NCBI GenBank assembly: GCA_964482725.1
Contig: CAYZYT010000003.1
Coordinates: 49,252-113,251 of the forward strand
Source: an uncultured bacterium
Lineage (GTDB): Bacteria > Omnitrophota > Omnitrophia > Omnitrophales > Aquincolibacteriaceae
DNA length: 64,000 nt
Direction of reading: 5' to 3'
The translations under genes were made by a program, and so were the position numbers. Below are positions 1-64,000 of the stretch, piece by piece (within the stretch, counting starts at the first letter, position 1; every line of letters starts with the position of its first letter). The notes below the pieces were generated by a model that saw nothing but the letters and a program-made list of their open reading frames with translations, was not told the origin of the DNA and made no database searches.

Positions 1-195
1 GAGCGATTCAAAGCCGGGGAGGGACATTCTCCGAAAGACTTTGTTATTTACACAAGCGTTGCTGACCCGGGGCAAGCGGATCGGGCCAAAAAATTGGGAT
101 ATAGATTCTTCTCAAAGCCGACAGACCTCGAAACCTTAGTGGAAGTCCTTAAGAAGATTTGTGTTCGGCACAAGCTCCTGCGGAAGAAGGTCTAG
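1..195 (+). CDS. Response regulator receiver domain protein, C-terminal fragment; the gene starts upstream of the window
   Basis: The in-frame translation from base 1 (...FVIYTSVADPGQADRAKKLGYRFFSKPTDLETLVEVLKKI...) ends at a TAG at 193-195. The F/Y-x-x-KP motif and following helix are typical of the alpha4-beta5-alpha5 region of REC domains. Confidence 0.4.
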   Translation, partial: ERFKAGEGHSPKDFVIYTSVADPGQADRAKKLGYRFFSKPTDLETLVEVLKKICVRHKLLRKKV

Positions 196-830
196 AAAAG
201 AGCGGGAGAAGTTACGATGAAGAGTTTCGCCTCAATAGAATCGATGTTCTTGAGCTTGTGCGGAACTCCGGCGTCGAAATAAACTGATTCGTTGGAATGG
301 ATTTCCCTCTTTTGGTCCCCGTACGTCATTTCGAGCGTCCCTGACTCCACAAAGATCGCCACGCTTGAATTATCCCGGAACTGCCACTTCCTGATCTCCT
401 TGAACGGTTTGATCGTCATCCTGCCAAAGAAGAAATCCCGCTGGCTTTTCGATTGAGGGCTTAAGGTCTGGATTGTGAACCCATGTTGGGGATAATCAAT
501 GAATCCGCGCTCTCCATAACCGCACACGAAAAAGTTCCCGGGGTTCTCTGCCATAGCCCGCGTGGCGAGTTCAGCCAGTGATATTCCGAAAGCGTCCGAG
601 ATCATCACAAGTTTGTCTGACGACGGGTCTCGGACCCGTCCGGCGATGATGTTGTGAAGATTTTTCTCATTAATGCCGGTTTTCTTAGCGAGCCAGCTGA
701 CGGGCAGGGGGTGCTCGGAATCGGATTTGTGAATAAGAAGGGACTTAATGGCTTTGCCCCAATGTGGAGCCCGGACTGGGCGCTTGCCCTTATTCTGTTC
801 CTTCAGGTCTTTTCCAATCTCGTCGTACAT
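192..830 (-). CDS. XRE-family helix-turn-helix plus C-terminal cupin domain transcriptional regulator
   Basis: 212 aa. The N-terminal HTH_3-like segment reads SWLAKKTGINEKNLHNIIAGRVRDPSSDKLVMISDAFGISLAEL, and the C-terminal half (VAIFVESGTLEMTYGDQ...VYFDAGVPHK) looks like a small beta-barrel cupin. Confidence 0.7.
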   Translation of the reverse strand: MYDEIGKDLKEQNKGKRPVRAPHWGKAIKSLLIHKSDSEHPLPVSWLAKKTGINEKNLHNIIAGRVRDPSSDKLVMISDAFGISLAELATRAMAENPGNFFVCGYGERGFIDYPQHGFTIQTLSPQSKSQRDFFFGRMTIKPFKEIRKWQFRDNSSVAIFVESGTLEMTYGDQKREIHSNESVYFDAGVPHKLKNIDSIEAKLFIVTSPALF

Positions 831-1006
831 AGCCGCTCCTCCGGAGTGTTTTTTAAACGATCTAATAAGTTCGTTTATCTATATTGAAGCATAACATGCC
901 ACTTAATGTTTTGCAAGGTGACCAAAAGTAGCTTTTAAAGCACTTTTAGTCTAGCTCTTGTCTCTACAGCATGGAAATGTTAAGCATCTGAGTAGAGGAC
1001 AATGAA

Positions 1007-1438
1007 ATGCTGAAGCATCCAGTGGTGGTAGACAACCAGGAGCAGGGAAAAGGCCCCCGGCCTTACGGGCCGCAGGGCCCGGAGGGGACGGCAATCCCGG
1101 ATCTTCAGGAGCGGAATTTTGTTATGGATGAGCGTAAGATCAGCCAGTTGTTCACGGGCTACTTCAATAACAAAATGACGCTCCTGCTTTTCCTTATCCA
1201 GGCCAAGAGAGTAAAACCGAGTCCTGTGCTGGTCGGAACGGTCCATAGCTTTTTGGATGACATGTTCCGACACATGTTTGAGGGAAGCTTGCAAAAGCGG
1301 TACAGGCGTATATTCAAGTGGCTGAAACTGTTTTTCGGGAAACTGCCGGATGTCAGCGTCTATCAGAGGGATCGAGCGAAGGAATTTATCCGGGCGATCT
1401 ATGATGCGTTCGGGCTGCATCTTAAAGACGATGTTTGA
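1007..1438 (+). CDS. Hypothetical protein (143 aa)
   Basis: An AGAGGA RBS sits 7 nt upstream, and third-codon positions are GC-biased like neighbouring genes. It is the first of three closely spaced + strand ORFs. The strand is uncertain: a 146-aa ORF lies on the opposite strand at 980..1420, and an internal start at 1126 is possible. Confidence 0.3.
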   Translation: MLKHPVVVDNQEQGKGPRPYGPQGPEGTAIPDLQERNFVMDERKISQLFTGYFNNKMTLLLFLIQAKRVKPSPVLVGTVHSFLDDMFRHMFEGSLQKRYRRIFKWLKLFFGKLPDVSVYQRDRAKEFIRAIYDAFGLHLKDDV

Positions 1439-1452
1439 CAGGAGGATGACAA

Positions 1453-1577
1453 TGAAGAAGAAATGGGTTCGCAGGATCGCAAGAAAATGTGCTGCGTTTT
1501 ACCGCGGGTTCACTTGTTACCGTAAATATGTTCGGAGGGTCGAACTTGAACTCGGTAGCAAGCTGGAAGCGTGTTAA
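1453..1577 (+). CDS. Small, very basic hypothetical peptide (41 aa; MKKKWVRRIARKCAAFYRGFTCYRKYVRRVELELGSKLEAC)
   Basis: A strong AGGAGG RBS at 1441-1446 with 6-nt spacing precedes the ATG at 1453. The ORF starts right after the 1007..1438 stop and ends just before the ORF at 1590. Confidence 0.25.
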
Positions 1578-1589
1578 TGGGAAAGCTCT

Positions 1590-1913
1590 ATGGAGACCCG
1601 TGAGCTGTCACTGGAAATAAAAAAGATACCGGAAGGCCATTTGCGTTGCCTTATCAAGGCCATCGACCGGACCCATCAACTCTTGGCTCAGGAAGGAGCC
1701 TTGCAGGATTATGACCAGATCCATTCAGCGAAGTCGATCCTGTATGCCGCCATCGAGCAAATGGGCTTGCGAGGGGAGCGGATCTTTACGGCCCAGCGCA
1801 TGCTCCGCGAGCTTCTCTCTATTGTGACCACCCAATATCAATCTCCCGGCTACGACAAACAGGTCGGTCTCCAGATCCTTGCCGAGCTTAAAAATAGAAC
1901 CGAGGCATTATAA
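1590..1913 (+). CDS. Hypothetical protein (107 aa)
   Basis: An ORF with a GGGAAAG RBS-like motif upstream, third in the + strand trio, followed by a weak hairpin plus T-rich tract at about 1933-1975. I recognised no domain. Confidence 0.4.
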   Translation: METRELSLEIKKIPEGHLRCLIKAIDRTHQLLAQEGALQDYDQIHSAKSILYAAIEQMGLRGERIFTAQRMLRELLSIVTTQYQSPGYDKQVGLQILAELKNRTEAL

Positions 1914-2364
1914 GTTGCAGACAAAAGGCTTATGGCCGAGCCACTGCGGCCCTTTCTTCTTTCCATTCGGCTTCGAGATATTTTGCTTAGACTTTGACTA
2001 ATTTCTAGACTAGAGTTAGCCATTCTCTTTCCGGTAGAAATCATGTGTGCTGGGAAAAACAGTGTAGGGGAGGAAATTCCTTAAAGGGGGTTGTTCTGGG
2101 AATGCCGTCTGCTTAGGCCCTATTGGGAAGCGTCAAGAAAAAGGCGAGCACAGCGAGTTCTGCTAAGAACACGGTAACGAGCACGGCCAGTTCAGCCAAG
2201 AATACGGCGTCCAGCGCCGTCAAAAGAGTTAAGGCCGGGGAGATCAGCAAGCCAAAGTCATGGTGGGCCAGTTATCAGAGGTGTTTTCAAAAATCACGGA
2301 GTAGAGGCGTAACGTCTTTGTTAGAAGCATAGCTGCCGGCGCCTTCTCGCGCCAGGGGAACAGG

Positions 2365-3114
2365 ATGTCGCGGATGAAAAAGGCGGGTTTCCAATACATT
2401 GATAAACCGGACATAGCGCTCTCAGGGATCAAAAAAATCGTGCTGCTGGGGGATCCGGGATGCACCCGGTTTTCCGAAGACAGCCGAAAGATCTTCGGGC
2501 AGATCCTGGATCAAGAGGCGGATCTTTTTTTTATTTTGGGCGATCTCGTTTTCTCGGATGCTGAAGATGAGTTTCGCGAGCTGATCGCTTTTTGCGACTC
2601 CCGGGTCAAAGTGCCGGTCTTTGCTCTCCGCGGGAACCATGATCTTTCTCACTACGCCAAGTTTTTCGGCCGCAGGTCTTACGCGCTCGTATTAAATCAG
2701 CTCGTTTGTTTCTTTCTGTGTGATGCTACGGGACATTTTCTTTCGGAGGATCTCGACCTTTTGCGAGAAGAGCTTGAAAAACACAAAGAGAAGAACTTCC
2801 TCTTGCTGATGCACATTCCTCCTCCGACCCATGTGGACCGACGGGGTTTAAGGAAAGAAGATTGGGAAAAACTTAAAACAACCCTGGAGCCTTTTCGAGA
2901 GAGGATCAAACATATTTTTTGTGGCCACATTCATGGATTTCACGAGTATGAGATCGACGGCTATCCGGTCACGATCACGGCCGGCGGTGGGGCTGCTTTG
3001 CTCCATGAATTATTGCCGCCCGGGAAGAAGCTTCATCACTCCATCGCTCTTTCCATCCATCCAGACGGTTCTTTTAGAACGGAGTTTATCCCTGTCGGCG
3101 CGGGAGTTGTTTGA
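2365..3114 (+). CDS. Metallophosphoesterase (calcineurin-like phosphoesterase)
   Basis: It carries the canonical motif series GDPGCT...GDLVFSD...LRGNHD...GHIHGFHEY of the metallophosphoesterase superfamily. Confidence 0.8.
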   Translation: MSRMKKAGFQYIDKPDIALSGIKKIVLLGDPGCTRFSEDSRKIFGQILDQEADLFFILGDLVFSDAEDEFRELIAFCDSRVKVPVFALRGNHDLSHYAKFFGRRSYALVLNQLVCFFLCDATGHFLSEDLDLLREELEKHKEKNFLLLMHIPPPTHVDRRGLRKEDWEKLKTTLEPFRERIKHIFCGHIHGFHEYEIDGYPVTITAGGGAALLHELLPPGKKLHHSIALSIHPDGSFRTEFIPVGAGVV

Positions 3115-3201
3115 GTCTATTTCGGGTCCTATGCCAAGATCAGGCTGGTGGGGGACTCTCCGTATGAATATAATGCCTGCAATATTCGAGGAGGTTTTTC
3201 C

Positions 3202-3897
3202 ATGCCTATCATTCAAGTTGAACAACACCGGGTGCATCGGATTGGCTGGTTGCGTGCCGCAGTTTTAGGCGCCAATGATGGCATCATTTCGACGGCGAGC
3301 CTGCTCGTGGGGATTGCTGCGGCGCATGCGTCTCGGGAAGTAGTATTGACGGCCGGGGTGGCGGGTTTAGTGGCAGGAGCGATGTCCATGGCAGCCGGCG
3401 AGTATGTGTCGGTCAGTTCGCAAGCCGATACCGAGCGGGCCGACCTTGAGCGCGAGCGTAAGGAACTCGAGGAAGACGATGCCGGTGAGCGCAAGGAATT
3501 GGCAGCCATCTACGTAGACCGGGGTCTGGATGCGTTGCTCGCCAAGCAGGTCGCGGATCAGTTGATGGCCCATGATGCCTTGGGGGCACACGCCCGGGAT
3601 GAGCTTGGCATTTCCGTCCACTTGAAGGCGCGCCCCGTTCAGGCGGCGTTGGCATCGGGAGCGACTTTCTCTGTCGGAGCCGCGCTGCCGCTTCTTACGG
3701 TCATTGTAGCGCCGGAAACGGGATTAGTGCCTATCGTTTTTGGAACCTCACTTTTTTTTCTTGCGGGGTTGGGTACTTTGGCAGCGGTGACCGGGGGAGC
3801 GCCCGTCATGAAAGCGGCTGTTCGAGTCACTTTCTGGGGAGTGCTTGCCATGGGGTTGACCGCCGCGGTGGGCGCGTTGTTTGGAACGGTCGTGTGA
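3202..3897 (+). CDS. VIT1/CCC1 family iron/manganese transporter
   Basis: It has the signature LGANDGIISTASLLVGIAAA, the acidic cytoplasmic loop ERADLERERKELEEDDAGERKELAAIY, and C-terminal TM helices. A GAGGAGG RBS precedes the ATG at 3202 (the six-frame ORF starts earlier, at 3148). The gene is clearly more GC-rich than its surroundings. Confidence 0.8.
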   Translation: MPIIQVEQHRVHRIGWLRAAVLGANDGIISTASLLVGIAAAHASREVVLTAGVAGLVAGAMSMAAGEYVSVSSQADTERADLERERKELEEDDAGERKELAAIYVDRGLDALLAKQVADQLMAHDALGAHARDELGISVHLKARPVQAALASGATFSVGAALPLLTVIVAPETGLVPIVFGTSLFFLAGLGTLAAVTGGAPVMKAAVRVTFWGVLAMGLTAAVGALFGTVV

Positions 3898-4113
3898 TTC
3901 TTTTTAGGGGGCATTCCGGCATTCCAAGAGCTCAGGATTTACGTCCTGGGCTTTTTTGTTTCACAAAGAGGCCGGTGGCAGGGTAGTATATGCGCACGCG
4001 AGTCGATCTTTTGCATCGGAGACTTCTATGGTCGAGAAAGAGTTCTGTTTTTTTGAAGATCCGGAGTGTGTCACGCCCTACGTCCTGGACCTTTCTCCCC
4101 GTGGGTTTGTGAG

Positions 4114-4989
4114 ATGAAAAATCCCTTCGAAGAACCCATCCATGATTTGCTCATCCGGGGACGCATTACGGAAGCGACCGCTGAAATTTTGATGCGTCAT
4201 TACGCCAAACAGCCCGATCACTTCAAGGAAGAAATGGCCGCGGCTCCGGAGGATGTGAATCTTGCGCATCTTATGAGGCTCATCGATCTTCTGGAAAAGA
4301 AGAATGAAATGCGGAAAGACGCTGATCCTCCGCAAAATCCAGTTTCTCCTGCTGAGAATTCTCCGGAGATCCCCAAGCCGGTATCTTGTGCGGGAGAGGT
4401 GGAAGCCTCTGGGACGACGGACACCCCGCGAGTGGAGCCTGAGCAGGCGGAGCTGGAGACCCGACTTGCAGAAGTGAAAAGGAAATGCGATGCGCTCGAG
4501 GTCGAACTTGCGGCTGAAAAAGAATTCCGGCGGGAATTTGAAAAGAGAGCTTTTGATTACGCGAAAAAATATGCTGATGCGGAAGAGGAGCGAAGACTCG
4601 CCCGGACCGCTGAGGAAAACAAGAGGAAAACGCTCGAAGAAGAGCATCGTCAGCTTCTTGAAGAGGTCCGCCGGATGCGTGAGGGAGAGAAGCCGGGTCT
4701 GGAGAAAGCTCAGGAGGGGCCTTCTTCGGATCTTGTGGCCCTGGGCCAAGAGAGGGAGCGTCTCGCCAAAGCCCTTGAGGGAAGCCATGAGGAAAAGGAT
4801 AAGGCTCTTGCGCGGATCAAAGAATTAGAAGAGAGCTCGGGGCGCATGGAAATGCTGAAGAATCGCTGTTCTGACCTTGAAGAAGAGTTGAAGAAAGAGA
4901 AGGAAATGCGCGCGAAGATCCAAACTCAGTTCCAAGGTCTTGAAAAAACCTTGCTGGATCTCGAGCGGCAAATAAACGCATTGTCTTAA
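4114..4989 (+). CDS. Coiled-coil protein, E/K/R-rich, function unknown
   Basis: Long heptad-like charged repeats (EVELAAEKEFRREFEKRAF..., LEEELKKEKEMRAKIQ) suggest a coiled coil. The start was chosen at MKNPFEE, although the ORF opens at 4066. Confidence 0.45.
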   Translation: MKNPFEEPIHDLLIRGRITEATAEILMRHYAKQPDHFKEEMAAAPEDVNLAHLMRLIDLLEKKNEMRKDADPPQNPVSPAENSPEIPKPVSCAGEVEASGTTDTPRVEPEQAELETRLAEVKRKCDALEVELAAEKEFRREFEKRAFDYAKKYADAEEERRLARTAEENKRKTLEEEHRQLLEEVRRMREGEKPGLEKAQEGPSSDLVALGQERERLAKALEGSHEEKDKALARIKELEESSGRMEMLKNRCSDLEEELKKEKEMRAKIQTQFQGLEKTLLDLERQINALS

Positions 4990-5052
4990 GTTCTGGTAAG
5001 CCCGACAACCTTTCCGGAGCTTTTTTTATTCTCAGGAGTCTAAAAATACACC

Positions 5053-6615
5053 ATGTTTAAAAGTTTTGCGGCCCGTCTTTCGATCGTTTTTTTTCTCTCG
5101 AGCGCCCTCGTGCTTGTGGGCATTTTTACTTTCTTCTACTTCAAGGCAACGAAACTCCGCGACGATGCCTTCAAACAATATCTCGAGCATTTTACCCAGG
5201 TCAGCGCCAATCTGATCCCGGGCGAAGACATCCAGTCGATCTCGCTTATGCCCGGTTGCGAAAAATCTCCTGACGGTTTGGCCTTGATCAAGAAACTCCA
5301 GAGCATTCGAGCGGTTGATCGGGATATCTTTGACACGTACATTATGGTGGCGGACCCGGATCCGAATTATGTCCGTTTTGTGACGAACGCCGATCGGGAT
5401 CGGACGCCGGTGGGTTGCGGGGAGCGCTATGACATCCGCAAGAATCCGGAGATTCGGATGGGATTCCAAAAGTCCCATGCGAATCTGAAGACCGAGACGG
5501 ACCGGTGGGGCACTTGGGTCTCATCGTTTGCTCCTGTGAAGACCCGGTCGGGAAACACTGTCGGGATCATCGGTATGGATATTGCCGAGCAGACGGTTCT
5601 TGAGATCCGGCAGGAATTTTTTAGCCGCTTTATGATCGCGATCGCAGCTTGTCTTGTTTTTTCGCTCATCGTCGGTCTTTTAAGCTCGCTGTGGCTTACA
5701 AGACCGATCCGGCGGGTGGTCAAGGGGATGGAAACGGTGGGGGGCGGTGATCTCGAACACAAACTGGAGCGTTTTACCGAGACCGAATTCGATCGTATGT
5801 CCTGGATCTTCAACGAAATGACAGGATCTCTCAAACGCATGATGATTGAGCTCGCAAAGACGGTGCGCGAGCATGAAAGCGTGCGGCGTGAGCTCGAGAT
5901 CGCAACCGAGATCCAGCAGTCGATCTTTCCGAAACATCCTCCCGAGATCGAAGGCTTAGAGATCGAGGCCAAAAGCGTTCCGGCTAAAGAGGTGGGCGGG
6001 GATTATTATGATTTTATTCCGGCCTGTTCCGGCGATCAGACAGGCTTTATTATCGCGGATGCTTCCGGAAAAGGACTTCCCGGGACTCTTTACATGACCC
6101 GTTCCCGGAGCGTTTTCAGAGTGGTCTCTTCAGAAGAGATGCACCCCGGAGCGATCTTGAGCCGTTCGAACAATTATATCGCGGCCGATGCTTCTTCGGG
6201 GAAGGGGATGTTCATCACGGTCCTCTATCTGCTTTATGATGAAAAGAACAAACAGATGACCTGTGCTAATGCGGGCCATTATCCTCCCTTGTGGTTTAAA
6301 GCTAAAGAAAAGGTCTTTGCCGAGATCACCGCGAGCGGGGTTCCTGTGGGGATCCTGCCCGAACAAACTTATCAGGAAGAGACGATCCAGCTTGCGTCAG
6401 AAGACCTTCTCGTTCTATACACGGATGGAGTGATCGAGGCCAAAGCGGGTCACGGCGAAATGTTTGGGATTGAGAGGCTCAAGCGAGTGGTTGCAGAGAA
6501 CCGTTCCCTTAGCGCTCATGATCTTTTCATAAAGATCGAGTCCGCGATCAAAGAATTTATCGGTGAGGCCCCGCCCTTTGACGATATGACCCTCATTGTC
6601 ATCCGGGTCAAGTAA
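5053..6615 (+). CDS. Membrane sensor with periplasmic domain, HAMP domain and PP2C-type (SpoIIE/RsbU-like) serine phosphatase domain
   Basis: The layout is TM1, a periplasmic region of about 150 aa, TM2, a HAMP-like segment (RPIRRVVKGMETVGGGDLEHKLE), then a PP2C domain (GGDYYDF...IADASGKG...DDMTLIVIRV). Confidence 0.85.
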   Translation: MFKSFAARLSIVFFLSSALVLVGIFTFFYFKATKLRDDAFKQYLEHFTQVSANLIPGEDIQSISLMPGCEKSPDGLALIKKLQSIRAVDRDIFDTYIMVADPDPNYVRFVTNADRDRTPVGCGERYDIRKNPEIRMGFQKSHANLKTETDRWGTWVSSFAPVKTRSGNTVGIIGMDIAEQTVLEIRQEFFSRFMIAIAACLVFSLIVGLLSSLWLTRPIRRVVKGMETVGGGDLEHKLERFTETEFDRMSWIFNEMTGSLKRMMIELAKTVREHESVRRELEIATEIQQSIFPKHPPEIEGLEIEAKSVPAKEVGGDYYDFIPACSGDQTGFIIADASGKGLPGTLYMTRSRSVFRVVSSEEMHPGAILSRSNNYIAADASSGKGMFITVLYLLYDEKNKQMTCANAGHYPPLWFKAKEKVFAEITASGVPVGILPEQTYQEETIQLASEDLLVLYTDGVIEAKAGHGEMFGIERLKRVVAENRSLSAHDLFIKIESAIKEFIGEAPPFDDMTLIVIRVK

Positions 6616-6761
6616 TCTCCTCGGATTTTCAGGGATGGATACATGCTTTCCCCCTTGTAATTAAAGGACTTATGAATATCCTTGTCTGTAATTTGATTTT
6701 CTAATGGTCGACAAGGACAACCCTGACTTTTGTTTTCTTTTTCTGAAAGGTAGTTAGGGCC

Positions 6762-6845
6762 GCCCCAATCGAAGCTTTACTTCGATTGATAGGTATTGGG
6801 ACTGCCCCAATTTCAACTTTGTTGAAATTGATGAGTATTGGGACT
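6762..6845 (+). repeat. Tandem 2 x 42-nt unit, each holding a 9-bp-stem/5-nt-loop hairpin with conserved flanks (GCCCCAAT ... ATTGAT ... GTATTGGGACT); the stems covary between the two units
   Basis: Unit 1 is caatCGAAGctttaCTTCGattg and unit 2 is caatTTCAActttgTTGAAattg. The stem sequences differ but pairing is kept. The repeat lies 60 nt upstream of the efflux operon. Confidence 0.5.
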
Positions 6846-6850
6846 AGTAT
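6822..6850 (+). promoter_or_regulatory. Sigma70-like promoter candidate for the efflux operon: TTGAAA, 17-nt spacer, TAGTAT
   Basis: The -35 box at 6822-6827 lies inside the second hairpin and the -10 box at 6845-6850, with a 17-nt spacer. The first downstream gene starts at 6905. Confidence 0.35.
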
Positions 6851-6904
6851 GTTCGAAAGCCCTTTGCTATTCATCAACCCGAGGCCGCGTTTTTAAGATA
6901 ACCG

Positions 6905-8386
6905 ATGCTCAAAACGAATAGATCCTGCGGCTCGTGGCTTCTTCTCTCGCTCTTATCGCCTCTTTTAATCTCTTTTGTCGGCTGCCGGACATTGGAAGTT
7001 CCCGCGAAATCGGACGATATGTGGGCGCCCCCACAGTGGTACGCCCAGTCTAAGAAACCTGAGACGGTCCTTACGGCAGTGCAAGGGAGGAAACCGAGCA
7101 TCGAACAACCCATGAGACTTGTGGAACTGGTCGGCCTTGCTTTGGAGAACAATCCCTCGACCAAGCAGGCATGGTACCAAGCTCTTTCAGCCAAAGCCAA
7201 AGTGGGGGAAGCTCAGAGTGCTTGGTATCCCACCGTGACCGTCGCGCAGAATTTTGACACCACGCATACGGTTTCCCATCGTCCCCTTCAAAGTCTGAAT
7301 CAAGGAGACATCGGCGCCAATATGAAACTGGCCTATATGCTGGTTGATTTTGGAGGCCGGAGCGCGAAGGTGGAACAGGCCTTTCAGACATTGCTCTCGA
7401 CCAATTTTCAATTCAATCAAACTTTCCAGAACCTCCTGCTGAACGTGTCTTCCGCTTACTTTAATTTTTTCAGCACGACGGCGTTACTTGAAGCTGCCCA
7501 TATGGACGTCAAGGATGCTAAGGCGGCGCTCGATGCGACTAGTGCGAAATTTTCTGCCGGGATCCAGGCGAAGGTGGACGTGCTTCAGGCTACCGCCAGT
7601 TATCAGAAGATGCTCTATGAATTGGAGTCCGCCAAGGGAAATCTTAAGACCGCGGAAGGAGATCTCGCGAGGGTGTTGGGTTTCCCGGCGGGGACTCCGC
7701 TCAACATCATGCTTCCTGAAAAAGATGTGGAATTTAAGGTGGGGACAAGGGAAGTGGGGCAATTGATCGAGGAAGGTTTGGCCAAGCGCCCCGATATTGC
7801 CGCGGAACGTGCCAGCCTGGCCGCCAAGATCGCCGCGATCAAGGCCGCTCGGTCGGATCTCTGGCCGACCTTGAACGCTCAAACGACGGGAGCAAACGAT
7901 TGGTACAAATATTTTGGCCGCCATGGTTTGGACTATGAAACGCAGCACACGTACGGTTATACGGCCGGCGTGAGCGTTGATTGGCCTATTTTTGAAGGGT
8001 TTGATACGGTTTCCAAGATCAAGGTCGCCCAAGCTGATGCGGATGCCGAGTTCGAGAATTTGCGTCAGAAAGAGCTGAGTGCCACGGCGGATGTTTGGGA
8101 TGCCTATTATAACTTTGTGACGGCGACCCAAAAGCTCGAGGCCAGCAAAGCCTACCTGGATGCTTCGCAAGGTTCGTACGATCTTTCCATGGACGGGTAC
8201 AAGTCAGGTCTGAAAAGCATCCTGGATGTTTTAAACGCGGAATCGGATCTTTCCGACGCCCGCAGCCAGGTGATCAAATCGCGGAAGGAACTTTACACCA
8301 GCTTTGCTCAGGTGGCCTATGCCACCGGTACGATCAACGAGAGAACGGATGCTGCCCGGGCCGAGCAGGGCACGGTCGAGCTCTAA
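6905..8386 (+). CDS. TolC-like outer membrane efflux protein (OMF)
   Basis: 493 aa with a lipoprotein-type signal (LLISFVGC). The two-repeat OEP architecture is typical (YQALSAKAKVGEAQSAWYPT..., second repeat SDLWPTLNA...). It sits first in an operon with an MFP and an RND pump. Confidence 0.75.
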   Translation: MLKTNRSCGSWLLLSLLSPLLISFVGCRTLEVPAKSDDMWAPPQWYAQSKKPETVLTAVQGRKPSIEQPMRLVELVGLALENNPSTKQAWYQALSAKAKVGEAQSAWYPTVTVAQNFDTTHTVSHRPLQSLNQGDIGANMKLAYMLVDFGGRSAKVEQAFQTLLSTNFQFNQTFQNLLLNVSSAYFNFFSTTALLEAAHMDVKDAKAALDATSAKFSAGIQAKVDVLQATASYQKMLYELESAKGNLKTAEGDLARVLGFPAGTPLNIMLPEKDVEFKVGTREVGQLIEEGLAKRPDIAAERASLAAKIAAIKAARSDLWPTLNAQTTGANDWYKYFGRHGLDYETQHTYGYTAGVSVDWPIFEGFDTVSKIKVAQADADAEFENLRQKELSATADVWDAYYNFVTATQKLEASKAYLDASQGSYDLSMDGYKSGLKSILDVLNAESDLSDARSQVIKSRKELYTSFAQVAYATGTINERTDAARAEQGTVEL

Positions 8387-8411
8387 ATGAGAAGATAGGA
8401 GAATTGAGAAG

Positions 8412-9545
8412 ATGCGATTATTCCCTTTAAGGTTGCCGGTGCCGATGGCTTTTGTTTTTGCAGCGTTTTTTTTGATCTTGGGAAATGGCTGTTCCGAGAA
8501 AAAGGAAATGCCTCCGATGCCCCCGCGACCGGTTCAAACTGCCGTGGCCGTCCAAAAGGATGTGCCGTTCTTTGTCGAATCCTTCGGGAATTTAGCGGCG
8601 CTCGCCAATGTGGACATCAAGTCCCAGGTCACAGGCAAGATCCTCCAGGCTCATTTTAAACAAGGGCAGAGGGTCGCGGAGGGGGATCTTCTTTTTACCA
8701 TTGATCCTGCGGAATATCAGGCGGCGCTTGATAAGGCCAAGGCGATGGTGCGGGCCGATGACGTGGATATGAAAATGAAAAAAGATACTCTGGAACGGAA
8801 TCGCGGCCTGGCCAGTAAAGAACTGGTGTCTCAGCAGGACTTTGAAAAGTACGAAACGGATGTGGATGCGGCGGAAGCCAAAACTACGCTTGATAAAGCG
8901 GAGCTGGCTTTGGCGGAGATCAATTTAAATTATTGTTCCATTCAATCTCCCGTGAATGGCGTGACGGGGAAGGTGCTTGTGGATCCGGGGAATATTGTTC
9001 TGGCCAATAACGGTCCGACGCTCGCGAATGTGAAAGCGATCGATACGCTCTATGTGGATTTCACGGTGACGGACCGCCAGCTTCAAGCGATCCGCAGCGC
9101 GATGGCCGCGGGTATTTTGAAAGCGGAGGTCCGGGTCCCGGATGACGGAAAGGCCTATGTCGGGGAGTTGAAACTCATTGAGAACGCGGTCGACAACACG
9201 ACAGGGACTATTTCTCTCCGGGCGATCATTCCTAACGAAGGGAATGCCTTGTGGGCCGGTCAATTCGTTTATGTGAAATTGATCCTGGGCATTCAGAAGA
9301 ATGCCGTGTTGATCCCTTATGCGGCCGCACAGTTGGGACAGAAGGGGTCCTTTGCTTTTGTCGTGACGCCGGAAGGAAAAGCTGACTTGCGCATTCTGAA
9401 GACCGGGAGCCGCCAGGGGGATGATATCGTGGTTGAAGAAGGGATCCAAAAGGATGAGCGGGTCGTGACCCTGGGGCAAATGGGATTGAGTCAGGGGACT
9501 CCTGTGAAAGAGGTCCTGGCACAAACGGCGGAACAAAAGAAATAA
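8412..9545 (+). CDS. RND efflux periplasmic adaptor (membrane fusion protein, HlyD/AcrA family)
   Basis: It has a lipoprotein signal (LILGNGCSE), then biotinyl/lipoyl-like and coiled-coil hairpin regions (GDLLFTIDPAEYQAALDKAKA). Its C-terminal beta-barrel domains are AcrA-like. Confidence 0.85.
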   Translation: MRLFPLRLPVPMAFVFAAFFLILGNGCSEKKEMPPMPPRPVQTAVAVQKDVPFFVESFGNLAALANVDIKSQVTGKILQAHFKQGQRVAEGDLLFTIDPAEYQAALDKAKAMVRADDVDMKMKKDTLERNRGLASKELVSQQDFEKYETDVDAAEAKTTLDKAELALAEINLNYCSIQSPVNGVTGKVLVDPGNIVLANNGPTLANVKAIDTLYVDFTVTDRQLQAIRSAMAAGILKAEVRVPDDGKAYVGELKLIENAVDNTTGTISLRAIIPNEGNALWAGQFVYVKLILGIQKNAVLIPYAAAQLGQKGSFAFVVTPEGKADLRILKTGSRQGDDIVVEEGIQKDERVVTLGQMGLSQGTPVKEVLAQTAEQKK

Positions 9546-9680
9546 AAGAGAGACAAAAACCGTTATTCTGACCGCTGTGCTTTTTGCCGTCTGGCCGGCG
9601 CGGGCAAGCTCAGAAGAAAAGATCCGGGGCGAGATATTTTGTGGCGATCAAGATGACGACGAGTCATTTTAAAAAGGAAA

Positions 9681-12600
9681 ATGATGAGCTTTACAGATAG
9701 TTTCATCAAAAAACCGATCATGACGACACTGCTCATGGTGCTCGTCATGCTTTTCGGCATCGCGGCATTCTTTAGTCTGCCCATCAGTGACCTTCCGGTG
9801 GTGGATTCTCCCGTGATCACGGTGACTGTGGCTTATCCGGGTGCAAGTCCCGATACGATGGCCTCGACCGTGGCGGCGCCCCTCGAGAGTCAGTTCATGC
9901 AGATCCCGGGACTCAAATCGATCATCTCCACGAACACGGACAGCCAAACGGAGATCATGCTGACGTTTGAACTGAACCGGAGCATTGATCTCGCGGCACC
10001 GGACGTCCAGGCCGCCATTTCACGTGCACAGGCGAATCTTCCGACCGATCTTCCGGCTCCGCCCACTTATACCAAAACAAATCCCTCGGATACACCGATC
10101 ATGTATCTCATGGTGACCTCCGACAGCCTGACGCCCGGCCAGCTTTATGATTACGCGAACCGGACGATTGGCCAGAGGATCTCGATGATCGAAGGTGTTT
10201 CTCAGGTCCAGGTCTATGGCTCGCAATCGGCGATCCGTGTTCAGGTGGATCCTGCCAAACTTGCCGCCTATGGGATCGGTTTAAATGATATCGCCGGCGC
10301 AATCCAAACGGGAACCGTCACGGTCCCGGGGGGAAGTCTGAACGGAAATGTGCGCACCTTTTCGATACAACCGCAAGGTCAGATGATCGATGCCAAGGAG
10401 TATGAAGCGCTGATCGTGGCTTACCGGAACGGCGCCCCCATCCGTCTGCGGGATGTTGGGACTTGCGTGAATAGCACGATGAGCGATGTCGTGAATGTCA
10501 TGGCCTCGACGCATCCGGGTGAGAAGATGCATACCGGCGTGGCGGTGCTGCCGGTTTTTCGCCAGGTGGGATCGAACACGGTCGGTCTGGCCGAACGGAT
10601 CAAGCAAACGGTCGAGGCGCTGCAGCGTGAGATCCCGGGCTCGGTTCAGCTTTCGATCTATTATGACAAATCCAAATCGATCATTGAATCCATCGATGAC
10701 GTCAAGACGACGATCTTGATCGCGCTTGCGCTCGTCATTCTCGTCATCTTCCTGTTCCTCGGCCGCCTGTCGGACACGATCATCCCCGCGATGACATTGC
10801 CGGTTTCCATCATTGCCTCGTTCCTGGTTATGAAAGCGCTTAACTTCAGTTTGGATAACCTGTCTCTTATGGGGATCATCCTCGCGGTCGGGTTCGTGGT
10901 GGATGACGGGATCGTGGTGCTTGAGAACACGGTGCGTCTGATCGAACAAGGCATGAAACCGTTCCCCGCATCGATCAAAAGTGCCCAGGAGATCACCTTC
11001 ACCATCATTTCCATGACGCTCTCGCTCGCCGTTATTTTTATTCCGCTGGTATTTATGGGCGGCGTGGTGGGGAAGATCTTCCGAGAGTTCGCCGTGACCG
11101 TGGTCGTGACGATCCTTTGCTCCGGCGTCGTTTCTCTGACGCTCAGTCCCATGATGTGCGCCCGAATGTTGAAGGCTAAACAGGAAGGCAAAGAAAAAGA
11201 GAGCTGGATCCAGCGGATCATGAATCCGTTCATGGATAAGGTGATCGGAGGCTACAGCCGTCTTCTCAAAAAGATCCTCCTGCGTCCTTTTATCACGATC
11301 GTCCTGTGGTTGGCTTGTCTGGGAGGGACAGTTTATTTTTTCTGTGTGTTGCCCCAGACATTCCTTCCGGATGGTGATAGCAGTGCGATCATGGGAGGGA
11401 CCCTGATGCCTCTGGGGACCTCGACCCAACAGGCCCGGGAGTTTCAGGCCCAAGTGAATCAAGTGCTTGAAGGGGATCCCAACATTGAAAGGACTTTAAC
11501 GGCTTCCGGACTTCAGCCTGGCTCCGACCAGAGCACGGGGTTCATCCACATCGTTCTCAAAGAGCCGCATGATCGACTTCCGATGGCGAAGGCTTTGGCC
11601 GAGATCCGTGGCAAGCTGGCAAAGATCGCGGGAGGATTCGTGTTCGTGAAGGCAACGCCCTCGTTGCAGATCAGCACGGGGGGAGAAAGTACGGCGTCGG
11701 GGAGTAAATATTCTTACACCCTTCGGGGCGCGGATCAGGGAAAAGTTTACGAAAGCGCGATGCTGCTTGAAAAAGAATTCCGGGAGCATCCCGGATTTAT
11801 GGATGTGCAAAATAGCGTCAAGCTGAACTTGCCGACCTTGAAGGCGACGATCTTGCGGGATCGCGCCTCGACCCTGGGGATCACGGCCCAGGATATCGAA
11901 TATGCCCTGTCACTCGCTTATGCTCAGGGCAAAGTGACGCTTTACAAGACAAGCATCGATCAATACCAGGTGATCGTGGAGCTTGAAAAAAAATACCAGA
12001 AAGTTCCCGAGGATCTCGCCCGTGTCTATGTCCGGGCCAGCGCCACGGGAAAGATGGTGCCTCTTAGTTCTGTCCTGGAATGGACCGAAATAGTGACCCC
12101 TCAAAATGTGCCGCACGATTCGCAGCTGAACTCGGGGACGATCTCGTTCAATCTTAAAGAAGGGGTTCCGCTCGGAGATGCGACGAAATTTATCAACGAG
12201 ACTGCCGACAAAATCCTGCCCCCCGAAGTTGTCGGGAAATTGCAGGGCGAAGCGCAAGAATTTTCGGATGCAATCGCCAGTCTCACCCTCCTGATCATCA
12301 TCGCGATCTTTATTAAATATGTGATCCTCGGTATTCTCTATGAAAGTTATGTTCATCCGTTCACGATCATCACGACGCTTCCGGTCGGGACGCTCGGCGG
12401 CCTTGCCACGCTTTGGCTCTTCCATTCCGAGATGTCCCTTTATGCTTATGTCGGGATCTTTATGTTGCTCGGGATCGTGGCCAAGAACGGCATCATGATG
12501 GTGGACTTTGCCAATCAGGGCCTCGCCGAAGGGAAAAGCAATTTTGATGCGATCCATGACGCGAGCGTCGTACGCTTCCGGCCGATCCTCATGACGGGAC

Positions 12601-12824
12601 TTGCTGCGATCATGGGAGCGCTTCCCATCGCACTCGGATATGGCGCAGATGGTTCTTCGCGTATCCCGCTGGGGTTGGTGGTGGTCGGCGGTCTTGCCTT
12701 TTCCCAGGTTGTGACACTTTTTGTGACCCCCGGCCTTTTTCTTTACATGCAAGCTTTCCAGGAAAAAGTCCTGGATCGCTTCGAACTGACGCGTGCCGGT
12801 TCGTCGCGCAAACATGAGGTTTGA
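9681..12824 (+). CDS. RND efflux transporter permease (AcrB/HAE1-like)
   Basis: 1047 aa with the typical N-terminus MMSFTDSFIKKPIMTTLLMV. It has 12 TM helices with two large periplasmic loops and the conserved GIVVDDGIVVLEN and GIVAKNGIMMVDFANQ segments. Confidence 0.95.
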   Translation: MMSFTDSFIKKPIMTTLLMVLVMLFGIAAFFSLPISDLPVVDSPVITVTVAYPGASPDTMASTVAAPLESQFMQIPGLKSIISTNTDSQTEIMLTFELNRSIDLAAPDVQAAISRAQANLPTDLPAPPTYTKTNPSDTPIMYLMVTSDSLTPGQLYDYANRTIGQRISMIEGVSQVQVYGSQSAIRVQVDPAKLAAYGIGLNDIAGAIQTGTVTVPGGSLNGNVRTFSIQPQGQMIDAKEYEALIVAYRNGAPIRLRDVGTCVNSTMSDVVNVMASTHPGEKMHTGVAVLPVFRQVGSNTVGLAERIKQTVEALQREIPGSVQLSIYYDKSKSIIESIDDVKTTILIALALVILVIFLFLGRLSDTIIPAMTLPVSIIASFLVMKALNFSLDNLSLMGIILAVGFVVDDGIVVLENTVRLIEQGMKPFPASIKSAQEITFTIISMTLSLAVIFIPLVFMGGVVGKIFREFAVTVVVTILCSGVVSLTLSPMMCARMLKAKQEGKEKESWIQRIMNPFMDKVIGGYSRLLKKILLRPFITIVLWLACLGGTVYFFCVLPQTFLPDGDSSAIMGGTLMPLGTSTQQAREFQAQVNQVLEGDPNIERTLTASGLQPGSDQSTGFIHIVLKEPHDRLPMAKALAEIRGKLAKIAGGFVFVKATPSLQISTGGESTASGSKYSYTLRGADQGKVYESAMLLEKEFREHPGFMDVQNSVKLNLPTLKATILRDRASTLGITAQDIEYALSLAYAQGKVTLYKTSIDQYQVIVELEKKYQKVPEDLARVYVRASATGKMVPLSSVLEWTEIVTPQNVPHDSQLNSGTISFNLKEGVPLGDATKFINETADKILPPEVVGKLQGEAQEFSDAIASLTLLIIIAIFIKYVILGILYESYVHPFTIITTLPVGTLGGLATLWLFHSEMSLYAYVGIFMLLGIVAKNGIMMVDFANQGLAEGKSNFDAIHDASVVRFRPILMTGLAAIMGALPIALGYGADGSSRIPLGLVVVGGLAFSQVVTLFVTPGLFLYMQAFQEKVLDRFELTRAGSSRKHEV

Positions 12825-12888
12825 ACGCCTGAGTGAACGGGCTGCGCTTTGGGGGACGCAGCTCCGCGGACATAGGCGATAGGAGGAG

Positions 12889-13473
12889 TTGATGAAAAGG
12901 ATTCCATGGGGAATAGCGATCGTGATATTCGCGCTCGCGGGATGCGTGAGCACGGAGAAGATCCACACAGATTTTGACTGCAAAGCGGATTTTTCGGGGC
13001 TCAAAAAATTCGCGTGGGTTCCGGATATGAAGCAGGAGTCCCAGGACCCCCGGATCGATAATGCGGTCACGGAGGCCAAGATCCGGAACGCGGTGGAGCA
13101 AGCCCTCGCCGCCAAGGGGTATCAAAAGACTGAGGCCGGTCAGGCCGATTTCTGGGTGGCCTATCAGGCCGCGATCGAGGAAAAATTCGACGCGAGGATG
13201 ACCCAGTATCCCTACGCCACTCCGTCTACGAGGAGTATTGTGAACGGGAGTTACGCGCAAGATCTGACATGGGCTTACGGAGGGTCCAAAACTTTCCTGA
13301 GCCATTATGAAGAAGGAACGTTGATCTTGGACATCGTGAATCCCAAAGAGAAAAAACTGATGTGGCGAGGAACCGCCCAAGCCACCCTTGACGGAGGCCG
13401 GGATTCGGCGAAAAAGGACGCGCGCCTCAATGCGGGGGTCGAAAAGATCTTCGTGACCTTTCCGCCGAAATGA
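12889..13473 (+). CDS. Lipoprotein of unknown function
   Basis: Its signal peptide ends in a lipobox (IFALAGC), followed by a small soluble domain. Confidence 0.5.
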   Translation: MMKRIPWGIAIVIFALAGCVSTEKIHTDFDCKADFSGLKKFAWVPDMKQESQDPRIDNAVTEAKIRNAVEQALAAKGYQKTEAGQADFWVAYQAAIEEKFDARMTQYPYATPSTRSIVNGSYAQDLTWAYGGSKTFLSHYEEGTLILDIVNPKEKKLMWRGTAQATLDGGRDSAKKDARLNAGVEKIFVTFPPK

Positions 13474-13512
13474 TCTAAAACGTAAGCGGATTCTTATCAA
13501 AGAAAGGGTTCT

Positions 13513-14910
13513 ATGAAAGACAGGGCTTTTTTTTACAGTTTTAAGATCCGGGTCACTCTGGTTTTGATCCTCGCGATGGTCTCTGTGATGGGACTGAATA
13601 ATTACTTCGTCTACCGTTTTAATCTCACCGCGCATTTCGGGCAGCTTCGCCATTCTTTGATGATCATCGCTCAAATGGCGGGTTTGGCCGTGGATGCAGA
13701 GGCGCTTCAGAAGATCCCCCAGACCTGGGACGGGGTTCGGAGCCCTGCGTACCAAGAAGTGAACGCCAAGCTCCAGAAAGTTCTGGAGATGAACAAGCCG
13801 CTCCAATATGTCTATATCCTAGCGAAGACAAAAACCCCGGAGACGCTGCGTTTTTTGATGGATGTCGAAGCTCCGGGGACCCCGGGGTCCCGACGAAGAA
13901 GTTCTGCTCGACCCGGGGATCTTTACGACGCCCGTCACTTTCCGGAAATGATGGAAGGTTTTACGGGCCCGTCCGCGGATCAGAAGTTGCAAAAGGATGC
14001 GTGGGGAGTGACGCTTTCCGGTTATGCCCCGATCGCGGATAAGAACGGAAAAGTGATCGCGATCCTGGGTGTGGATATCCTCGCCGACGATATTAGCAAG
14101 ATGCAGCAGGAGATCCGAAGGCGTATGGGGGTGGTGCTGCTCTCGGGCGTTTTATTCTGTTGTGTCCTGGGGATATTGATCGCCGGAAGCGTTTCGGATC
14201 CTGTGAAAAGACTTACGGAGGGCACGCGCCAGCTGGCCGGGGACAATCTGGATTATCGGGTCGCGGTGCGGTCGCGGGATGAGATCGGGGACCTCGCAAA
14301 CTCTTTCAATGAAATGGCCGTAAGCCTCGCCCAGTCCCGGCAGCGCTTGCAAAATTATTTTTTCAAAGTAACCCAATCGCTCGTGAGAGCTCTCGAAGCC
14401 AAGGATTCCTACACGCAGGGACATTCGGAGCGTGTTGCAAACTTGTCGAGGAAGATCGCGTTGGAACTTGGGGTGAGCCCGGAAAAAGCGGAGCTGATCT
14501 GGTGTGTCGCGGAACTTCATGATATCGGAAAGCTTGTGATCTGCGAGACGATCCTGAACAAAAAAGATAAGCTGAGTTCCGAGGAATGGGAGGTTCTCAA
14601 AGAGCATCCTGTGACCGGTGAAAAGATCCTCGCGTCGGTTCTGGATGAGGAACTTTTGCGCGTGATCCGCTCGCACCACGAGCGTGTGGACGGGAAGGGT
14701 TATCCGGACGGCCTCAAGGGCGAAGAGATCGACCTTTCGTCGCAGATCGTTTCCATTGCGGATGCCTATGATGCCATGACCTCGATCCGGTCTTACCGAA
14801 AGCCGTTGACGCCCGAAGATGCCGCCGGAGAGATCGAACGTGCGAGCGGGACCCAATTCCGTCCCGAGGTCGTCAAGGCATTCCTCAAAGTGATCGGCCG
14901 TCCTGCGTAG
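13513..14910 (+). CDS. Membrane sensor with HAMP and HD-GYP domains (c-di-GMP phosphodiesterase family)
   Basis: The layout is TM, periplasmic sensor, TM, HAMP (PVKRLTEGTRQLAGDNLDYRV), then HD-GYP motifs (AELHDIGKL ... HHERVDGKGYPDGL). Confidence 0.85.
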   Translation: MKDRAFFYSFKIRVTLVLILAMVSVMGLNNYFVYRFNLTAHFGQLRHSLMIIAQMAGLAVDAEALQKIPQTWDGVRSPAYQEVNAKLQKVLEMNKPLQYVYILAKTKTPETLRFLMDVEAPGTPGSRRRSSARPGDLYDARHFPEMMEGFTGPSADQKLQKDAWGVTLSGYAPIADKNGKVIAILGVDILADDISKMQQEIRRRMGVVLLSGVLFCCVLGILIAGSVSDPVKRLTEGTRQLAGDNLDYRVAVRSRDEIGDLANSFNEMAVSLAQSRQRLQNYFFKVTQSLVRALEAKDSYTQGHSERVANLSRKIALELGVSPEKAELIWCVAELHDIGKLVICETILNKKDKLSSEEWEVLKEHPVTGEKILASVLDEELLRVIRSHHERVDGKGYPDGLKGEEIDLSSQIVSIADAYDAMTSIRSYRKPLTPEDAAGEIERASGTQFRPEVVKAFLKVIGRPA

Positions 14911-14928
14911 ACGGACGAACCCCTTCCT

Positions 14929-16029
14929 ATGAAAAAAAGAATCTTAATCTTTTTTTTATGCGCACTCGTGACTTTTCAAGTGCCTGGAAAATGTATCGTT
15001 CCGCCTTCCCGTGGTCTTTTTGTCTCCCTCATTCAGAATCCACCGACGCTTTCAAGTCGCGAAGCTATCGGGGAACTTGTCAGATTTTCAAAGAAAGCCA
15101 AGATCAAGATCCTCTTTGTGCAGATCTATCGCGCGAATCAGGCGTGGTTCCCTTCCAAGGTCGGAGATCCCGCGCCGTACGAGGCTGCTTTGAAAACGCT
15201 TGGGGAAGATCCTTTTGCATTTCTGATCCGGGAGGCGCACGACGCGGGGATTGAAGTGCATGCCTGGCTCAATATGCTGAGCCTGAGCGCGAATGAAAAT
15301 GCGCCGCTTCTCAAAAAATACGGGCCTGATATTCTGACGAGAAATCTTGAAGGAAAAAAGACGCTCGCGGATTACAAGATCGACAGTCAGTATTTTCTGG
15401 AGCCCGGGGATACGCGGGTGCGAAAAGAGCTCGTCTCGGTGGTGGAAGAGATCGTTCGAACCTACCCCCAATTGGACGGCATCCAATTTGATTACATCCG
15501 CTATCCTGACAGCCATCCGCGGTACGGTTATACCCTGGTCAATATGAACCGTTTCAAGAGTTCAACGGGTCTGAAGAAGATCAAAGAGGGGAGCCGGGCC
15601 TGGAGTGATTGGAAACGGGCTCAGGTGACGGAGCTTCTAAAACTTCTCGTGAAAAAAGCCAGGGCTGTTCGTCCCAAAATTCAGGTTTCCGCGACCGGGT
15701 GCATGTCCTACGCCCGGGCGCTTCATGAGGCGTTCCAGGATTGGCCCTCCTGGGTCAACACCGGTCTTGTGGATTTTGTGACAGTCATGAATTATTCCGC
15801 GGACCCTTCGGAGTACGCGCGCTGGAACGCGGTGGCGATAAGCAAAGTCTCGGCTCCTGAAAAGTTGTATATCGGGACCCCGGCCTACAAGCTTGTGAAA
15901 ACGCCGGAAGTTTTTAAAACAGAGTGGCGATCCTGTGAAAATTCGGGCGCTGCACTTTGCGCTGTTTTTCATTACGGCAGCCTCCTCGAAAACGTTGCTC
16001 TCGAAAAGCCCTTGGTCCGCGAAGAATAA
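14929..16029 (+). CDS. Glycoside-hydrolase-like family 10 (GHL10 / YngK-like) secreted protein
   Basis: It has a signal peptide and a TIM-barrel-like layout, with the motifs EVHAWLNML and QFDYIRYPD that I associate with the GHL10 (DUF187) family. Confidence 0.6.
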   Translation: MKKRILIFFLCALVTFQVPGKCIVPPSRGLFVSLIQNPPTLSSREAIGELVRFSKKAKIKILFVQIYRANQAWFPSKVGDPAPYEAALKTLGEDPFAFLIREAHDAGIEVHAWLNMLSLSANENAPLLKKYGPDILTRNLEGKKTLADYKIDSQYFLEPGDTRVRKELVSVVEEIVRTYPQLDGIQFDYIRYPDSHPRYGYTLVNMNRFKSSTGLKKIKEGSRAWSDWKRAQVTELLKLLVKKARAVRPKIQVSATGCMSYARALHEAFQDWPSWVNTGLVDFVTVMNYSADPSEYARWNAVAISKVSAPEKLYIGTPAYKLVKTPEVFKTEWRSCENSGAALCAVFHYGSLLENVALEKPLVREE

Positions 16030-16056
16030 TCTTTTAAAAAAAGAAGGAGACATGGT

Positions 16057-16521
16057 ATGGACCGGATGGAAGTAGCAAAGAAGTTTTATACGCAAGCACA
16101 GAGGATGACGATCGGGATGGCGGCCTCAGTGATCGCCTATGGAGCGATCGGATTCTATTTGATCCAGATGGGGAAGGCGGGCCCCGCGATCTTAAATGCC
16201 CAAACGTATCCGCTTGTAAAATACGGAGCGCTCACGGTCTCGGTTCTTGGAGTTTTCGCGATGTGGAAGATAAGCAACCGGATCTTTAGCGCGTCCCAGG
16301 GGGCTATCCCGGCGGCAGACCGTCCCGTGCAAAAGATTTTTTTAAAGACGGTCATCATGAACGCCGGGGCAGAGCTGCCGCTTCTTTTAGGGATGCTCCT
16401 CGTGTTCTTCGGAAGGCAGCCCTACGACTACATCCCGTTCGCGGTCGTTTCTCTTGCGGGCTTCGCGCTTGCGTTCCCCAAGAAAGAGCAATGGGCGACC
16501 TGGCTCGGAGCAGACTTCTGA
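16057..16521 (+). CDS. Hypothetical integral membrane protein (154 aa, about 4 TM helices)
   Basis: An ORF with a GGAG RBS-like element upstream and hydrophobic helices. It ends at the inverted-repeat element at 16541-16650. Confidence 0.45.
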   Translation: MDRMEVAKKFYTQAQRMTIGMAASVIAYGAIGFYLIQMGKAGPAILNAQTYPLVKYGALTVSVLGVFAMWKISNRIFSASQGAIPAADRPVQKIFLKTVIMNAGAELPLLLGMLLVFFGRQPYDYIPFAVVSLAGFALAFPKKEQWATWLGADF

Positions 16522-16540
16522 ATGCTTGAGGAAATCCCCA

Positions 16541-16650
16541 ACCCTAAATCCTAAACAAATCCAAAACAAAAAACTTCAAACTCAAAAGCGTGGTTTTGGA
16601 TTTCGAGTTTTAGACATTTGAGTTTATTTAGGGTTTAGTGTTTTGTGTTT
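16541..16650. repeat. A/T-rich imperfect inverted repeat of the CTAAAYCCTAAA / AAATCCAAAAC family, between convergent genes
   Basis: The left arm is ccctaaatcctaaacaaatccaaaac and the right arm gttttggatttcgag...tttagggtttag. The words are shared with the elements at 29791-29890, 30250-30360 and 39731-39828. It probably also acts as a bidirectional terminator. Confidence 0.5.
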
Positions 16651-16687
16651 AAGGTTTTGCGTGGAAGTTTCTTCGCATTTCAAAAAA

Positions 16688-17764
16688 TCAGGGGTTAATG
16701 AGCCCTTCGAAGAGTTCTTCGGGGGTGAAACGGCGGATGTCGAGGATGGCCTGAAAGACGGGCATGTATTCCTGCAGTTCACGGCCTGTTTCGGCGACTT
16801 TCGTGAGGTCGATCTGACGTTCCTTCTGGTAGCTTTCCAGGAAAATATTCCGGACCTCCTGTCGGACCGCGCCTGAAACCCGCACCGCGATAAAGCAAAG
16901 GAAAAATCCGATGTCCCAGACGCGTTTATCCTGGCGCCCGCAGAACTCCAGGTCCGTGAAGTAGACTTTCTGTTCCACCGCCACCCAGATGCAGTTGACG
17001 GGCTGAGTGTCGATCAGCGAGTAACCTGCGCGGTGGATCTTGGCTAGGCCGATCGCGGATTGCCGGATCACGGCCTCATCTCCGGGCCCCATCGCCTGGC
17101 GCTCGCCGATCCGTTCCAGGATCGAATCGACGGTCTCACCGGTGATATGCTCGGTGACCATGACTTTTTCGACGGCGTCATACGAGATGAGGCGCGGGAC
17201 CGGAACGCCAAGCTCGGTGAGCTGGACGCGGCTGACCATATCCACGGTGAATCGCTCATGGGTCTTGCCGCCGTAAATGGCGGGGAAGGGGCTGACGAAG
17301 GCGAGATGCTTGGCCCAGAAGCTGCCGGCATCGAGGAAGATCTTTACGAAGAAGCGGATCTCTTCTCCCGAGGTCTTGCGACCCGCCTGAAATTCAGGGC
17401 GAGGCTCGCCTGCTTTCGCAAGGCGGCAGTGCCAGATCTGGTTGGAATTGCTGACGCCTCCCGAGACGGACTCCACGGTCAGAGACTCAGGGTCCACACC
17501 CTCGAAGGCAAGCGCGTGGCGCCTCAAAAAGTTCCGGCAGGTGGCGATTTTGCGCCAATGGCCGACTCTGGAGAAACTCATGGCAAGGGAGACCACGAGC
17601 CAGGGGAATAAGAGCACCGTGCCCGCGATGATCTTAAATACGACGCGGGGCCGTGTTCTGAGGACATGCCCCGCAAACCGGGCCCGGAAGGCGGCGAATC
17701 TCTGGCGCAGTTTTTCCCGGCGAGTCGTCATAGCAGCATTCCTTTGGCGGAGCAAACATGACAT
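16688..17764 (-). CDS. Membrane-anchored kinase-like protein (APH/choline-kinase/Kdo-kinase-like phosphotransferase fold)
   Basis: It has an N-terminal TM helix followed by a protein-kinase-like fold, with a glycine-rich SGGVSNSN segment and a catalytic-loop-like region IDTQPVNCIW...DLEF. The assignment is tentative. Confidence 0.5.
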   Translation of the reverse strand: MSCLLRQRNAAMTTRREKLRQRFAAFRARFAGHVLRTRPRVVFKIIAGTVLLFPWLVVSLAMSFSRVGHWRKIATCRNFLRRHALAFEGVDPESLTVESVSGGVSNSNQIWHCRLAKAGEPRPEFQAGRKTSGEEIRFFVKIFLDAGSFWAKHLAFVSPFPAIYGGKTHERFTVDMVSRVQLTELGVPVPRLISYDAVEKVMVTEHITGETVDSILERIGERQAMGPGDEAVIRQSAIGLAKIHRAGYSLIDTQPVNCIWVAVEQKVYFTDLEFCGRQDKRVWDIGFFLCFIAVRVSGAVRQEVRNIFLESYQKERQIDLTKVAETGRELQEYMPVFQAILDIRRFTPEELFEGLINP

Positions 17765-17917
17765 TGTTAGAAGACGCTAGGCATTATAGCCTCATCCCTT
17801 GTCTTTACAACCCGGAAGCTTGGAAGATGGGTTCGGATCCAAAATAAAATTTGACAAATAGCGGTTGGTAGGGCATAGTTCCTTTTGTCGTAAGCAAGAG
17901 GTAGAACATGATGTGTA

Positions 17918-17955
17918 CCGCAAGGTAATGTTTGCCTTGCGGTTTTTTGTTTTTA
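17918..17955 (+). terminator. Rho-independent terminator-like hairpin (CCGCAAGG-9nt-CCTTGCGG plus T run) in the cspA upstream region
   Basis: An 8-bp GC-rich stem followed by TTTTTTGTTTTT. It is oriented for + strand transcription, yet no + strand gene lies closely upstream. It is either an sRNA end or a leader attenuator. Confidence 0.4.
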
Positions 17956-18079
17956 CCCTGTTTTCAACCCCCGGAAGGGGACAACAAAGCGGGCTAGTTC
18001 CAACTGCACCAGGTTGATGTTTTTACCGTAGTGAAGGTTGAACTTGTCATGCGATACAATAAAAGGAGTAACATCAACC

Positions 18080-18280
18080 ATGGTACAAGGTAAAGTGAAG
18101 TGGTTTAACAACTCAAAGGGCTATGGATTCATCTCCCGTGAGGGTGGCGCTGATGTGTTCGTGCATCACACCGCAATTCAGGGTGAGGGATACAAGTCTT
18201 TGGAAGAAGGCCAAGCGGTCGAATTTGAAGTGACCCACGGTCCCAAGGGCGAACAAGCCTCTAACGTTGTGAAGATCTAA
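18080..18280 (+). CDS. cspA: Cold-shock protein (CspA family)
   Basis: The 67-aa product [51 protein letters not shown]... carries the RNP1 and RNP2 motifs. An AAAGGAG RBS sits 8 nt upstream. Confidence 0.9.
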
Positions 18281-18302
18281 GAACCACAACAAGAGAAATA
18301 AA

Positions 18303-18337
18303 AAGCCCGGTGGCGAAAGCTGCCGGGCTTTTTTTGT
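18303..18337 (+). terminator. Rho-independent terminator after cspA
   Basis: The sequence aaaaGCCCGGtggcgaaagctgCCGGGCttttttt forms a hairpin followed by a T7 run. Confidence 0.8.
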
Positions 18338-18372
18338 GTGTGAGGGGTGCCCATTTTTTTCGAGGCCGTGCG

Positions 18373-19728
18373 TTATGTTTTTTGCAGGGAAGTATCTTCA
18401 CTGAGATGTCCCCAGGGAAAAGCGGTAAAGGGGGTCTCTGCGGTAGAAAGCTCGATCACGAGCCGCTTGTTGTCCGTGAAGTAGGGGTCGTTGGTAAGAT
18501 TTTTATTCTTATGGTCAGGTCGGTCGAGCGTGGCATTCTCAACAAAACCATATTTTGAGATTTTTCCAACCTCAAGAAGGTCCGCCAGGAGATAATCCCG
18601 CGAGTCGTCCAGGTTCGGATCGATCTTGTGTGTGGTCATGTACCAGGTTTTAAATGTGAACTTGACGCCGATATCGCGACTGATGGCGCCCATCCAGACA
18701 GGCTTTCCGTTGTAACGCATCGGGGTGTACCAAAGGCGGAAGTGAAGCCGCTGGTTGATGTTGTCCCGGGTCTTCTGGAATGCGATGTCCTGCGGGTGAC
18801 CGTGATAGTAGAGCGAGCTGATCGGGGAGTAGCGGTCATTTTCTCCCGTGAGGAACGCCTTGGCCATCGAAAGGCCAGAACCCATGGTGAGTGCGGCGGT
18901 CTCATCCCAGCCCGACGAAGTGAAGATCGTGATCAGGTCCTCCAGCTCTCCGATCACCACAAGGTTCAGCGGATCTCCCGCCCGGTTCCCTTTTTTGTTC
19001 GAGGTGCAACCGGGAAGTCCTGCAAGGTGCTTTGGGAAATCCTTGTCTGTGTATGCGGCGATGGCATCTTCCTGATAACGGCTCGCGAAATCTTGGGTGG
19101 TGTAATCGGGTTTCATCCCTGGCACCGTCACCGTAAAATCAAAGATCTCGCGTTTTTCATCTCCGATGAGATCCACCTTAACGTGCTTTGTGCCTTGATC
19201 GACGGAGGTATAGAGAAATCCCTCGTGTTTCTTGCCCGGATGGATGACATAACTATGCATGGATACTTTTTCGAAGATCCCGTCCATTTTTTTGTTCGCG
19301 TAACGGATCGTGAAGAAATTGACAGGGATCAGGACGAGGGCCGGGAAGAAAAGGATCGCGAGGAGACCTGATTCAAAGAACTGCCGGGTTTGTCTGTAAT
19401 GGGCCGCATAGGCGGCTTCTTCCGCGGAATAATAATTAGGATCCATATTCCTTGGGATGAGGAAATAGGTGTCCTCGCTCTGGTTGTCGATCTCGAGCCA
19501 GACCGGCTGTATCCCTCTTTTGGCGAGCGCAGTGCCAAAGAATTTTTTAGCTTCCTTGTTGCTCAGGACCGTGAGCGTGACGGCCAGGTTGTTGCGGGTC
19601 TGGGTCTGCGCTCTTTCCATAAAGGATGCGCGGTCCGTTGTGTGAGGTCGGTATCGGACGCAGCCGGAAAAGGCGAGGGCGAGGACAAGGAACGGGATCA
19701 ACAGGGGCCGTGTCTTTTTTAAATACAT
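18373..19728 (-). CDS. Lipoprotein with one TM segment and a large C-terminal domain (possibly LssY-C-like); function unknown
   Basis: It has a lipobox (LALAFSGC), an internal hydrophobic helix, and a C-terminal domain of about 300 aa. The start was chosen at MYLKK, although the ORF opens at a TTG at 19776. The family assignment is from memory only. Confidence 0.45.
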   Translation of the reverse strand: MYLKKTRPLLIPFLVLALAFSGCVRYRPHTTDRASFMERAQTQTRNNLAVTLTVLSNKEAKKFFGTALAKRGIQPVWLEIDNQSEDTYFLIPRNMDPNYYSAEEAAYAAHYRQTRQFFESGLLAILFFPALVLIPVNFFTIRYANKKMDGIFEKVSMHSYVIHPGKKHEGFLYTSVDQGTKHVKVDLIGDEKREIFDFTVTVPGMKPDYTTQDFASRYQEDAIAAYTDKDFPKHLAGLPGCTSNKKGNRAGDPLNLVVIGELEDLITIFTSSGWDETAALTMGSGLSMAKAFLTGENDRYSPISSLYYHGHPQDIAFQKTRDNINQRLHFRLWYTPMRYNGKPVWMGAISRDIGVKFTFKTWYMTTHKIDPNLDDSRDYLLADLLEVGKISKYGFVENATLDRPDHKNKNLTNDPYFTDNKRLVIELSTAETPFTAFPWGHLSEDTSLQKT

Positions 19729-19904
19729 TGTGTCAGCCTTTTGGGTCAACGTACAACGCGCCACGGACAACGTCAAGGCTAGCCGTGCTCCGTTGACCGT
19801 TGACCGGGTTGCATCATGTTCTTTGGTAGAGTTTTGACTCTTGCTTCTCTATAATATACCACAGTTGGAGAACGTCCAATTCTTAACACGCCCGGAGGCG
19901 CCCT

Positions 19905-20696
19905 GTGAAAAGAATAGCCCCTTTTGTCGCAATACTTTTCCTCACCAGCTGTTCCACCGTCCCCATCACAGGCCGCAGACAACTTTCCTTTATCCCCCAA
20001 GGCGAACTCATGAGCTTGAGCGATCAGAGCTACAAGGACGTTCTGAGCAAAGCCACGATCTCGACCGACGCAGTATGGAAACAAAAAGTTACGAACGTCG
20101 GGCAAAAGATCGCAGCCTCGGCGGAGACCTTCATGCGCGAGAACGGGATGGAAAAGGATCTCAAAAATTACAAATGGGAATTCAATCTGATCCAGGATGA
20201 CAAGACCGTGAACGCATTCTGTATGCCGGGCGGAAAGATCGTGGTCTACACAGGGATCCTTCCGGCGGTGCAGGATGAGAACGGCCTAGCAACGGTGATG
20301 AGCCATGAAGTGGCGCACGCGATCGCCAATCATGGAGGGGAGCGGATGAGCCAGGAGCTTTTGGTCCAGGCGGGCGGTATGGGACTTGCGCAGATCACAA
20401 AATCAAAGCCGGCTTTGGCGCAAAAGATCCTGATGCAGGCTTATGGGGCGGGCTCTCAGGTGGGGATCCTTTTGCCCTACAGCCGCAGCCATGAATCCGA
20501 AGCGGACCATATCGGGCTTGTACTCATGGCCCGGGCGGGTTACGACCCAAAGACCGCAGTCGCTTTTTGGGAAAGGATGAGTACTCTCGGCGGAGCCAAA
20601 CCTCCGGAACTGCTTTCCACTCACCCCGCGAATGCGCGCCGGATCGCGGATATTAATAAAGAAATTCCCGAAGCGGAAAAATATTACAAAAGCTAA
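19905..20696 (+). CDS. M48 family zinc metallopeptidase lipoprotein
   Basis: It has a lipobox (LFLTSCS), the HExxH motif in MSHEVAHAIANH, and a downstream Glu. The GTG start is preceded by a TATAAT-containing region. Confidence 0.8.
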   Translation: MKRIAPFVAILFLTSCSTVPITGRRQLSFIPQGELMSLSDQSYKDVLSKATISTDAVWKQKVTNVGQKIAASAETFMRENGMEKDLKNYKWEFNLIQDDKTVNAFCMPGGKIVVYTGILPAVQDENGLATVMSHEVAHAIANHGGERMSQELLVQAGGMGLAQITKSKPALAQKILMQAYGAGSQVGILLPYSRSHESEADHIGLVLMARAGYDPKTAVAFWERMSTLGGAKPPELLSTHPANARRIADINKEIPEAEKYYKS

Positions 20697-20789
20697 AACA
20701 GGACGACAGACCGGAGACTAGAGACTAGAGACTGGAGCTAAATCTCTTGTCTCGGGTCTTTAGTCTTCAGTCTGAAAAATGGAGCAATT

Positions 20790-21119
20790 ATGAAATATAA
20801 AATATTGGCAGTCATATTTGTGATGATGTTTATGGTTGTTGGCATAAGTTATGCTGCGGACGAACAGGCCTCGCTCGGGACTCAAGCGGGTGAAGCGGCA
20901 CGGGAGTTGAAGCGTACGGCAGGAGAGACCTTTTCGACGGGGGCTGTGAAGGTCGCGGATTCTTCCAAGAAAGTGGAAGCCGAGGCCCAGGAGACTTTAA
21001 AAACGCTTCAGCAGCAATGGGATGTGCTTGCGAAGCAGCTTCAGGAGAAAACCAAGCAGATCCAGACGCAGTGGCAACAACAGTGGCAGGATTTCAATAA
21101 GTCCTCAAATAAGCCATAG
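20790..21119 (+). CDS. Small secreted Q-rich protein of unknown function
   Basis: It has a signal peptide (MKYKILAVIFVMMFMVVGISYA) and a glutamine-rich C-terminus (QTQWQQQWQDF). Confidence 0.4.
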   Translation: MKYKILAVIFVMMFMVVGISYAADEQASLGTQAGEAARELKRTAGETFSTGAVKVADSSKKVEAEAQETLKTLQQQWDVLAKQLQEKTKQIQTQWQQQWQDFNKSSNKP

Positions 21120-21219
21120 TGATCGGACTCAACGGATTAAGCTTTATAAAACAGGGTTTTGTCCGATGTATAGGGGGCACCTCCATATAGGAAAGGACCT
21201 TTAAAGAAATGGCCCTCAA

Positions 21220-22731
21220 ATGAATTTTCCAGAAGACCTTCGCAATCAGATCAAGACGCACATTGCCGAGCGTTGCGGCCTTTATTTTCGCGATCACGAC
21301 CTCCGAAACCTTGAAGCGGGTGTGAGCCAGAGGATGAAAGCTTGCGGCTTCGATTCTGTCCATTCCTATTATCTCCATCTGACGACCTCCGCAGAAAAAG
21401 AAGCGGAGTTTCGCGAACTTCTCAATCTCCTTACGATCAATCACACCTATTTTTTCCGCAATGAGCCGCAGTTCCTGGCCTTTAAAGACAAAGTGCTCCC
21501 CGAGCTTATCGAGTTGCGGATGCGGCAGGTGATCCAATATAAAACCGAACAAAAACCGAAGCTCCGGATCTGGAGCGCAGGCTGCTCCACGGGCGAAGAA
21601 CCGTATACGATTGCCATGATCCTGCGTGAAGCGATCCCGCACCCTGAGGATTGGGATATCGAGATCCTGGCGACAGACGCGTCATCGGAAGCTATGGAAA
21701 AAGCCAAGCGGGGGATCTATAACGAGAATTCCATGCGGCTGGTGGAAGAGTCTTACCGGAGCAAATATTTTATCAAGTCTGTTTTTGCGAGGTCCCATGA
21801 GGAATGGAAGATCTCTGACGAGATCAAGAGAATGGTCCGATTTGGTTTTCTGAATCTTGTGGGCGATCCCTATCCTCCGGAGCTTGATGTTATTTTTTGT
21901 CGCAACGTGACCATTTATTTCGAGAATAAAACTACCATCAAAATTATGGAAGATTTTGCCGCGACCCTGACGGATCCCGGCTATCTTTTTCTGGGGTACT
22001 CCGAGAGTTTGCAGTTCCTTACAGATAAATTCCGCATGGCGAGCTGGCAGGATGGTATCTACTACCGAAAGGCGACCGAAAAAGACGAAGAGGCGGCGCC
22101 CGTAGCCTGGGGGCCGGAGGAACAGGAAGTGGAAGCCTATGTCGAGTCGATGCCACTTCCGGCGCTTGTCGCGATCACCGAAAACAAGCAACCCGTGGTT
22201 CTCTCCTCCGAAGAGTTTGAAGCTGTGCGCCAGCAGATCATCCGTTTTATTTATCTCAAGGAATATTCTAAAGCCATGGATTTGATCGAAAAGGTCTCTG
22301 TAGAGGGCGAAAAAATAGCCGATATACATTATCTGGCAGCGGATATCTATGCCAACCGGAACCAGCATCAAGATGCGAAGGCAAGGCTCCGGAAAGCCTT
22401 GGCGGTTGATTCTCTCTTTGCGCCGGCTTATTATCTTTTAGGCTGCATTTATCTGGATGAGAGTAAAAACGATCAGGCCAAAGAGAGCCTCTTGAAAGCG
22501 CTCTATATCGACAAAGATTTTATCATGGCGCGTTTTTATATGGCGCATCTGTTCCGGAGCGAGGGACGGACGAGTGAAGCGATCCGGGAGTACCGGAACA
22601 CGCTGGCCGCCCTTTCCAAAGGGGTGCCCAGTCCGAGAAGTCAAATGATCTTGCAAAGCAGCGGGTTCAGCCCCGCGACCCTAAAAAGTGTTTGTTGCGA
22701 TAATCTCGAACGTCTGAAGATGGAGTCCTGA
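21220..22731 (+). CDS. cheR: Chemotaxis protein methyltransferase CheR with C-terminal TPR repeats
   Basis: It carries the CheR SAM-binding motifs (LRIWSAGCSTGEEPYTIAMIL ... ILATDASSEAMEKAKRGIY ... DVIFCRNVTIYF), followed by TPR-like repeats of about 150 aa (AADIYANRNQHQDAKARLRKALAVD...). Confidence 0.9.
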   Translation: MNFPEDLRNQIKTHIAERCGLYFRDHDLRNLEAGVSQRMKACGFDSVHSYYLHLTTSAEKEAEFRELLNLLTINHTYFFRNEPQFLAFKDKVLPELIELRMRQVIQYKTEQKPKLRIWSAGCSTGEEPYTIAMILREAIPHPEDWDIEILATDASSEAMEKAKRGIYNENSMRLVEESYRSKYFIKSVFARSHEEWKISDEIKRMVRFGFLNLVGDPYPPELDVIFCRNVTIYFENKTTIKIMEDFAATLTDPGYLFLGYSESLQFLTDKFRMASWQDGIYYRKATEKDEEAAPVAWGPEEQEVEAYVESMPLPALVAITENKQPVVLSSEEFEAVRQQIIRFIYLKEYSKAMDLIEKVSVEGEKIADIHYLAADIYANRNQHQDAKARLRKALAVDSLFAPAYYLLGCIYLDESKNDQAKESLLKALYIDKDFIMARFYMAHLFRSEGRTSEAIREYRNTLAALSKGVPSPRSQMILQSSGFSPATLKSVCCDNLERLKMES

Positions 22732-23195
22732 TGAAGACCCTTATTTTTTCGATCGGCGAAAAAGATTACGGGGCGGACATTGCCCAGGTCCGGGAAGTCA
22801 TCCGGATGAGAAAAGTGACACGTGTCCCGGAAGCGCCTTCTTTTGTCGAAGGGGTGATCAGTCTTCGTGGCCGCGTCATTCCGCTCATCAATCTTCGGAA
22901 AAAGCTCGGCATGAAGTCTGAAGCGGTGCCGTCCAATCGCATTGTGGTGACCACGATCCAGAACCACTGGGCGGGAATCTTGGTGGACCTGGTCAAGGAT
23001 GTTGTGACGCTTCAATCAGAAGATATTGTCAAGCCGGACGAAGTACTTCAAAGCGTGACCTATCTTCTCGGGGTTGCCAAGTGGGAGGGCCGGGTGGTTC
23101 TCCTGGTGGACCTCACAGGGTTTCTGCGCGGAGAAGAATCCGCGGGGCTCCAAATGGTCCAGGAACGCGTTGAGATCAAAAAAAAGGAATCCTAA
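22731..23195 (+). CDS. cheW: CheW-like coupling protein
   Basis: 154 aa with a CheW fold (FSIGEKDYGADIAQVREVIRMRKVTRVPEAPSFVEGVISLRGRVIPLINLR). Its start overlaps the cheR stop (TGATG). Confidence 0.85.
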   Translation: MKTLIFSIGEKDYGADIAQVREVIRMRKVTRVPEAPSFVEGVISLRGRVIPLINLRKKLGMKSEAVPSNRIVVTTIQNHWAGILVDLVKDVVTLQSEDIVKPDEVLQSVTYLLGVAKWEGRVVLLVDLTGFLRGEESAGLQMVQERVEIKKKES

Positions 23196-23719
23196 TGACC
23201 GGGGATCAAGACAAAATTTATATCGATTCTGAGGGCGATGAATTTTCTGAGGAGATAAGTCATAAAAAGCTTCTTCGTGTGTTGGTTTTTTCTCTCGGGA
23301 AAGAAAATTATTGCGTGGATGTCCGTCAGGCCAAAGAGGTCATGAAAATGCCGGAAACGACCCGGGTTCCGAACGTTCCTGCCTTTGTGCTTGGCGTGGC
23401 AAACCTCCGCGGCGAGATCATCAGCATTCTTGATATGCATTATTTCTTCGGACTAGAACCGCAGGGAAAGTCCCAGGATGTTCGCGTCATCGTCACCGAT
23501 CTGAGCGGCGAGGCGGTCGGGCTTCGGGTGGACCGGGTGAACGATACGATCGGGATCAATGAAGACGAGATCCAGGTGCCTCTGGCAACGCTCCGAGGGA
23601 ATCTTGCGGCTTATACTAAGGGGCAGATAGCCCAAGGTGGAGAGATACTGATCTTTCTGGATCTCGACAAGGTTTTGCGCTGCGATGAGATGCAACGCTT
23701 GAGAAAAGGGGAAGGATAG
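23195..23719 (+). CDS. cheW: CheW-like coupling protein (second copy)
   Basis: 174 aa (FSLGKENYCVDVRQAKEVMKMPETTRVPNVPAFVLGVANLRGEIISILDM). Confidence 0.85.
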   Translation: MTGDQDKIYIDSEGDEFSEEISHKKLLRVLVFSLGKENYCVDVRQAKEVMKMPETTRVPNVPAFVLGVANLRGEIISILDMHYFFGLEPQGKSQDVRVIVTDLSGEAVGLRVDRVNDTIGINEDEIQVPLATLRGNLAAYTKGQIAQGGEILIFLDLDKVLRCDEMQRLRKGEG

Positions 23720-23731
23720 CGAATCGGTTCT

Positions 23732-23862
23732 GTCATTCCCGCGCCACCGCCTGCAAAGCGGCGGGGTCCCGCCCGACGGCGGGAAAAGCGGGAATCCAGA
23801 TCGGGATAAACTTCAGAGGGGATTCAGAGATTGGATTCCCGATAAAAACATTCGGGAATGAC
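23732..23862. repeat. MITE-like nested palindrome element, copy E1 of the GTCATYC...GRATGAC family
   Basis: Its termini are GTCATTCCCGCG ... CGGGAATGAC, with internal hairpins (ccgcctgcaaagcggcgg, tcccgcccgacggcggga, cccgataaaaacattcggg). It is a longer relative of the copy at 51574-51637. Confidence 0.5.
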
Positions 23863-23929
23863 AAGCAGCACGTCAATTGAATTTTAAATCAACTTGGATG
23901 AGTCTTTAAAATAAAAAGGGAGAAACACA

Positions 23930-25807
23930 ATGGCAAACTTATTGCGGAAGAGTCTTAAAGTCCGGGTGTTCGTGACATTCCTCGCGGTGGCGATCGTCGC
24001 GGTGTCTTTGCTGGGCGTGGTCGCGTATTTTTCAGGCCGGCGAATACTGCAGAAACAAATTCTTGATAGCTATAAGAACATTTCAGACTCAAGGGAAGGA
24101 GAGATCGTCATGTCCCTTGACGAGGCTAAGGCCGAATTTGCGCTTTTGGCCGGGGATTATCATATTCGGGAGCTCACGGAAAAGATTGTTAAAAACGATT
24201 TGGAAGCGGCGCGATCGCTCCAGGAACTTGTCGCCTATGCCAGGGCGCTTCTCGCGACAGGGAAGAACAGCTACGAATATTTCATTGTGGATATGCGGGG
24301 TAAGATCCTCGCCTCGACCGATGAGGCGCATATCGGAATCGACCGGGCGAAAGATGCGTATTTTATCAACGGACAAAAGCAGCTTTATATCAAAGATATC
24401 GGCAAATCCGAAATCACCGGCCAAGTCGGGTATGTGGTGGCGGGTCCGCTTCACTCGGTGGGCTCCGGGGAACTTTTGGGGGTGTTCTGCATTCGCCGAA
24501 ATCTTGAGCAAATGAACGCCATTATTTCAAATCACGAGGGCATGGGAGAAACCGGGGATATCTATATTGTTAATAAGGATGGATATTTGTTCACGAATTC
24601 CGCGTTTGAGGCAGCAGAGGCTCTCAAGAAAAGGATCGAGACTGAGCCCGTCCAGCTCTGGCAGTCGCAGAGAAAAGAATTAACGGGCCTCTACCGGGGA
24701 TTTGCAGGACAAATGGTGCTGGGCTCTTCGCATGGAGCGGATCTCTTAAAGGCCACGAACGACCTGGGATGGCTCTTGATCGCCAAGATCGACGCGCAGG
24801 AGGCTTTCGCACCAGTCCAGAAATTGGGTTTCACGATCCTCATGATCGGCTGCATCATCAGTATTCTGGTGGCACTCATCGCTTATCGTATTGCCAGCGG
24901 CATTGTCAACCCCATTACCGCGATCGCTCAGATCGCCCAAAGGGTGGGAGAAGGCGATCTGACTCATAATGTCGCGGAGACGACCGCTCAGGATGAGATC
25001 GGAAATCTGACAGCCGGTTTCAGGGCCATGATCACCGGACTCCGTAATATTTTGATGAAAGTCCAGGAAGCCACGGGGCAGATCACTGCTTCCGGTACCG
25101 AGATCCTTGCAGCGTCCCAGCAACAGGCCTCGGCGGCGCGGGAGCAATCTTCCGCGGTTGCGGAAACATCGTCAGCGGCGAAGGAGCTCTCCACAACCTC
25201 GGAGTCCGTGGGCGAAAGCATCAAGAAGGTCGCGCAAGTTGCGTCCCACGCCATGGCCGGAATGGCGAAGATCAAGGAATCGATCGATAAAACGAACGGG
25301 ATGCTGAACTCTCTTGGGGAGAAATCCCAAAAGATCGGGAAGATCACCGATCTTATCGATGACGTGGCCGACCAAACGAATCTTTTAGCTGTGAATGCTT
25401 CGATCGAAGCCGCGCGTGCCGGAGAACAGGGCCGAGGGTTTACGGTCGTGGCTGATGAGATCCGAAAACTTGCGGATTCGACCGCAAAATCCACCAAAGA
25501 TATCACGGGGCTGATCGAACTGATCCAGCACGAGATGTCGAACGCGATCATGTCGATGGAGCAAAGCATTCAGAGCGTGGATGAAGAGGCGCGGCTCGCG
25601 CAGCAGACCACGGAAAAGACCAAAGAGATCGCGATGAGCACGCACCAGCAGATTTCGGGCGCCAAACAGATCGCGGAAGCGATGATGAATATCGACGAGA
25701 CCATGAAACAGGTGGCCGCCGGGGCGCAGCAATCCCAGGTCGCCGTCAAACAGCTTACGGCCATGGCCGGGGAATTGAATCACCTGGCGTCGAAGTTCAA
25801 GCTGTAA
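23930..25807 (+). CDS. Methyl-accepting chemotaxis protein with a large periplasmic (double-Cache-like) sensor, HAMP and MCP signalling domain
   Basis: The layout is TM1, a periplasmic region of about 280 aa, TM2, HAMP ([23 protein letters not shown]), then an MCP signalling domain ([31 protein letters not shown]). Confidence 0.9.
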
Positions 25808-25867
25808 AGAAGCAAGAGGTAAAGAAATAAGAAGCAAAGAAACAAAGAAGCTGGCGCCATGTTGTTT

Positions 25868-25893
25868 TCTCTTGGGGACAAGAGGGTTTTTTT
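25868..25893 (+). terminator. Rho-independent terminator between the two MCP genes
   Basis: A CTCTTG-GGGA-CAAGAG hairpin followed by a T7 run. Confidence 0.55.
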
Positions 25894-25968
25894 GCGTCTT
25901 GGCTTCTTGCCTCTTGAATTTATTTGCGATTTTTATCAAATTGAAGCCAAAAGCGTTGGGGAAAAACC

Positions 25969-27477
25969 GTGAAGAAGAGTTTGGGGATCAGGGGAAAATT
26001 CATGATAGCGTTGCTGGGGATCTTGTTCCTCGGCGGCGCCTTGATGATGGCTTGGCTTTATTATTCTTCGCACGAGAATGTGAAGCGCCAAGCGATCCAG
26101 GGGGCGACGGTCCTGTCGGAGTCGATCCATGAAGCCGTCTATGGATTTATGCGGACCGGTCAGCAGAGCGATCTTGAGGCTTATCTTGAAAAAGGGAGCA
26201 AGATTCAATCGGTCGATGAGATCCGGGTGATACGAACCGATGTTCTGGAAAAAGAGCTGAGTGCAAAAAAAGATGGTTACGTGAAAGATGCTCTTGACCA
26301 GCAGGCGCTGAGTTCTGGTCAGATCCAACGGAAAATAGTGATCGCCGGGCGCGGGGAAGCCACCCGGATCGTTTCGCCGGTGATCGCGGAAAAATCATGC
26401 GTTGCCTGTCATGCGAGTGCCCGGGAAGGCGGGGTGATGGCCCTTTTGAGGACGACGGTCGTGTTCCAGTCGAGCCTGGATGCGATGAGGAGGGATCTGC
26501 TTAGGGCCGGTTTTATGCAGACCCTGATCCTGGTGATCGTGATCGGGGCAATTTTTATGCTGATTAGCAGGCTGATGGTGAATCCCTTGAATTCTCTGGC
26601 GGCGGTCGTCGATCTTGTTTCCAATGCCGACCTGACGCAGGAAGTGAAGGTCGGATCCCAGGATGAGATTGGCAGGCTCGCCGTAAGATTCAACAATATG
26701 ACGGCAGGGTTAAAGAATATTATAAAAAAAGTTCAGGAAGCTACGGGCCACATCACGACGGCGAGCCGTGAGATCCTTCTGGCGTCGCAGAAGCAGGCTT
26801 CAACCGCCCGAGAGCAGTCGTCCGCTGTGGCGGAAACGACGACCGCGGCCCAGCAACTGACCTCGACCTCCGTGCAGGTCGGGGAGAACAGCCGGAAGGT
26901 CGCCCAGGTGGCGGGTCATGCCCTGGAAGGGATGGCCAAGATCAAAAAAGCTATTTCCAAGACCCATGCAATGCTGGCGGAACTGGGCGAAAAATCTCAA
27001 AGGATCGGGACGATCACGGAACTGATCGATGATGTGGCGGATAAGACCAACCTGTTGGCGATAAATGCCTCGATTGAAGCGGCGCGTGCAGGAGAGCAAG
27101 GGCGCGGGTTTACGGTGGTCGCCTGTGAGATCCGCAAACTCGCGGATTCGACCGCCGCCTCAACCCAGGATATTACGGCGCTGATCGAGCTCATCCAACA
27201 TGAGATGTCCGATGCCATTGTCTCGATGGAAGAAAGCGTTCAGGGCGTGGACGAAGAGATGCGTCTTGCCCATCAGACCACGGAGAAGACCAAAGAGATT
27301 GAGACGAGCACGCACCAGCAGATCGCGGGCGTTCGGCAGATATCAGAGGCGATGATGAGCATCGATGGTGCGATGAAGCAGATCGCGACCGGTTCTCAGC
27401 AGTCGCAGGTCTCGGTCAAGCGGCTCGACGAGCTGGCCGGAGAATTGAAACAACTGGCCTCGAAGTTCAAGTTGTAA
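25969..27477 (+). CDS. Methyl-accepting chemotaxis protein with a small periplasmic sensor carrying a CXXCH c-type heme-binding motif
   Basis: The layout is TM1, a periplasmic domain of about 140 aa containing EKSCVACHAS (nt 26398-26412), TM2, HAMP, then an MCP signalling domain. The signalling domain is near-identical to that of the upstream MCP. Confidence 0.85.
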   Translation: MKKSLGIRGKFMIALLGILFLGGALMMAWLYYSSHENVKRQAIQGATVLSESIHEAVYGFMRTGQQSDLEAYLEKGSKIQSVDEIRVIRTDVLEKELSAKKDGYVKDALDQQALSSGQIQRKIVIAGRGEATRIVSPVIAEKSCVACHASAREGGVMALLRTTVVFQSSLDAMRRDLLRAGFMQTLILVIVIGAIFMLISRLMVNPLNSLAAVVDLVSNADLTQEVKVGSQDEIGRLAVRFNNMTAGLKNIIKKVQEATGHITTASREILLASQKQASTAREQSSAVAETTTAAQQLTSTSVQVGENSRKVAQVAGHALEGMAKIKKAISKTHAMLAELGEKSQRIGTITELIDDVADKTNLLAINASIEAARAGEQGRGFTVVACEIRKLADSTAASTQDITALIELIQHEMSDAIVSMEESVQGVDEEMRLAHQTTEKTKEIETSTHQQIAGVRQISEAMMSIDGAMKQIATGSQQSQVSVKRLDELAGELKQLASKFKL

Positions 27478-27650
27478 GCAGTTCGCGGACCTTGTGAGTG
27501 GACTCAAGGGATTGATGGGGATGTTGATCCCATAGGTAGCGGCAACGGTCATGAAGCCCGTATCGGTAACGGCAAAGGTGACGAGACCGTAACTGGAAGA
27601 CGAAACGGGCATCGTTACCGTAACCGAACAATGTAATTCGGGGGTTAAAA

Positions 27651-29789
27651 GTGGCTTTCGATAAATCAAAATTCATCGACCAGTTCAAAACCGAGACGCG
27701 GGAGCGCATCCAGACGCTCAGTCTTGGCTTGCTGAAGCTTGAGAAAAATCCCTCGGACCGTGAACTTTTAAATTCCATGATGCGGGAGGCCCACAGCATT
27801 AAGGGCGGGGCCGGCATGATGGGGTACAAACGGATCGCGGACATCACCCATAAAATGGAAGACGGTCTTCAGCGAGCTTTGAACGGTCAAATCACCCTTA
27901 CAAAAACTTGTTTCGAAATGCTTTTTAAGTGCCTGGATGCCGTCGAGCCGCTTCTTCAGGATAAAGTGACCTGGAACGATCGCGGGATCAACCGAGACTT
28001 CACGGAAGATCTCTGCGTTTTGGCTGAAAAGATTTTTTCAGGAAATTTCAAGGGAGAAATCCCTCCGACGGTGGAAGCCGCGGTGGCATGTGCGGTGCCT
28101 GAAGCTCCGTTGGCGTCTGAACCCGAGGCGCCCCTGCCGCCGGCTTCGGAACCTGCGGCACCCGTGGAGGACAGTGTTCGGGTGGATATCGAAAAACTGA
28201 ACCGTCTGATTAATCTTTCCGGGGAGCTGCTCATTTCCAAAATTCGTCTCGAAGAACTTTCCAAAAACCTTTTGGAGAAAGCGGAAGCTCAGGGAGAAGC
28301 GTACGGGGTTTTCAGCGGAGTGGTGAAGGATCTGACCGCGGTGACGGACCGAATTGATCTCCTGACTGAGAACATGCAGGATGAAATGATGAAGGTGCGG
28401 ATGTTGCCGGTGGCTTATCTCTTCAATACGTTCCCCAGGGCGATGAGGGATCTTGCCCAGTCAAAAGGCAAGGGAATCGATCTTGTGATCGAGGGACAGG
28501 AGACCCATCTGGATAAAGCGATCCTAGATGAGATGAAAGTTCCTCTCATGCATCTTTTAAGGAATTCGGTGGATCATGGGATCGAATCTCCTGAGGAGAG
28601 GATAAGACAGAACAAGCCGGCTGTTGGGAAGATCTGTCTTTCTGCCACCCAAGAGGGTTCTCAGGTGGTCATTGCGGTAACGGATGATGGCCGCGGGATC
28701 GATGTGGCCAAGGTCAAGGAGATCGCGGTCGCGAAGGGGCTTGTTTCGCGAGAAAATATTCAGTCCATGGTGGATGAACAGGTCTTCCAGTTGCTTTTTG
28801 CCCCCGGGTTCAGCACGAGTGAAGAAGTGACCGAGATCTCGGGGCGCGGGGTCGGGCTTGATGTGGTCCGGGAAACGGTGATCCGGCTGAAGGGCATGGT
28901 GGAGGTCAGCTCCGATCCTTCTTTAGGGACGAGCTTTATCATCCGTTTGCCGCTGACACTTGCGATCACCAAAAGTCTTCTCGTGATGGCAGGAAGCGAT
29001 ACGTACGCCATCCCGGTCGATTCGGTGATCGAAACGGTCCGCATCGATCTGGACAATCTGAAGACTGTCGAGACCAAAGATGTGATCACCGTCCGCGGGC
29101 ACATTTTGCCGGTCGTGAAGTTGCATGATATTTTCGGGCTTCCCGCGAAAGGGATCCTGGAAAAGAAGTTTTTCCCCGTCCTGATCGTTCAGTCCGTTGA
29201 AAAAAGGGTCGGCCTCCTGGTGGATGAGCTTATCGGGCGCCAGGAGATCATCTCCAAAAGCATGGGGGATCCCTTGAAGCATGTGAAGCACATTTCGGGT
29301 GCGACGATCCTGGGAAGCGGGAAAGTGGTGATGATCCTGGATATCCCGTCGATCATCCATTCGGCGGAGGGCGGGGTGGTGCGGCCGTCGGAGGCAAAGC
29401 CCAAGGGGGCCCCCGGCAAAAAGAAAAAAACGATCTTGCTTGCCGAAGATACGCTCACGACTGCCATGCTCGAGAAAAACATCCTGGAGTCGGTGGGCTA
29501 TTCGGTCGTTATTGCGCGCGACGGCCAGGAAGCGCTCGACAAGGCTTCCCAGGAGAAATTCGATCTTGTGATCTCCGACGTTTTGATGCCGCGCATGGAC
29601 GGGTTTGAGCTGGTGACGCGCCTTCGAAGAGAAAAAAATTATAAAGAAATTCCGATCATCATCGTGACCACGCGTGAAAGCGATGAAGATAAGCGCAAAG
29701 GTATGGAAGCCGGAGCGAATGCCTATCTTCTGAAAAGCGATTTTACTTCCGAAGGTCTTCTGGAGACGATCGAGCGACTGCTCGGGTAA
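27651..29789 (+). CDS. cheA: CheA histidine kinase fused to a C-terminal CheY-like receiver (CheA-REC hybrid)
   Basis: The domain series is Hpt (REAHSIKGGAGMMGY), dimerisation, HATPase (GRGVGLDVV), CheW-like, then REC (ILLAEDTL...DLVISDVLMPRMDGFEL...LLKSDF). A GTG start has a GGGGG RBS-like motif upstream. Confidence 0.95.
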   Translation: MAFDKSKFIDQFKTETRERIQTLSLGLLKLEKNPSDRELLNSMMREAHSIKGGAGMMGYKRIADITHKMEDGLQRALNGQITLTKTCFEMLFKCLDAVEPLLQDKVTWNDRGINRDFTEDLCVLAEKIFSGNFKGEIPPTVEAAVACAVPEAPLASEPEAPLPPASEPAAPVEDSVRVDIEKLNRLINLSGELLISKIRLEELSKNLLEKAEAQGEAYGVFSGVVKDLTAVTDRIDLLTENMQDEMMKVRMLPVAYLFNTFPRAMRDLAQSKGKGIDLVIEGQETHLDKAILDEMKVPLMHLLRNSVDHGIESPEERIRQNKPAVGKICLSATQEGSQVVIAVTDDGRGIDVAKVKEIAVAKGLVSRENIQSMVDEQVFQLLFAPGFSTSEEVTEISGRGVGLDVVRETVIRLKGMVEVSSDPSLGTSFIIRLPLTLAITKSLLVMAGSDTYAIPVDSVIETVRIDLDNLKTVETKDVITVRGHILPVVKLHDIFGLPAKGILEKKFFPVLIVQSVEKRVGLLVDELIGRQEIISKSMGDPLKHVKHISGATILGSGKVVMILDIPSIIHSAEGGVVRPSEAKPKGAPGKKKKTILLAEDTLTTAMLEKNILESVGYSVVIARDGQEALDKASQEKFDLVISDVLMPRMDGFELVTRLRREKNYKEIPIIIVTTRESDEDKRKGMEAGANAYLLKSDFTSEGLLETIERLLG

Positions 29790-29790
29790 A

Positions 29791-29890
29791 ACAAATCCTA
29801 AATCTGAAATCCAAGCTCTATGCATAAAATCCGAAATACGAATATCGAAATTCGAAATAATTCATTAATTTCAAAAATCCAAACAAGATA
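29791..29890. repeat. Left arm of the inverted repeat flanking the four-helix-bundle ORF (AAATCCTAAAT / AAATCCGAAATACGAATATCGAAATTCGAAA words)
   Basis: It matches the reverse complement of 30250-30360 (for example AATCCGAATATCGAAACTCGAAA) and shares words with the repeats at 16541-16650 and 39731-39828. Confidence 0.5.
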
Positions 29891-29895
29891 AACCG

Positions 29896-30243
29896 ATGGC
29901 TGGAAAATACGATTTAGAAGAAAGCACGGAGAAATTCGCTCGGGATGTGATCCGGTTTTGTAAGGTCTTGCCTAAGAATGCCATCAATTTTGAACTTATG
30001 AGCCAAGTGGTGCGGTCGGCGGGATCCGTAGGTGCTAACTACATAGAGGCAAATGAAGCGCTTAGAAAAAAAGATTTTCTTCACCGCATTAAAATCTGTA
30101 GGAAAGAAGCGAAAGAGACCAGATATTGGTTGCGGCTTATCGGATCAGATGATGTCGCTATCGAAAAAGAGGCAAGCTGTTTGGGTAAGGAAGCTACTGA
30201 GCTGATGAACATCTTCGGAGCAATCCTCAGAAAAGCTTCATAG
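29896..30243 (+). CDS. Four-helix-bundle protein (23S rRNA intervening-sequence protein family)
   Basis: The 115-aa product MAGKYDLEESTEKFARDVIRFCKVLPKNAINFELMSQVVRSAGSVGANYIEANEALRKKDFLHRIKICRKEAKETRYWLRLI matches the conserved pattern of this family as I remember it. The ORF lies in the loop of a long inverted repeat. Confidence 0.8.
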   Translation: MAGKYDLEESTEKFARDVIRFCKVLPKNAINFELMSQVVRSAGSVGANYIEANEALRKKDFLHRIKICRKEAKETRYWLRLIGSDDVAIEKEASCLGKEATELMNIFGAILRKAS

Positions 30244-30249
30244 CTGGGC

Positions 30250-30360
30250 GTTTAAGCATTGGAAAATTCGAATTTGTTTCGAGTTTCGATATTCGGATTT
30301 AGGGTTTAGCGTTTAGAATTTAGGGTTTATTTTTGTTTCGATGTTCGGATTTTGATATTT
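30250..30360. repeat. Right arm of the inverted repeat flanking the four-helix-bundle ORF (TTTCGATATTCGGATTTAGGGTTTAG words)
   Basis: It is the reverse-complement partner of 29791-29890 and contains three TTTAGGGTTTA-like words. Confidence 0.5.
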
Positions 30361-30378
30361 GCATTTAAAGGGGGATCC

Positions 30379-31392
30379 ATGCCAAAAACCATCCGGGTTC
30401 TGATCGTGGACGATTCGACGCTGGCCCGTCAGGCTCTGAGCGCCCTTCTTAGTACGGATCCCGAGATCGAAGTGATCGGAGAGGCTCGTAACGGGAGAGA
30501 GGGTTATGAGAAGACCCTGGCTTTAAGGCCCGACGTGATCACTATGGATATTACGATGCCGGTCATGGATGGGGTTCAGGCCACGGAACTTATCATGGAG
30601 GAAGTCCCCACGCCGATCGTGCTCGTTAGCACCCGGGATGTCCAGGTGATCGTCAAGGCGCTCGCGTTCGGGGCGATGGATTTTGTGGCGAGCACCGGGG
30701 ATCTTGAAGAGATGAGGGCAGAGCTGATCGACAAGGTGAGGATCGCTTCACGAGTGAGGGCGATCCGGCGTATGCATACCCGTCCAGTCCTTCAAAGAAC
30801 GATTACTCGCCGGCCGGCCGCATCCACGGTCGTGGCTCTCGGGATATCAACGGGAGGCCCCCAGGCGCTTCAAATCCTGCTCTCCATGTTGCCGGCTAAA
30901 TTCCCTGGGAGCATTCTTGTGGTCCAGCATATTTCTTCCGGTTTTATTCAAGGGCTCGTGGAATGGTTGAGTGTCACCTCTCCACTCGATATCCGTGTCG
31001 CGAAGGCCGGGGATGCATTGAAGATCGGAACGGTCTTTTTCGCGCCGGATGGTGTTCATATGACTGTAGATAAAGAGGAAAAGATCGCTCTCAAGGAAGA
31101 TGTCTCCAAAAAGATGCTCCACGTCCCTTCGATCGATGTGATGATGCGATCCGTGGCGGAAGTTTATCAAGAAAGAGCCCTGGGGGTCATCATGACCGGG
31201 ATGGGCCACGATGGTGTGGAGGGGATCTCTTCGATCAAGTCTGCGGGAGGTTATACGATCGCGCAGGATGAAAAAACGTCCGCGATCTATGGGATGAACA
31301 AGCTTGCGGTAGATCAAGGTACGATCGAGCGTGTGTTGGCGCTTGAGCAGATCGCCGCCGAATTGATTCGCGTCGCCGGCGGCACGTACTAA
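30379..31392 (+). CDS. cheB: Chemotaxis response regulator protein-glutamate methylesterase CheB
   Basis: It has an N-terminal REC domain (RVLIVDDS...VITMDITMP) and a C-terminal methylesterase with the catalytic triad context GISTGGPQAL, VVQHISSGF and TGMGHDG. An AAAGGGGG RBS precedes the ATG at 30379. Confidence 0.9.
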   Translation: MPKTIRVLIVDDSTLARQALSALLSTDPEIEVIGEARNGREGYEKTLALRPDVITMDITMPVMDGVQATELIMEEVPTPIVLVSTRDVQVIVKALAFGAMDFVASTGDLEEMRAELIDKVRIASRVRAIRRMHTRPVLQRTITRRPAASTVVALGISTGGPQALQILLSMLPAKFPGSILVVQHISSGFIQGLVEWLSVTSPLDIRVAKAGDALKIGTVFFAPDGVHMTVDKEEKIALKEDVSKKMLHVPSIDVMMRSVAEVYQERALGVIMTGMGHDGVEGISSIKSAGGYTIAQDEKTSAIYGMNKLAVDQGTIERVLALEQIAAELIRVAGGTY

Positions 31393-31420
31393 CTCCCCGA
31401 GAAAAAGTTTTTTAAAGCTT

Positions 31421-31509
31421 CGTCATCCTGAGCACCGCGAAGGATCCCGCTTTGAGATTCTTCGGCCTGCTGCTTCTTGCTTCCGCAAGAAGCAGGTCTC
31501 AGAATGACG
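31421..31509. repeat. MITE-like nested palindrome element, copy E2 of the GTCATYC...GRATGAC family
   Basis: It reads cgtcatcctgagc ... gaaggatcccgctttgagattcttc ... ctgcttcttgcttccgcaagaagcag ... ctcagaatgacg, and is homologous along its length to 39829-39936. Confidence 0.55.
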
Positions 31510-31556
31510 TTTTTTGGGGTGCAGGATAAAACCATTTTTTTCATATAGGAAAATCC

Positions 31557-32750
31557 ATGAAAAAGAGAATTCTTGTGGTGGATGATAGCTCGCTGGTGCG
31601 CGAGATGTACAAGGCTCAGTTGGAAGAAGCCGGCTATGAGGTCTGGACCTCAGCGGATGGGATCGAAGCAATTAATGCGGCGTTCACTCAATCTCCCGAC
31701 CTCGTTTTGTTGGATGTCCATATGCCCAAGATCAATGGGTATCAAGTCTGCCGGCTTCTCAAGGATCGTTCTGAAACCAAAGATATCCCGATCGTCATTA
31801 TGACGGCTCGGGATGCCGGCGGGGTGGTCGAAGATCCCCAGAAATGGAGTTTTCAGACCGGCGCAGACGGATTTTATGGCAAAGACGAAGGCGCGGCCCT
31901 GCTGCCCTCCGTAGCCTTGTACCTTCAAAAAAATAGGCCCCTTGCGAAATCTCCCTTGGCCGGTCAGGCCAAAGCCATGAGTGAGACCGAGATCATGCTC
32001 GCGCTTTCCGAGCTTTTGGACCGCCAGCTTTATCTGGATATCACGCGGCTCAAGGAATTGAATGAAATGAAGAATGTGTTTGTTTCGAACGTGGCCCACG
32101 AGTTCCGAACACCGATCGCGGCCATGCAAGGTTATCTCGAGAACCTCCGGGATGGCATTTATGGTCCGGTGACGTCGGAACAGAAAGAAACCATGGCGGC
32201 GATGCTCAAGACGATCAGGCGCGTCTTGCGTTTAACACGGGACATGCTGGATATTTCAAAGATCGAAGCGGGAAGGCTCGAGCTGGATCACCAGGATGTT
32301 GACCTCGCGAAGGTCGTCAGGGAAGCGGCCAAGACTTTTGAAATCGAGGCTTCCAAAAAACGGATCAAGCTTGTTCTTCAGATCCCGGGCAATCCCGTTC
32401 ATTTCTGGGGGGACGAAGACCGGATACCTCAAGTGTTCGTGAATCTCATCAGCAATGCCATTAAATACACCCCCGAAGGCCAGACCGTAACGGTTCGGGT
32501 TCATGAAGAGCCGCAGGACGGTGCGATCCGTGTTGAGGTGGAAGATACCGGCAAGGGAATTCCTGTAGATCAGAGAGAAAATATCTTTGATAAATTCACC
32601 CGGATCAAGACTGAGAAAGAGGAAGGCACAGGCCTCGGGCTCTCCATCGCGAAGGACCTCGTCATGCTGCACGGAGGGAATATCTGGGTCGAGTCCGTTT
32701 CCCCCACAGGTTCCCGCTTCGTGGTCATTTTGCCCCAGAAGAAACCCTAG
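31557..32750 (+). CDS. Hybrid response regulator/histidine kinase (N-terminal REC, then HisKA and HATPase)
   Basis: The REC domain reads RILVVDDSSLVREM...LVLLDVHMPKINGYQVC, HisKA reads NVAHEFRTPIAAMQGY, and HATPase reads DEDRIPQVFVNLISNAIKYT ... DTGKGIP ... GTGLGLSIAK. Confidence 0.85.
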   Translation: MKKRILVVDDSSLVREMYKAQLEEAGYEVWTSADGIEAINAAFTQSPDLVLLDVHMPKINGYQVCRLLKDRSETKDIPIVIMTARDAGGVVEDPQKWSFQTGADGFYGKDEGAALLPSVALYLQKNRPLAKSPLAGQAKAMSETEIMLALSELLDRQLYLDITRLKELNEMKNVFVSNVAHEFRTPIAAMQGYLENLRDGIYGPVTSEQKETMAAMLKTIRRVLRLTRDMLDISKIEAGRLELDHQDVDLAKVVREAAKTFEIEASKKRIKLVLQIPGNPVHFWGDEDRIPQVFVNLISNAIKYTPEGQTVTVRVHEEPQDGAIRVEVEDTGKGIPVDQRENIFDKFTRIKTEKEEGTGLGLSIAKDLVMLHGGNIWVESVSPTGSRFVVILPQKKP

Positions 32751-32895
32751 TTCCCGCTTCGCGTCGCTTCCGAAAAATTCAGCCGACCAGCTTTCAAGGC
32801 AGGGACAAGGGGTTTAGTCCGTGGGGGGGTATGTCGATAATGAGTTATCGACATAATTCAGGTTTATGAACTATCATTAGGGAGAATCATGCTAA

Positions 32896-33285
32896 GTGGC
32901 GGGGTGTTCCGTGGCTAAAAAAATTCTGCTGGTCGATGACAGCGCGTTGGTGTGCGCCATGATCAAGACGCAGTTGGAAGAGGCCGGTTATGAGGTCTTG
33001 ATCGCGAAAGATGGGCAGGAGGGTTTGGACCTCGCACGTAAGGAAGTGCCCGATTTTATCTTGCTGGATCTGATGCTTCCAAAACTCGATGGCTATAAAG
33101 TCTGCCGGATGCTCAAATTCGACAAAGTTTTCGAGCATATTCCCGTTATTATTTTTTCGGCTCGGGAGAGTGATGCGGATAAGAAACTCGCGGAGCAGTC
33201 CGGGGCCAACGCGTATATGGTCAAACCGTTCGATCCGGAGTTGTTCCATAAGACGATCCAGAAGTTGACCCGGAACTCAGCCTAG
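32896..33285 (+). CDS. Single-domain CheY-like response regulator (paralog 1 of 4)
   Basis: It has the acidic pocket LLVDDS, phosphoacceptor Asp in FILLDLMLP, and Lys in MVKPFD. It is closest to paralog 4. Confidence 0.85.
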   Translation: MAGCSVAKKILLVDDSALVCAMIKTQLEEAGYEVLIAKDGQEGLDLARKEVPDFILLDLMLPKLDGYKVCRMLKFDKVFEHIPVIIFSARESDADKKLAEQSGANAYMVKPFDPELFHKTIQKLTRNSA

Positions 33286-33313
33286 ATCATTCAGGGATGC
33301 GAGAGTTGCTTCT

Positions 33314-33724
33314 ATGAAAAAAAAGATTCTTTTGGTGGAAGATGAATCCCAGATACGGACGATCATTAGCGCGCGGTTGGCGGCCATGGGTTTTGAGGTG
33401 CTGATCGCGAAAGATGGTCTCGAGGGGCTGCATCTCGTTCGCAAGGAATCTCCGGACGTCGTTTTGTTGGATCTGATGCTCCCCGGAATGGACGGCTACA
33501 AACTATGCCGGATGATCAAATTCGATGTGGCTCTTGAACATATCCCGGTCGTCATTTGTTCGGCCAGGGCGAGTGATGAGGACAAGAAACGTGCAGAACA
33601 GTCCGGCGCTGACGCTTATCTGGTGAAGCCGTTCGAGATCAAATTGTTTGTGGAGACCATCCAGAAGCTGCTAGGGGTCTCACCTTCCAACCAACCTGAC
33701 GGGTTAGAAAAACCAGACTCGTGA
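33314..33724 (+). CDS. Single-domain CheY-like response regulator (paralog 2 of 4)
   Basis: It has the REC motifs LLVEDES, VVLLDLMLPGMDGYKLC and LVKPFE, plus a short C-terminal tail. Confidence 0.85.
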   Translation: MKKKILLVEDESQIRTIISARLAAMGFEVLIAKDGLEGLHLVRKESPDVVLLDLMLPGMDGYKLCRMIKFDVALEHIPVVICSARASDEDKKRAEQSGADAYLVKPFEIKLFVETIQKLLGVSPSNQPDGLEKPDS

Positions 33725-33764
33725 AAAGTTATTGGATAGAGTCAAGGGCGCGTGAGGGGCTTTT

Positions 33765-34133
33765 ATGAAAAAAAAGGTCCTTTTTGTGGAGGATGAATCC
33801 CAGATACGGGAGATCATTCTCGCGCGGTTGACCGCCATGGATTTTGAGGTGGTGGTCGCCAAAGACGGTCTCGAGGGTTTGCGGCTTGTTCGCACGAAAC
33901 GCCCCGACATGGTTTTACTGGACCTGATCCTTCCAAAACTGGACGGCTACAAGCTTTGCCGGATGATCAAGTTCGATACCACGCTTGAGCATATTCCGGT
34001 GATCATCTGCTCGGCCCTGGGAAGCGACGAGGACAAAAAACTCGCCGAACAAGCCGGCGCAGATGCGTACATGATCAAACCGTTCGATATGGATTTGTTT
34101 GTTTCCCTGGTCCAAAAGCTGACGGGTGTTTGA
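33765..34133 (+). CDS. Single-domain CheY-like response regulator (paralog 3 of 4)
   Basis: It has the REC motifs LFVEDES, MVLLDLILPKLDGYKLC and MIKPFD. It is closest to paralog 2. Confidence 0.85.
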   Translation: MKKKVLFVEDESQIREIILARLTAMDFEVVVAKDGLEGLRLVRTKRPDMVLLDLILPKLDGYKLCRMIKFDTTLEHIPVIICSALGSDEDKKLAEQAGADAYMIKPFDMDLFVSLVQKLTGV

Positions 34134-34213
34134 TCTTCAGGTTTGGATTTTGAGAACAGGCGTTTTTAGGGATTTTTATTTTGATAAAATGAAAGGTGAA
34201 TAGGGCGAATTTC

Positions 34214-34582
34214 ATGAAAAAAAGGATCCTTTTGGTGGATGATGAGCCCAATATTCTGACGATCGTGAGCGCGCGCCTGGTGGCCCTGGGTTTCGAAGTG
34301 CTGATCGCTCGAGACGGTCAGGAGGGCTTGGACCTTGCGCGCAAGGAATCTCCGGATGCGATCTTGTTGGATCTGATGCTTCCGAAGCTCGATGGTTATA
34401 AAGTCTGCCGGATGCTCAAATTCGACAAGGTTTATGGGCATATCCCGGTGATCATCTTTTCAGCCAAGGGGAGTGAGGAGTCTAAGAAGATGGCGGATCA
34501 GGCCGGTGCCGACGCGTATATGGTCAAGCCGTTCGATAACAAGTTGTTCGCGGAGACAATGAAGAGGCTGACAGGGGTTTGA
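34214..34582 (+). CDS. Single-domain CheY-like response regulator (paralog 4 of 4)
   Basis: It has the REC motifs LLVDDEP, AILLDLMLPKLDGYKVC and MVKPFD. An alternative GTG start lies at 34196. Confidence 0.85.
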   Translation: MKKRILLVDDEPNILTIVSARLVALGFEVLIARDGQEGLDLARKESPDAILLDLMLPKLDGYKVCRMLKFDKVYGHIPVIIFSAKGSEESKKMADQAGADAYMVKPFDNKLFAETMKRLTGV

Positions 34583-34599
34583 CCCTGATCGGAGAGACG

Positions 34600-36270
34600 A
34601 TGGTCCCAGACGTTAAATTATTAGAATTGTTGGTGAAGCAAGGGATGCTTCAGCAGGAGCAGGCGGATCAGGCCAAAAAAGAGGCGGGTCGCGTCGGCCA
34701 GTCTCTTGAATCCGTTCTTGTGAAGAGCGGTTTTATCACCGATGAAGAACTCGCCAGCACAAAAGCTACGATCCTCGGAGTGCCCTACATCGACATCAAT
34801 AATTATCGTCTCGACCGTGAACTGGTCAAGTTGATCCCCGAGAAGATCGCAAAGAAATACAGTCTTATCCCTCTTTTTTCGACCGGCGAAGCGCTTTCCA
34901 TCGGGATGATCGATCCTCAGAATATCGTGGCCATCGACCAGATCCGTAAACTCACCAACTTTGACGTGGTCGATCCCATCCTGGTCTCCTCAGGAGGTTT
35001 TCAGGCCGCGCTCAACACCTATTATCGTTCCTACGGTTCCATGGCGGATATCGTCAAGACCCTTGAAAAAGAGAAAACGCCCAGCATGGGCGAATCGCTT
35101 TTGGGCGAGATCACTGAGAAGACCCCTGTCAGCAAGCTCGTGGATTCTTTGCTGATGCAGGCCGTTCAATCTCGAGCCTCGGACATCCATATTGAACCTG
35201 AAGAAACGATCGTTTCGGTACGGCTTCGCGTGGACGGGCTTTTGCATCACATCACGACTTTTCCGCTTGTGATCCAAAACGCGGTCGTCTCGCGCGTGAA
35301 GATCCTGGGCGGCATGGATATCACCGAGAACCGGAAGCCCCAGGACGGCAAGATCCGCATGGAGCTCGAGGGGAAGGATCTGGATATCCGCGTTTCAACC
35401 TTCCCGACCCTTTTCGGCGAGAACGTGGTGCTGCGACTTTTGGACAAGCGTGCGATGCTTCCGAACCTTGTGGAATTAGGTTTTTCCAAAGAGAACCTCG
35501 ATAATTTTTCAAAACTGATCACGCGCTCGCATGGCATCATTCTGGTAACCGGCCCCACGGGAAGCGGGAAAACGACTACGCTTTACGCGGCGCTTTCCAA
35601 GATCAACAGCGAAGAGAAAAATATTGTGACGATCGAAGATCCCGTGGAATATGTGCTGCCCCGGGTTCGTCAGACCCAGGTCAATGTCAAAGCCGGCATC
35701 ACCTTTGCCAACGGGCTGCGAGGATTTTTGCGTCAAGATCCAGACATTATGATGGTCGGTGAGATCCGCGATAAGGAGACTGTGGAAATGGCGATCCAGT
35801 CGGCGCTGACCGGACATCTTGTGTTCTCAACCTTGCACACCAACGACGCCCCTTCCGCCTTGGCGCGCCTCATCGACATGGGGGCGGAACCGTTTCTGAT
35901 CTCTAGCTCGGTGATCGGGATCCTGGCGCAGAGGCTTGTTCGTGTGAATTGTCCCAAGTGTCGTGAGCCTTACACTCCCTCAGCTGCGGTGCTCCAAAGC
36001 GTCGGACTTCCGGAGGGAACCCAGGTGATGCGCGGGAAAGGCTGCACCAAATGCAACCAGAGCGGATTCACAGGTCGTATTGGGATCTTTGAGTTGATGT
36101 ACATTACCGATGAGATCAAATCCCTTGTGGATGCTCGTCGTTCGGCCGCGGATATCAAGAAGAAAGCCGTGGAGCAGGGGATGAAGACCTTGCGGCAGGA
36201 TGGTTTAGAAAAAGTCCTGAAAGGGATGACGCCTCTCGAAGAAGTCCTGAGAGTGACCGAGATCGAATAA
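34600..36270 (+). CDS. pilB: Type IV pilus assembly ATPase PilB/GspE family (MshE-like)
   Basis: It has an N-terminal T2SSE_N-like domain, Walker A GPTGSGKTTTLYA, Asp and His boxes, and a tetracysteine motif (CPKCREPY...CTKCNQSGF). The start was chosen at the ATG with a GGAGAG RBS, although the ORF opens at a TTG at 34579. Confidence 0.9.
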   Translation: MVPDVKLLELLVKQGMLQQEQADQAKKEAGRVGQSLESVLVKSGFITDEELASTKATILGVPYIDINNYRLDRELVKLIPEKIAKKYSLIPLFSTGEALSIGMIDPQNIVAIDQIRKLTNFDVVDPILVSSGGFQAALNTYYRSYGSMADIVKTLEKEKTPSMGESLLGEITEKTPVSKLVDSLLMQAVQSRASDIHIEPEETIVSVRLRVDGLLHHITTFPLVIQNAVVSRVKILGGMDITENRKPQDGKIRMELEGKDLDIRVSTFPTLFGENVVLRLLDKRAMLPNLVELGFSKENLDNFSKLITRSHGIILVTGPTGSGKTTTLYAALSKINSEEKNIVTIEDPVEYVLPRVRQTQVNVKAGITFANGLRGFLRQDPDIMMVGEIRDKETVEMAIQSALTGHLVFSTLHTNDAPSALARLIDMGAEPFLISSSVIGILAQRLVRVNCPKCREPYTPSAAVLQSVGLPEGTQVMRGKGCTKCNQSGFTGRIGIFELMYITDEIKSLVDARRSAADIKKKAVEQGMKTLRQDGLEKVLKGMTPLEEVLRVTEIE

Positions 36271-37487
36271 TGGAAGTCTCCTACCGCTATCAAGCCCGTG
36301 ATAAATTTGGACGGTCGGTGGCCGGACAGATGAGCGCCGTCTCCGATACGGAGGTCGCGACCAACCTTAAAACGAAGGGGCTGACTCCCTTTTCCATTGA
36401 GCCTATCGGGGAAAAGGCGTCCCGTGATTTTTTGGCGCCCTTTCGCCGCTTTAAACAAAGTGACGTCAATGCCTTTACGCGTGAGCTTTATACACTGACC
36501 CGGGCCGGATTGACCATCCTGGCATCTCTGGAGGTGATCGGGGAGCAAGACCGAAATCCCGTGCTCAAGAAGATCGTGGAAGGGCTCATCCAAAGTATCC
36601 GGGGCGGTGCGAGCATCTCCGATAGCTTGCAGCGTTATCCGAAGATCTTTAGCGTCCTTTACGTCAACATGATCCGGGCCGGTGAGGTTTCGGGTCGGCT
36701 GGAACAGATCCTGGAGCGCTTGATCTTCATTGGCGAGGCGGAAGAAAAACTTCAGATGCGCGTCAAGGCGGCGCTTCGTTATCCCGCCATTGTCTTTGGA
36801 GCTCTTGTGCTGGCGTTCCTATTTCTCACCAATTTTATCATCCCGCGTTTTGCCGTTCTTTTCACCCAAAGCGGTGTCGAGCTGCCGCTCCCGACCCGTC
36901 TCCTTTTAGGGATCCATGATGCTTTTACGAAGTATGGGTGGGTGACGGCGATCCTCGTGACCGCCCTGGTGATCTTTCTTATCCGATTTCTGAAGACTCC
37001 CACGGGGAAGCTTTGGCGTGATCGTCTCATGCTCAAGGTACCTGTTTTCGGGTCGTTAATTCTCAAATCTGAAATGTCGCGCTTTGCCCGCATCATGGCG
37101 CTTTTGATCCAGAGCGGGATCCCGGCACTTCGGGCTCTTGAGATCGCATCCGGAAGTTCTGATAATAAAGTGATCGTCGGAGCGATCGATAAGATTCGTG
37201 TGAGTGTTACGGAAGGGACCAGTATGACCGAGCCTATGAAGGCGAGCGGCATTTTTCCGCCTTCGGTGGTACGGATGGTCCATGTGGGGGAAGAGACCGG
37301 GAAAATTGATGAGTTGCTTTTAAAGGTCTCGGAATACTATGATATGCAGGTGGAATACACAGTTACCAATCTGATGGTTCTGATCGAACCGATGTTGATC
37401 GTGGTGCTCGGAGGGATGGTGTTTGTGCTGGCGCTCGGGATGTTCCTCCCGATGTGGAATATGATCAAGGTGTTTCAGCACGCATAG
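36270..37487 (+). CDS. pilC: Type IV pilus platform protein PilC/GspF family
   Basis: 405 aa with two GspF-type repeats and 3 TM helices. Its start overlaps the pilB stop (TAATG). Confidence 0.9.
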   Translation: MEVSYRYQARDKFGRSVAGQMSAVSDTEVATNLKTKGLTPFSIEPIGEKASRDFLAPFRRFKQSDVNAFTRELYTLTRAGLTILASLEVIGEQDRNPVLKKIVEGLIQSIRGGASISDSLQRYPKIFSVLYVNMIRAGEVSGRLEQILERLIFIGEAEEKLQMRVKAALRYPAIVFGALVLAFLFLTNFIIPRFAVLFTQSGVELPLPTRLLLGIHDAFTKYGWVTAILVTALVIFLIRFLKTPTGKLWRDRLMLKVPVFGSLILKSEMSRFARIMALLIQSGIPALRALEIASGSSDNKVIVGAIDKIRVSVTEGTSMTEPMKASGIFPPSVVRMVHVGEETGKIDELLLKVSEYYDMQVEYTVTNLMVLIEPMLIVVLGGMVFVLALGMFLPMWNMIKVFQHA

Positions 37488-37506
37488 GGTTCATGCCCTA
37501 TAGTGT

Positions 37507-37590
37507 TGGCACTGCTCAGGATTGGCTTATACGGGACCTAATGCAGGTGTTTACACCTATAATGCTACGAGCGGGACTTTCCAGTAATAA
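37507..37590 (+). pseudogene. Pilin gene 3' remnant (last ~25 codons plus the double stop TAATAA) with no start codon
   Basis: It translates in frame as ...LAYTGPNAGVYTYNATSGTFQ**, matching the C-termini of the two intact pilins at 37660-38034 and 38141-38515. An in-frame stop lies at 37501 and no start codon is present. Confidence 0.5.
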
Positions 37591-37659
37591 TTTTTCGATC
37601 GACTTAAGTAAAGTGTCCGGGAATGAATGATGTATAAAAATAACAAAAGGAGAAGTCCA

Positions 37660-38034
37660 ATGTTCAAACGCGAAAAAGGTTTTACGCTCATTGAATTGAT
37701 CATGGTGATCGTGCTGTTAGGTCTTTTGGCGGTTGTGGCGATCCCGCAATACACCAATCTCCAGACCCAGGCCAAGACGGCTGCCGAACAAGGGGTGGTC
37801 GGAGGTGTTCGTTCGGGCATCTACACCAAATATGCCGCCAATCTGGCGCAAAATGTCACTCCGGCCTACCCGGCAACACTAGGCGGAACTGGAAGTTGCA
37901 CAACGGGCAGTCCCTGTTTTGGCAATGTTCTTTCACAGGGGATCACGCAGGATTGGTCAGCCAGTGGTGCGACTTTCACGGGTCCCAATGGTGGTACTTA
38001 CACCTACAACGCTACGACCGGGACTTTCCAATAA
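37660..38034 (+). CDS. pilA: Type IVa major pilin (prepilin with N-terminal methylation motif)
   Basis: It has a 7-aa leader MFKREKG followed by FTLIELIMVIVLLGLLAVVAIPQY. An AAAAGGAGAA RBS precedes the ATG at 37660. Confidence 0.85.
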   Translation: MFKREKGFTLIELIMVIVLLGLLAVVAIPQYTNLQTQAKTAAEQGVVGGVRSGIYTKYAANLAQNVTPAYPATLGGTGSCTTGSPCFGNVLSQGITQDWSASGATFTGPNGGTYTYNATTGTFQ

Positions 38035-38140
38035 TAATCTTTGTGGCGGAGTGATGTGGGGTGTTTCTGCATTAATTGAGGCATAGGGCTGCAAAACGAA
38101 GCAGACCTGTTCCCGACAAATCAACAAAAGGAGAATGTAA

Positions 38141-38515
38141 ATGTTTAAACGTGCAAAAGGTTTTACGCTCATTGAATTGATCATGGTGATCGTGCTGTTA
38201 GGTCTTTTGGCGATCGTGGCGATCCCGCAATACACCAATCTCCAGACTCAGGCCAAGACGGCCGCAGAACAAGGGGTGGTCGGAGGCGTTCGTTCGGGGA
38301 TCTACACCAAGTATGCCGCCAACTTAGCGCAAAATGTCACGCCTGCTTTTCCGGCCACGTTGGATGCCAATGCGAACGGTGCTTGTGTGACCTGCTTTAC
38401 CAACGTTCTCTCTCAACCGATCAACGACACGACCTGGACTAAGTCCGGATCGGCTTATACAGGGCCTAATTCCGGCGTTTACTCCTACAACGCTACGACC
38501 GGGACTTTCCAGTAA
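38141..38515 (+). CDS. pilA: Type IVa major pilin, tandem paralog
   Basis: The leader MFKRAKG is followed by FTLIEL. Its N-terminal 75 aa are near-identical to the first pilin, the C-terminal variable region diverges, and the last ~20 aa are conserved. Confidence 0.85.
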   Translation: MFKRAKGFTLIELIMVIVLLGLLAIVAIPQYTNLQTQAKTAAEQGVVGGVRSGIYTKYAANLAQNVTPAFPATLDANANGACVTCFTNVLSQPINDTTWTKSGSAYTGPNSGVYSYNATTGTFQ

Positions 38516-38544
38516 TAAGATTTGTGCCCGATCACAGTTGTGGA

Positions 38545-38580
38545 AAAGCGGGCGTCCTCAAAGGACGCCCGCTTTTCGTT
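38545..38580 (+). terminator. Rho-independent terminator after the second pilin gene
   Basis: The sequence aaaaGCGGGCGTCCtcaaaGGACGCCCGCttttcg forms a 10-bp GC-rich stem followed by Ts. Confidence 0.8.
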
Positions 38581-38596
38581 ATCGAAAGGGTGATTC

Positions 38597-39730
38597 GTGA
38601 ATAAGAAGGGTTCGGCCCTGATGACGGTGCTTATCGTCGTCATCCTTATTCCCATTATTGTTTTTGCCACCACCAGTTTCATTACGTCTTCCTTGCTCCG
38701 CTACACCACGCAAAACAGGAACATCAAGGCCCTCTACCTTGCCCAGGCGGGGATCCATCGGGCCATTTACAAGATCAGGAACGGTGCGCCCGGCGCGCCT
38801 CTGACGGATTTTACCGACCATATCCCCCCAGGCTCGGACGACACAGCCCTTGTGCAACAGACGGGAATAAGTGGTAATGTCTATCAGGTCAAATCGACAG
38901 GAACCTCGGTTGCGGTAAATTATCCGACGCTGATCTCCCGAATGGTTTCTGTGCAATACAATGACAACACGAACAAAATCAGCCTTTGTGCTGAGGGGGA
39001 TGGCACCGGCTTTCCGCCTCTGTGTAGTGCGATTTGGTGGCCGTTTAGCGAGGGATCGGGATATACGACAGGGACCTCGCCCTATGGGGGCACTCTGACG
39101 CCTTCGACTGCAAACGGGCCGGCATGGACTACCGATCGTTATGGGGCCGCGGGGAAAGCGCTCAATTTTAATCAAGCCGCCACCACCAATTATGTGGTCG
39201 TTCCTGATTCTGCGGGGCTTGATCTCACCACCTCTGGAACACTCATGGCATGGATCCGTCCCTCTGCGATACCCAACCAAGCCCAACAGACCATTGTGCA
39301 TAAAGGGGGAGCTACGACAGCCACGAATGCTTATGCCCTTTTTCTTCGTCGACAGAGCACTAATCTAGCCAGAGTCCGATTTTGGATTTACAGTGGCACT
39401 GGGAATGGCACCCAATATTTGGCAAGTGGTGGTACGAATATGGGCCTTAACACTTGGTACCATATCGCCGGAGTTTGGGACTCAACCGGTTTGCGTGTCT
39501 ACCGCAATGGAGTGCCCGACGGTACTCTCGTGAGCGCCAATCGGGTGGCGAGGACTAATGCCAATTCCTTGTACATAGGTGCGAGTGGGACTTTGGCAGC
39601 AGCCCAAGAGTTTGCCGGGAAAATCGATGAAGTGTACATCTATGGTTGCCGAAAAACCGATGCGGAAATTAAGACTTATTACAATGCCACCTGCGCCGGA
39701 AGCGGCGCGACTCCTTGTCCGCAGCCTTGA
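38597..39730 (+). CDS. Minor pilin (PilX/GspK-like N-terminus lacking Glu5) with a C-terminal LamG/concanavalin-A-like jelly-roll domain
   Basis: A GTG start has a GAAAGGG RBS upstream. The N-terminus KKGSALMTVLIVVILIPIIVF is pseudopilin-like without E5. The C-terminal region (TLMAWIRP...WYHIAGVWDSTGLRVYRNGVPDG...SLYIGA...GKIDEVYIY) has a LamG-like pattern. Confidence 0.55.
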   Translation: MNKKGSALMTVLIVVILIPIIVFATTSFITSSLLRYTTQNRNIKALYLAQAGIHRAIYKIRNGAPGAPLTDFTDHIPPGSDDTALVQQTGISGNVYQVKSTGTSVAVNYPTLISRMVSVQYNDNTNKISLCAEGDGTGFPPLCSAIWWPFSEGSGYTTGTSPYGGTLTPSTANGPAWTTDRYGAAGKALNFNQAATTNYVVVPDSAGLDLTTSGTLMAWIRPSAIPNQAQQTIVHKGGATTATNAYALFLRRQSTNLARVRFWIYSGTGNGTQYLASGGTNMGLNTWYHIAGVWDSTGLRVYRNGVPDGTLVSANRVARTNANSLYIGASGTLAAAQEFAGKIDEVYIYGCRKTDAEIKTYYNATCAGSGATPCPQP

Positions 39731-39828
39731 TCCGGGGAATGAATGATAAACTCTAAACTCGAAATCCGAGACTCTAAACAAATTCAAATTTATGAAAACT
39801 CTAAACACTAGAGCGTCTCTCAATAGCG
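39731..39828. repeat. A/T-rich CTCTAAAC / CGAAATCCGAG repeat copy, same family as 16541-16650 and 29791-30360
   Basis: It contains ctctaaactcgaaatccgagactctaaacaaa...aaactctaaacacta. Confidence 0.4.
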
Positions 39829-40304
39829 TCGTCATCCTGAGCTTGCCCCGTTTTACGGGGCGGGCGAAGGATCTCACTTTGAGATTCTTCGGACTGCTGC
39901 CTTCTGCGAAGGCAAGAAGCAGGTCTCAGAATGACGCCTTTCTGCGAAAAGGTGTCACGCTGATAGAACTGATCATGGCCATGGTCATATTGGTCGCGAT
40001 CTCCATCCCGACGGCTTCTATGATCGGAGCGCAGATCCAGGGTATGGCCGAGTCTTCAGACCTTACGGCGGCCGGGAATGCGGCGCGAGCGCAGATGGAA
40101 AAACTCGAGAATACCGCCTATGGAAATGTCACGGCAAACAGCACCACCGTTTCTCCTTACGAGCTGAGCTGGGGCGTCGCGGAGACCGTGAATGGCACCG
40201 AAGCGATGAAAAATATTACGATGAGCATTCAGAGGACCGGGACGTCATCGGTTCTGTTGACGCTTTACAACACGTTCTGTAAGGGTGTGAGCGACGGCGA
40301 ATGA
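39792..40304 (+). CDS. Pseudopilin (type IV prepilin-like) whose 5' end is uncertain or disrupted by inserted repeats
   Basis: The mature-pilin-like segment G-VTLIELIMAMVILVAISIP starts at about 39951. The only in-frame ATG upstream is at 39792, and the 53 aa before the Gly are a read-through of the two repeat elements. No canonical start exists within 20 codons of the Gly. Confidence 0.45.
   Translation: MKTLNTRASLNSVVILSLPRFTGRAKDLTLRFFGLLPSAKARSRSQNDAFLRKGVTLIELIMAMVILVAISIPTASMIGAQIQGMAESSDLTAAGNAARAQMEKLENTAYGNVTANSTTVSPYELSWGVAETVNGTEAMKNITMSIQRTGTSSVLLTLYNTFCKGVSDGE
39829..39936. repeat. MITE-like nested palindrome element, copy E3 of the GTCATYC...GRATGAC family
   Basis: It reads cgtcatcctgagc ... 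ccccgttttacgggg ... gaaggatctcactttgagattcttc ... ctgccttctgcgaaggcaagaagcag ... ctcagaatgacg. Confidence 0.55.
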
Positions 40305-40383
40305 AAAATATCCGCGGGTTTACCCCGTTAGAGACTGGTCAAAGATCACTTCAGCTACGTTTTCCTGGTGAGGGGCAATAAGC

Positions 40384-40998
40384 ATGAACGCCTGGGTAGG
40401 GCAGGACTCGCGGAAGCGCTCAAAGAAGCGCTTCCTGTCTCTAACGGGGTTTACCCTTATTGAGCTTGTGATGGTAATTCTTATCGCGAGCGCTCTTTCC
40501 ATGGGCGGGTACTACATCATGCAGTTTATGGTCCAGAATACCTTCTACTTGCCGAACCAGGTCCAGACAGATCTCGCGGCCGCGCAGGCCTTGGAGACTT
40601 TGGTCGAAGGGGATACGGCGACCGTTCACGGATTACGTTTCTCAAGGACCGTAACGGCTCTTGCGCCCAACGACGTGACGGTGAAGGACCAGGATTGCGG
40701 AGATTTGAGGTTCTGGCTGGATACGGCGAATCACCAGCTCAAACGGCAGATTGGAGGGGGGGCCGAGACTGTGGTGCCGTATTTTATGCCTCCGAGTGTG
40801 TCTTTTACCGGATCCGGTGTCGGAGATGCTTTTTTCACTTATTACGATGGGTTGGAGGTAGAGACGAATGACCCTACCAAGGTGCGCCGCATCCAGATCA
40901 ATTTAATTGCTCAACAAGGAGCGGGTTCGGTCGATAGTTTTCAAGGGATCAGTCGTCAGAACACGTCCGTTAAAGTGAGTAAATATACATGCGTGTAA
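40384..40998 (+). CDS. Pseudopilin (prepilin-type N-terminal cleavage/methylation domain protein)
   Basis: The leader ...RFLSLTG is followed by FTLIELVMVILIASALSMGGYYIM. The mature part is about 180 aa. Confidence 0.6.
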   Translation: MNAWVGQDSRKRSKKRFLSLTGFTLIELVMVILIASALSMGGYYIMQFMVQNTFYLPNQVQTDLAAAQALETLVEGDTATVHGLRFSRTVTALAPNDVTVKDQDCGDLRFWLDTANHQLKRQIGGGAETVVPYFMPPSVSFTGSGVGDAFFTYYDGLEVETNDPTKVRRIQINLIAQQGAGSVDSFQGISRQNTSVKVSKYTCV

Positions 40999-41094
40999 AC
41001 CCGGAAGCTACCGTGTTTAGTTTATTCTTCCGGGTTAACGGTACGGTTCGGATCCATTAATTAAACACAACGGGTCATCATCGCCAGGAGTCTC

Positions 41095-42672
41095 ATGTCT
41101 TTTCTTTCTATAGAATTAGGGAAGCATCAGTTCAAGGTGCTTTTACTTGAAAGAGAGAAGGATGTTTTGGTGATCCGGCAAGATCTCGCTCTCATCATTC
41201 CTCCCGAGTTCATCAAATCCAAGATCCCCGAAGCGCTTAAGGATTTTATGCGGCGCTACGATGTTACGGATCACAAGATTTTTTTGACCCTTTCGGACCC
41301 GAGCGTGATCACCCTTAAGAATGCTGTGTTCCCCCTGATGGCGACAGGCGAACTTGTGGCGGCGATCGCATGGCACGCCAAAGAAGAGGGGGTCTTGACG
41401 GAGGATGTGATCTTTTTTAGTTATGAGATCGTCAAGGAGTTCGAGGACTCCGAAGGCGCGAAGAAGGTCGCGGTGACGTATTCAACCGTGAACCGGAAGC
41501 TTCTCGAAGAGTCGATCCGGATGCTGAAGCGGATGGGCCTCGAGGTCCTCCATGTGAGTGCTGCGCCGCTCAACACCCCGAAGGTTTTGCCGGCTGCGGC
41601 AGACAAGTCTCAATCTCAGATGGTGCTGCATCTGGGGTATTCCTCTTCGACTTGTGTGATCTATAAAAATGGAAAACTGGTTTTTATGAGAACCTTGTCG
41701 TTCTCTTACGAGAAAACCCGGTTGAGTCTGAACGACCCGCTCTTTTTGGGGGCGAAGTTCAGAACCCCGGCAGCCGAGGCGGAGATCGAGAAGGCGATCC
41801 AGACGATCGGGATCCCTCACGAAGAATTCTCGGTCGGGAGCGGGGAGAACCAGGCCACGCAGTTTTTTGGTCTCATGCGACCGGTCTTGGAAGGTCTTGT
41901 CCGTGAGATCCGTTATTCCCTGACTTATTTTATGCAAAACTTAAGTGAAGAAAAGCCTTCGGCTTTGTTCCTGACGGGACATGGCACGAGATTCAAGGGC
42001 CTGGATCTTTATCTTAACAGAGAGTTGGAAATGCCCGTTTCAAACCTGAGGCTGCCTTCGTCAGCCCGGTGCGACCAGGCCGCTGTCCTTGAAGACCCGA
42101 TTCGGCTCAGTCAGTGTGTGAGTGCGGTGGCAGGACTTCTTCCGGGTGAGAAGAGCGCGGATTTCATGCCTTTTGAGATTAAAAGCCAGAAGTTCGAAAC
42201 TTTCCAGAGAAGTGTCTTGAAAATGGTTACGCTTGTTGCGGCGGGGCTCTGTGTGAGCTCATTCATTTTAGCGAATCTTCACGGGGTTTTTTTAAAGGAG
42301 CGTTTCGGGCTTGGAGAAAAAGAGCTTGCGAACTTCGGGAAATTCGCTCAGGCTTCAGCCCAGGCGTTCCCGAAGTATTATTTGACGCGCGAGTTGGAAA
42401 AAGCGACGATCCCTGCCGACAAAGTTTTGCGTCTCTTGGGGCATTTGATGCCCGGGGGGTTGGCGATGCGCCATTTTGAAGTCGATTCTTCAAGCCGTTC
42501 CATGGTGGCAGATCTTGAGACGTCCGGGTTGGATGAGGGGGGGAATCCGATGGTCGAGGACCTCCTCAGGAGGCTCCGGGAAACGGGATTTTTTAAAAGG
42601 GTCGATGCGAAGCCCGTGAACGGATATTCGGTGTCCGTTTACAGGCTCGAAGGAGTTTTCCGAAATGATTAA
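41095..42672 (+). CDS. pilM: PilM-like actin-fold ATPase with a fused C-terminal PilN-like bitopic domain
   Basis: The N-terminal ~350 aa are PilM/FtsA-like (a CAGGAG RBS precedes the start). A TM helix (VTLVAAGLCVSSFILANL) and a periplasmic domain of about 130 aa follow. Confidence 0.65.
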   Translation: MSFLSIELGKHQFKVLLLEREKDVLVIRQDLALIIPPEFIKSKIPEALKDFMRRYDVTDHKIFLTLSDPSVITLKNAVFPLMATGELVAAIAWHAKEEGVLTEDVIFFSYEIVKEFEDSEGAKKVAVTYSTVNRKLLEESIRMLKRMGLEVLHVSAAPLNTPKVLPAAADKSQSQMVLHLGYSSSTCVIYKNGKLVFMRTLSFSYEKTRLSLNDPLFLGAKFRTPAAEAEIEKAIQTIGIPHEEFSVGSGENQATQFFGLMRPVLEGLVREIRYSLTYFMQNLSEEKPSALFLTGHGTRFKGLDLYLNRELEMPVSNLRLPSSARCDQAAVLEDPIRLSQCVSAVAGLLPGEKSADFMPFEIKSQKFETFQRSVLKMVTLVAAGLCVSSFILANLHGVFLKERFGLGEKELANFGKFAQASAQAFPKYYLTRELEKATIPADKVLRLLGHLMPGGLAMRHFEVDSSSRSMVADLETSGLDEGGNPMVEDLLRRLRETGFFKRVDAKPVNGYSVSVYRLEGVFRND

Positions 42673-43252
42673 TGTCCAAAAGGACCGGATCACTTATTCC
42701 CAGATCGCGATCTTTGTATGGGCGCTTTCGATCGTGCTGGGGGTTGTTCTTTTTTTTCAGTTCGTGGATGGTCCGGCAGATTTACGAGTGCTGGGGATCC
42801 GTGAGCGTCTGGATGTTATTGAAACCCGGCTGAAGTGGATGACCCAGACCATTGACACGATCCAGGATCCCGTAAAGGTCCTGGAATATTTCAAGGAGAA
42901 GGATCGGGATCTTGACCGAAGGTTTCCTGATGCGGCGGAGAAGTCTTTGCTGATGCTGACGGAGTATGCCAACAAATTTGGGCTTCGGGTCGAACGGATC
43001 CAGGCGGAAAGACCGCGGAAGGTTGTGAGCGCTCGCGGGGGGCCGCTTGACGCGGAAGGAAAGATTTGTTATGGAGTGCAGGTTTCCCTTAGGTTTAAAG
43101 GGGAGTACTACAACCTCGTTAAGTATCTCGATGCCTTGCGCAAGGTGGTCCCGGCTTTTCTGGTCGTGAGGGATATCTCGATCGATAATAAGTTTTCGTC
43201 TGGGCCGAAGCTCGAAGGTACTCTGGATCTGAGTCTCTACCTCCTGGAGTGA
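42665..43252 (+). CDS. pilO: PilO-like inner-membrane pilus assembly protein
   Basis: It has an N-terminal TM, a coiled coil, and a C-terminal ferredoxin-like region (VSLRFKGEYYNLVKYLDALRKVVPAFLVVRDISI). It overlaps the upstream gene. Confidence 0.5.
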   Translation: MINVQKDRITYSQIAIFVWALSIVLGVVLFFQFVDGPADLRVLGIRERLDVIETRLKWMTQTIDTIQDPVKVLEYFKEKDRDLDRRFPDAAEKSLLMLTEYANKFGLRVERIQAERPRKVVSARGGPLDAEGKICYGVQVSLRFKGEYYNLVKYLDALRKVVPAFLVVRDISIDNKFSSGPKLEGTLDLSLYLLE

Positions 43253-43734
43253 TGATGCAAAAAAAAGTGGCTTTCCAACTGGGTGTGATCGGGGTCATGG
43301 CGCTTGCCTTGGTGCTTATGAGTATTCCTCTTTTTAAGAAGGGGACGGGGGGCTCCAAGAAGCTTTCGACGTCCCCTGCCGCGTCCGGGCTTGCGTCCAA
43401 TGCGGGTCTCGGGCGGACGGATTCCTCCGGGCCAACGATCAAGTTGCGGCATATAAAGGACGATAAATTCTATGAGAGGCTTAGCCGTGTTGCGGAGGCT
43501 TTGCCCCTGGCTCGCGATCCTTTTTCTTTTACTTTTACAGGTCCCAAGAGTCTGCGCGATGGTATGGAGCTTGCAGGGATCCTCTGGGAAGGTGAAAAGC
43601 CCATCGCGATCATTAATCAGTCATTTTTTAATGTCGGAGATTCCAACGAGCAATTCAGCGTGATCAAGATCTTGCAGGACCGGGTGGTGTTAAAAGATAG
43701 AACCGGAGAGTTCGAACTTCGCCTGAAACAGTAG
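43249..43734 (+). CDS. pilP: PilP-like lipoprotein or bitopic pilus assembly protein
   Basis: It has an N-terminal hydrophobic segment, the conserved RDPF motif (LARDPFSF), and a C-terminal beta domain. Confidence 0.45.
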   Translation: MMMQKKVAFQLGVIGVMALALVLMSIPLFKKGTGGSKKLSTSPAASGLASNAGLGRTDSSGPTIKLRHIKDDKFYERLSRVAEALPLARDPFSFTFTGPKSLRDGMELAGILWEGEKPIAIINQSFFNVGDSNEQFSVIKILQDRVVLKDRTGEFELRLKQ

Positions 43735-43818
43735 TACGTCATGGGATCAATTCGTCCTGGATTTGTAGGACAGGTTTCAATCTGCCCTACCTCAGTAGGT
43801 GAATTCACGGGAGGCATC

Positions 43819-45363
43819 ATGAAGGCTCGACTTTGGATTTTTTTAGCTTTTTTTATGGGGGTGTCGGCATTTCTAGCCGGTGCCGCGGAGCCCGGTTTGA
43901 GCAGCCTTAAATTCAAGGATACTGAGATCTCGACGGTGCTGAAGGCCATTGAGAAGAAAGCGGGTCTCGAAGGGAAAAAGATCACGATCGTGACAACGCC
44001 CGAGGTGTTTGGACTCGTGACGGTGGATCTCGAGAATGTCGATTGGAAGACCGCGTTCAAGGTTATTCTCAAGATGTACGATCTCGGTTATACCCAGGAC
44101 GGGAATATTCTTACGGTCTCCACCCTCACCAAGATCGGGGATGACCAGAAAAAAGAGGATGATGCTCTTTTTGCCTCCGGCGGGATGAAGATCGAAGCCT
44201 TCAAGCTCAAGCATGTTGAAGCCGCCGATGTCGCAAAAATGATCACGCCCTTTCTTTCTGAAAAAGGGAAAGTCTCCGTCATGGATGTTGTGAATAAGCA
44301 GGGATGGGGTTTTTCCGCGAGTACGAGCGGGCAAACCAGTGTGGGGGATGGAGCCTCTTCCGGAAATAGTGGTTCCTCCAATCAGACCCAAGCGCCGCAA
44401 AATACGACCAAAATGACACGGACCAAGATCTTGGCGGTTTCTGATACGCCGATCGTGGTGCGTCAGGTCGCAAAGCTCATTGAAGAAGTGGATGTGGCGC
44501 CCAAGCAGGTCCTGATCCGTGCGATCCTTCTGGAAGTGGTGCAGAACAAACTTTTTGATCTCGGTCTTGATTTTGGGACCCTCGACACGAAGGGAACTGC
44601 GGGAGATATTTTTAACAAGGATTATAAGCTGGGGGCTGCCAGCCGGTTTTCCGAAACACCGAGTGCTTTCAAACCCTTTGAAACAGGGATGACCTCGGCT
44701 AATTCGGGGCTTAAATTTGGATTTTCAAAAATGCAAGGCACGCAATTTGAAGTAACTTTGCATGCGCTTCAAGAAGATAAAAACACCAACACCCTGTCCA
44801 CGCCTACGATCCTCACTCTCGATGGCCGCGAGGCCACGATCTTGGTTGGGCAGCAATATCCGATCGTCGACACTACGTCGAGCACCAATGTCAATAACAC
44901 GGTGGGGGGGTCGCTCAATTATTATCAGAATATCGGGATCCAGCTTCGCGTGGTGCCGCAGATCGTCGGCGATAACGAAGACCGGGTGAATCTCATCGTC
45001 CACCCCACAGTTTCCAATAAAAACGAGACGGTTAAAGTCAAAGGAGGCGCTGACGGTCTCGCCACCATAGCCGAATATCCTATTATCGATACCCGCGAAG
45101 CTGAGACTCAGATGGTGATCGATGATGGAGATACCGTGGTGATGGGCGGACTCTTGAGTGATGCGAAAACAAAAGAGTTGGCCGGAGTGCCTTTCTTGAG
45201 CGATATCCCGCTTTTGGGGAAAATCTTTGACAGACTGACGAAAAATGGCGAGAAGAAAGACCTTGTGATCTTTCTGACCGTGAAGATCGTTCGTCCCTCC
45301 ATGGTGCTTCCCGCGGATGTTTTGGACCGGACGAAGATCGACCAAATGACCAAAGGCTTATGA
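43819..45363 (+). CDS. pilQ: Type IV pilus secretin PilQ/MshL family
   Basis: A GGGAGG RBS precedes the start. It has a signal peptide, N domains, and the secretin C-domain with the signature GGLLSDAKTKELAGVPFLSDIPLLGKIFD. Confidence 0.85.
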   Translation: MKARLWIFLAFFMGVSAFLAGAAEPGLSSLKFKDTEISTVLKAIEKKAGLEGKKITIVTTPEVFGLVTVDLENVDWKTAFKVILKMYDLGYTQDGNILTVSTLTKIGDDQKKEDDALFASGGMKIEAFKLKHVEAADVAKMITPFLSEKGKVSVMDVVNKQGWGFSASTSGQTSVGDGASSGNSGSSNQTQAPQNTTKMTRTKILAVSDTPIVVRQVAKLIEEVDVAPKQVLIRAILLEVVQNKLFDLGLDFGTLDTKGTAGDIFNKDYKLGAASRFSETPSAFKPFETGMTSANSGLKFGFSKMQGTQFEVTLHALQEDKNTNTLSTPTILTLDGREATILVGQQYPIVDTTSSTNVNNTVGGSLNYYQNIGIQLRVVPQIVGDNEDRVNLIVHPTVSNKNETVKVKGGADGLATIAEYPIIDTREAETQMVIDDGDTVVMGGLLSDAKTKELAGVPFLSDIPLLGKIFDRLTKNGEKKDLVIFLTVKIVRPSMVLPADVLDRTKIDQMTKGL

Positions 45364-46163
45364 CGGCACTTCAGGAATTCTACGGATACAGGACCCAGCC
45401 TTTCAATATCACCACGAACGCGGAACTCTTCTTTCAAGGTTCATCCCATCAGGAGGCGCTTGCCTCGTTGATGTATGGTATTGAAGAACGCAAGGGGCTG
45501 ATCCTGATCACCGGGGAAGTGGGGACGGGGAAGACCACGCTTTGTAAAGCGCTGCTGGAACGGTTGCCGCAGTCGGTGAGGACTTCCTTCATCATGAGCC
45601 CGTATTTTAGCGATATTCAGCTTCTGCAGGCGATCGTGGAAGATTTTGGCCTTGAGCCAGAGAAAAAGACGCGCTTGGACATTATTAAGAAACTGGACGC
45701 TTTTTTGATCGATCTCAGTCTGAATCAGGGGAATGCGGTATTGATCATCGATGAAGCTCAAAACCTCAAGGCCCGGCAGCTCGAGCAGGTCCGGCTTCTT
45801 TCGAATCTTGAGACGAAGCACGGGAAGCTCCTCCAGATCGTGCTTGTGGGGCAGCCGGAGCTTAAGGAGCATCTCGAACGCTATGATCTGAGGCAGCTTT
45901 ATCAGAGGATCGTGATCAAATATGAGCTGCGTCCTCTGGAGTTTGCGGATGTGAAAGCCTATGTGGATTTCCGGATTGAGCATTCGGGAATGACCGGTCT
46001 CTTTATCCCCCCCGAAGGATATCGTATGATCCATGAGTTCTCAAAGGGGATCCCGCGGCTTGTGAATCTTCTGTGCGATCGGGCGCTCTTACTCGGATTT
46101 GTTCGGAAAGAAAAAGTTTTGGGGACGGATGTTTTTGTCGCTGCGATGGAAGAGATCCGATGA
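45360..46163 (+). CDS. ExeA/GspA-like AAA ATPase (MshM-like)
   Basis: It has Walker A GEVGTGKTTLCKAL and Walker B VLIIDEAQNL. It is co-oriented with the secretin and overlaps it by 4 nt. Confidence 0.8.
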   Translation: MTALQEFYGYRTQPFNITTNAELFFQGSSHQEALASLMYGIEERKGLILITGEVGTGKTTLCKALLERLPQSVRTSFIMSPYFSDIQLLQAIVEDFGLEPEKKTRLDIIKKLDAFLIDLSLNQGNAVLIIDEAQNLKARQLEQVRLLSNLETKHGKLLQIVLVGQPELKEHLERYDLRQLYQRIVIKYELRPLEFADVKAYVDFRIEHSGMTGLFIPPEGYRMIHEFSKGIPRLVNLLCDRALLLGFVRKEKVLGTDVFVAAMEEIR

Positions 46164-46600
46164 GCATTGTTTACGATTATCTGAAGCAGATCCAGGCGAA
46201 AAAGCCTTTGGAAAAGGTGACTCCGGAGGTTCTTTCGTCGGTTCCTTCTCCGGTCAAGAAAAAGGCCGGATCTCCACTCGGGATGAAAATTGGAGTTGGG
46301 GTTTTGGGGTGTCTTTTGCTGGCTTCTGGCCTGTATTTTTTTCTTCCGAAGGGCGAAAAGACCACGATCAAGGTTTACCAGGCTCCGGAAAAGCCCAAGG
46401 TGGCTCAGTCCGAGAATCCTGGCGAGGGTTGTATCCTCGAAGGGATCATTTACAATCCTTCCCGGCCCTTTGCGATCATTAATGGCAAAATGCTTGAGGT
46501 GGGTGGGCGGATCGGTGATTTTGAAGCCACGCAGATAACGGCTGATTCCGTGTCGCTCAAGAACTTAAAAGACGGTTCTTCCCGCACCATCCGATTGTAA
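46160..46600 (+). CDS. Bitopic membrane protein, GspB/PilP-like partner of the ExeA-like ATPase
   Basis: It overlaps the upstream gene (ATGA). It has a TM helix (IGVGVLGCLLLASGLYFFL) and a C-terminal beta domain (FAIINGKMLEVGGRIGDFEATQI). Confidence 0.4.
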   Translation: MSIVYDYLKQIQAKKPLEKVTPEVLSSVPSPVKKKAGSPLGMKIGVGVLGCLLLASGLYFFLPKGEKTTIKVYQAPEKPKVAQSENPGEGCILEGIIYNPSRPFAIINGKMLEVGGRIGDFEATQITADSVSLKNLKDGSSRTIRL

Positions 46601-46770
46601 CTTCTCGTTTGCTCTGTCGTGCTTTTGTCTTCACCCGGGCCAGCTTCTAGGAAGTGTCCAGACAGGCAGCTTTCTTTGTAGCGTCGAGCGTCATGATATG
46701 CTTCGCTTGCCATTTTCAATTCATCCATTTTCCTTAATGCTTCTGGGTGATAAAATAACGGAGGTGGAGG

Positions 46771-47658
46771 ATGCCCGCATCGTCCGGGATTCAAACTGCA
46801 GCGCAAAACTTTCTTAGGGGGGAATTTATGGAAAAAGAGATCACAGCGGTACAGAAGGCCATCGATAAGCTTATTGAATTCGGGACAGAATACGGTCTGC
46901 AAGTCATTGGCGCTATTCTTGTTCTTATTATCGGAAACCTCGTCGGGAATTGGGTCAAGGGGATCATCCTCCAGCTTTGTGAGAAGAAGAAGATCGACAT
47001 CACCTTGTCCCGGTTTATCGCATCTTGCGTGAAGATCGCGATCCTTGCCTTTGCCGTTATTATCGCGCTCGGGAAATTCGGCATTACGATCGCCCCTTTT
47101 ATTGCTGTGATCGGTGCTGGAGCCTTTGGCGCAAGTATGGCGTTGCAGGGACCTCTCTCCAATTATGGCGCGGGAATCTCGATCATCCTGGGCCATCCGT
47201 TCGTGGTGGGAGACACCATCGTGGTGACCGGCCAGAGTGGAGTAGTCCATGAAGTGACGCTCTCTTCGACGATCCTTACGGATGAGGATGGCGTGAAGAT
47301 CACGATCCCGAACAAGAGTATCGTGGGGGAGATCATCCACAATTCCTTCAAGTATAAGATCGTGGAAAACAAGGTAGGCATCAGCTGCTCGGATGATCCT
47401 GAAAAGGCCATTCATGTGATCCAAAAGACGATCGCAGGGTTTAAAGAGGTGGCCGAGACGCCTAAGCCCCAGGTAGGTCTCCAGGAGTTTGGAGATTCTT
47501 CACTTAACATCGGTTGCCGTTACTGGATCCCGACCACGAAATATTTCCAGACCCTTTGTGCGATCAATCTTGCCATCCATAAAGCGCTTAACGCGGCTCA
47601 AATGACGATGCCTTACCCGCGACAGGATGTTCACATTATTTCAGGGAAGATTTCCTGA
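46771..47658 (+). CDS. mscS: Small-conductance mechanosensitive channel (MscS family)
   Basis: A GGAGGTGGAGG RBS precedes the start. It has 3 TM helices and a conserved pore-helix region (IAPFIAVIGAGAFGASMALQGPLSNYGAGISIILGHPFVVGDTIVV). Confidence 0.8.
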   Translation: MPASSGIQTAAQNFLRGEFMEKEITAVQKAIDKLIEFGTEYGLQVIGAILVLIIGNLVGNWVKGIILQLCEKKKIDITLSRFIASCVKIAILAFAVIIALGKFGITIAPFIAVIGAGAFGASMALQGPLSNYGAGISIILGHPFVVGDTIVVTGQSGVVHEVTLSSTILTDEDGVKITIPNKSIVGEIIHNSFKYKIVENKVGISCSDDPEKAIHVIQKTIAGFKEVAETPKPQVGLQEFGDSSLNIGCRYWIPTTKYFQTLCAINLAIHKALNAAQMTMPYPRQDVHIISGKIS

Positions 47659-47686
47659 AGAACCGGACGAAAGGCTTTTGACCTTC

Positions 47687-47765
47687 CGTCATTTTGATCC
47701 TGAGCGTGGTGGGAGAGCCTCTCCGCTGGGATCCTTCGCGGGGCTCAGGATGACGAGGGTTTCGT
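47687..47765. repeat. MITE-like nested palindrome element, copy E4 of the GTCATYC...GRATGAC family
   Basis: It reads cgtcattttgatcctgagcg ... ggatccttcgcggggctcaggatgacg. Confidence 0.5.
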
Positions 47766-47828
47766 TAGAAGTTCTTCGCGTTCTTGCTTAACGCATCGAT
47801 GATGAAATGATCCAGGCGGCAGGAGCAC

Positions 47829-50093
47829 ATGAAAAAAATCCTAGGGCTTTCTTTTGGCATTCTGGGTTTCTCGTCGCTTATTTCCCAGGTGGTGGTAATC
47901 CGGGAACTGGCGATGAGTTTTTATGCCAATGAGTTTTTTATCGGCTGGGTTCTCTTTTGCTGGCTTCTTGGCACTGCGTTGGGGAGCGTGCTTGGCTCAA
48001 GGCTTTCTCGCGATGCAAAAAGTGCGTTTCGTATGCTGGGGATCTGTCATGTTCTCGTGGCCGTTCTTTTTCCCATAACGATCACCCTTATACGCTCCGG
48101 CAAGCTTATCCTTGGGACTCCCCCCGGAGCGCTGCCGGGATTTCTCCCTTCGCTCTTTTTTTCGCTTGCGGTCCTTGTGCCCCTCTGTGGGGTACTCGGC
48201 ATGCAATTCGCTATTGCGGCAAGAGCCCAGCGGGCACAACCTTGGGAGGGGGAACAGGGGCCGGAGGTGGGGTGGGCCTATCTTTGGGAATGTCTTGGAT
48301 TCATCGCGGGCGGGGCGGTTTTTAGTCTCGTCCTTGTTTTTGCCAATGAATTTCGCGTTGCGGCGATCCTTGCGATTCTAAATCTTGCGGTGGCTTGTGG
48401 AATTTCCAGGTTGGTTTTTGAAAAGACAAAAAAGGGTGGGTGGCTCCTGGCCCTTGTCGCAATCCTCTTTTCGGCATGGTTTTTTATAAGCAGTTCTTTT
48501 TTACAGCAAGAAACGTCCCAGAGACGGTTTCCGAATGAAACGCTCCTCCGAACCGAAAATACTGTTCATGGCAATGTGTCTGTCACGCGACTAGGGTCGC
48601 AGTATAATTTTTATCAGAGCGGGCTGCTTTTAGGGGCCGCTCGGGAGGATCTTGCCAGTGAATATCTTATCCATTTCCCGATGCTTTCGCATCCGGCCCC
48701 TCAAAAAGTCCTGCTCCTCGGGACCGGGTTCAATGGCCCCTTACAGCAGATCTTAAGGCATGGCCCCCAAGAAGTTCGTGCAGTCGAACTGGATCCCGAA
48801 TTTTTAAAGATCGCGCGAGAATTTCTTCCGGAGGATCTCCAGGCGACTCTACGCGATCCCCGGGTACGGCTTGAGGCCGCGGATCCGAGGGGGTTCCTCA
48901 GGGAAGAAGGAGAGAAGTTCGATGTGATCATCGCCAATTTTCCGGATCCGGCTTCGGTCCTTATTAATCGCAATTATACAGAACAGTTCTTTCGTTCGAT
49001 TCGTGACCGTCTCTCTGCCGGCGGCGTGTTTGCGACCCACATTACGTTTGCGGCGAATACTCTAACGCCGGAGCTGGAGCGTCTCGGCAGTTCGGTTTAT
49101 GCAACGCTCAATCAGGTTTTTCCTTCCGTTCAGGTCCTCCCGGAGGACACACTTTTTTTTCTGGCTTCGGCGGGCGGAGCCTCGAGTTTTGGGCCTCAGG
49201 AAATGATCGACCGGCTTTCCAAGCGGAAAATCAATCCGGATTATGTGACGCCGGATCAGATCCGAGACCGTCTTACGAACGACCGTGTGGAGCGGGTTAC
49301 GACGGCTTTTCGTAATTCGATATGGAAAACGAAGAACACGGACCTTCGGCCGAGGACCTGCTATTTTATGTTCTTGCGGTGGCTCAGTCAGTTCGATCCC
49401 AGGATCACAAAAGCATTCTTTTTTTGGGCCACCGTCCCTTTCCCGGTTATTCTGGCGGTGGGTTTATGCGGGGTTCTTTTGTTCGGTATTTTTTCTAAGG
49501 AACCCGAAGCGCGGATGCAGAAGCTTGCGCATGTCAGTATGGGGACCGTCGGATTTTCACTGATGGCTTTTGAGATCGTGGTGATTTATCTTTTTCAGGC
49601 GGTTTTTGGGAATCTTTATTACTGGCTTGCCGGGGTGATCACGACGTTTATGGCGGGACTGGGCGTGGGAGCCTTGGCGGCGCTAGGCTTGAAAAAGATC
49701 CCTGAGCGATTTGCGCTTGCAGGCCTTCATGGGGTCAATGCGGTGTTTTTCTTTTTACTGATCAAGGTTTTCGAACGGATCTTTTCGAAGGGGATTTTCC
49801 CTGGAGAGGAATATCAGGCCGTTTTCTTAGCCATGGCGCTTTTAGGCGGACTTACCGCCGGGGCGGCTTTTCCATTTGCGAATCGGCTTTATCTCAACCG
49901 GGGAAGAGGGGATCGTCTTGGGAGTGTTTATGCGGCAGATCTTTGGGGGGCGGCGCTGGGGGCTCTTTTGACCGCCGGATTTCTTATCCCGATATGGGGA
50001 ATTCCGCAAACGCTGATACTTCTGGGCGCGTTGAACGTCCTTCTAGTGGCGCTTCTCCTTTTCCGAAAAGACATCGGCCGTAAACACCTGTAG
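47829..50093 (+). CDS. Polytopic membrane protein with an embedded spermidine-synthase-like (aminopropyltransferase fold) domain
   Basis: 754 aa. It has about 7 N-terminal TM helices, then a PABS-like domain (VLLLGTGFNGP...VRAVELDPEFLKIAREFLP...FDVIIANFPDP), then about 5 C-terminal TM helices. Confidence 0.65.
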   Translation: MKKILGLSFGILGFSSLISQVVVIRELAMSFYANEFFIGWVLFCWLLGTALGSVLGSRLSRDAKSAFRMLGICHVLVAVLFPITITLIRSGKLILGTPPGALPGFLPSLFFSLAVLVPLCGVLGMQFAIAARAQRAQPWEGEQGPEVGWAYLWECLGFIAGGAVFSLVLVFANEFRVAAILAILNLAVACGISRLVFEKTKKGGWLLALVAILFSAWFFISSSFLQQETSQRRFPNETLLRTENTVHGNVSVTRLGSQYNFYQSGLLLGAAREDLASEYLIHFPMLSHPAPQKVLLLGTGFNGPLQQILRHGPQEVRAVELDPEFLKIAREFLPEDLQATLRDPRVRLEAADPRGFLREEGEKFDVIIANFPDPASVLINRNYTEQFFRSIRDRLSAGGVFATHITFAANTLTPELERLGSSVYATLNQVFPSVQVLPEDTLFFLASAGGASSFGPQEMIDRLSKRKINPDYVTPDQIRDRLTNDRVERVTTAFRNSIWKTKNTDLRPRTCYFMFLRWLSQFDPRITKAFFFWATVPFPVILAVGLCGVLLFGIFSKEPEARMQKLAHVSMGTVGFSLMAFEIVVIYLFQAVFGNLYYWLAGVITTFMAGLGVGALAALGLKKIPERFALAGLHGVNAVFFFLLIKVFERIFSKGIFPGEEYQAVFLAMALLGGLTAGAAFPFANRLYLNRGRGDRLGSVYAADLWGAALGALLTAGFLIPIWGIPQTLILLGALNVLLVALLLFRKDIGRKHL

Positions 50094-51578
50094 GTTCACT
50101 TTCGGATCTTTCCAACAGTCTCGGGGCAATCCGGCTTTCTGGGAACAAAGCTCGCTCAAGAACTCCTCCTTGCTCCATCCCGTTTCAGTGGCGACTTGTG
50201 GCAGAAAAACCCCGTGATGAAAATCTTTAGAAATTTGAACGCCGTGTTTCCCTAGCTCGATCTCTTGGGCCGTCTCCACTCTTCTGAGCGGGCTCAGGAC
50301 CGAGATCTCGTATTCCAGTTTCCCTAGTTCGTCCGCCGTGACAGGCCTGAAGCGCGGATCCTGAGAAGCGGCGGAAATGGCCATTTGCTGGATGATCTTG
50401 AAAAGAGGCTCCGAGGGCTCGAAGCGGCCGATACACCCGCGAAGCTGGCCATTTTCTTTCAGGGTTACAAATGCACCGAGCCGTGCTGTCAGCGCCGGGG
50501 ATGATGGAGAAAATTCCTGGGTTTTTCCAGTTTGGACGTAACTTTCCACGGTGGCGCGCGCGATCTTCAGAAGTTCTGCCTGGTCCTGCGCGGTCATCCC
50601 TTTTTCATCTGCCCTGGGTGAAAGCGGCTTTGTGCCGGGTTTTGAGGGAAAAGCGACCGCGCCGTAACCGACGACGCGGTTTTTGTCTCCTGCCGGAGAG
50701 TCCCCCGAGTTAGCATATTTTAAAAGAACCGGAGCGGGATCCCCGGCGGCTTTTGCCAGCAGCAGAGCCGTCCGGACTCCGCTGGGGCTACAAAGAAAAG
50801 TTTCGGCTTGCGGGATGCGTTCGGAAGCCAGGGTGTTCAGGATCGCGTTCAGATTCTCCGTTTTTCCGGTCAGGATGGCCTCTAGGACTTTCTTGTCCCC
50901 TTCAGAGGCTTCAGTGTAGGCCGGATAGTGCGACATGTCCGTGCTTGCGACGAGTACTGTTTTTTCATCCATAAGCGACGGGAGGATCGCCGCGAGTTTT
51001 TCTGCGAGTTCCGGGGAATCGCCGCTAAAAAGGATAGGCACGATCTTGAAATCTTTCAGGACGCGTTGGAGGAACGGAAGTTGTACCTCGAGCACGTGAT
51101 CGCCTTCGTAGATGTCCGGACGGTCGACGATGGCGGGGTCTGCGGCAAGGAGTTTTGAAGTGATCGCTTCATCCACGGGGACAAGACCGAGAGGCGTTTC
51201 AAAGGCGCCTCGGGCGTAGATCGCGATGCCGTCGAAAGAATGACGGTGGCTGTTCCCGATCAGGATGACCGTACGGATGTCCCGGTCTTGGAGCACTTTA
51301 TAGGCGTATGCGGCGACCGGTCCCGAATAAACATAACCAGCATGCGGGACCATGATCGCGCGGATCGGTTCCTTGATCTTGGGTGGATCGGCCTGGCGAA
51401 GGAGGGCATCCACGTATGGCTCAAGGGTTGCTTTGTCTCCCGGATAAAATCCTCCGGCCACAGCGGCTTTCCGGATGTTGTTTCCTGGGGCCTCTTTTTT
51501 TTCTCCGGACAAGCTGAACGTAAAGGCTAGGGAAAGAATAGCGAATAGGAGAACATGGACGCTTTTCTTTTTTGTCAT
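50043..51578 (-). CDS. AmmeMemoRadiSam system fused protein: Memo-like (protein B) N-terminal domain plus AMMECR1 (protein A) C-terminal domain, with an N-terminal hydrophobic leader
   Basis: The Memo motifs are AGGFYPGD and MVPHAGYVYSG, and the AMMECR1 motif is LRGCIGRFEP. The start was chosen at MTKKKSVHVLLFAILSLAFTF; the ORF extends further upstream only by reading through repeat E5. It is adjacent to the partner radical SAM gene. Confidence 0.75.
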   Translation of the reverse strand: MTKKKSVHVLLFAILSLAFTFSLSGEKKEAPGNNIRKAAVAGGFYPGDKATLEPYVDALLRQADPPKIKEPIRAIMVPHAGYVYSGPVAAYAYKVLQDRDIRTVILIGNSHRHSFDGIAIYARGAFETPLGLVPVDEAITSKLLAADPAIVDRPDIYEGDHVLEVQLPFLQRVLKDFKIVPILFSGDSPELAEKLAAILPSLMDEKTVLVASTDMSHYPAYTEASEGDKKVLEAILTGKTENLNAILNTLASERIPQAETFLCSPSGVRTALLLAKAAGDPAPVLLKYANSGDSPAGDKNRVVGYGAVAFPSKPGTKPLSPRADEKGMTAQDQAELLKIARATVESYVQTGKTQEFSPSSPALTARLGAFVTLKENGQLRGCIGRFEPSEPLFKIIQQMAISAASQDPRFRPVTADELGKLEYEISVLSPLRRVETAQEIELGKHGVQISKDFHHGVFLPQVATETGWSKEEFLSELCSQKAGLPRDCWKDPKVNLQVFTADVFSEKEKRH

Positions 51579-51637
51579 TCCCGCGAAAGCGGGAATCCAG
51601 GCGTATGGATCCCCGATAGAAGCCTTCGGGGATGACA
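51574..51637. repeat. MITE-like palindrome element, copy E5 of the GTCATYC...GRATGAC family
   Basis: It reads gtcattcccgcgaaagcgggaatccagg ... gatccccgatagaagccttcggggatgacag. The Memo-fusion ATG (minus strand, 51576-51578) lies inside its first arm. Confidence 0.5.
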
Positions 51638-51669
51638 GCAAGGATTTATTAAGATTTGAAATTTTAGAT

Positions 51670-52824
51670 CTATTTCCAAACGCCGGGGATTTTTTCTCCA
51701 TCGGGGCAGGCTCCCTCTTTAAGGTTGTTAGCGATAATAAAATAGCCTTGGCGGACGATCGCTTTTTCTTTTGAGCTTGGGCACCAGGTCGTCTCACCCT
51801 CAGGGTAAGCAATGTTTCCGATATAAACGTATTTTAGGCCTTCTTCCATCGCGATCTGCCGGGCGCGAACCAGCGTTTCAGGCGGCGTGGGCGGCATGTT
51901 CTTTAATTTGTATTGCGGAAAGAAACGGCTGAAGTGGAGCGGCACGTTGTCGCCCAGATTCTCATGGATCCAACGGGCCAAGGCGCGGAGTTCGTCCTCA
52001 CTGTCATTTTCACCCGGAATAAGAAGCGTCACGATCTCAAGCCAGACGCCGCTTTCTTGGATGATCTTCAGGCTTTTTAAAATAGATCCCAGACGACCCC
52101 CGGTGAATTCGCGGTAAAACTTTTCGTTAAATGCCTTCAGGTCAACCTTGTAGGCATCGATCGTTTTCAGGAGTTCCTTCAGAGGTTCTTCTTCGATATA
52201 ACCATTCGAAATGACCACGGTCCTGAGACCTCTGGCTTTGGCGAGTTTTGCGGTCTCAAGCATGAACTCATAGTTGATCACAGGCTCGTTGTAGGTGAAA
52301 GCGATGGATCTTGAGCCGGTTTCCAGGGCCTTGGCCACCACTTGCTCCGGGGTTGCGAGCTCCACCGGGGCGTCTTTGGGAAAACATTGTGAGATCTCCC
52401 AGTTTTGGCAAAAAAGGCAGCTCATATTGCATCCTGTGGAAGCGATCGAAAAGGCCTTGCTCCCCGGCAGGACATGAAAGAAAGGTTTTTTCTCGATCGG
52501 GTCGACATGCACGCTGGCGATCTTGCCGTAAACCATGGAATAGAGTTTCCCCTGGATATTTCTTCGAGCCTTGCAAAGGCCCCACTCCCCGGCGGAAAGC
52601 ACGCATCGACTTGGACAGAGGGAGCACTTGACCATGCGATTGGCGAGTGGCTCGTAGTAGCGGGCCTCATGGGCATTCGCCATGTCTTCCATTTCTGAGC
52701 GAACGGCCTTTTCGCGTTGGTAGACAAAAAAAAGCGCGGTTCCCACCACCAGGACAAGAAAAAAAAGTCCCAAGGATCTTCGGAACAGGGCTGTTGGGCT
52801 CATCGGAAATGTAACCAGAAACAA
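51670..52824 (-). CDS. AmmeMemoRadiSam system radical SAM enzyme
   Basis: It has the N-terminal CxLCPxxC motif (VKCSLCPSRCVLSAGEWGLCKARRN) and the radical SAM CxxxCxxC motif (CNMSCLFCQNW). It may start at the internal Met 45 (MEDMANAHE...), which would drop the predicted N-terminal TM helix. Confidence 0.8.
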   Translation of the reverse strand: MFLVTFPMSPTALFRRSLGLFFLVLVVGTALFFVYQREKAVRSEMEDMANAHEARYYEPLANRMVKCSLCPSRCVLSAGEWGLCKARRNIQGKLYSMVYGKIASVHVDPIEKKPFFHVLPGSKAFSIASTGCNMSCLFCQNWEISQCFPKDAPVELATPEQVVAKALETGSRSIAFTYNEPVINYEFMLETAKLAKARGLRTVVISNGYIEEEPLKELLKTIDAYKVDLKAFNEKFYREFTGGRLGSILKSLKIIQESGVWLEIVTLLIPGENDSEDELRALARWIHENLGDNVPLHFSRFFPQYKLKNMPPTPPETLVRARQIAMEEGLKYVYIGNIAYPEGETTWCPSSKEKAIVRQGYFIIANNLKEGACPDGEKIPGVWK

Positions 52825-53105
52825 AGCGCCAGAAGGATCGCTCCGATCGTGTAAGCGTAAGCTGCGGATAGCTGCTCGCTTTTAGAAAGCTTCCACTGCA
52901 GGAACCTGGCACGGAGAGGGATCACGACATGGACCAAGAACAGGATGTACAGCAACAGGGGAAGGATGTTTTGATGGAGTTGCTTGGCCAGCTGCGGCTC
53001 CATGATGTTTTTGGTGATCCCCAGGCCCGTGAGGATAAAAAGTAACATGAGCACGGCCAGGACCCACCGGCCGGAACGGTCGATCGCGGTAAGAAAATTC
53101 AGCAT
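52800..53105 (-). CDS. Small hypothetical membrane protein (101 aa, 3 TM)
   Basis: The ORF has hydrophobic helices, lies in the same orientation as its neighbours, and overlaps the long form of the radical SAM ORF by 25 nt. Confidence 0.35.
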   Translation of the reverse strand: MLNFLTAIDRSGRWVLAVLMLLFILTGLGITKNIMEPQLAKQLHQNILPLLLYILFLVHVVIPLRARFLQWKLSKSEQLSAAYAYTIGAILLALCFWLHFR

Positions 53106-53124
53106 AAGTTTCGATCCTTTATTT

Positions 53125-53739
53125 TTACTTATTATGGAGAAGCGAATAAAATCCGTAAATAAGAAAAATGCCGCTGACCACGAAGCCGCTCACGCGGGCC
53201 ATGGCCCGGAATTCTTTTGCTTTGGAAGCGAGCCCTAAGAATACAAGCGGCAGGAAATACACAGAACTTGCGAGAAAGAAAAGCGCGAAGTAGATCGCGC
53301 CGTAAAGAGCGCTGTGCTGGGAGAACACATAAGTGACCGACAGAAGGAACGGCGGGCAAAGATTGATCCCCATAAAAAATCCCATGAGTACCGGACTGCG
53401 GCCCCTCAGGAATTTCGGGGGGGAACAGAAGTTTTTCTCGCGAGCAAGGCCCAAAAGATAAAAAAGAAGTATGAGCGAGAGTGCGATGAAGGAAATGTCC
53501 GTCGCGCGACGGAGCCACTCGGCCGCGAACTTTTCTCCGAGGTAGCCCGCCAGCCATCCAAAACAAAGATAGCCCGCAAGCCGTCCTGTCAGGAATTCAA
53601 GGAGGACAAGGAAGTTCTTTTTGGAGCTGCGCTCTTCTGCGCCAAAAATAACCCCCATGAATGGGAAACAATACATGAGGCAGAATGCCCCCACCGAGAG
53701 TCCGGCTAAAAGCGGTTGCAGGAACAGGGTGGTATTCAT
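53125..53739 (-). CDS. Polytopic membrane protein (TauE/SafE- or DsbD_2-like transporter family, tentative)
   Basis: It has about 6 TM helices. The start was chosen at MNTTLF, and the family assignment is weak. Confidence 0.4.
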   Translation of the reverse strand: MNTTLFLQPLLAGLSVGAFCLMYCFPFMGVIFGAEERSSKKNFLVLLEFLTGRLAGYLCFGWLAGYLGEKFAAEWLRRATDISFIALSLILLFYLLGLAREKNFCSPPKFLRGRSPVLMGFFMGINLCPPFLLSVTYVFSQHSALYGAIYFALFFLASSVYFLPLVFLGLASKAKEFRAMARVSGFVVSGIFLIYGFYSLLHNK

Positions 53740-53808
53740 CTTTTGGACTTTATCCTCCAGGACGTTATAATACCAAAATTCCAAGCGAGCTGTTCCTGAA
53801 TTTCAAGT

Positions 53809-55305
53809 TTGTTTTGCCCGCGCGAAAGGATATCAGACGTGAAGGTCTTTTTTTTAAATATTCCTTACCATGAGCGGTTTACCCGCGAAAGTCGTTCTCC
53901 GGGTGTCGCGCCTTCAGGAACCCTCTATTATCCCATCTACCTTGCGCTTGCGGCGGGTCTTGTGCGAAAGCACGGGTGCACGATCGACTTTCTGGATGCC
54001 CCGGCCGAAAGCTATGATCTCGGGAGGACCGAGGAGCGCGTGGCGCAATTCCGACCCGACCTTATTGTTGCGACGACGGTAACCGCTTCTGTTTTCCATG
54101 ACGTCAAAATCATGGACCAGCTTGCAAAGAAGACCGGGGCCCTGACGATGCTTGTCGGTACGCACCCGACCGCTCGGCCGCTTGAAACTCTTAAAATGTC
54201 TGAAAGCCTGGACTTTGTCGCCGTGGGAGAATACGACCTTACGGTTCTTGAGGTGGCGCAGCACTTCGCCGAAGGGAAAAAACGCGAAGAACTTTCTTGC
54301 GTCAAGGGGTTGGCTTTTCGCTTGGGGGATCAACGGATCCTGAACGAACGACGGCCGTGGCATGAAAACCTCGACGAGATTCCCTGGGCGAGTTTGATCT
54401 ACCGGGACTTTTTAAAGATCGAGCATTACAGCTACGGCGCTCAACTCCATCCTGAAGTCACGATCGTGAGCGGTCGTGGTTGTCCCTATCAATGCACCTT
54501 TTGTGTATTTCCGCAGACCATCACGGGACAGCGTTACCGGCCGCGTTCGGTCAAAGACGTGGTCGACGAAATGGAGTTCATTCAGAAAACGTGGCCCCAT
54601 AACAAGGAGATCATGTTCGAGGATGATACGTTGACCGTGGACAAAGATCGCATGCGCGCTCTCTCGGAGGAGATCTTGCGCCGTAAGCTCAAGGTGACTT
54701 GGTCCGGAAATGCTCGAGCTGATTTTGACGACGTTCTGCTTTTGAAACTCATGAAGAAAGCCGGGTGCCGTCTGTTTTGTGTCGGGTTTGAGTCCGCCGA
54801 CCAGGCGATCTTAGACGAGATGCGAAAAGGCGGGGCCACGATCAAGGTCCGGGAACGTTTTGTGAACGCTTGTACCGAGGCCGGGATCATGATCCACGGA
54901 TGTTTTCTTTTCGGCGGGGCGAACGAGACCCGCGAAAGCATGCGTCAAACGCTTGAAATGGCGAAACACATGAAGCTTGATACCGCCCAGTTCTTTCCGA
55001 TCATGGTCTATCCCGGGACGCGCGCCTACGAAGAGGCCAAGGCGAGCGGGGAGCTGGATTCCGAGAATTATGACGAGTGGCTTCGGGGCAGCGGCTACTA
55101 TGCCTCTCAGATCCACCGGGGAGCATTGACCGGCGAGGCGATCGCGAAATTCACAGATCTCGCTTACCATGAATTCTATCTGAGGTCTTCTTTTATTCTT
55201 CGAAAGGCATGGCAGTTCTTGTTTTCTCCCGCGGAACGATCGCGGATCCTTTTCGGATTTCAGTTCTTCATGAAAAAGATATTCACCCGGGAAAAGACCC
55301 CATGA
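53809..55305 (+). CDS. B12-binding domain radical SAM protein
   Basis: The N-terminal cobalamin-binding Rossmann-like region is followed by a radical SAM core with CPYQCTFC and a C-terminal domain. Confidence 0.8.
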   Translation: MFCPRERISDVKVFFLNIPYHERFTRESRSPGVAPSGTLYYPIYLALAAGLVRKHGCTIDFLDAPAESYDLGRTEERVAQFRPDLIVATTVTASVFHDVKIMDQLAKKTGALTMLVGTHPTARPLETLKMSESLDFVAVGEYDLTVLEVAQHFAEGKKREELSCVKGLAFRLGDQRILNERRPWHENLDEIPWASLIYRDFLKIEHYSYGAQLHPEVTIVSGRGCPYQCTFCVFPQTITGQRYRPRSVKDVVDEMEFIQKTWPHNKEIMFEDDTLTVDKDRMRALSEEILRRKLKVTWSGNARADFDDVLLLKLMKKAGCRLFCVGFESADQAILDEMRKGGATIKVRERFVNACTEAGIMIHGCFLFGGANETRESMRQTLEMAKHMKLDTAQFFPIMVYPGTRAYEEAKASGELDSENYDEWLRGSGYYASQIHRGALTGEAIAKFTDLAYHEFYLRSSFILRKAWQFLFSPAERSRILFGFQFFMKKIFTREKTP

Positions 55306-56276
55306 GAGTGGCTGTTGTTTCCGCAGTCTATAATGAAGAAAAGCACATAGGCCGAATGATCGAAGGCCTGATGGCTCAGACCCGCATGCCGGAGGAAATT
55401 GTTCTCGTGGATGACGGGTCGCAGGACGGCACGGCCAGGGTGATCGAGCCGTATGCACAACGCTATCCAGTGATCCGGCTCATTCGGAATTCCAACCAGG
55501 GACCTGCGGCGTCGCGTAATATCGGTTGGCGTGCGGCCCAAGCGGAGGTTGTCATTTTTACAGATGGAGATTGCGTGCCGGATCGTGACTGGATCGAAAA
55601 ATTGCTTAAGCTTTTCGTAGCCGACGATATCGCGGCGGTTGCGGGGACTTATCGGACGCTCAATGGGAATTCCGTGCTCGCCCGCTTTGTTGGGCATGAG
55701 ATCGCGTGGCGTTATCGCAATGTCTCGGGCGCGGTCGATGCTCATGGATCCTACAATCTTGCGGTAAGGAAACGTGTGCTCGAGGAGATCGGAGGGTTCG
55801 ACGAATCTTACAAGGTGCCAAGTGGGGAAGATTGGGACCTGACCTACAGGATCTCGCGTCGCTACAAGATCCTTTTTGCGCCGGACGCGATCGTGGCGCA
55901 TGCCCATCCGGAAGCGTTCTGGTCGTACATGAACAATCAGGTGCGTCGCGGGTTTGACAGGATCAAGCTTTATAACGATCATCCAGAAAAAAGAAGCGGG
56001 GATGTTTATACCGGCGGGATCGTGAAGTACCAGGTCTTGGCGGCCGGGCTTTTGCCCCCAGCGTTGTTCCTCCTGCCTTTCCAATGTTTTCGTGTTATTC
56101 CGATCCTCCTTTTCCTTTTCCTCTTTGGCTCTTGCTGGAATTCTTTCGGGTTTATTTTCCGGCGCGATCCTGCGGCGGCCTTCTATGGCCTAGGAGTTCA
56201 GTGGGCTCGATCGTTTGCCTGGGCTTGGGGCGCGATCAAAGGTGTCCTGCGCTTCGGCTTCAAATTCAGGAAATAA
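55302..56276 (+). CDS. Family 2 glycosyltransferase
   Basis: It has VAVVSAVYNEEKHIGRMIEG, VLVDDGSQDGT and the FTDGDCV (DxD) motif, plus C-terminal TM helices. It overlaps the upstream stop (ATGA). Confidence 0.85.
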   Translation: MRVAVVSAVYNEEKHIGRMIEGLMAQTRMPEEIVLVDDGSQDGTARVIEPYAQRYPVIRLIRNSNQGPAASRNIGWRAAQAEVVIFTDGDCVPDRDWIEKLLKLFVADDIAAVAGTYRTLNGNSVLARFVGHEIAWRYRNVSGAVDAHGSYNLAVRKRVLEEIGGFDESYKVPSGEDWDLTYRISRRYKILFAPDAIVAHAHPEAFWSYMNNQVRRGFDRIKLYNDHPEKRSGDVYTGGIVKYQVLAAGLLPPALFLLPFQCFRVIPILLFLFLFGSCWNSFGFIFRRDPAAAFYGLGVQWARSFAWAWGAIKGVLRFGFKFRK

Positions 56277-56277
56277 T

Positions 56278-56928
56278 ATGGATCTATCCGTCAAAAAAGA
56301 GAATTGGGACCGGTTCTGGAGCGCGGAGGGATCCGTGCGTTTTACGAAAAAAAGCTGGAGCAAGGTCCGCATCATGGAAGTTCTGGACGGTGTTGTTCGC
56401 GAAGGGATGCAAGTCCTTGATGCCGGCTGTGGTTCTGGTTTTTTTTCTGCGTATTTTTTGGAGAAAGGCTGTCGGGTGTGGGCCCTGGACCATTCGGAGG
56501 CCTCTCTTGAAATCGCGAGGAAAAGCACGCAAGGCCGCTGCCAAGCCTATTTGAAGGAAGACCTTTTTCAGGACGATTGGAAGGGGCCTTTTCGGAATCA
56601 ATTCGACTTGATCTTCTCAGACGGGCTTTTCGAGCATTTTCCTGAAGCGGATCAGAGGCGATTGATGAGCCATTTCAACGAACTCAAAAAAGAAAATGGG
56701 ACCGTTGCGACATTTGTCCCGAACCGTTATTCCTGGTGGGAAGTTGTGAGGCCTTTTGTGATGCCCGGGATCCAGGAAGTGCCTTTTACTCCGTCAAAGC
56801 TGATGGAGCTCCACAGCGGTATGCGTCTCCTCAAAACGGGCGGATTGAACGTGTTGCCGTTCCGTAACTCTCCCGAACGATTCCTCGGATCCAGATTGGG
56901 AATGATCCTTTATTGTCTCGCGGCTTGA
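56278..56928 (+). CDS. Class I SAM-dependent methyltransferase
   Basis: It has motif I VLDAGCGSGFFSAYFLEKGCRVWALD and post-I LDHSEASL. It starts 2 nt after the GT2 stop. Confidence 0.8.
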   Translation: MDLSVKKENWDRFWSAEGSVRFTKKSWSKVRIMEVLDGVVREGMQVLDAGCGSGFFSAYFLEKGCRVWALDHSEASLEIARKSTQGRCQAYLKEDLFQDDWKGPFRNQFDLIFSDGLFEHFPEADQRRLMSHFNELKKENGTVATFVPNRYSWWEVVRPFVMPGIQEVPFTPSKLMELHSGMRLLKTGGLNVLPFRNSPERFLGSRLGMILYCLAA

Positions 56929-56953
56929 TCGGCGGTCGGGTTTGTCGCAGGAT

Positions 56954-59900
56954 TCAGGCGGATTTCTTTGGAATATAGTGGGATAATTTCGCCTTGAGAG
57001 CGGCGAAGATCATGGCGAAGGATCCCTTTTGTTCCAGTTTGTCGCAGACCAGGTAAAAAGCCGGCACGACAAAAAGCGTCAACACGGTCGAGACCAATAC
57101 GCCGCCGATGATCGCGACGCCCATCGGGATGCGGGTCTCTGCTCCGGGGCCGAGTGCCAGCGCGGGCGGGATGGCGGCGGCGATGGTGGAAACGGAAGTC
57201 ATGATGATCGGACGCAAGCGGATCGGGCAGGCGGTGAGGATCGCGTCGTAAGTGTTCATGCCGCGTGATCTCATTTGATTGGTGAAATCCACGAGCAGGA
57301 TGGAGTTTTTCTTGACGATCCCCATTAAAAGTAAGAGACCGATGAAACTAAAGATGCTGAGGGATTGATTGGCGATCAAAAGGGCCCAAAAAGCGCCGAC
57401 GAGACTGAACGGAAGGGCTAGGAGCACTGTGATGGGGTGGACGATGTGGTTGAATTGGGAAGCCAGGATCATGTAGGCCACCACGATGCCCATGATGAGT
57501 GCGAAAATAAGACTCGTCATCGATTCCTTGAAAGTTTGGCTCGTGCCGCTGAAGACCACGCGGTAGCGGTCGGGGAGTATTTCTTCGGCGATCTTTTGGG
57601 CTTCTTGGATGGCTTTTGCAAGTGATTGACCGTTGGCGGCGCTCGCATAAAGACTGATAGCGCGTTCGCGTCCCTGGCGGGTGATGCTCAGGAGACTGGG
57701 GCGTTCCGTGATCTTCACGACGTCCGAGAGTTGCACCATTTCGCCGCGGTTATTCCATATCCAAAGATCCCCGATGTTTTCAGTGGTTCTGCGATCCTGA
57801 TCATTGGCTTTTACCCTCACATCATAACGCTTTCCGTTCTGCGTGTATTTCGCGACGCGCTCGCCCCCGATCATGGCGTTCACTGTGCGGGCAATGGTTT
57901 CGATGCTTGCGGCATGGTCAAAGGCCAAATCGCGGTCCGGAGTGATCCTTACCTCGGTGAGGCCGGAGCGGTAGTCGCTGTCGACATCCTGGAAGTAGGG
58001 GCTCTTTTTCATCTGGCTCTGGATCTTTTCAGCGCATTCGATCAGTTTGTCCCAGTCGGGTCCCCGGATCGAAAATTCGATCGGGTACCCGCGGGTCGCG
58101 GAGAACCCTCGCGTGGAAAGGTCCTGCATGATCGCTTTTACATTCTGGATCTTATTGATACCGGTTCGGAGTTGGTCCATGACATCTTGCTGCGTCGGAC
58201 GCCGCTTGAGCACCGGATCGTACGGACGATCGTTCGGGTCTTTGAGGGTCACGAAGAGCATGCCAGCGTTCACCTCGCCTTCGATGCCTCCCATACGCAC
58301 GCCGATGACACAAAAATAACGCTTGAGGCTTGGATTTTGCGTGGCAAGGGCTTCGACCTCCTTGAATTTTTCACTCGTGAAGTAAACCGAGGATCCGATG
58401 GGTGTTTCCAGGGCGACCAGGAAGATGCTCTGGTCTTGCGCCGGCACGAACTCTTTCCGGAGGAGCGGAGCCGTGATCATGTAAGAGGCGATACAAAAAA
58501 TGAAAGAGGCGATGAGGACTTTCCACTTATGCTTGAGAGTGAAGACAAGGCTTTTGGCGTAAAGTTCATTCAGCTTGATCATCCCGTGTTCGAAAGCTTT
58601 GCCGAACCGGGTTTTCCTTTCTCCGATCTCAAGGAGCTGGGAACAGCGCATCGGAGCAAGGGTCAAGGCTTCGAGAAGCGAGAGAAAAACGGCGGCGGTG
58701 ATCGTGATGCCGAATTGGAGGAAGAATTTTCCGATAATGCCCTTCATGTAGACCACGGGAAGAAAGATCGCCGCGATCGCCAGCGTGGCGGCTAAGGCCG
58801 CGAAGGTGATCTCCTTGGAGCCTTTTAAAGCGGCATCCATCTTGCCCTGGCCCATTTCGCGGTGGCGGACGATATTTTCAAGCACCATGATGGCGTCGTC
58901 CACGACGATGCCGATGGCCAGCGAAAGCCCGAGTAACGTGAAAATATTCATGGTGAATCCTGCAAACTTCATCACGATGAAGGTGCCGAGGATCGAGGTG
59001 GGGATCGCGAGCAGGATGTTCATGTTCGAGCTCCACGAACCCAAAAAGAGCCAGCAGACCAGGGACGTGAGCACGGCGGAAAGAATGAGTGTTAGGAAGA
59101 GTTCATGGACGCTATCGCTGATAAATTTACTCGAATCAAAATTGATCCCGATCGAAAAGTCGGGGGGAAGCTCGCGCTGGACTTCCAGGAGCCTTTTTTT
59201 GACGCCCTCGGCCACAGCGACCGTATTGGCTCCGCGCTGCTTGCGGATGCCGAGGCCGACGGCCGGTTGTCCCATGACACGCGACATCCTCCGGAGGTCC
59301 GCGAGACCGTCCTCGATCCTGGCTACTTCGCTCAATCGGATCGGCCGGTAAATAGGTTTTCCGTCCCGCTTATTGATCACGATCTTTTCGAATTCGCTGA
59401 CCGACCGCGCTTCGCCCATCGCACGGACCGAGGATTCTGTTTCCTGGGTCTCCAGTTTTCCGGCCGGGATCTCAACGTGTTCGGTTTGAATCGCGGTGAT
59501 CACGTCTTGCACCGTGAGCTGGTAGGAGAGGAGTTTTTTTGTATCGATCCACACGCGCAGGTTGCGCTCGAGAAATCCGCCGAGGAAGATCTCTCCGACC
59601 CCCGGCACGGTCTTGAAACGGTCCTTAATGTCCCGGTCGACATAATCCATCAGGTCTTTTAACGGCAGGCGGGAGGTGACCGCCAGGAACATGATCGGCT
59701 GGTCTTCGGGATTGAACTTCTGAATGATCGGAGGATCCATGTCGACCGGCAGGCGGCGGCGAGCCTCCGAGATCTTACTCTGGACTTCCTGGAGCGCGAC
59801 ATCGATGTCGCGGTCGAGATCGAACTCGAGCTTGATATTGGCTTTGCCTTCCGAGGAAGAAGAGGAAATATCGCGGAGTCCTTCGATCCCCATGACGGAG

Positions 59901-60106
59901 TCTTCAATGATATCGACCACGTCCGATTCCATGACCTCAGGCGCGGCGCCTTCCCATAGCACGCTAACGTTCAGAACAGGGAAGTCCACGTCCGGCATCT
60001 GCCCGACGCCCATTCCGTGGCAGCCGAGTACGCCGAAGACCATCAGCCCAATCATGAGCATCCAGGCGAACACCGGATTTTTGATCGAGATCTCGGATAA
60101 ATTCAT
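56954..60106 (-). CDS. RND efflux transporter permease (second copy, AcrB/HAE1-like)
   Basis: 1050 aa with the N-terminus MNLSEISIKNPVFAWMLMIGLMVFG and 12 TM helices with two large periplasmic loops. Confidence 0.95.
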   Translation of the reverse strand: MNLSEISIKNPVFAWMLMIGLMVFGVLGCHGMGVGQMPDVDFPVLNVSVLWEGAAPEVMESDVVDIIEDSVMGIEGLRDISSSSSEGKANIKLEFDLDRDIDVALQEVQSKISEARRRLPVDMDPPIIQKFNPEDQPIMFLAVTSRLPLKDLMDYVDRDIKDRFKTVPGVGEIFLGGFLERNLRVWIDTKKLLSYQLTVQDVITAIQTEHVEIPAGKLETQETESSVRAMGEARSVSEFEKIVINKRDGKPIYRPIRLSEVARIEDGLADLRRMSRVMGQPAVGLGIRKQRGANTVAVAEGVKKRLLEVQRELPPDFSIGINFDSSKFISDSVHELFLTLILSAVLTSLVCWLFLGSWSSNMNILLAIPTSILGTFIVMKFAGFTMNIFTLLGLSLAIGIVVDDAIMVLENIVRHREMGQGKMDAALKGSKEITFAALAATLAIAAIFLPVVYMKGIIGKFFLQFGITITAAVFLSLLEALTLAPMRCSQLLEIGERKTRFGKAFEHGMIKLNELYAKSLVFTLKHKWKVLIASFIFCIASYMITAPLLRKEFVPAQDQSIFLVALETPIGSSVYFTSEKFKEVEALATQNPSLKRYFCVIGVRMGGIEGEVNAGMLFVTLKDPNDRPYDPVLKRRPTQQDVMDQLRTGINKIQNVKAIMQDLSTRGFSATRGYPIEFSIRGPDWDKLIECAEKIQSQMKKSPYFQDVDSDYRSGLTEVRITPDRDLAFDHAASIETIARTVNAMIGGERVAKYTQNGKRYDVRVKANDQDRRTTENIGDLWIWNNRGEMVQLSDVVKITERPSLLSITRQGRERAISLYASAANGQSLAKAIQEAQKIAEEILPDRYRVVFSGTSQTFKESMTSLIFALIMGIVVAYMILASQFNHIVHPITVLLALPFSLVGAFWALLIANQSLSIFSFIGLLLLMGIVKKNSILLVDFTNQMRSRGMNTYDAILTACPIRLRPIIMTSVSTIAAAIPPALALGPGAETRIPMGVAIIGGVLVSTVLTLFVVPAFYLVCDKLEQKGSFAMIFAALKAKLSHYIPKKSA

Positions 60107-61416
60107 GACACTTCTCCGATTGCAACCCGGAAGGCCGCCTCATCCTGTTTCATAATATAATAGGTCAGGTTCTGGCGTTGCCGTGTATTGTGAAGAGATT
60201 CCAGCGCGGCGAGGACATCCAGGTTGCTGACGAGACTCCGGGTGTATTCTTCTGACTGGATGGCGTAATTGTTCTCAGCGTCGCGGACCGCCTCTTTCAA
60301 GAGGGCATTCGTCTCTTTGGCGGAAACCCAGATCTCATAGCTCTGCTTGATGTCGAGTTCGGCCTGACGTTTGGCAAGAGTGAAATAAAGTTTTTTCTGT
60401 TTCAGGATACCGATCGAATCCTTGACCTGTCCGACCGTTTCGCCTCCTGAGAAAAGAGGGATATCGAACCTGAAAAGTGTGTCGAAATCCAGATTTGCCA
60501 AGGCACCTTCGCGGCGCGTGTACTGATTGTGGTCGAGCGTGATCGTGGGCCAGAAACCGCTTTGGGCGACGAGGATCCCGCGCCAGGCCGTTTTTACGGC
60601 TTGTTCTGCGGCCTTGACGTCTGAACGCACCGCCGCCATTTTGAGATGCTCGGTCAGTGTTTGCGACGAAACCTCCTCGGCGACCTCTTCTTCGAGCGGA
60701 CGCCCTCCCAGTTCGGTTCCGGTCAAGAATTCCAGAAGATAACGCATCGTTGCAAGGGCTCCCCGGGCGGCCGCCAGGTCCGCCTCGAGTATTTTAAGAT
60801 TCGTCCGAGCTGTGATCACTTCGCTCTTGCGCGAACGGCCGATTTTTTCGCGCTCTTCCAGCTCCTGGATCCTCTTCCCGAGCAGTGCACGGACTCCCTG
60901 GTTGATCTCGATCTCCTTTTCATAGCGAAGGACGTTGTAAAAAGCGCGGGCCACGTCGGTATAGAGAAGCTCTTTGGCGCGGATCCAGGCTTCCGTTTGC
61001 TCTCGTCTGTAACTTCCGGCGCCCGTCAAAGCCCCGATCGCCTTGAATCCCTGGAAAAGCGGCTGGCTGATCTTGAATTTGCTTTCCTGTATGTTCGGAT
61101 CACCCAAGTTCGCAGTCCCGCCGCCTCCGCTCAGATTGCTTTGTTGGTTGTCCTGGAATGTGCGCTCAATGATGAAATCGACGTTGCCGAGTCCCTGGCT
61201 TGCCGCATTGAATACTTGCGCTGTGGCGCGGGAGATGGCTTCTTTTTGGATGGCCACGGTTTCGCTTTGGATCAGCGCGAGGCGGTAACATTCTTCGAGA
61301 GACAGCGTCGGTGTCACTACGGGTTGGGGAGTGGAAATGTTTTCTTTCGCCTGGGCAAGAGGGCAGGCCACCGTCACCAGGGCGAGGCAGAAAATCAGGA
61401 AGTTTTTAACGCTCAT
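60103..61416 (-). CDS. TolC-like outer membrane efflux protein (second copy)
   Basis: It has a signal peptide (MSVKNFLIFCLALVTVACPLAQA) and OEP repeats. It overlaps the RND start by 4 nt. The start was chosen at the second Met to limit overlap with the MarR gene. Confidence 0.7.
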   Translation of the reverse strand: MSVKNFLIFCLALVTVACPLAQAKENISTPQPVVTPTLSLEECYRLALIQSETVAIQKEAISRATAQVFNAASQGLGNVDFIIERTFQDNQQSNLSGGGGTANLGDPNIQESKFKISQPLFQGFKAIGALTGAGSYRREQTEAWIRAKELLYTDVARAFYNVLRYEKEIEINQGVRALLGKRIQELEEREKIGRSRKSEVITARTNLKILEADLAAARGALATMRYLLEFLTGTELGGRPLEEEVAEEVSSQTLTEHLKMAAVRSDVKAAEQAVKTAWRGILVAQSGFWPTITLDHNQYTRREGALANLDFDTLFRFDIPLFSGGETVGQVKDSIGILKQKKLYFTLAKRQAELDIKQSYEIWVSAKETNALLKEAVRDAENNYAIQSEEYTRSLVSNLDVLAALESLHNTRQRQNLTYYIMKQDEAAFRVAIGEVS

Positions 61417-61855
61417 TTTTGGACCTCGACGAGAAATCGTCCATGACTTTTGAAAGTTCCGCATAAAAGCGTCCGATCGTTTCGTGCGCCGAGGCGTTGA
61501 ACTGATCGTAGGCTTTGAGAAGCACCCCGAGGCCCTGTTCCTGGATCTCTCCGATGATTTTTTTGCCTTTCGGAAGGATCTCCAACTGGATCACGCGGCG
61601 GTCCCGGGTGTCGGGGACGCGTTTCAGGAACTTCTTTTTTTCAAGGCGGTCGACGAGATTGGTGACCGCAGGTTTGGTGATCTCGAGACGGCTGCTTATT
61701 TCGGTCATGGAAACTGTCCCGAGAAGCATGAGTTGGCAGAGGAGTGAATACTGAGGTAACGTCAGATTGACCCGGCCCAGCATCTGGGTGTGCATGCGCG
61801 AGAATTTGGGATGCAGCTCTCTGAAGCTTGCGGCAAAAGTTTCTCGTCGGTTCAC
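61406..61855 (-). CDS. MarR family transcriptional regulator
   Basis: 149 aa with a winged HTH (LTLPQYSLLCQLMLLGTVSMTEISSRLEITKPAVTNLVDRLEKKKFLKRVPDTRDRRV). Confidence 0.85.
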   Translation of the reverse strand: MNRRETFAASFRELHPKFSRMHTQMLGRVNLTLPQYSLLCQLMLLGTVSMTEISSRLEITKPAVTNLVDRLEKKKFLKRVPDTRDRRVIQLEILPKGKKIIGEIQEQGLGVLLKAYDQFNASAHETIGRFYAELSKVMDDFSSRSKNER

Positions 61856-62009
61856 AGGACTCCTGGAAAACGGGGAAATGGTTAAATGGTTAAACTATCA
61901 ACGCGTTGAAGTATATGGGTGAGGCACGGGAAAAGCAAGAGGTAAAGAGGAGTTCTTATGCAGGGGTCAGTCTACCCAAATATCGGGGAAGCTTGGAGGG
62001 GGGCGCGGA

Positions 62010-63485
62010 TTGTGGCATAATGGGGTCATGATCATTTTCCGGAAGATCCTTTTTTATCTTTTTTTTGCGCTTTATCTTGTCCTGTGCCCGATCATCATCC
62101 TCTACGCATTTGGCTATATCTTTACGCCCAAGGTCGAGGAAGGGTTCGCCAAGACAGGGCTGATCCATATCGAAACGCTTCCTGGGAATGCGTCTATTTC
62201 GATCGCGAATAGACGCTACTCCGAAAGGACGCCTGCCACAGTTCGGAACCTTCTCCCCGGACAGTACGCTATGAAGATCCTTTTGCGCGGGTTCAGGCCC
62301 TGGGTGCGGACGGTGGCCGTGGAACCTGGGAAGGCTGTCAATTTTGAAAAAGTTTTGCTGGTCCCTCTGAGCGTCAAGACCCGAACGTTGATCTCTGAAC
62401 CCTTTGCGGACCTTTGGCCTGTGCCGGCGACGCGTTATCTCCTTCTTAAAAAAACAGAGCGGGCTGGGGATCTCAAGGTGTTTGACTGGAAAAATGAAGT
62501 TTCCCGTCCGGTTCTCCCCGAGGGATCTTCTTTTTTGGAGGCGGAGCTCGTCAGGGTTTTTAGAGGCAAGGAGAGCCCCTTCATCATCCTTCAAGTGAAG
62601 ACTTCCGCGGGTATGAAATTCCTGGGGTGTCAGTTGGATAAGGAAAAATCGGAAGTGAAAGATCTCTCGCCCCTTTTTGAGAAGGGAGAGCCGGACGAGA
62701 TCTCTTGGGAAGGGGGCCATCCCGACTGTCTTTTCGCGTTGCGAGGTGAGGATCTTTCGAGGTTGGATCTTGAAAAAATGACCGTGTTCCCGGATTTTCT
62801 TTCAAAGATCCGGGGTTTTGGGATTTTTAAGGGCAAAGTTTATGCTCTCCGCGGTTCCTCGATCGTTCGTTTAGGGGTTAACGCCAAAAAAGGGGAGGAG
62901 ACCTTGGTGGAAAAAGGCATTTTCCTGGATAACCTTTTTAGAGGCGATGAAAAGTATAAGATCGATTTTCTTTCGAATGACACGATCTGTTTCCGGGGAG
63001 AACGAGGGGAGCTTTTTTCGAACGCTCTGCCGTATCGTTTTGTCGACGAAGGGGTGCGTGGGTACCAGACCCATGCGGGCGGTCGGAAGGTCGCGTTATG
63101 GCAGGGGACGCGGGTCGGGGTGCTTGATTTTGAAAAAACGGAACGGAAAAAAGAATTTTTTGAGCGAGGGCCCGAGATCGAGTGGCTTTTTGAAAAGGGG
63201 AAGAGTATCCGTCAGGCTTATTTTGTTCTCGATGCCGCTTATGTTCTGTTTTGCGATGAAGACAAAATATTCCTCGCACGTATTGGGGAACGGCAGGGCC
63301 CTTTGGAGAAGCTCGTGGCGGTGAGGGCGGGAAGCGGATTCTTTTATGCGGAGAAAACCGGAAAACTTTATTATCTGGAACCCTCCCGGGGTGAGTTTGT
63401 GGCTGCGGATATTCTTCCGGAAGGGATCACTCTTTCTGATGTGATCAATGAGCTGGAAAAAGAAACCCAGGGGACGCTTAAATGA
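62010..63485 (+). CDS. Membrane-anchored PEGA domain protein
   Basis: It has an N-terminal TM helix, then a PEGA-like segment (IETLPGNASISIANRRYSERTPATVRNLLPGQYAMKILLRGFRPW) and a long beta-rich C-terminus. The start is either the TTG at 62010, which has a GGAGG RBS, or the ATG at 62028. Confidence 0.5.
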   Translation: MWHNGVMIIFRKILFYLFFALYLVLCPIIILYAFGYIFTPKVEEGFAKTGLIHIETLPGNASISIANRRYSERTPATVRNLLPGQYAMKILLRGFRPWVRTVAVEPGKAVNFEKVLLVPLSVKTRTLISEPFADLWPVPATRYLLLKKTERAGDLKVFDWKNEVSRPVLPEGSSFLEAELVRVFRGKESPFIILQVKTSAGMKFLGCQLDKEKSEVKDLSPLFEKGEPDEISWEGGHPDCLFALRGEDLSRLDLEKMTVFPDFLSKIRGFGIFKGKVYALRGSSIVRLGVNAKKGEETLVEKGIFLDNLFRGDEKYKIDFLSNDTICFRGERGELFSNALPYRFVDEGVRGYQTHAGGRKVALWQGTRVGVLDFEKTERKKEFFERGPEIEWLFEKGKSIRQAYFVLDAAYVLFCDEDKIFLARIGERQGPLEKLVAVRAGSGFFYAEKTGKLYYLEPSRGEFVAADILPEGITLSDVINELEKETQGTLK

Positions 63486-64000
63486 AATTTCGTTATTCGC
63501 GCCAAGGATTGAATAAAAAAGAAATTTTGCTGCAGCGTAGCTTCGAAGTGCTTCCGGGCTTGACTAGCTGGATCTTGATTCTGGGGCTGGTGGCGCTTTC
63601 GATCTGGATGCCCCTCGTTGCTGCGATCGCGGTGATCGCTTTTATGCTGGCTTGGGTCCTGAGGCTTTTTTATCTGACGATCTTTCTCCTCCTCTCTTAC
63701 GTCAGGCTTTCGATCGAGAAAGATACGGATTGGCTGGGGCGTATTCGTGGCATAGACCGGTTCGAGGCTTATTTGACAGAAACTCGCAAGGGGTGTCACG
63801 AGAAGGACTGGTATAAGCGGATTTCTCATTGGGCGCACCGGAACGATATGGAGCGTCTGAAAAAATCGGGGGATATCCCGCCGCGTTCGTCAGAGATCTT
63901 TCATTTAGTCGTGATCCCCGTGATAAAAGAATCTCCTCAGGTGGTGGCGGCGAATGTTTTAAGTGTGGCTCATAATAAAGCTTTTGCCCGGCAGGCGATC
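63482..64000 (+). CDS. Membrane protein, possibly a glycosyltransferase (N-terminal part; continues beyond the window)
   Basis: Its ATG overlaps the upstream stop (ATGA). It has two TM helices, then a region starting LVVIPVIKESPQ that resembles the start of a GT-A catalytic domain. There is no stop within the window. Confidence 0.3.
   Translation, partial: MKFRYSRQGLNKKEILLQRSFEVLPGLTSWILILGLVALSIWMPLVAAIAVIAFMLAWVLRLFYLTIFLLLSYVRLSIEKDTDWLGRIRGIDRFEAYLTETRKGCHEKDWYKRISHWAHRNDMERLKKSGDIPPRSSEIFHLVVIPVIKESPQVVAANVLSVAHNKAFARQAI

Follow-up and report, generated by a model that had tools for sequence, protein, structure and literature searches.

Two questions are raised by an AmmeMemoRadiSam locus in the 64,000-nucleotide stretch of Omnitrophales DNA analysed here (the window): on which side of the cytoplasmic membrane does such a system act when both of its core proteins begin with a hydrophobic segment, and where does translation of one of them start when an ATG lies inside a palindromic repeat? 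A published function for the AmmeMemoRadiSam system was not found in the literature searched.

Core domains and gene order

A preliminary description of the locus proposed an AmmeMemoRadiSam system with Memo joined to AMMECR1. The minus-strand open reading frames in question, 50043-51812 and 51670-52824, are present in the sequence; the former has an ATG in frame at 51576-51578. The motifs quoted from them (VKCSLCPSRC, CNMSCLFC, AGGFYPGD, MVPHAGYVYSG and LRGCIGRFEP) are located there. In profile searches, TIGR04336 matches residues 36-310 of the fusion (247.4 bits, cut-off 26) and TIGR04335 matches residues 335-504 of the same polypeptide (186.7 bits, cut-off 99). The radical SAM enzyme (rSAM), encoded directly upstream, matches TIGR04337 at about 378.4 bits (cut-off 220), with the profile starting at residue 47. 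The core proteins also match the Pfam families Memo, AMMECR1 and Radical_SAM, and PF01875 and PF01871 score 180.5 and 195.5 bits on the fusion. By these matches all three core domains belong to their families, and the proposed identification stands.

The rSAM (51670-52803, minus strand) is 377 aa in length. By computed coordinates, its radical SAM cluster motif CNMSCLFC (CX3CX2C) is at 52408-52431 on the minus strand, and an extra N-terminal cysteine motif, CSLCPSRC...C, is at 52573-52626. The closest solved relative, by sequence only, is the PFL-activating enzyme (E=3e-12). The Memo-AMMECR1 fusion (50043-51701, minus strand) is 552 aa when read from the ATG at 51701-51699. Its Memo domain (50649-51473, minus strand) has an intact metal site with invariant H79, H111, D214, H217 and C263 (511-aa numbering), and in alignment with human MEMO1 chains the PHAGY, xSH and SxDxxH motifs fall at equivalent positions. 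The AMMECR1 domain (50067-50576, minus strand; PF01871) displays the invariant LRGCIG cysteine and aligns to PH0010 (PDB 1VAJ) with E=2e-34.

The three components are encoded together, with the rSAM and fusion genes as direct neighbours that share 32 nt; the two genes adjoin in 37 of 84 related loci. In the window they are part of what appears to be a translationally coupled cluster at 53739-50043. Its first gene encodes a DsbD_2 (PF13386) membrane protein of 204 aa with six helices (53125-53739, minus strand), with GGAGGA upstream of its ATG at 53739. Next comes the gene of a 101-aa protein (52800-53105, minus strand) that has three predicted membrane helices and belongs to no known family, followed by the rSAM and the fusion. 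A convergent gene on the plus strand (47829-50093; PF01564, NF037959) overlaps the 3′ end of the fusion by 51 nt and encodes a spermidine-synthase-like protein of 754 aa.

Hydrophobic leaders and start codons

The rSAM most likely starts at ATG 52803 (377 aa) rather than at TTG 52824, because this ATG overlaps the stop codon of the upstream 101-aa gene as ATGA, the orthologs listed are mostly 374-378 aa long, and the 377-aa sequence is found among public gene calls. Residues 10-28 form an N-terminal membrane helix (SLGLFFLVLVVGTALFFVY; 52720-52776, minus strand) that averages 2.38 on the Kyte-Doolittle scale and is flanked by RR on its N-terminal side and by QREK on the other. The helix is present in all 120 of the best orthologs; a basic pair before it is usual, with KK typical and RR found in eight of the 120. 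Counts of lysine plus arginine are 2.1 before the helix and 2.7 behind it, and RRE/REK is conserved directly after the helix. The Tat signal models TIGR01409 and PF10518 show no match on the window rSAM, and its anchor is, on sequence criteria, of the non-Tat type; the protein is not a demonstrated Tat substrate.

The fusion begins with the features of a Sec-type signal peptide or anchor: a basic n-region, a hydrophobic h-region and conservation among orthologs. Residues 7-25 have a mean Kyte-Doolittle value of 1.96. The h-region (VHVLLFAILSLAFTFSLSG; 51504-51560, minus strand) has LSLAFTFSLPGEKKE kept across Omnitrophota orthologs, and a hydrophobic leader is found in 109 of 111 scorable orthologs. 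A lipobox-like cysteine occurs in 26 of these 109; lipoboxes are found at the h-region position in Verrucomicrobia, Chloroflexota and other relatives. In the window leader (…LSLAFTFSLSGEKKE) no lipobox cysteine follows the hydrophobic core. Topology calls here follow hydropathy and charge rules written for this analysis.

Might such hydrophobic N-termini be artefacts of start codons set too far upstream? This is a general risk of annotation, and the rSAM HMM begins only at residue 47. Against it, the segments are kept in both sequence and position in the ortholog sets just described, lipoboxes and Tat signals take their place in other phyla, and the rSAM start is coupled to the preceding gene through ATGA. 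The chance of an artefact is thus minimal; it is effectively refuted by ortholog conservation, the very check that the preliminary description had named beforehand as able to overturn its leaders. The presence of leaders on both proteins is accordingly borne out, and the membrane anchoring or export that they imply is supported.

The leaders had also been regarded as unusual, and here the wider comparison speaks otherwise. At E<=1e-30 against the fusion there are 3365 clusters at 50% identity. The best 150 of the 3365 cluster representatives are all full-length fusions, most of them with signal or lipoprotein signals, and lipobox-like motifs are present in 34 of the 83 representatives scored. 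Among the 600 candidate stretches listed from GTDB species-representative genomes, at least 590 encode a relative. Fused Memo-AMMECR1 proteins are very common and nearly all carry a leader. The window genes are a typical example of a very large class with membrane-located Memo-AMMECR1, and this class of membrane-located AmmeMemoRadiSam systems has apparently gone undiscussed so far.

The start of the fusion is complicated by a repeat. The ATG at 51576-51578 is, as first described, inside a 63-nt palindromic element (GTCATTCCCG...CGGGGATGAC; 51574-51636), in its ...GGGAATGAC end. Three to four related GTCAT...ATGAC elements with terminal inverted repeats are found elsewhere in the window (four to five copies in all). 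Inspection of four copies showed no target-site duplication, and the 63-nt repeat has no match to an Rfam family. The element resembles REP/MITE-type palindromic repeats in being short, in having terminal inverted repeats and internal hairpins, and in being present as several intergenic copies in the window. It differs in that the copy at 51574-51636 falls within a coding sequence and is read through in frame.

The preliminary description took the repeat ATG as the start of the fusion and the longer upstream reading frame as mere translation of the palindrome. This assignment is probably wrong. A Shine-Dalgarno-like GGGAG (51711-51715, minus strand) is situated 9 nt upstream of ATG 51701, within the rSAM coding sequence. 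Within the 3′ end of the rSAM gene, all 13 Omnitrophota loci examined, and none of five outgroups, have an upstream ATG that follows a GGAG by 9 nt, and this pair is preserved also where the rSAM residue overlapping it is N instead of D. The rSAM glycine codon at this site is always GGA followed by G in Omnitrophota; outgroups have GGC, GGG or TCC. SD-like cores precede 14 of the 38 long open reading frames in the window, versus a background of 14%. The fusion frame stays open over 11 distinct spacer lengths among the 13 loci. The repeat itself is exactly 21 codons long, and two loci, L001 and L088, have the same insertion without loss of the open frame. On this comparison of sequences, the conserved start is ATG 51701, giving the 552-aa form, and the repeat is an in-frame insertion that encodes SSPKASIGDPYAWIPAFAGMT in the signal n-region.

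Translation from a repeat-donated ATG 51578, with a fortuitous in-frame reading frame upstream, is doubtful. It would give MTKKKS and then the hydrophobic core, a textbook short n-region, and gene callers have picked internal starts in some orthologs (e.g. P0002 and P0011). However, apart from the conserved upstream start, the open frame and the codon-multiple length of the element, ATG 51578 is within the stem of a predicted RNA hairpin, where GGGA abuts the AUG without spacing, and on this contig the public annotation gives the 552-aa sequence and not the 511-aa form. Both starts, 51701 and 51578, could be used.

Membrane-protein partners

The DsbD_2 protein matches PF13386 at 66.8 bits (cut-off 24.9) and is named 'sulfite exporter TauE/SafE family' by NCBI and JGI. 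Four of its cysteines are invariant or near-invariant in 24 locus orthologs and 35 database homologs: helix 1 contributes C20 and C24 (GxxCxxxCxPF), helix 4 contributes C128 (NxCPPFL), and C105 belongs to a loop on the cytoplasmic side. Like the CcdA/DsbD carriers, which move electrons across the membrane by thiol-disulfide exchange, it has six helices arranged 3+3 and conserved, proline-adjacent cysteines in helices 1 and 4. Unlike them, it has CxxxC in helix 1, its fourth cysteine in a loop, and a score for PF02683 (DsbD_TM) of 21.4, below the cut-off of 27.1. Fold searches with an AF2 model (pLDDT 83) gave generic six-helix matches only, and no significant match to solved CcdA was obtained by structure or sequence. 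Its role is ambiguous, and it could just as well carry a metal.

The 101-aa protein, a public gene call named 'hypothetical protein', has no Pfam or NCBIfam match; homologs are found at the same position in eight loci, those of Verrucomicrobia included. The 754-aa protein has seven predicted helices, a spermidine-synthase-like domain with the class I SAM-binding fold, and seven further helices. It scores 79.5 bits with PF01564 and 51.9 (cut-off 40) with NF037959, 'fused MFS/spermidine synthase', and falls below cut-off with all polyamine aminopropyltransferase equivalog models (PRK03612, 174/472; speE, 82/249.6). GTGFNG stands in place of GGGDG, and the DSSDP-type motif has another residue where its first aspartate would be. 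By the positive-inside rule applied to 24 orthologs, the central domain is predicted to face the outside. The likeness to fused MFS/spermidine synthases (NF037959; PRK03612-type) is in the spermidine-synthase fold flanked by many membrane helices; the differences are the degenerate signatures and the predicted outward domain.

Are these genes tied to the core pair? Counted as raw loci, with kinship ignored, the DsbD_2 gene accompanies rSAM in 23 loci and is absent from every locus that lacks rSAM. It is present in 23 of 25 loci where the rSAM has a non-Tat hydrophobic leader, in none of ten with a Tat leader or no leader, and in none of 36 Tat-type metagenome loci, all again raw counts. In one group the gene is upstream of rSAM and in another it is downstream of the fusion (L055, L060, L067 and L071). 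For the spermidine-synthase-like gene, likewise in raw counts, 27 of 84 loci, spread over several phyla, have it beside the fusion, as do 39 of 80 metagenome loci. It occurs in both orientations, being co-directional in L075, L078 and L080 and convergent in some other phyla, and it remains adjacent where rSAM is absent (L003, L004, L027 and L086). The partners might instead be inherited synteny without a functional tie, the system consisting of the two core genes, as loci with these neighbours are mostly from Omnitrophota and other PVC-related lineages, many CPR loci have none of the partners, and the other recurrent neighbours in related loci are plainly housekeeping or pilus genes. The varying position of a DsbD_2 gene that nevertheless does not occur without rSAM, the two orientations and rSAM-independent persistence of the spermidine-synthase-like gene, and its recurrence in independent metagenome loci make synteny alone quite unlikely.

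Membrane topology and comparison with known systems

Relatives provide further clues to topology. In six Chloroflexota/Hebobacteria loci the TIGR04337 protein has an [ST]RRxFLK leader, and TIGR01409 is above cut-off in three such relatives (L059, L066 and L078). Among metagenome loci, 36 of 80 match a Tat regular expression on the rSAM leader, and 27 of 57 scanned leaders match TIGR01409 at E<=1 (best 8e-6). A triple fusion of 835 aa (P0388, contig L085) joins a signal peptide, Memo, AMMECR1 and rSAM, and its lone hydrophobic segment is N-terminal. In a natural deletion found on three contigs (P0023), the rSAM body has been removed in frame and the rSAM-type leader now heads Memo-AMMECR1. The Tat-signal relatives and the triple fusion point to an extracytoplasmic system, and the rSAM of the class is probably also at or outside the cell membrane.

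We consider it likely, with moderate confidence, that the window encodes a membrane-tethered AmmeMemoRadiSam variant, with Memo-AMMECR1 exported, rSAM at the same membrane and partners assisting. Memo-AMMECR1 would remain attached to the cytoplasmic membrane on its outer face, a state that relatives appear to display as lipoproteins, and the rSAM would act at this membrane too, most probably on that face. There it may abstract hydrogen from a membrane-embedded or envelope-bound substrate, which the Memo metal centre and the AMMECR1 cysteine would then process. The DsbD_2 protein may carry reducing equivalents, or else a thiophilic metal, through the membrane and thus mature or sustain a non-Tat rSAM, and the spermidine-synthase-like protein may bind or deliver a SAM-type cosubstrate. 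A membrane location would narrow the hunt for the function of the system to the cell envelope.

Sec export would deliver an unfolded protein, and outside the cytoplasm there is no known Fe-S assembly system and no known supply of SAM or low-potential electrons. The non-Tat leader with its usual KK, the strongly hydrophobic helix and the basic residues after it, which fit a cytoplasmic flank, are points against an exported rSAM.

Perhaps, then, the topology is split: the rSAM helix would be N-out/C-in with a cytoplasmic catalytic domain, and only Memo-AMMECR1 would be outside. This is a substantial possibility, somewhat less probable than a shared location. The rSAM would act on an inner-leaflet lipid, on the Memo-AMMECR1 pre-protein or on another client before Sec export, with Fe-S clusters, SAM and reductant at hand, as in anaerobic sulfatase-maturating enzymes, which modify sulfatases before export. 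Consistent with this are KK rather than RR before the helix with RRE/REK conserved after it, and the kinship of TIGR04337 to protein-activating enzymes, PFL-AE being the best solved match. In addition, rSAM and fusion need not share a side of the membrane, because four loci pair a leaderless rSAM with a leader-bearing fusion. Weighing the other way are the Tat signals on the rSAM of many relatives, the triple fusion with its N-terminal signal only, the use of an rSAM leader for the exported partner in P0023, and the fact that DsbD_2 follows rSAM leader type and not fusion export.

Of known systems, glycyl-radical-enzyme activases (PFL-AE; PDB 3C8F, 3CB8) provide the nearest solved rSAM core and the next-best NCBIfam matches. 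Their models are nevertheless all far below cut-off on the window rSAM (e.g. 70.8 bits vs 231.75), which adds a membrane helix and the extra cysteine motif, and no glycyl-radical enzyme gene is encoded near it. Tat-exported Fe-S proteins, such as Rieske proteins with their N-terminal signal anchors, are matched by the rSAM relatives with twin-arginine signals, and the window rSAM shows a helix behind a basic pair at the corresponding position. The window clade differs in having mostly KK, a very hydrophobic helix and no TIGR01409 match.

The classical AmmeMemoRadiSam system, consisting of separate soluble proteins, shares with the window the three domain families above cut-off, the adjacent genes, the rSAM CX3CX2C and extra N-terminal cysteine motifs, the Memo metal ligands and the LRGCIG cysteine. 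Here, unlike in the classical system, the rSAM C-terminal CxxC...CxxC is degenerate in the window clade (WCPSS...ACPDG), Memo and AMMECR1 are joined in a single chain that bears a signal or anchor, the rSAM carries a membrane helix near its N-terminus, and there are three membrane-protein partners.

The AmmeMemoRadiSam gene pair and its leaders

In profile HMM searches, the downstream of the two minus-strand proteins matches TIGR04336 (AmmeMemoRadiSam protein B, Memo) with 247.4 bits over residues 36–310 and TIGR04335 (protein A, AMMECR1) with 186.7 bits over residues 335–504; the upstream protein, the radical SAM enzyme, matches TIGR04337 with 378.4 bits. Each score exceeds its curated cut-off by a wide margin, and Pfam is concordant. 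The motifs quoted in the preliminary description are present in the minus-strand open reading frames (51670–52824 and the frame ending at 50043), and its identification of an AmmeMemoRadiSam system in which Memo is joined to AMMECR1 is borne out by these searches. When 31 diverse fusions are aligned, neither the metal ligands of Memo nor the cysteine of the AMMECR1 motif LRGCIG varies, and these residues match the corresponding positions of human MEMO1 and archaeal PH0010. Every criterion that could be tested assigns the window system to the AmmeMemoRadiSam family.

The hydrophobic N-termini noted on both proteins are real and conserved across orthologs. Both Pfam domains are found in each of the best 120 fusion homologs; a leader is present in 109 of the 111 that could be scored, and a lipobox-like cysteine in 26. 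The best 120 homologs of the radical SAM enzyme all display an N-terminal helix after a basic pair, which is RR in only eight. Omnitrophota fusion leaders have LSLAFTFSLPGEKKE in common, and Verrucomicrobia and Chloroflexota fusions carry clear lipoprotein signals. Among the best 150 representatives of 50%-identity clusters, every one is a full-length fusion; 103 were scored by script, with a hydrophobic leader in 83 and a lipobox in 34 of those, and most of the 47 not anchored by the script show a leader by eye. The leaders had been thought unusual, but are typical of the Memo-AMMECR1 fusion architecture. This architecture is abundant: there are 3365 fusion-like clusters (50% identity) at E ≤ 1e-30, and of the 600 candidate stretches listed when GTDB species-representative genomes were scanned, at least 590 encode a relative of the fusion. 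In one homologous protein (P0373, 861 aa) the fusion follows a multi-helix membrane domain of 400 residues, for which Pfam gives no match.

Start codons and the palindromic repeat

The start of the radical SAM gene is most likely ATG 52803, not TTG 52824. ATG 52803 overlaps the TGA of the preceding 101-amino acid open reading frame as ATGA, most of the orthologs listed are 374–378 aa in length, and the recorded public gene call is the 377-aa form.

The fusion protein had been proposed to start at ATG 51578, inside a palindromic repeat. This is probably wrong, since all 13 Omnitrophota loci compared have an upstream ATG within the last 32 nt of the radical SAM gene, with GGAG exactly 9 nt 5′ to it, and in each of them the frame is open from this ATG to the Memo domain, through spacers that come in 11 lengths, from 51 to 87 residues. 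In the window the conserved upstream start is ATG 51701–51699, which yields a protein of 552 aa. The overlapping glycine codon of the radical SAM gene is always GGA followed by G in these 13 loci; in one ortholog (L013) an overlapping residue is changed from Asp to Asn, yet the upstream fusion ATG is kept. Five outgroups, where the fusion gene begins after the radical SAM stop codon, lack both the ATG and the GGAG. A public gene-call collection contains the 552-aa form and lacks the 511-aa form that would start at 51578. Both starts may be in use.

The palindromic element (51574–51636) is 63 nt in length, equivalent to 21 codons, folds into two hairpins and has the ends GTCATTCCCG and CGGGGATGAC. 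The same insertion is found in frame in orthologs of 92% (L001) and 76% (L088) identity, and different hairpin inserts occupy the equivalent spot in other orthologs, e.g. that of L013. Prediction of the mRNA fold puts the AUG at 51578 in a long stem made by the ends of the element, and a GGGA abuts this AUG with zero spacing. Because the element is a whole number of codons, has in-frame copies in two orthologs and has its AUG in a predicted stem, it probably represents an in-frame insertion in the n-region of the signal sequence, not the donor of a start codon; donation by the repeat is the less likely reading after the 13-locus Omnitrophota comparison. The start site offers a clean case of an in-frame palindromic repeat that a signal peptide tolerates.

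Related GTCAT...ATGAC elements are found at 23732–23862, 31422–31508 and 39831–39935. With the copy in the fusion gene they form a family of four window sites, 63–131 nt in length, composed of hairpin modules, with GTCAT(T/C)C at one end and G(A/G)ATGAC at the other. None of the palindromic elements of the window shows a visible target-site duplication, and an Rfam search over the repeat region gave only a sub-threshold match to RAGATH-34 (21.7 bits against 60.7). Short TTTAGGG-like repeats (ATTTAGGGTTTAG...) are present at two distant sites, 16626–16671 and 30297–30328.

Membrane side and export route

Lipoboxes and Pro/Thr-rich linkers in relatives speak in favour of export of the fusion protein. 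With respect to the radical SAM enzyme, six GTDB loci (Chloroflexota, Hebobacteria) have [ST]RRxFLK leaders on full TIGR04337 members, and the Tat signal model TIGR01409 scores above cut-off in three of these. A metagenome scan seeded with the six loci, a seed that skews how frequent Tat-type leaders are but not whether they occur, yielded 80 loci; a Tat regular expression matched in 36 of them, with KR variants in several more, and TIGR01409 matched at E ≤ 1 in 27 of 57 leaders scanned (best 8e-6). Six further loci show Sec-like, cleavable-looking signals on the radical SAM enzyme. A 6-kb contig encodes a single 835-aa chain (P0388) that consists of signal peptide, Memo, AMMECR1 and radical SAM enzyme and has no second hydrophobic segment beyond the signal peptide. 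In another protein (P0023), found on three contigs from different samples, the radical SAM body is lost in frame and the radical SAM-type leader heads Memo-AMMECR1. To our knowledge no exported radical SAM enzyme has been characterised, and a targeted full-text literature search found no periplasmic or Tat-exported one.

The window enzyme has a Tat-like FRRSLGL. Tat export was rejected here, as there is no match to TIGR01409 or PF10518 and the RR is not conserved.

For the window, an arrangement with both proteins outside the cytoplasm has roughly even odds. Against it, and in favour of only the fusion being outside, are the basic residues that directly follow the radical SAM helix in the window clade, the leader of that clade, which is not Tat-like, and four loci where a leaderless radical SAM enzyme is paired with a leader-bearing fusion. 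That the window system is membrane-tethered is much more likely than that both proteins are outside.

At the C-terminus of the window enzyme (51697–51786), a CxxC...CxxC pair is degenerate (WCPSS...ACPDG). It is degenerate throughout the clade associated with a DsbD_2 protein, and present in Tat-type, Sec-like and leaderless relatives. The natural in-frame deletion of the entire radical SAM body described above for three contigs, as in L086 (5001–6602) and L087 (4216–5817), leaves DsbD_2, Memo-AMMECR1 with a hybrid leader, and a spermidine-synthase-like gene.

Partner proteins and a proposed pathway

The DsbD_2 protein (53125–53739; PF13386) has four invariant cysteines. It is found in 23 loci, always alongside the radical SAM gene, 5′ of it in one group and 3′ of the fusion in another. 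In raw counts that ignore kinship, it accompanies helix-anchored or Sec-like radical SAM enzymes in 23 of 25 loci, and Tat-type or leaderless ones in none of 10 loci and none of the 36 Tat-type metagenome loci. This distribution suggests that DsbD_2 may serve the non-Tat radical SAM enzyme, via supply of reductant or metal. A relative without adjacent radical SAM or DsbD_2 genes (L003) encodes a thioredoxin-fold protein (5486–5944) directly 5′ of the exported fusion. The 101-aa three-helix protein (52800–53105) recurs in eight loci.

The 754-aa spermidine-synthase-like gene (47829–50093, plus strand) adjoins the fusion in 27 of 84 loci, spread over several phyla, convergent in some and co-directional in others, and still adjoins it where the radical SAM gene is absent; it is also present in 39 of the 80 metagenome loci. 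In the window it overlaps the fusion gene tail to tail by 51 nt (50043–50093), and an overlap of 44–52 nt is kept in L001, L004, L005, L007, L009–L011, L013, L015 and L038 (77 nt in L008). For 24 orthologs, a model of seven helices, a domain and seven helices agrees with the positive-inside rule: loops assigned inside have a mean of 1.8–3.7 K+R and those assigned outside 0.04–2.0. The SAM-binding-fold domain is accordingly predicted by this rule to be outside. Aminopropyltransferase equivalog models all score below cut-off on this protein, and its catalytic signatures are degenerate.

Other recurrent neighbours (pilus/T2SS, MtaB-like, RsmE-like and similar) were considered as partners and are treated as lineage synteny. 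In 24 of the 80 metagenome loci of the Tat-type radical SAM scan (L089–L168), a DUF362 protein has its own twin-arginine signal (e.g. L154, 732–1751). On the plus strand of the window is a divergently transcribed B12-binding radical SAM gene (53809–55305), whose best match is hopanoid-associated HpnJ (339 bits, short of the 577.6 cut-off); in the close relative L001, glycosyltransferase-2 and methyltransferase genes come after it. Elsewhere, a tandem array of four paralogs that encode single-domain CheY-like receivers (32896–34582; 68–78% DNA identity) lies directly 5′ of PilB/GspE-like ATPase (34579–36270) and PilC/GspF-like (36270–37487) genes. Tandem pilin/pseudopilin-like genes (37627–38034 and 38141–38515; repeat units 37516 to 38523) are almost identical in their N-terminal halves (DNA identity 89% across 241 nt). 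Between 49800 and 54300, promoter-like sites are at shuffle level (3 versus 2.2), and terminator-like sites (15 versus 6.6 in shuffles) are nearly all within coding sequence, with none at a gene end.

Tentatively, and with the chances rather against it, many and varied bacteria, most of them anaerobes, may run a whole radical-SAM pathway at the outer face of their cytoplasmic membrane. The radical SAM enzyme would be exported, either folded via Tat or by a non-Tat route. For the mechanistic steps beyond localisation, we infer that the non-Tat route would depend on the DsbD_2 cysteine protein for maturation or reduction of the enzyme outside, that a SAM-type cosubstrate would be supplied or presented by the 14-helix spermidine-synthase-like protein, and that modification of an envelope lipid or polymer would be completed by exported Memo-AMMECR1. 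The window cluster would exemplify the non-Tat form in full.

AmmeMemoRadiSam is among the most widespread prokaryotic systems without known function, and MEMO1 and AMMECR1 are its disease-linked human relatives. Memo contexts are said, by Burroughs and colleagues, to be linked to nucleotide-base and isoprenoid modification. In one study AMMECR1 is the Pfam domain of highest importance among the anaerobe markers listed (PMC13386939), and it has been placed among priority uncharacterised archaeal families (PMC6393860). The literature searched contained no functional study of the family and no mention of exported forms; an earlier mention of the leaders or of these neighbouring genes is possible (Burroughs et al., 2019). 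If a large share of systems are membrane-tethered and extracytoplasmic, the search for a substrate narrows to envelope or membrane molecules and three candidate accessory proteins become testable. One would then also ask how, once outside the cytoplasm, a radical SAM enzyme comes by its Fe-S clusters, SAM and electrons.

Within its clade the locus is unremarkable. The picture for the clade is that of a surprising, testable variant of a known system, with putatively exported Memo-AMMECR1, radical SAM enzymes with Tat signals, a triple fusion that follows a single signal peptide, and dedicated membrane partners. Unlike the classical soluble three-protein AmmeMemoRadiSam, the window system has a Memo-AMMECR1 fusion, leaders and membrane partners.
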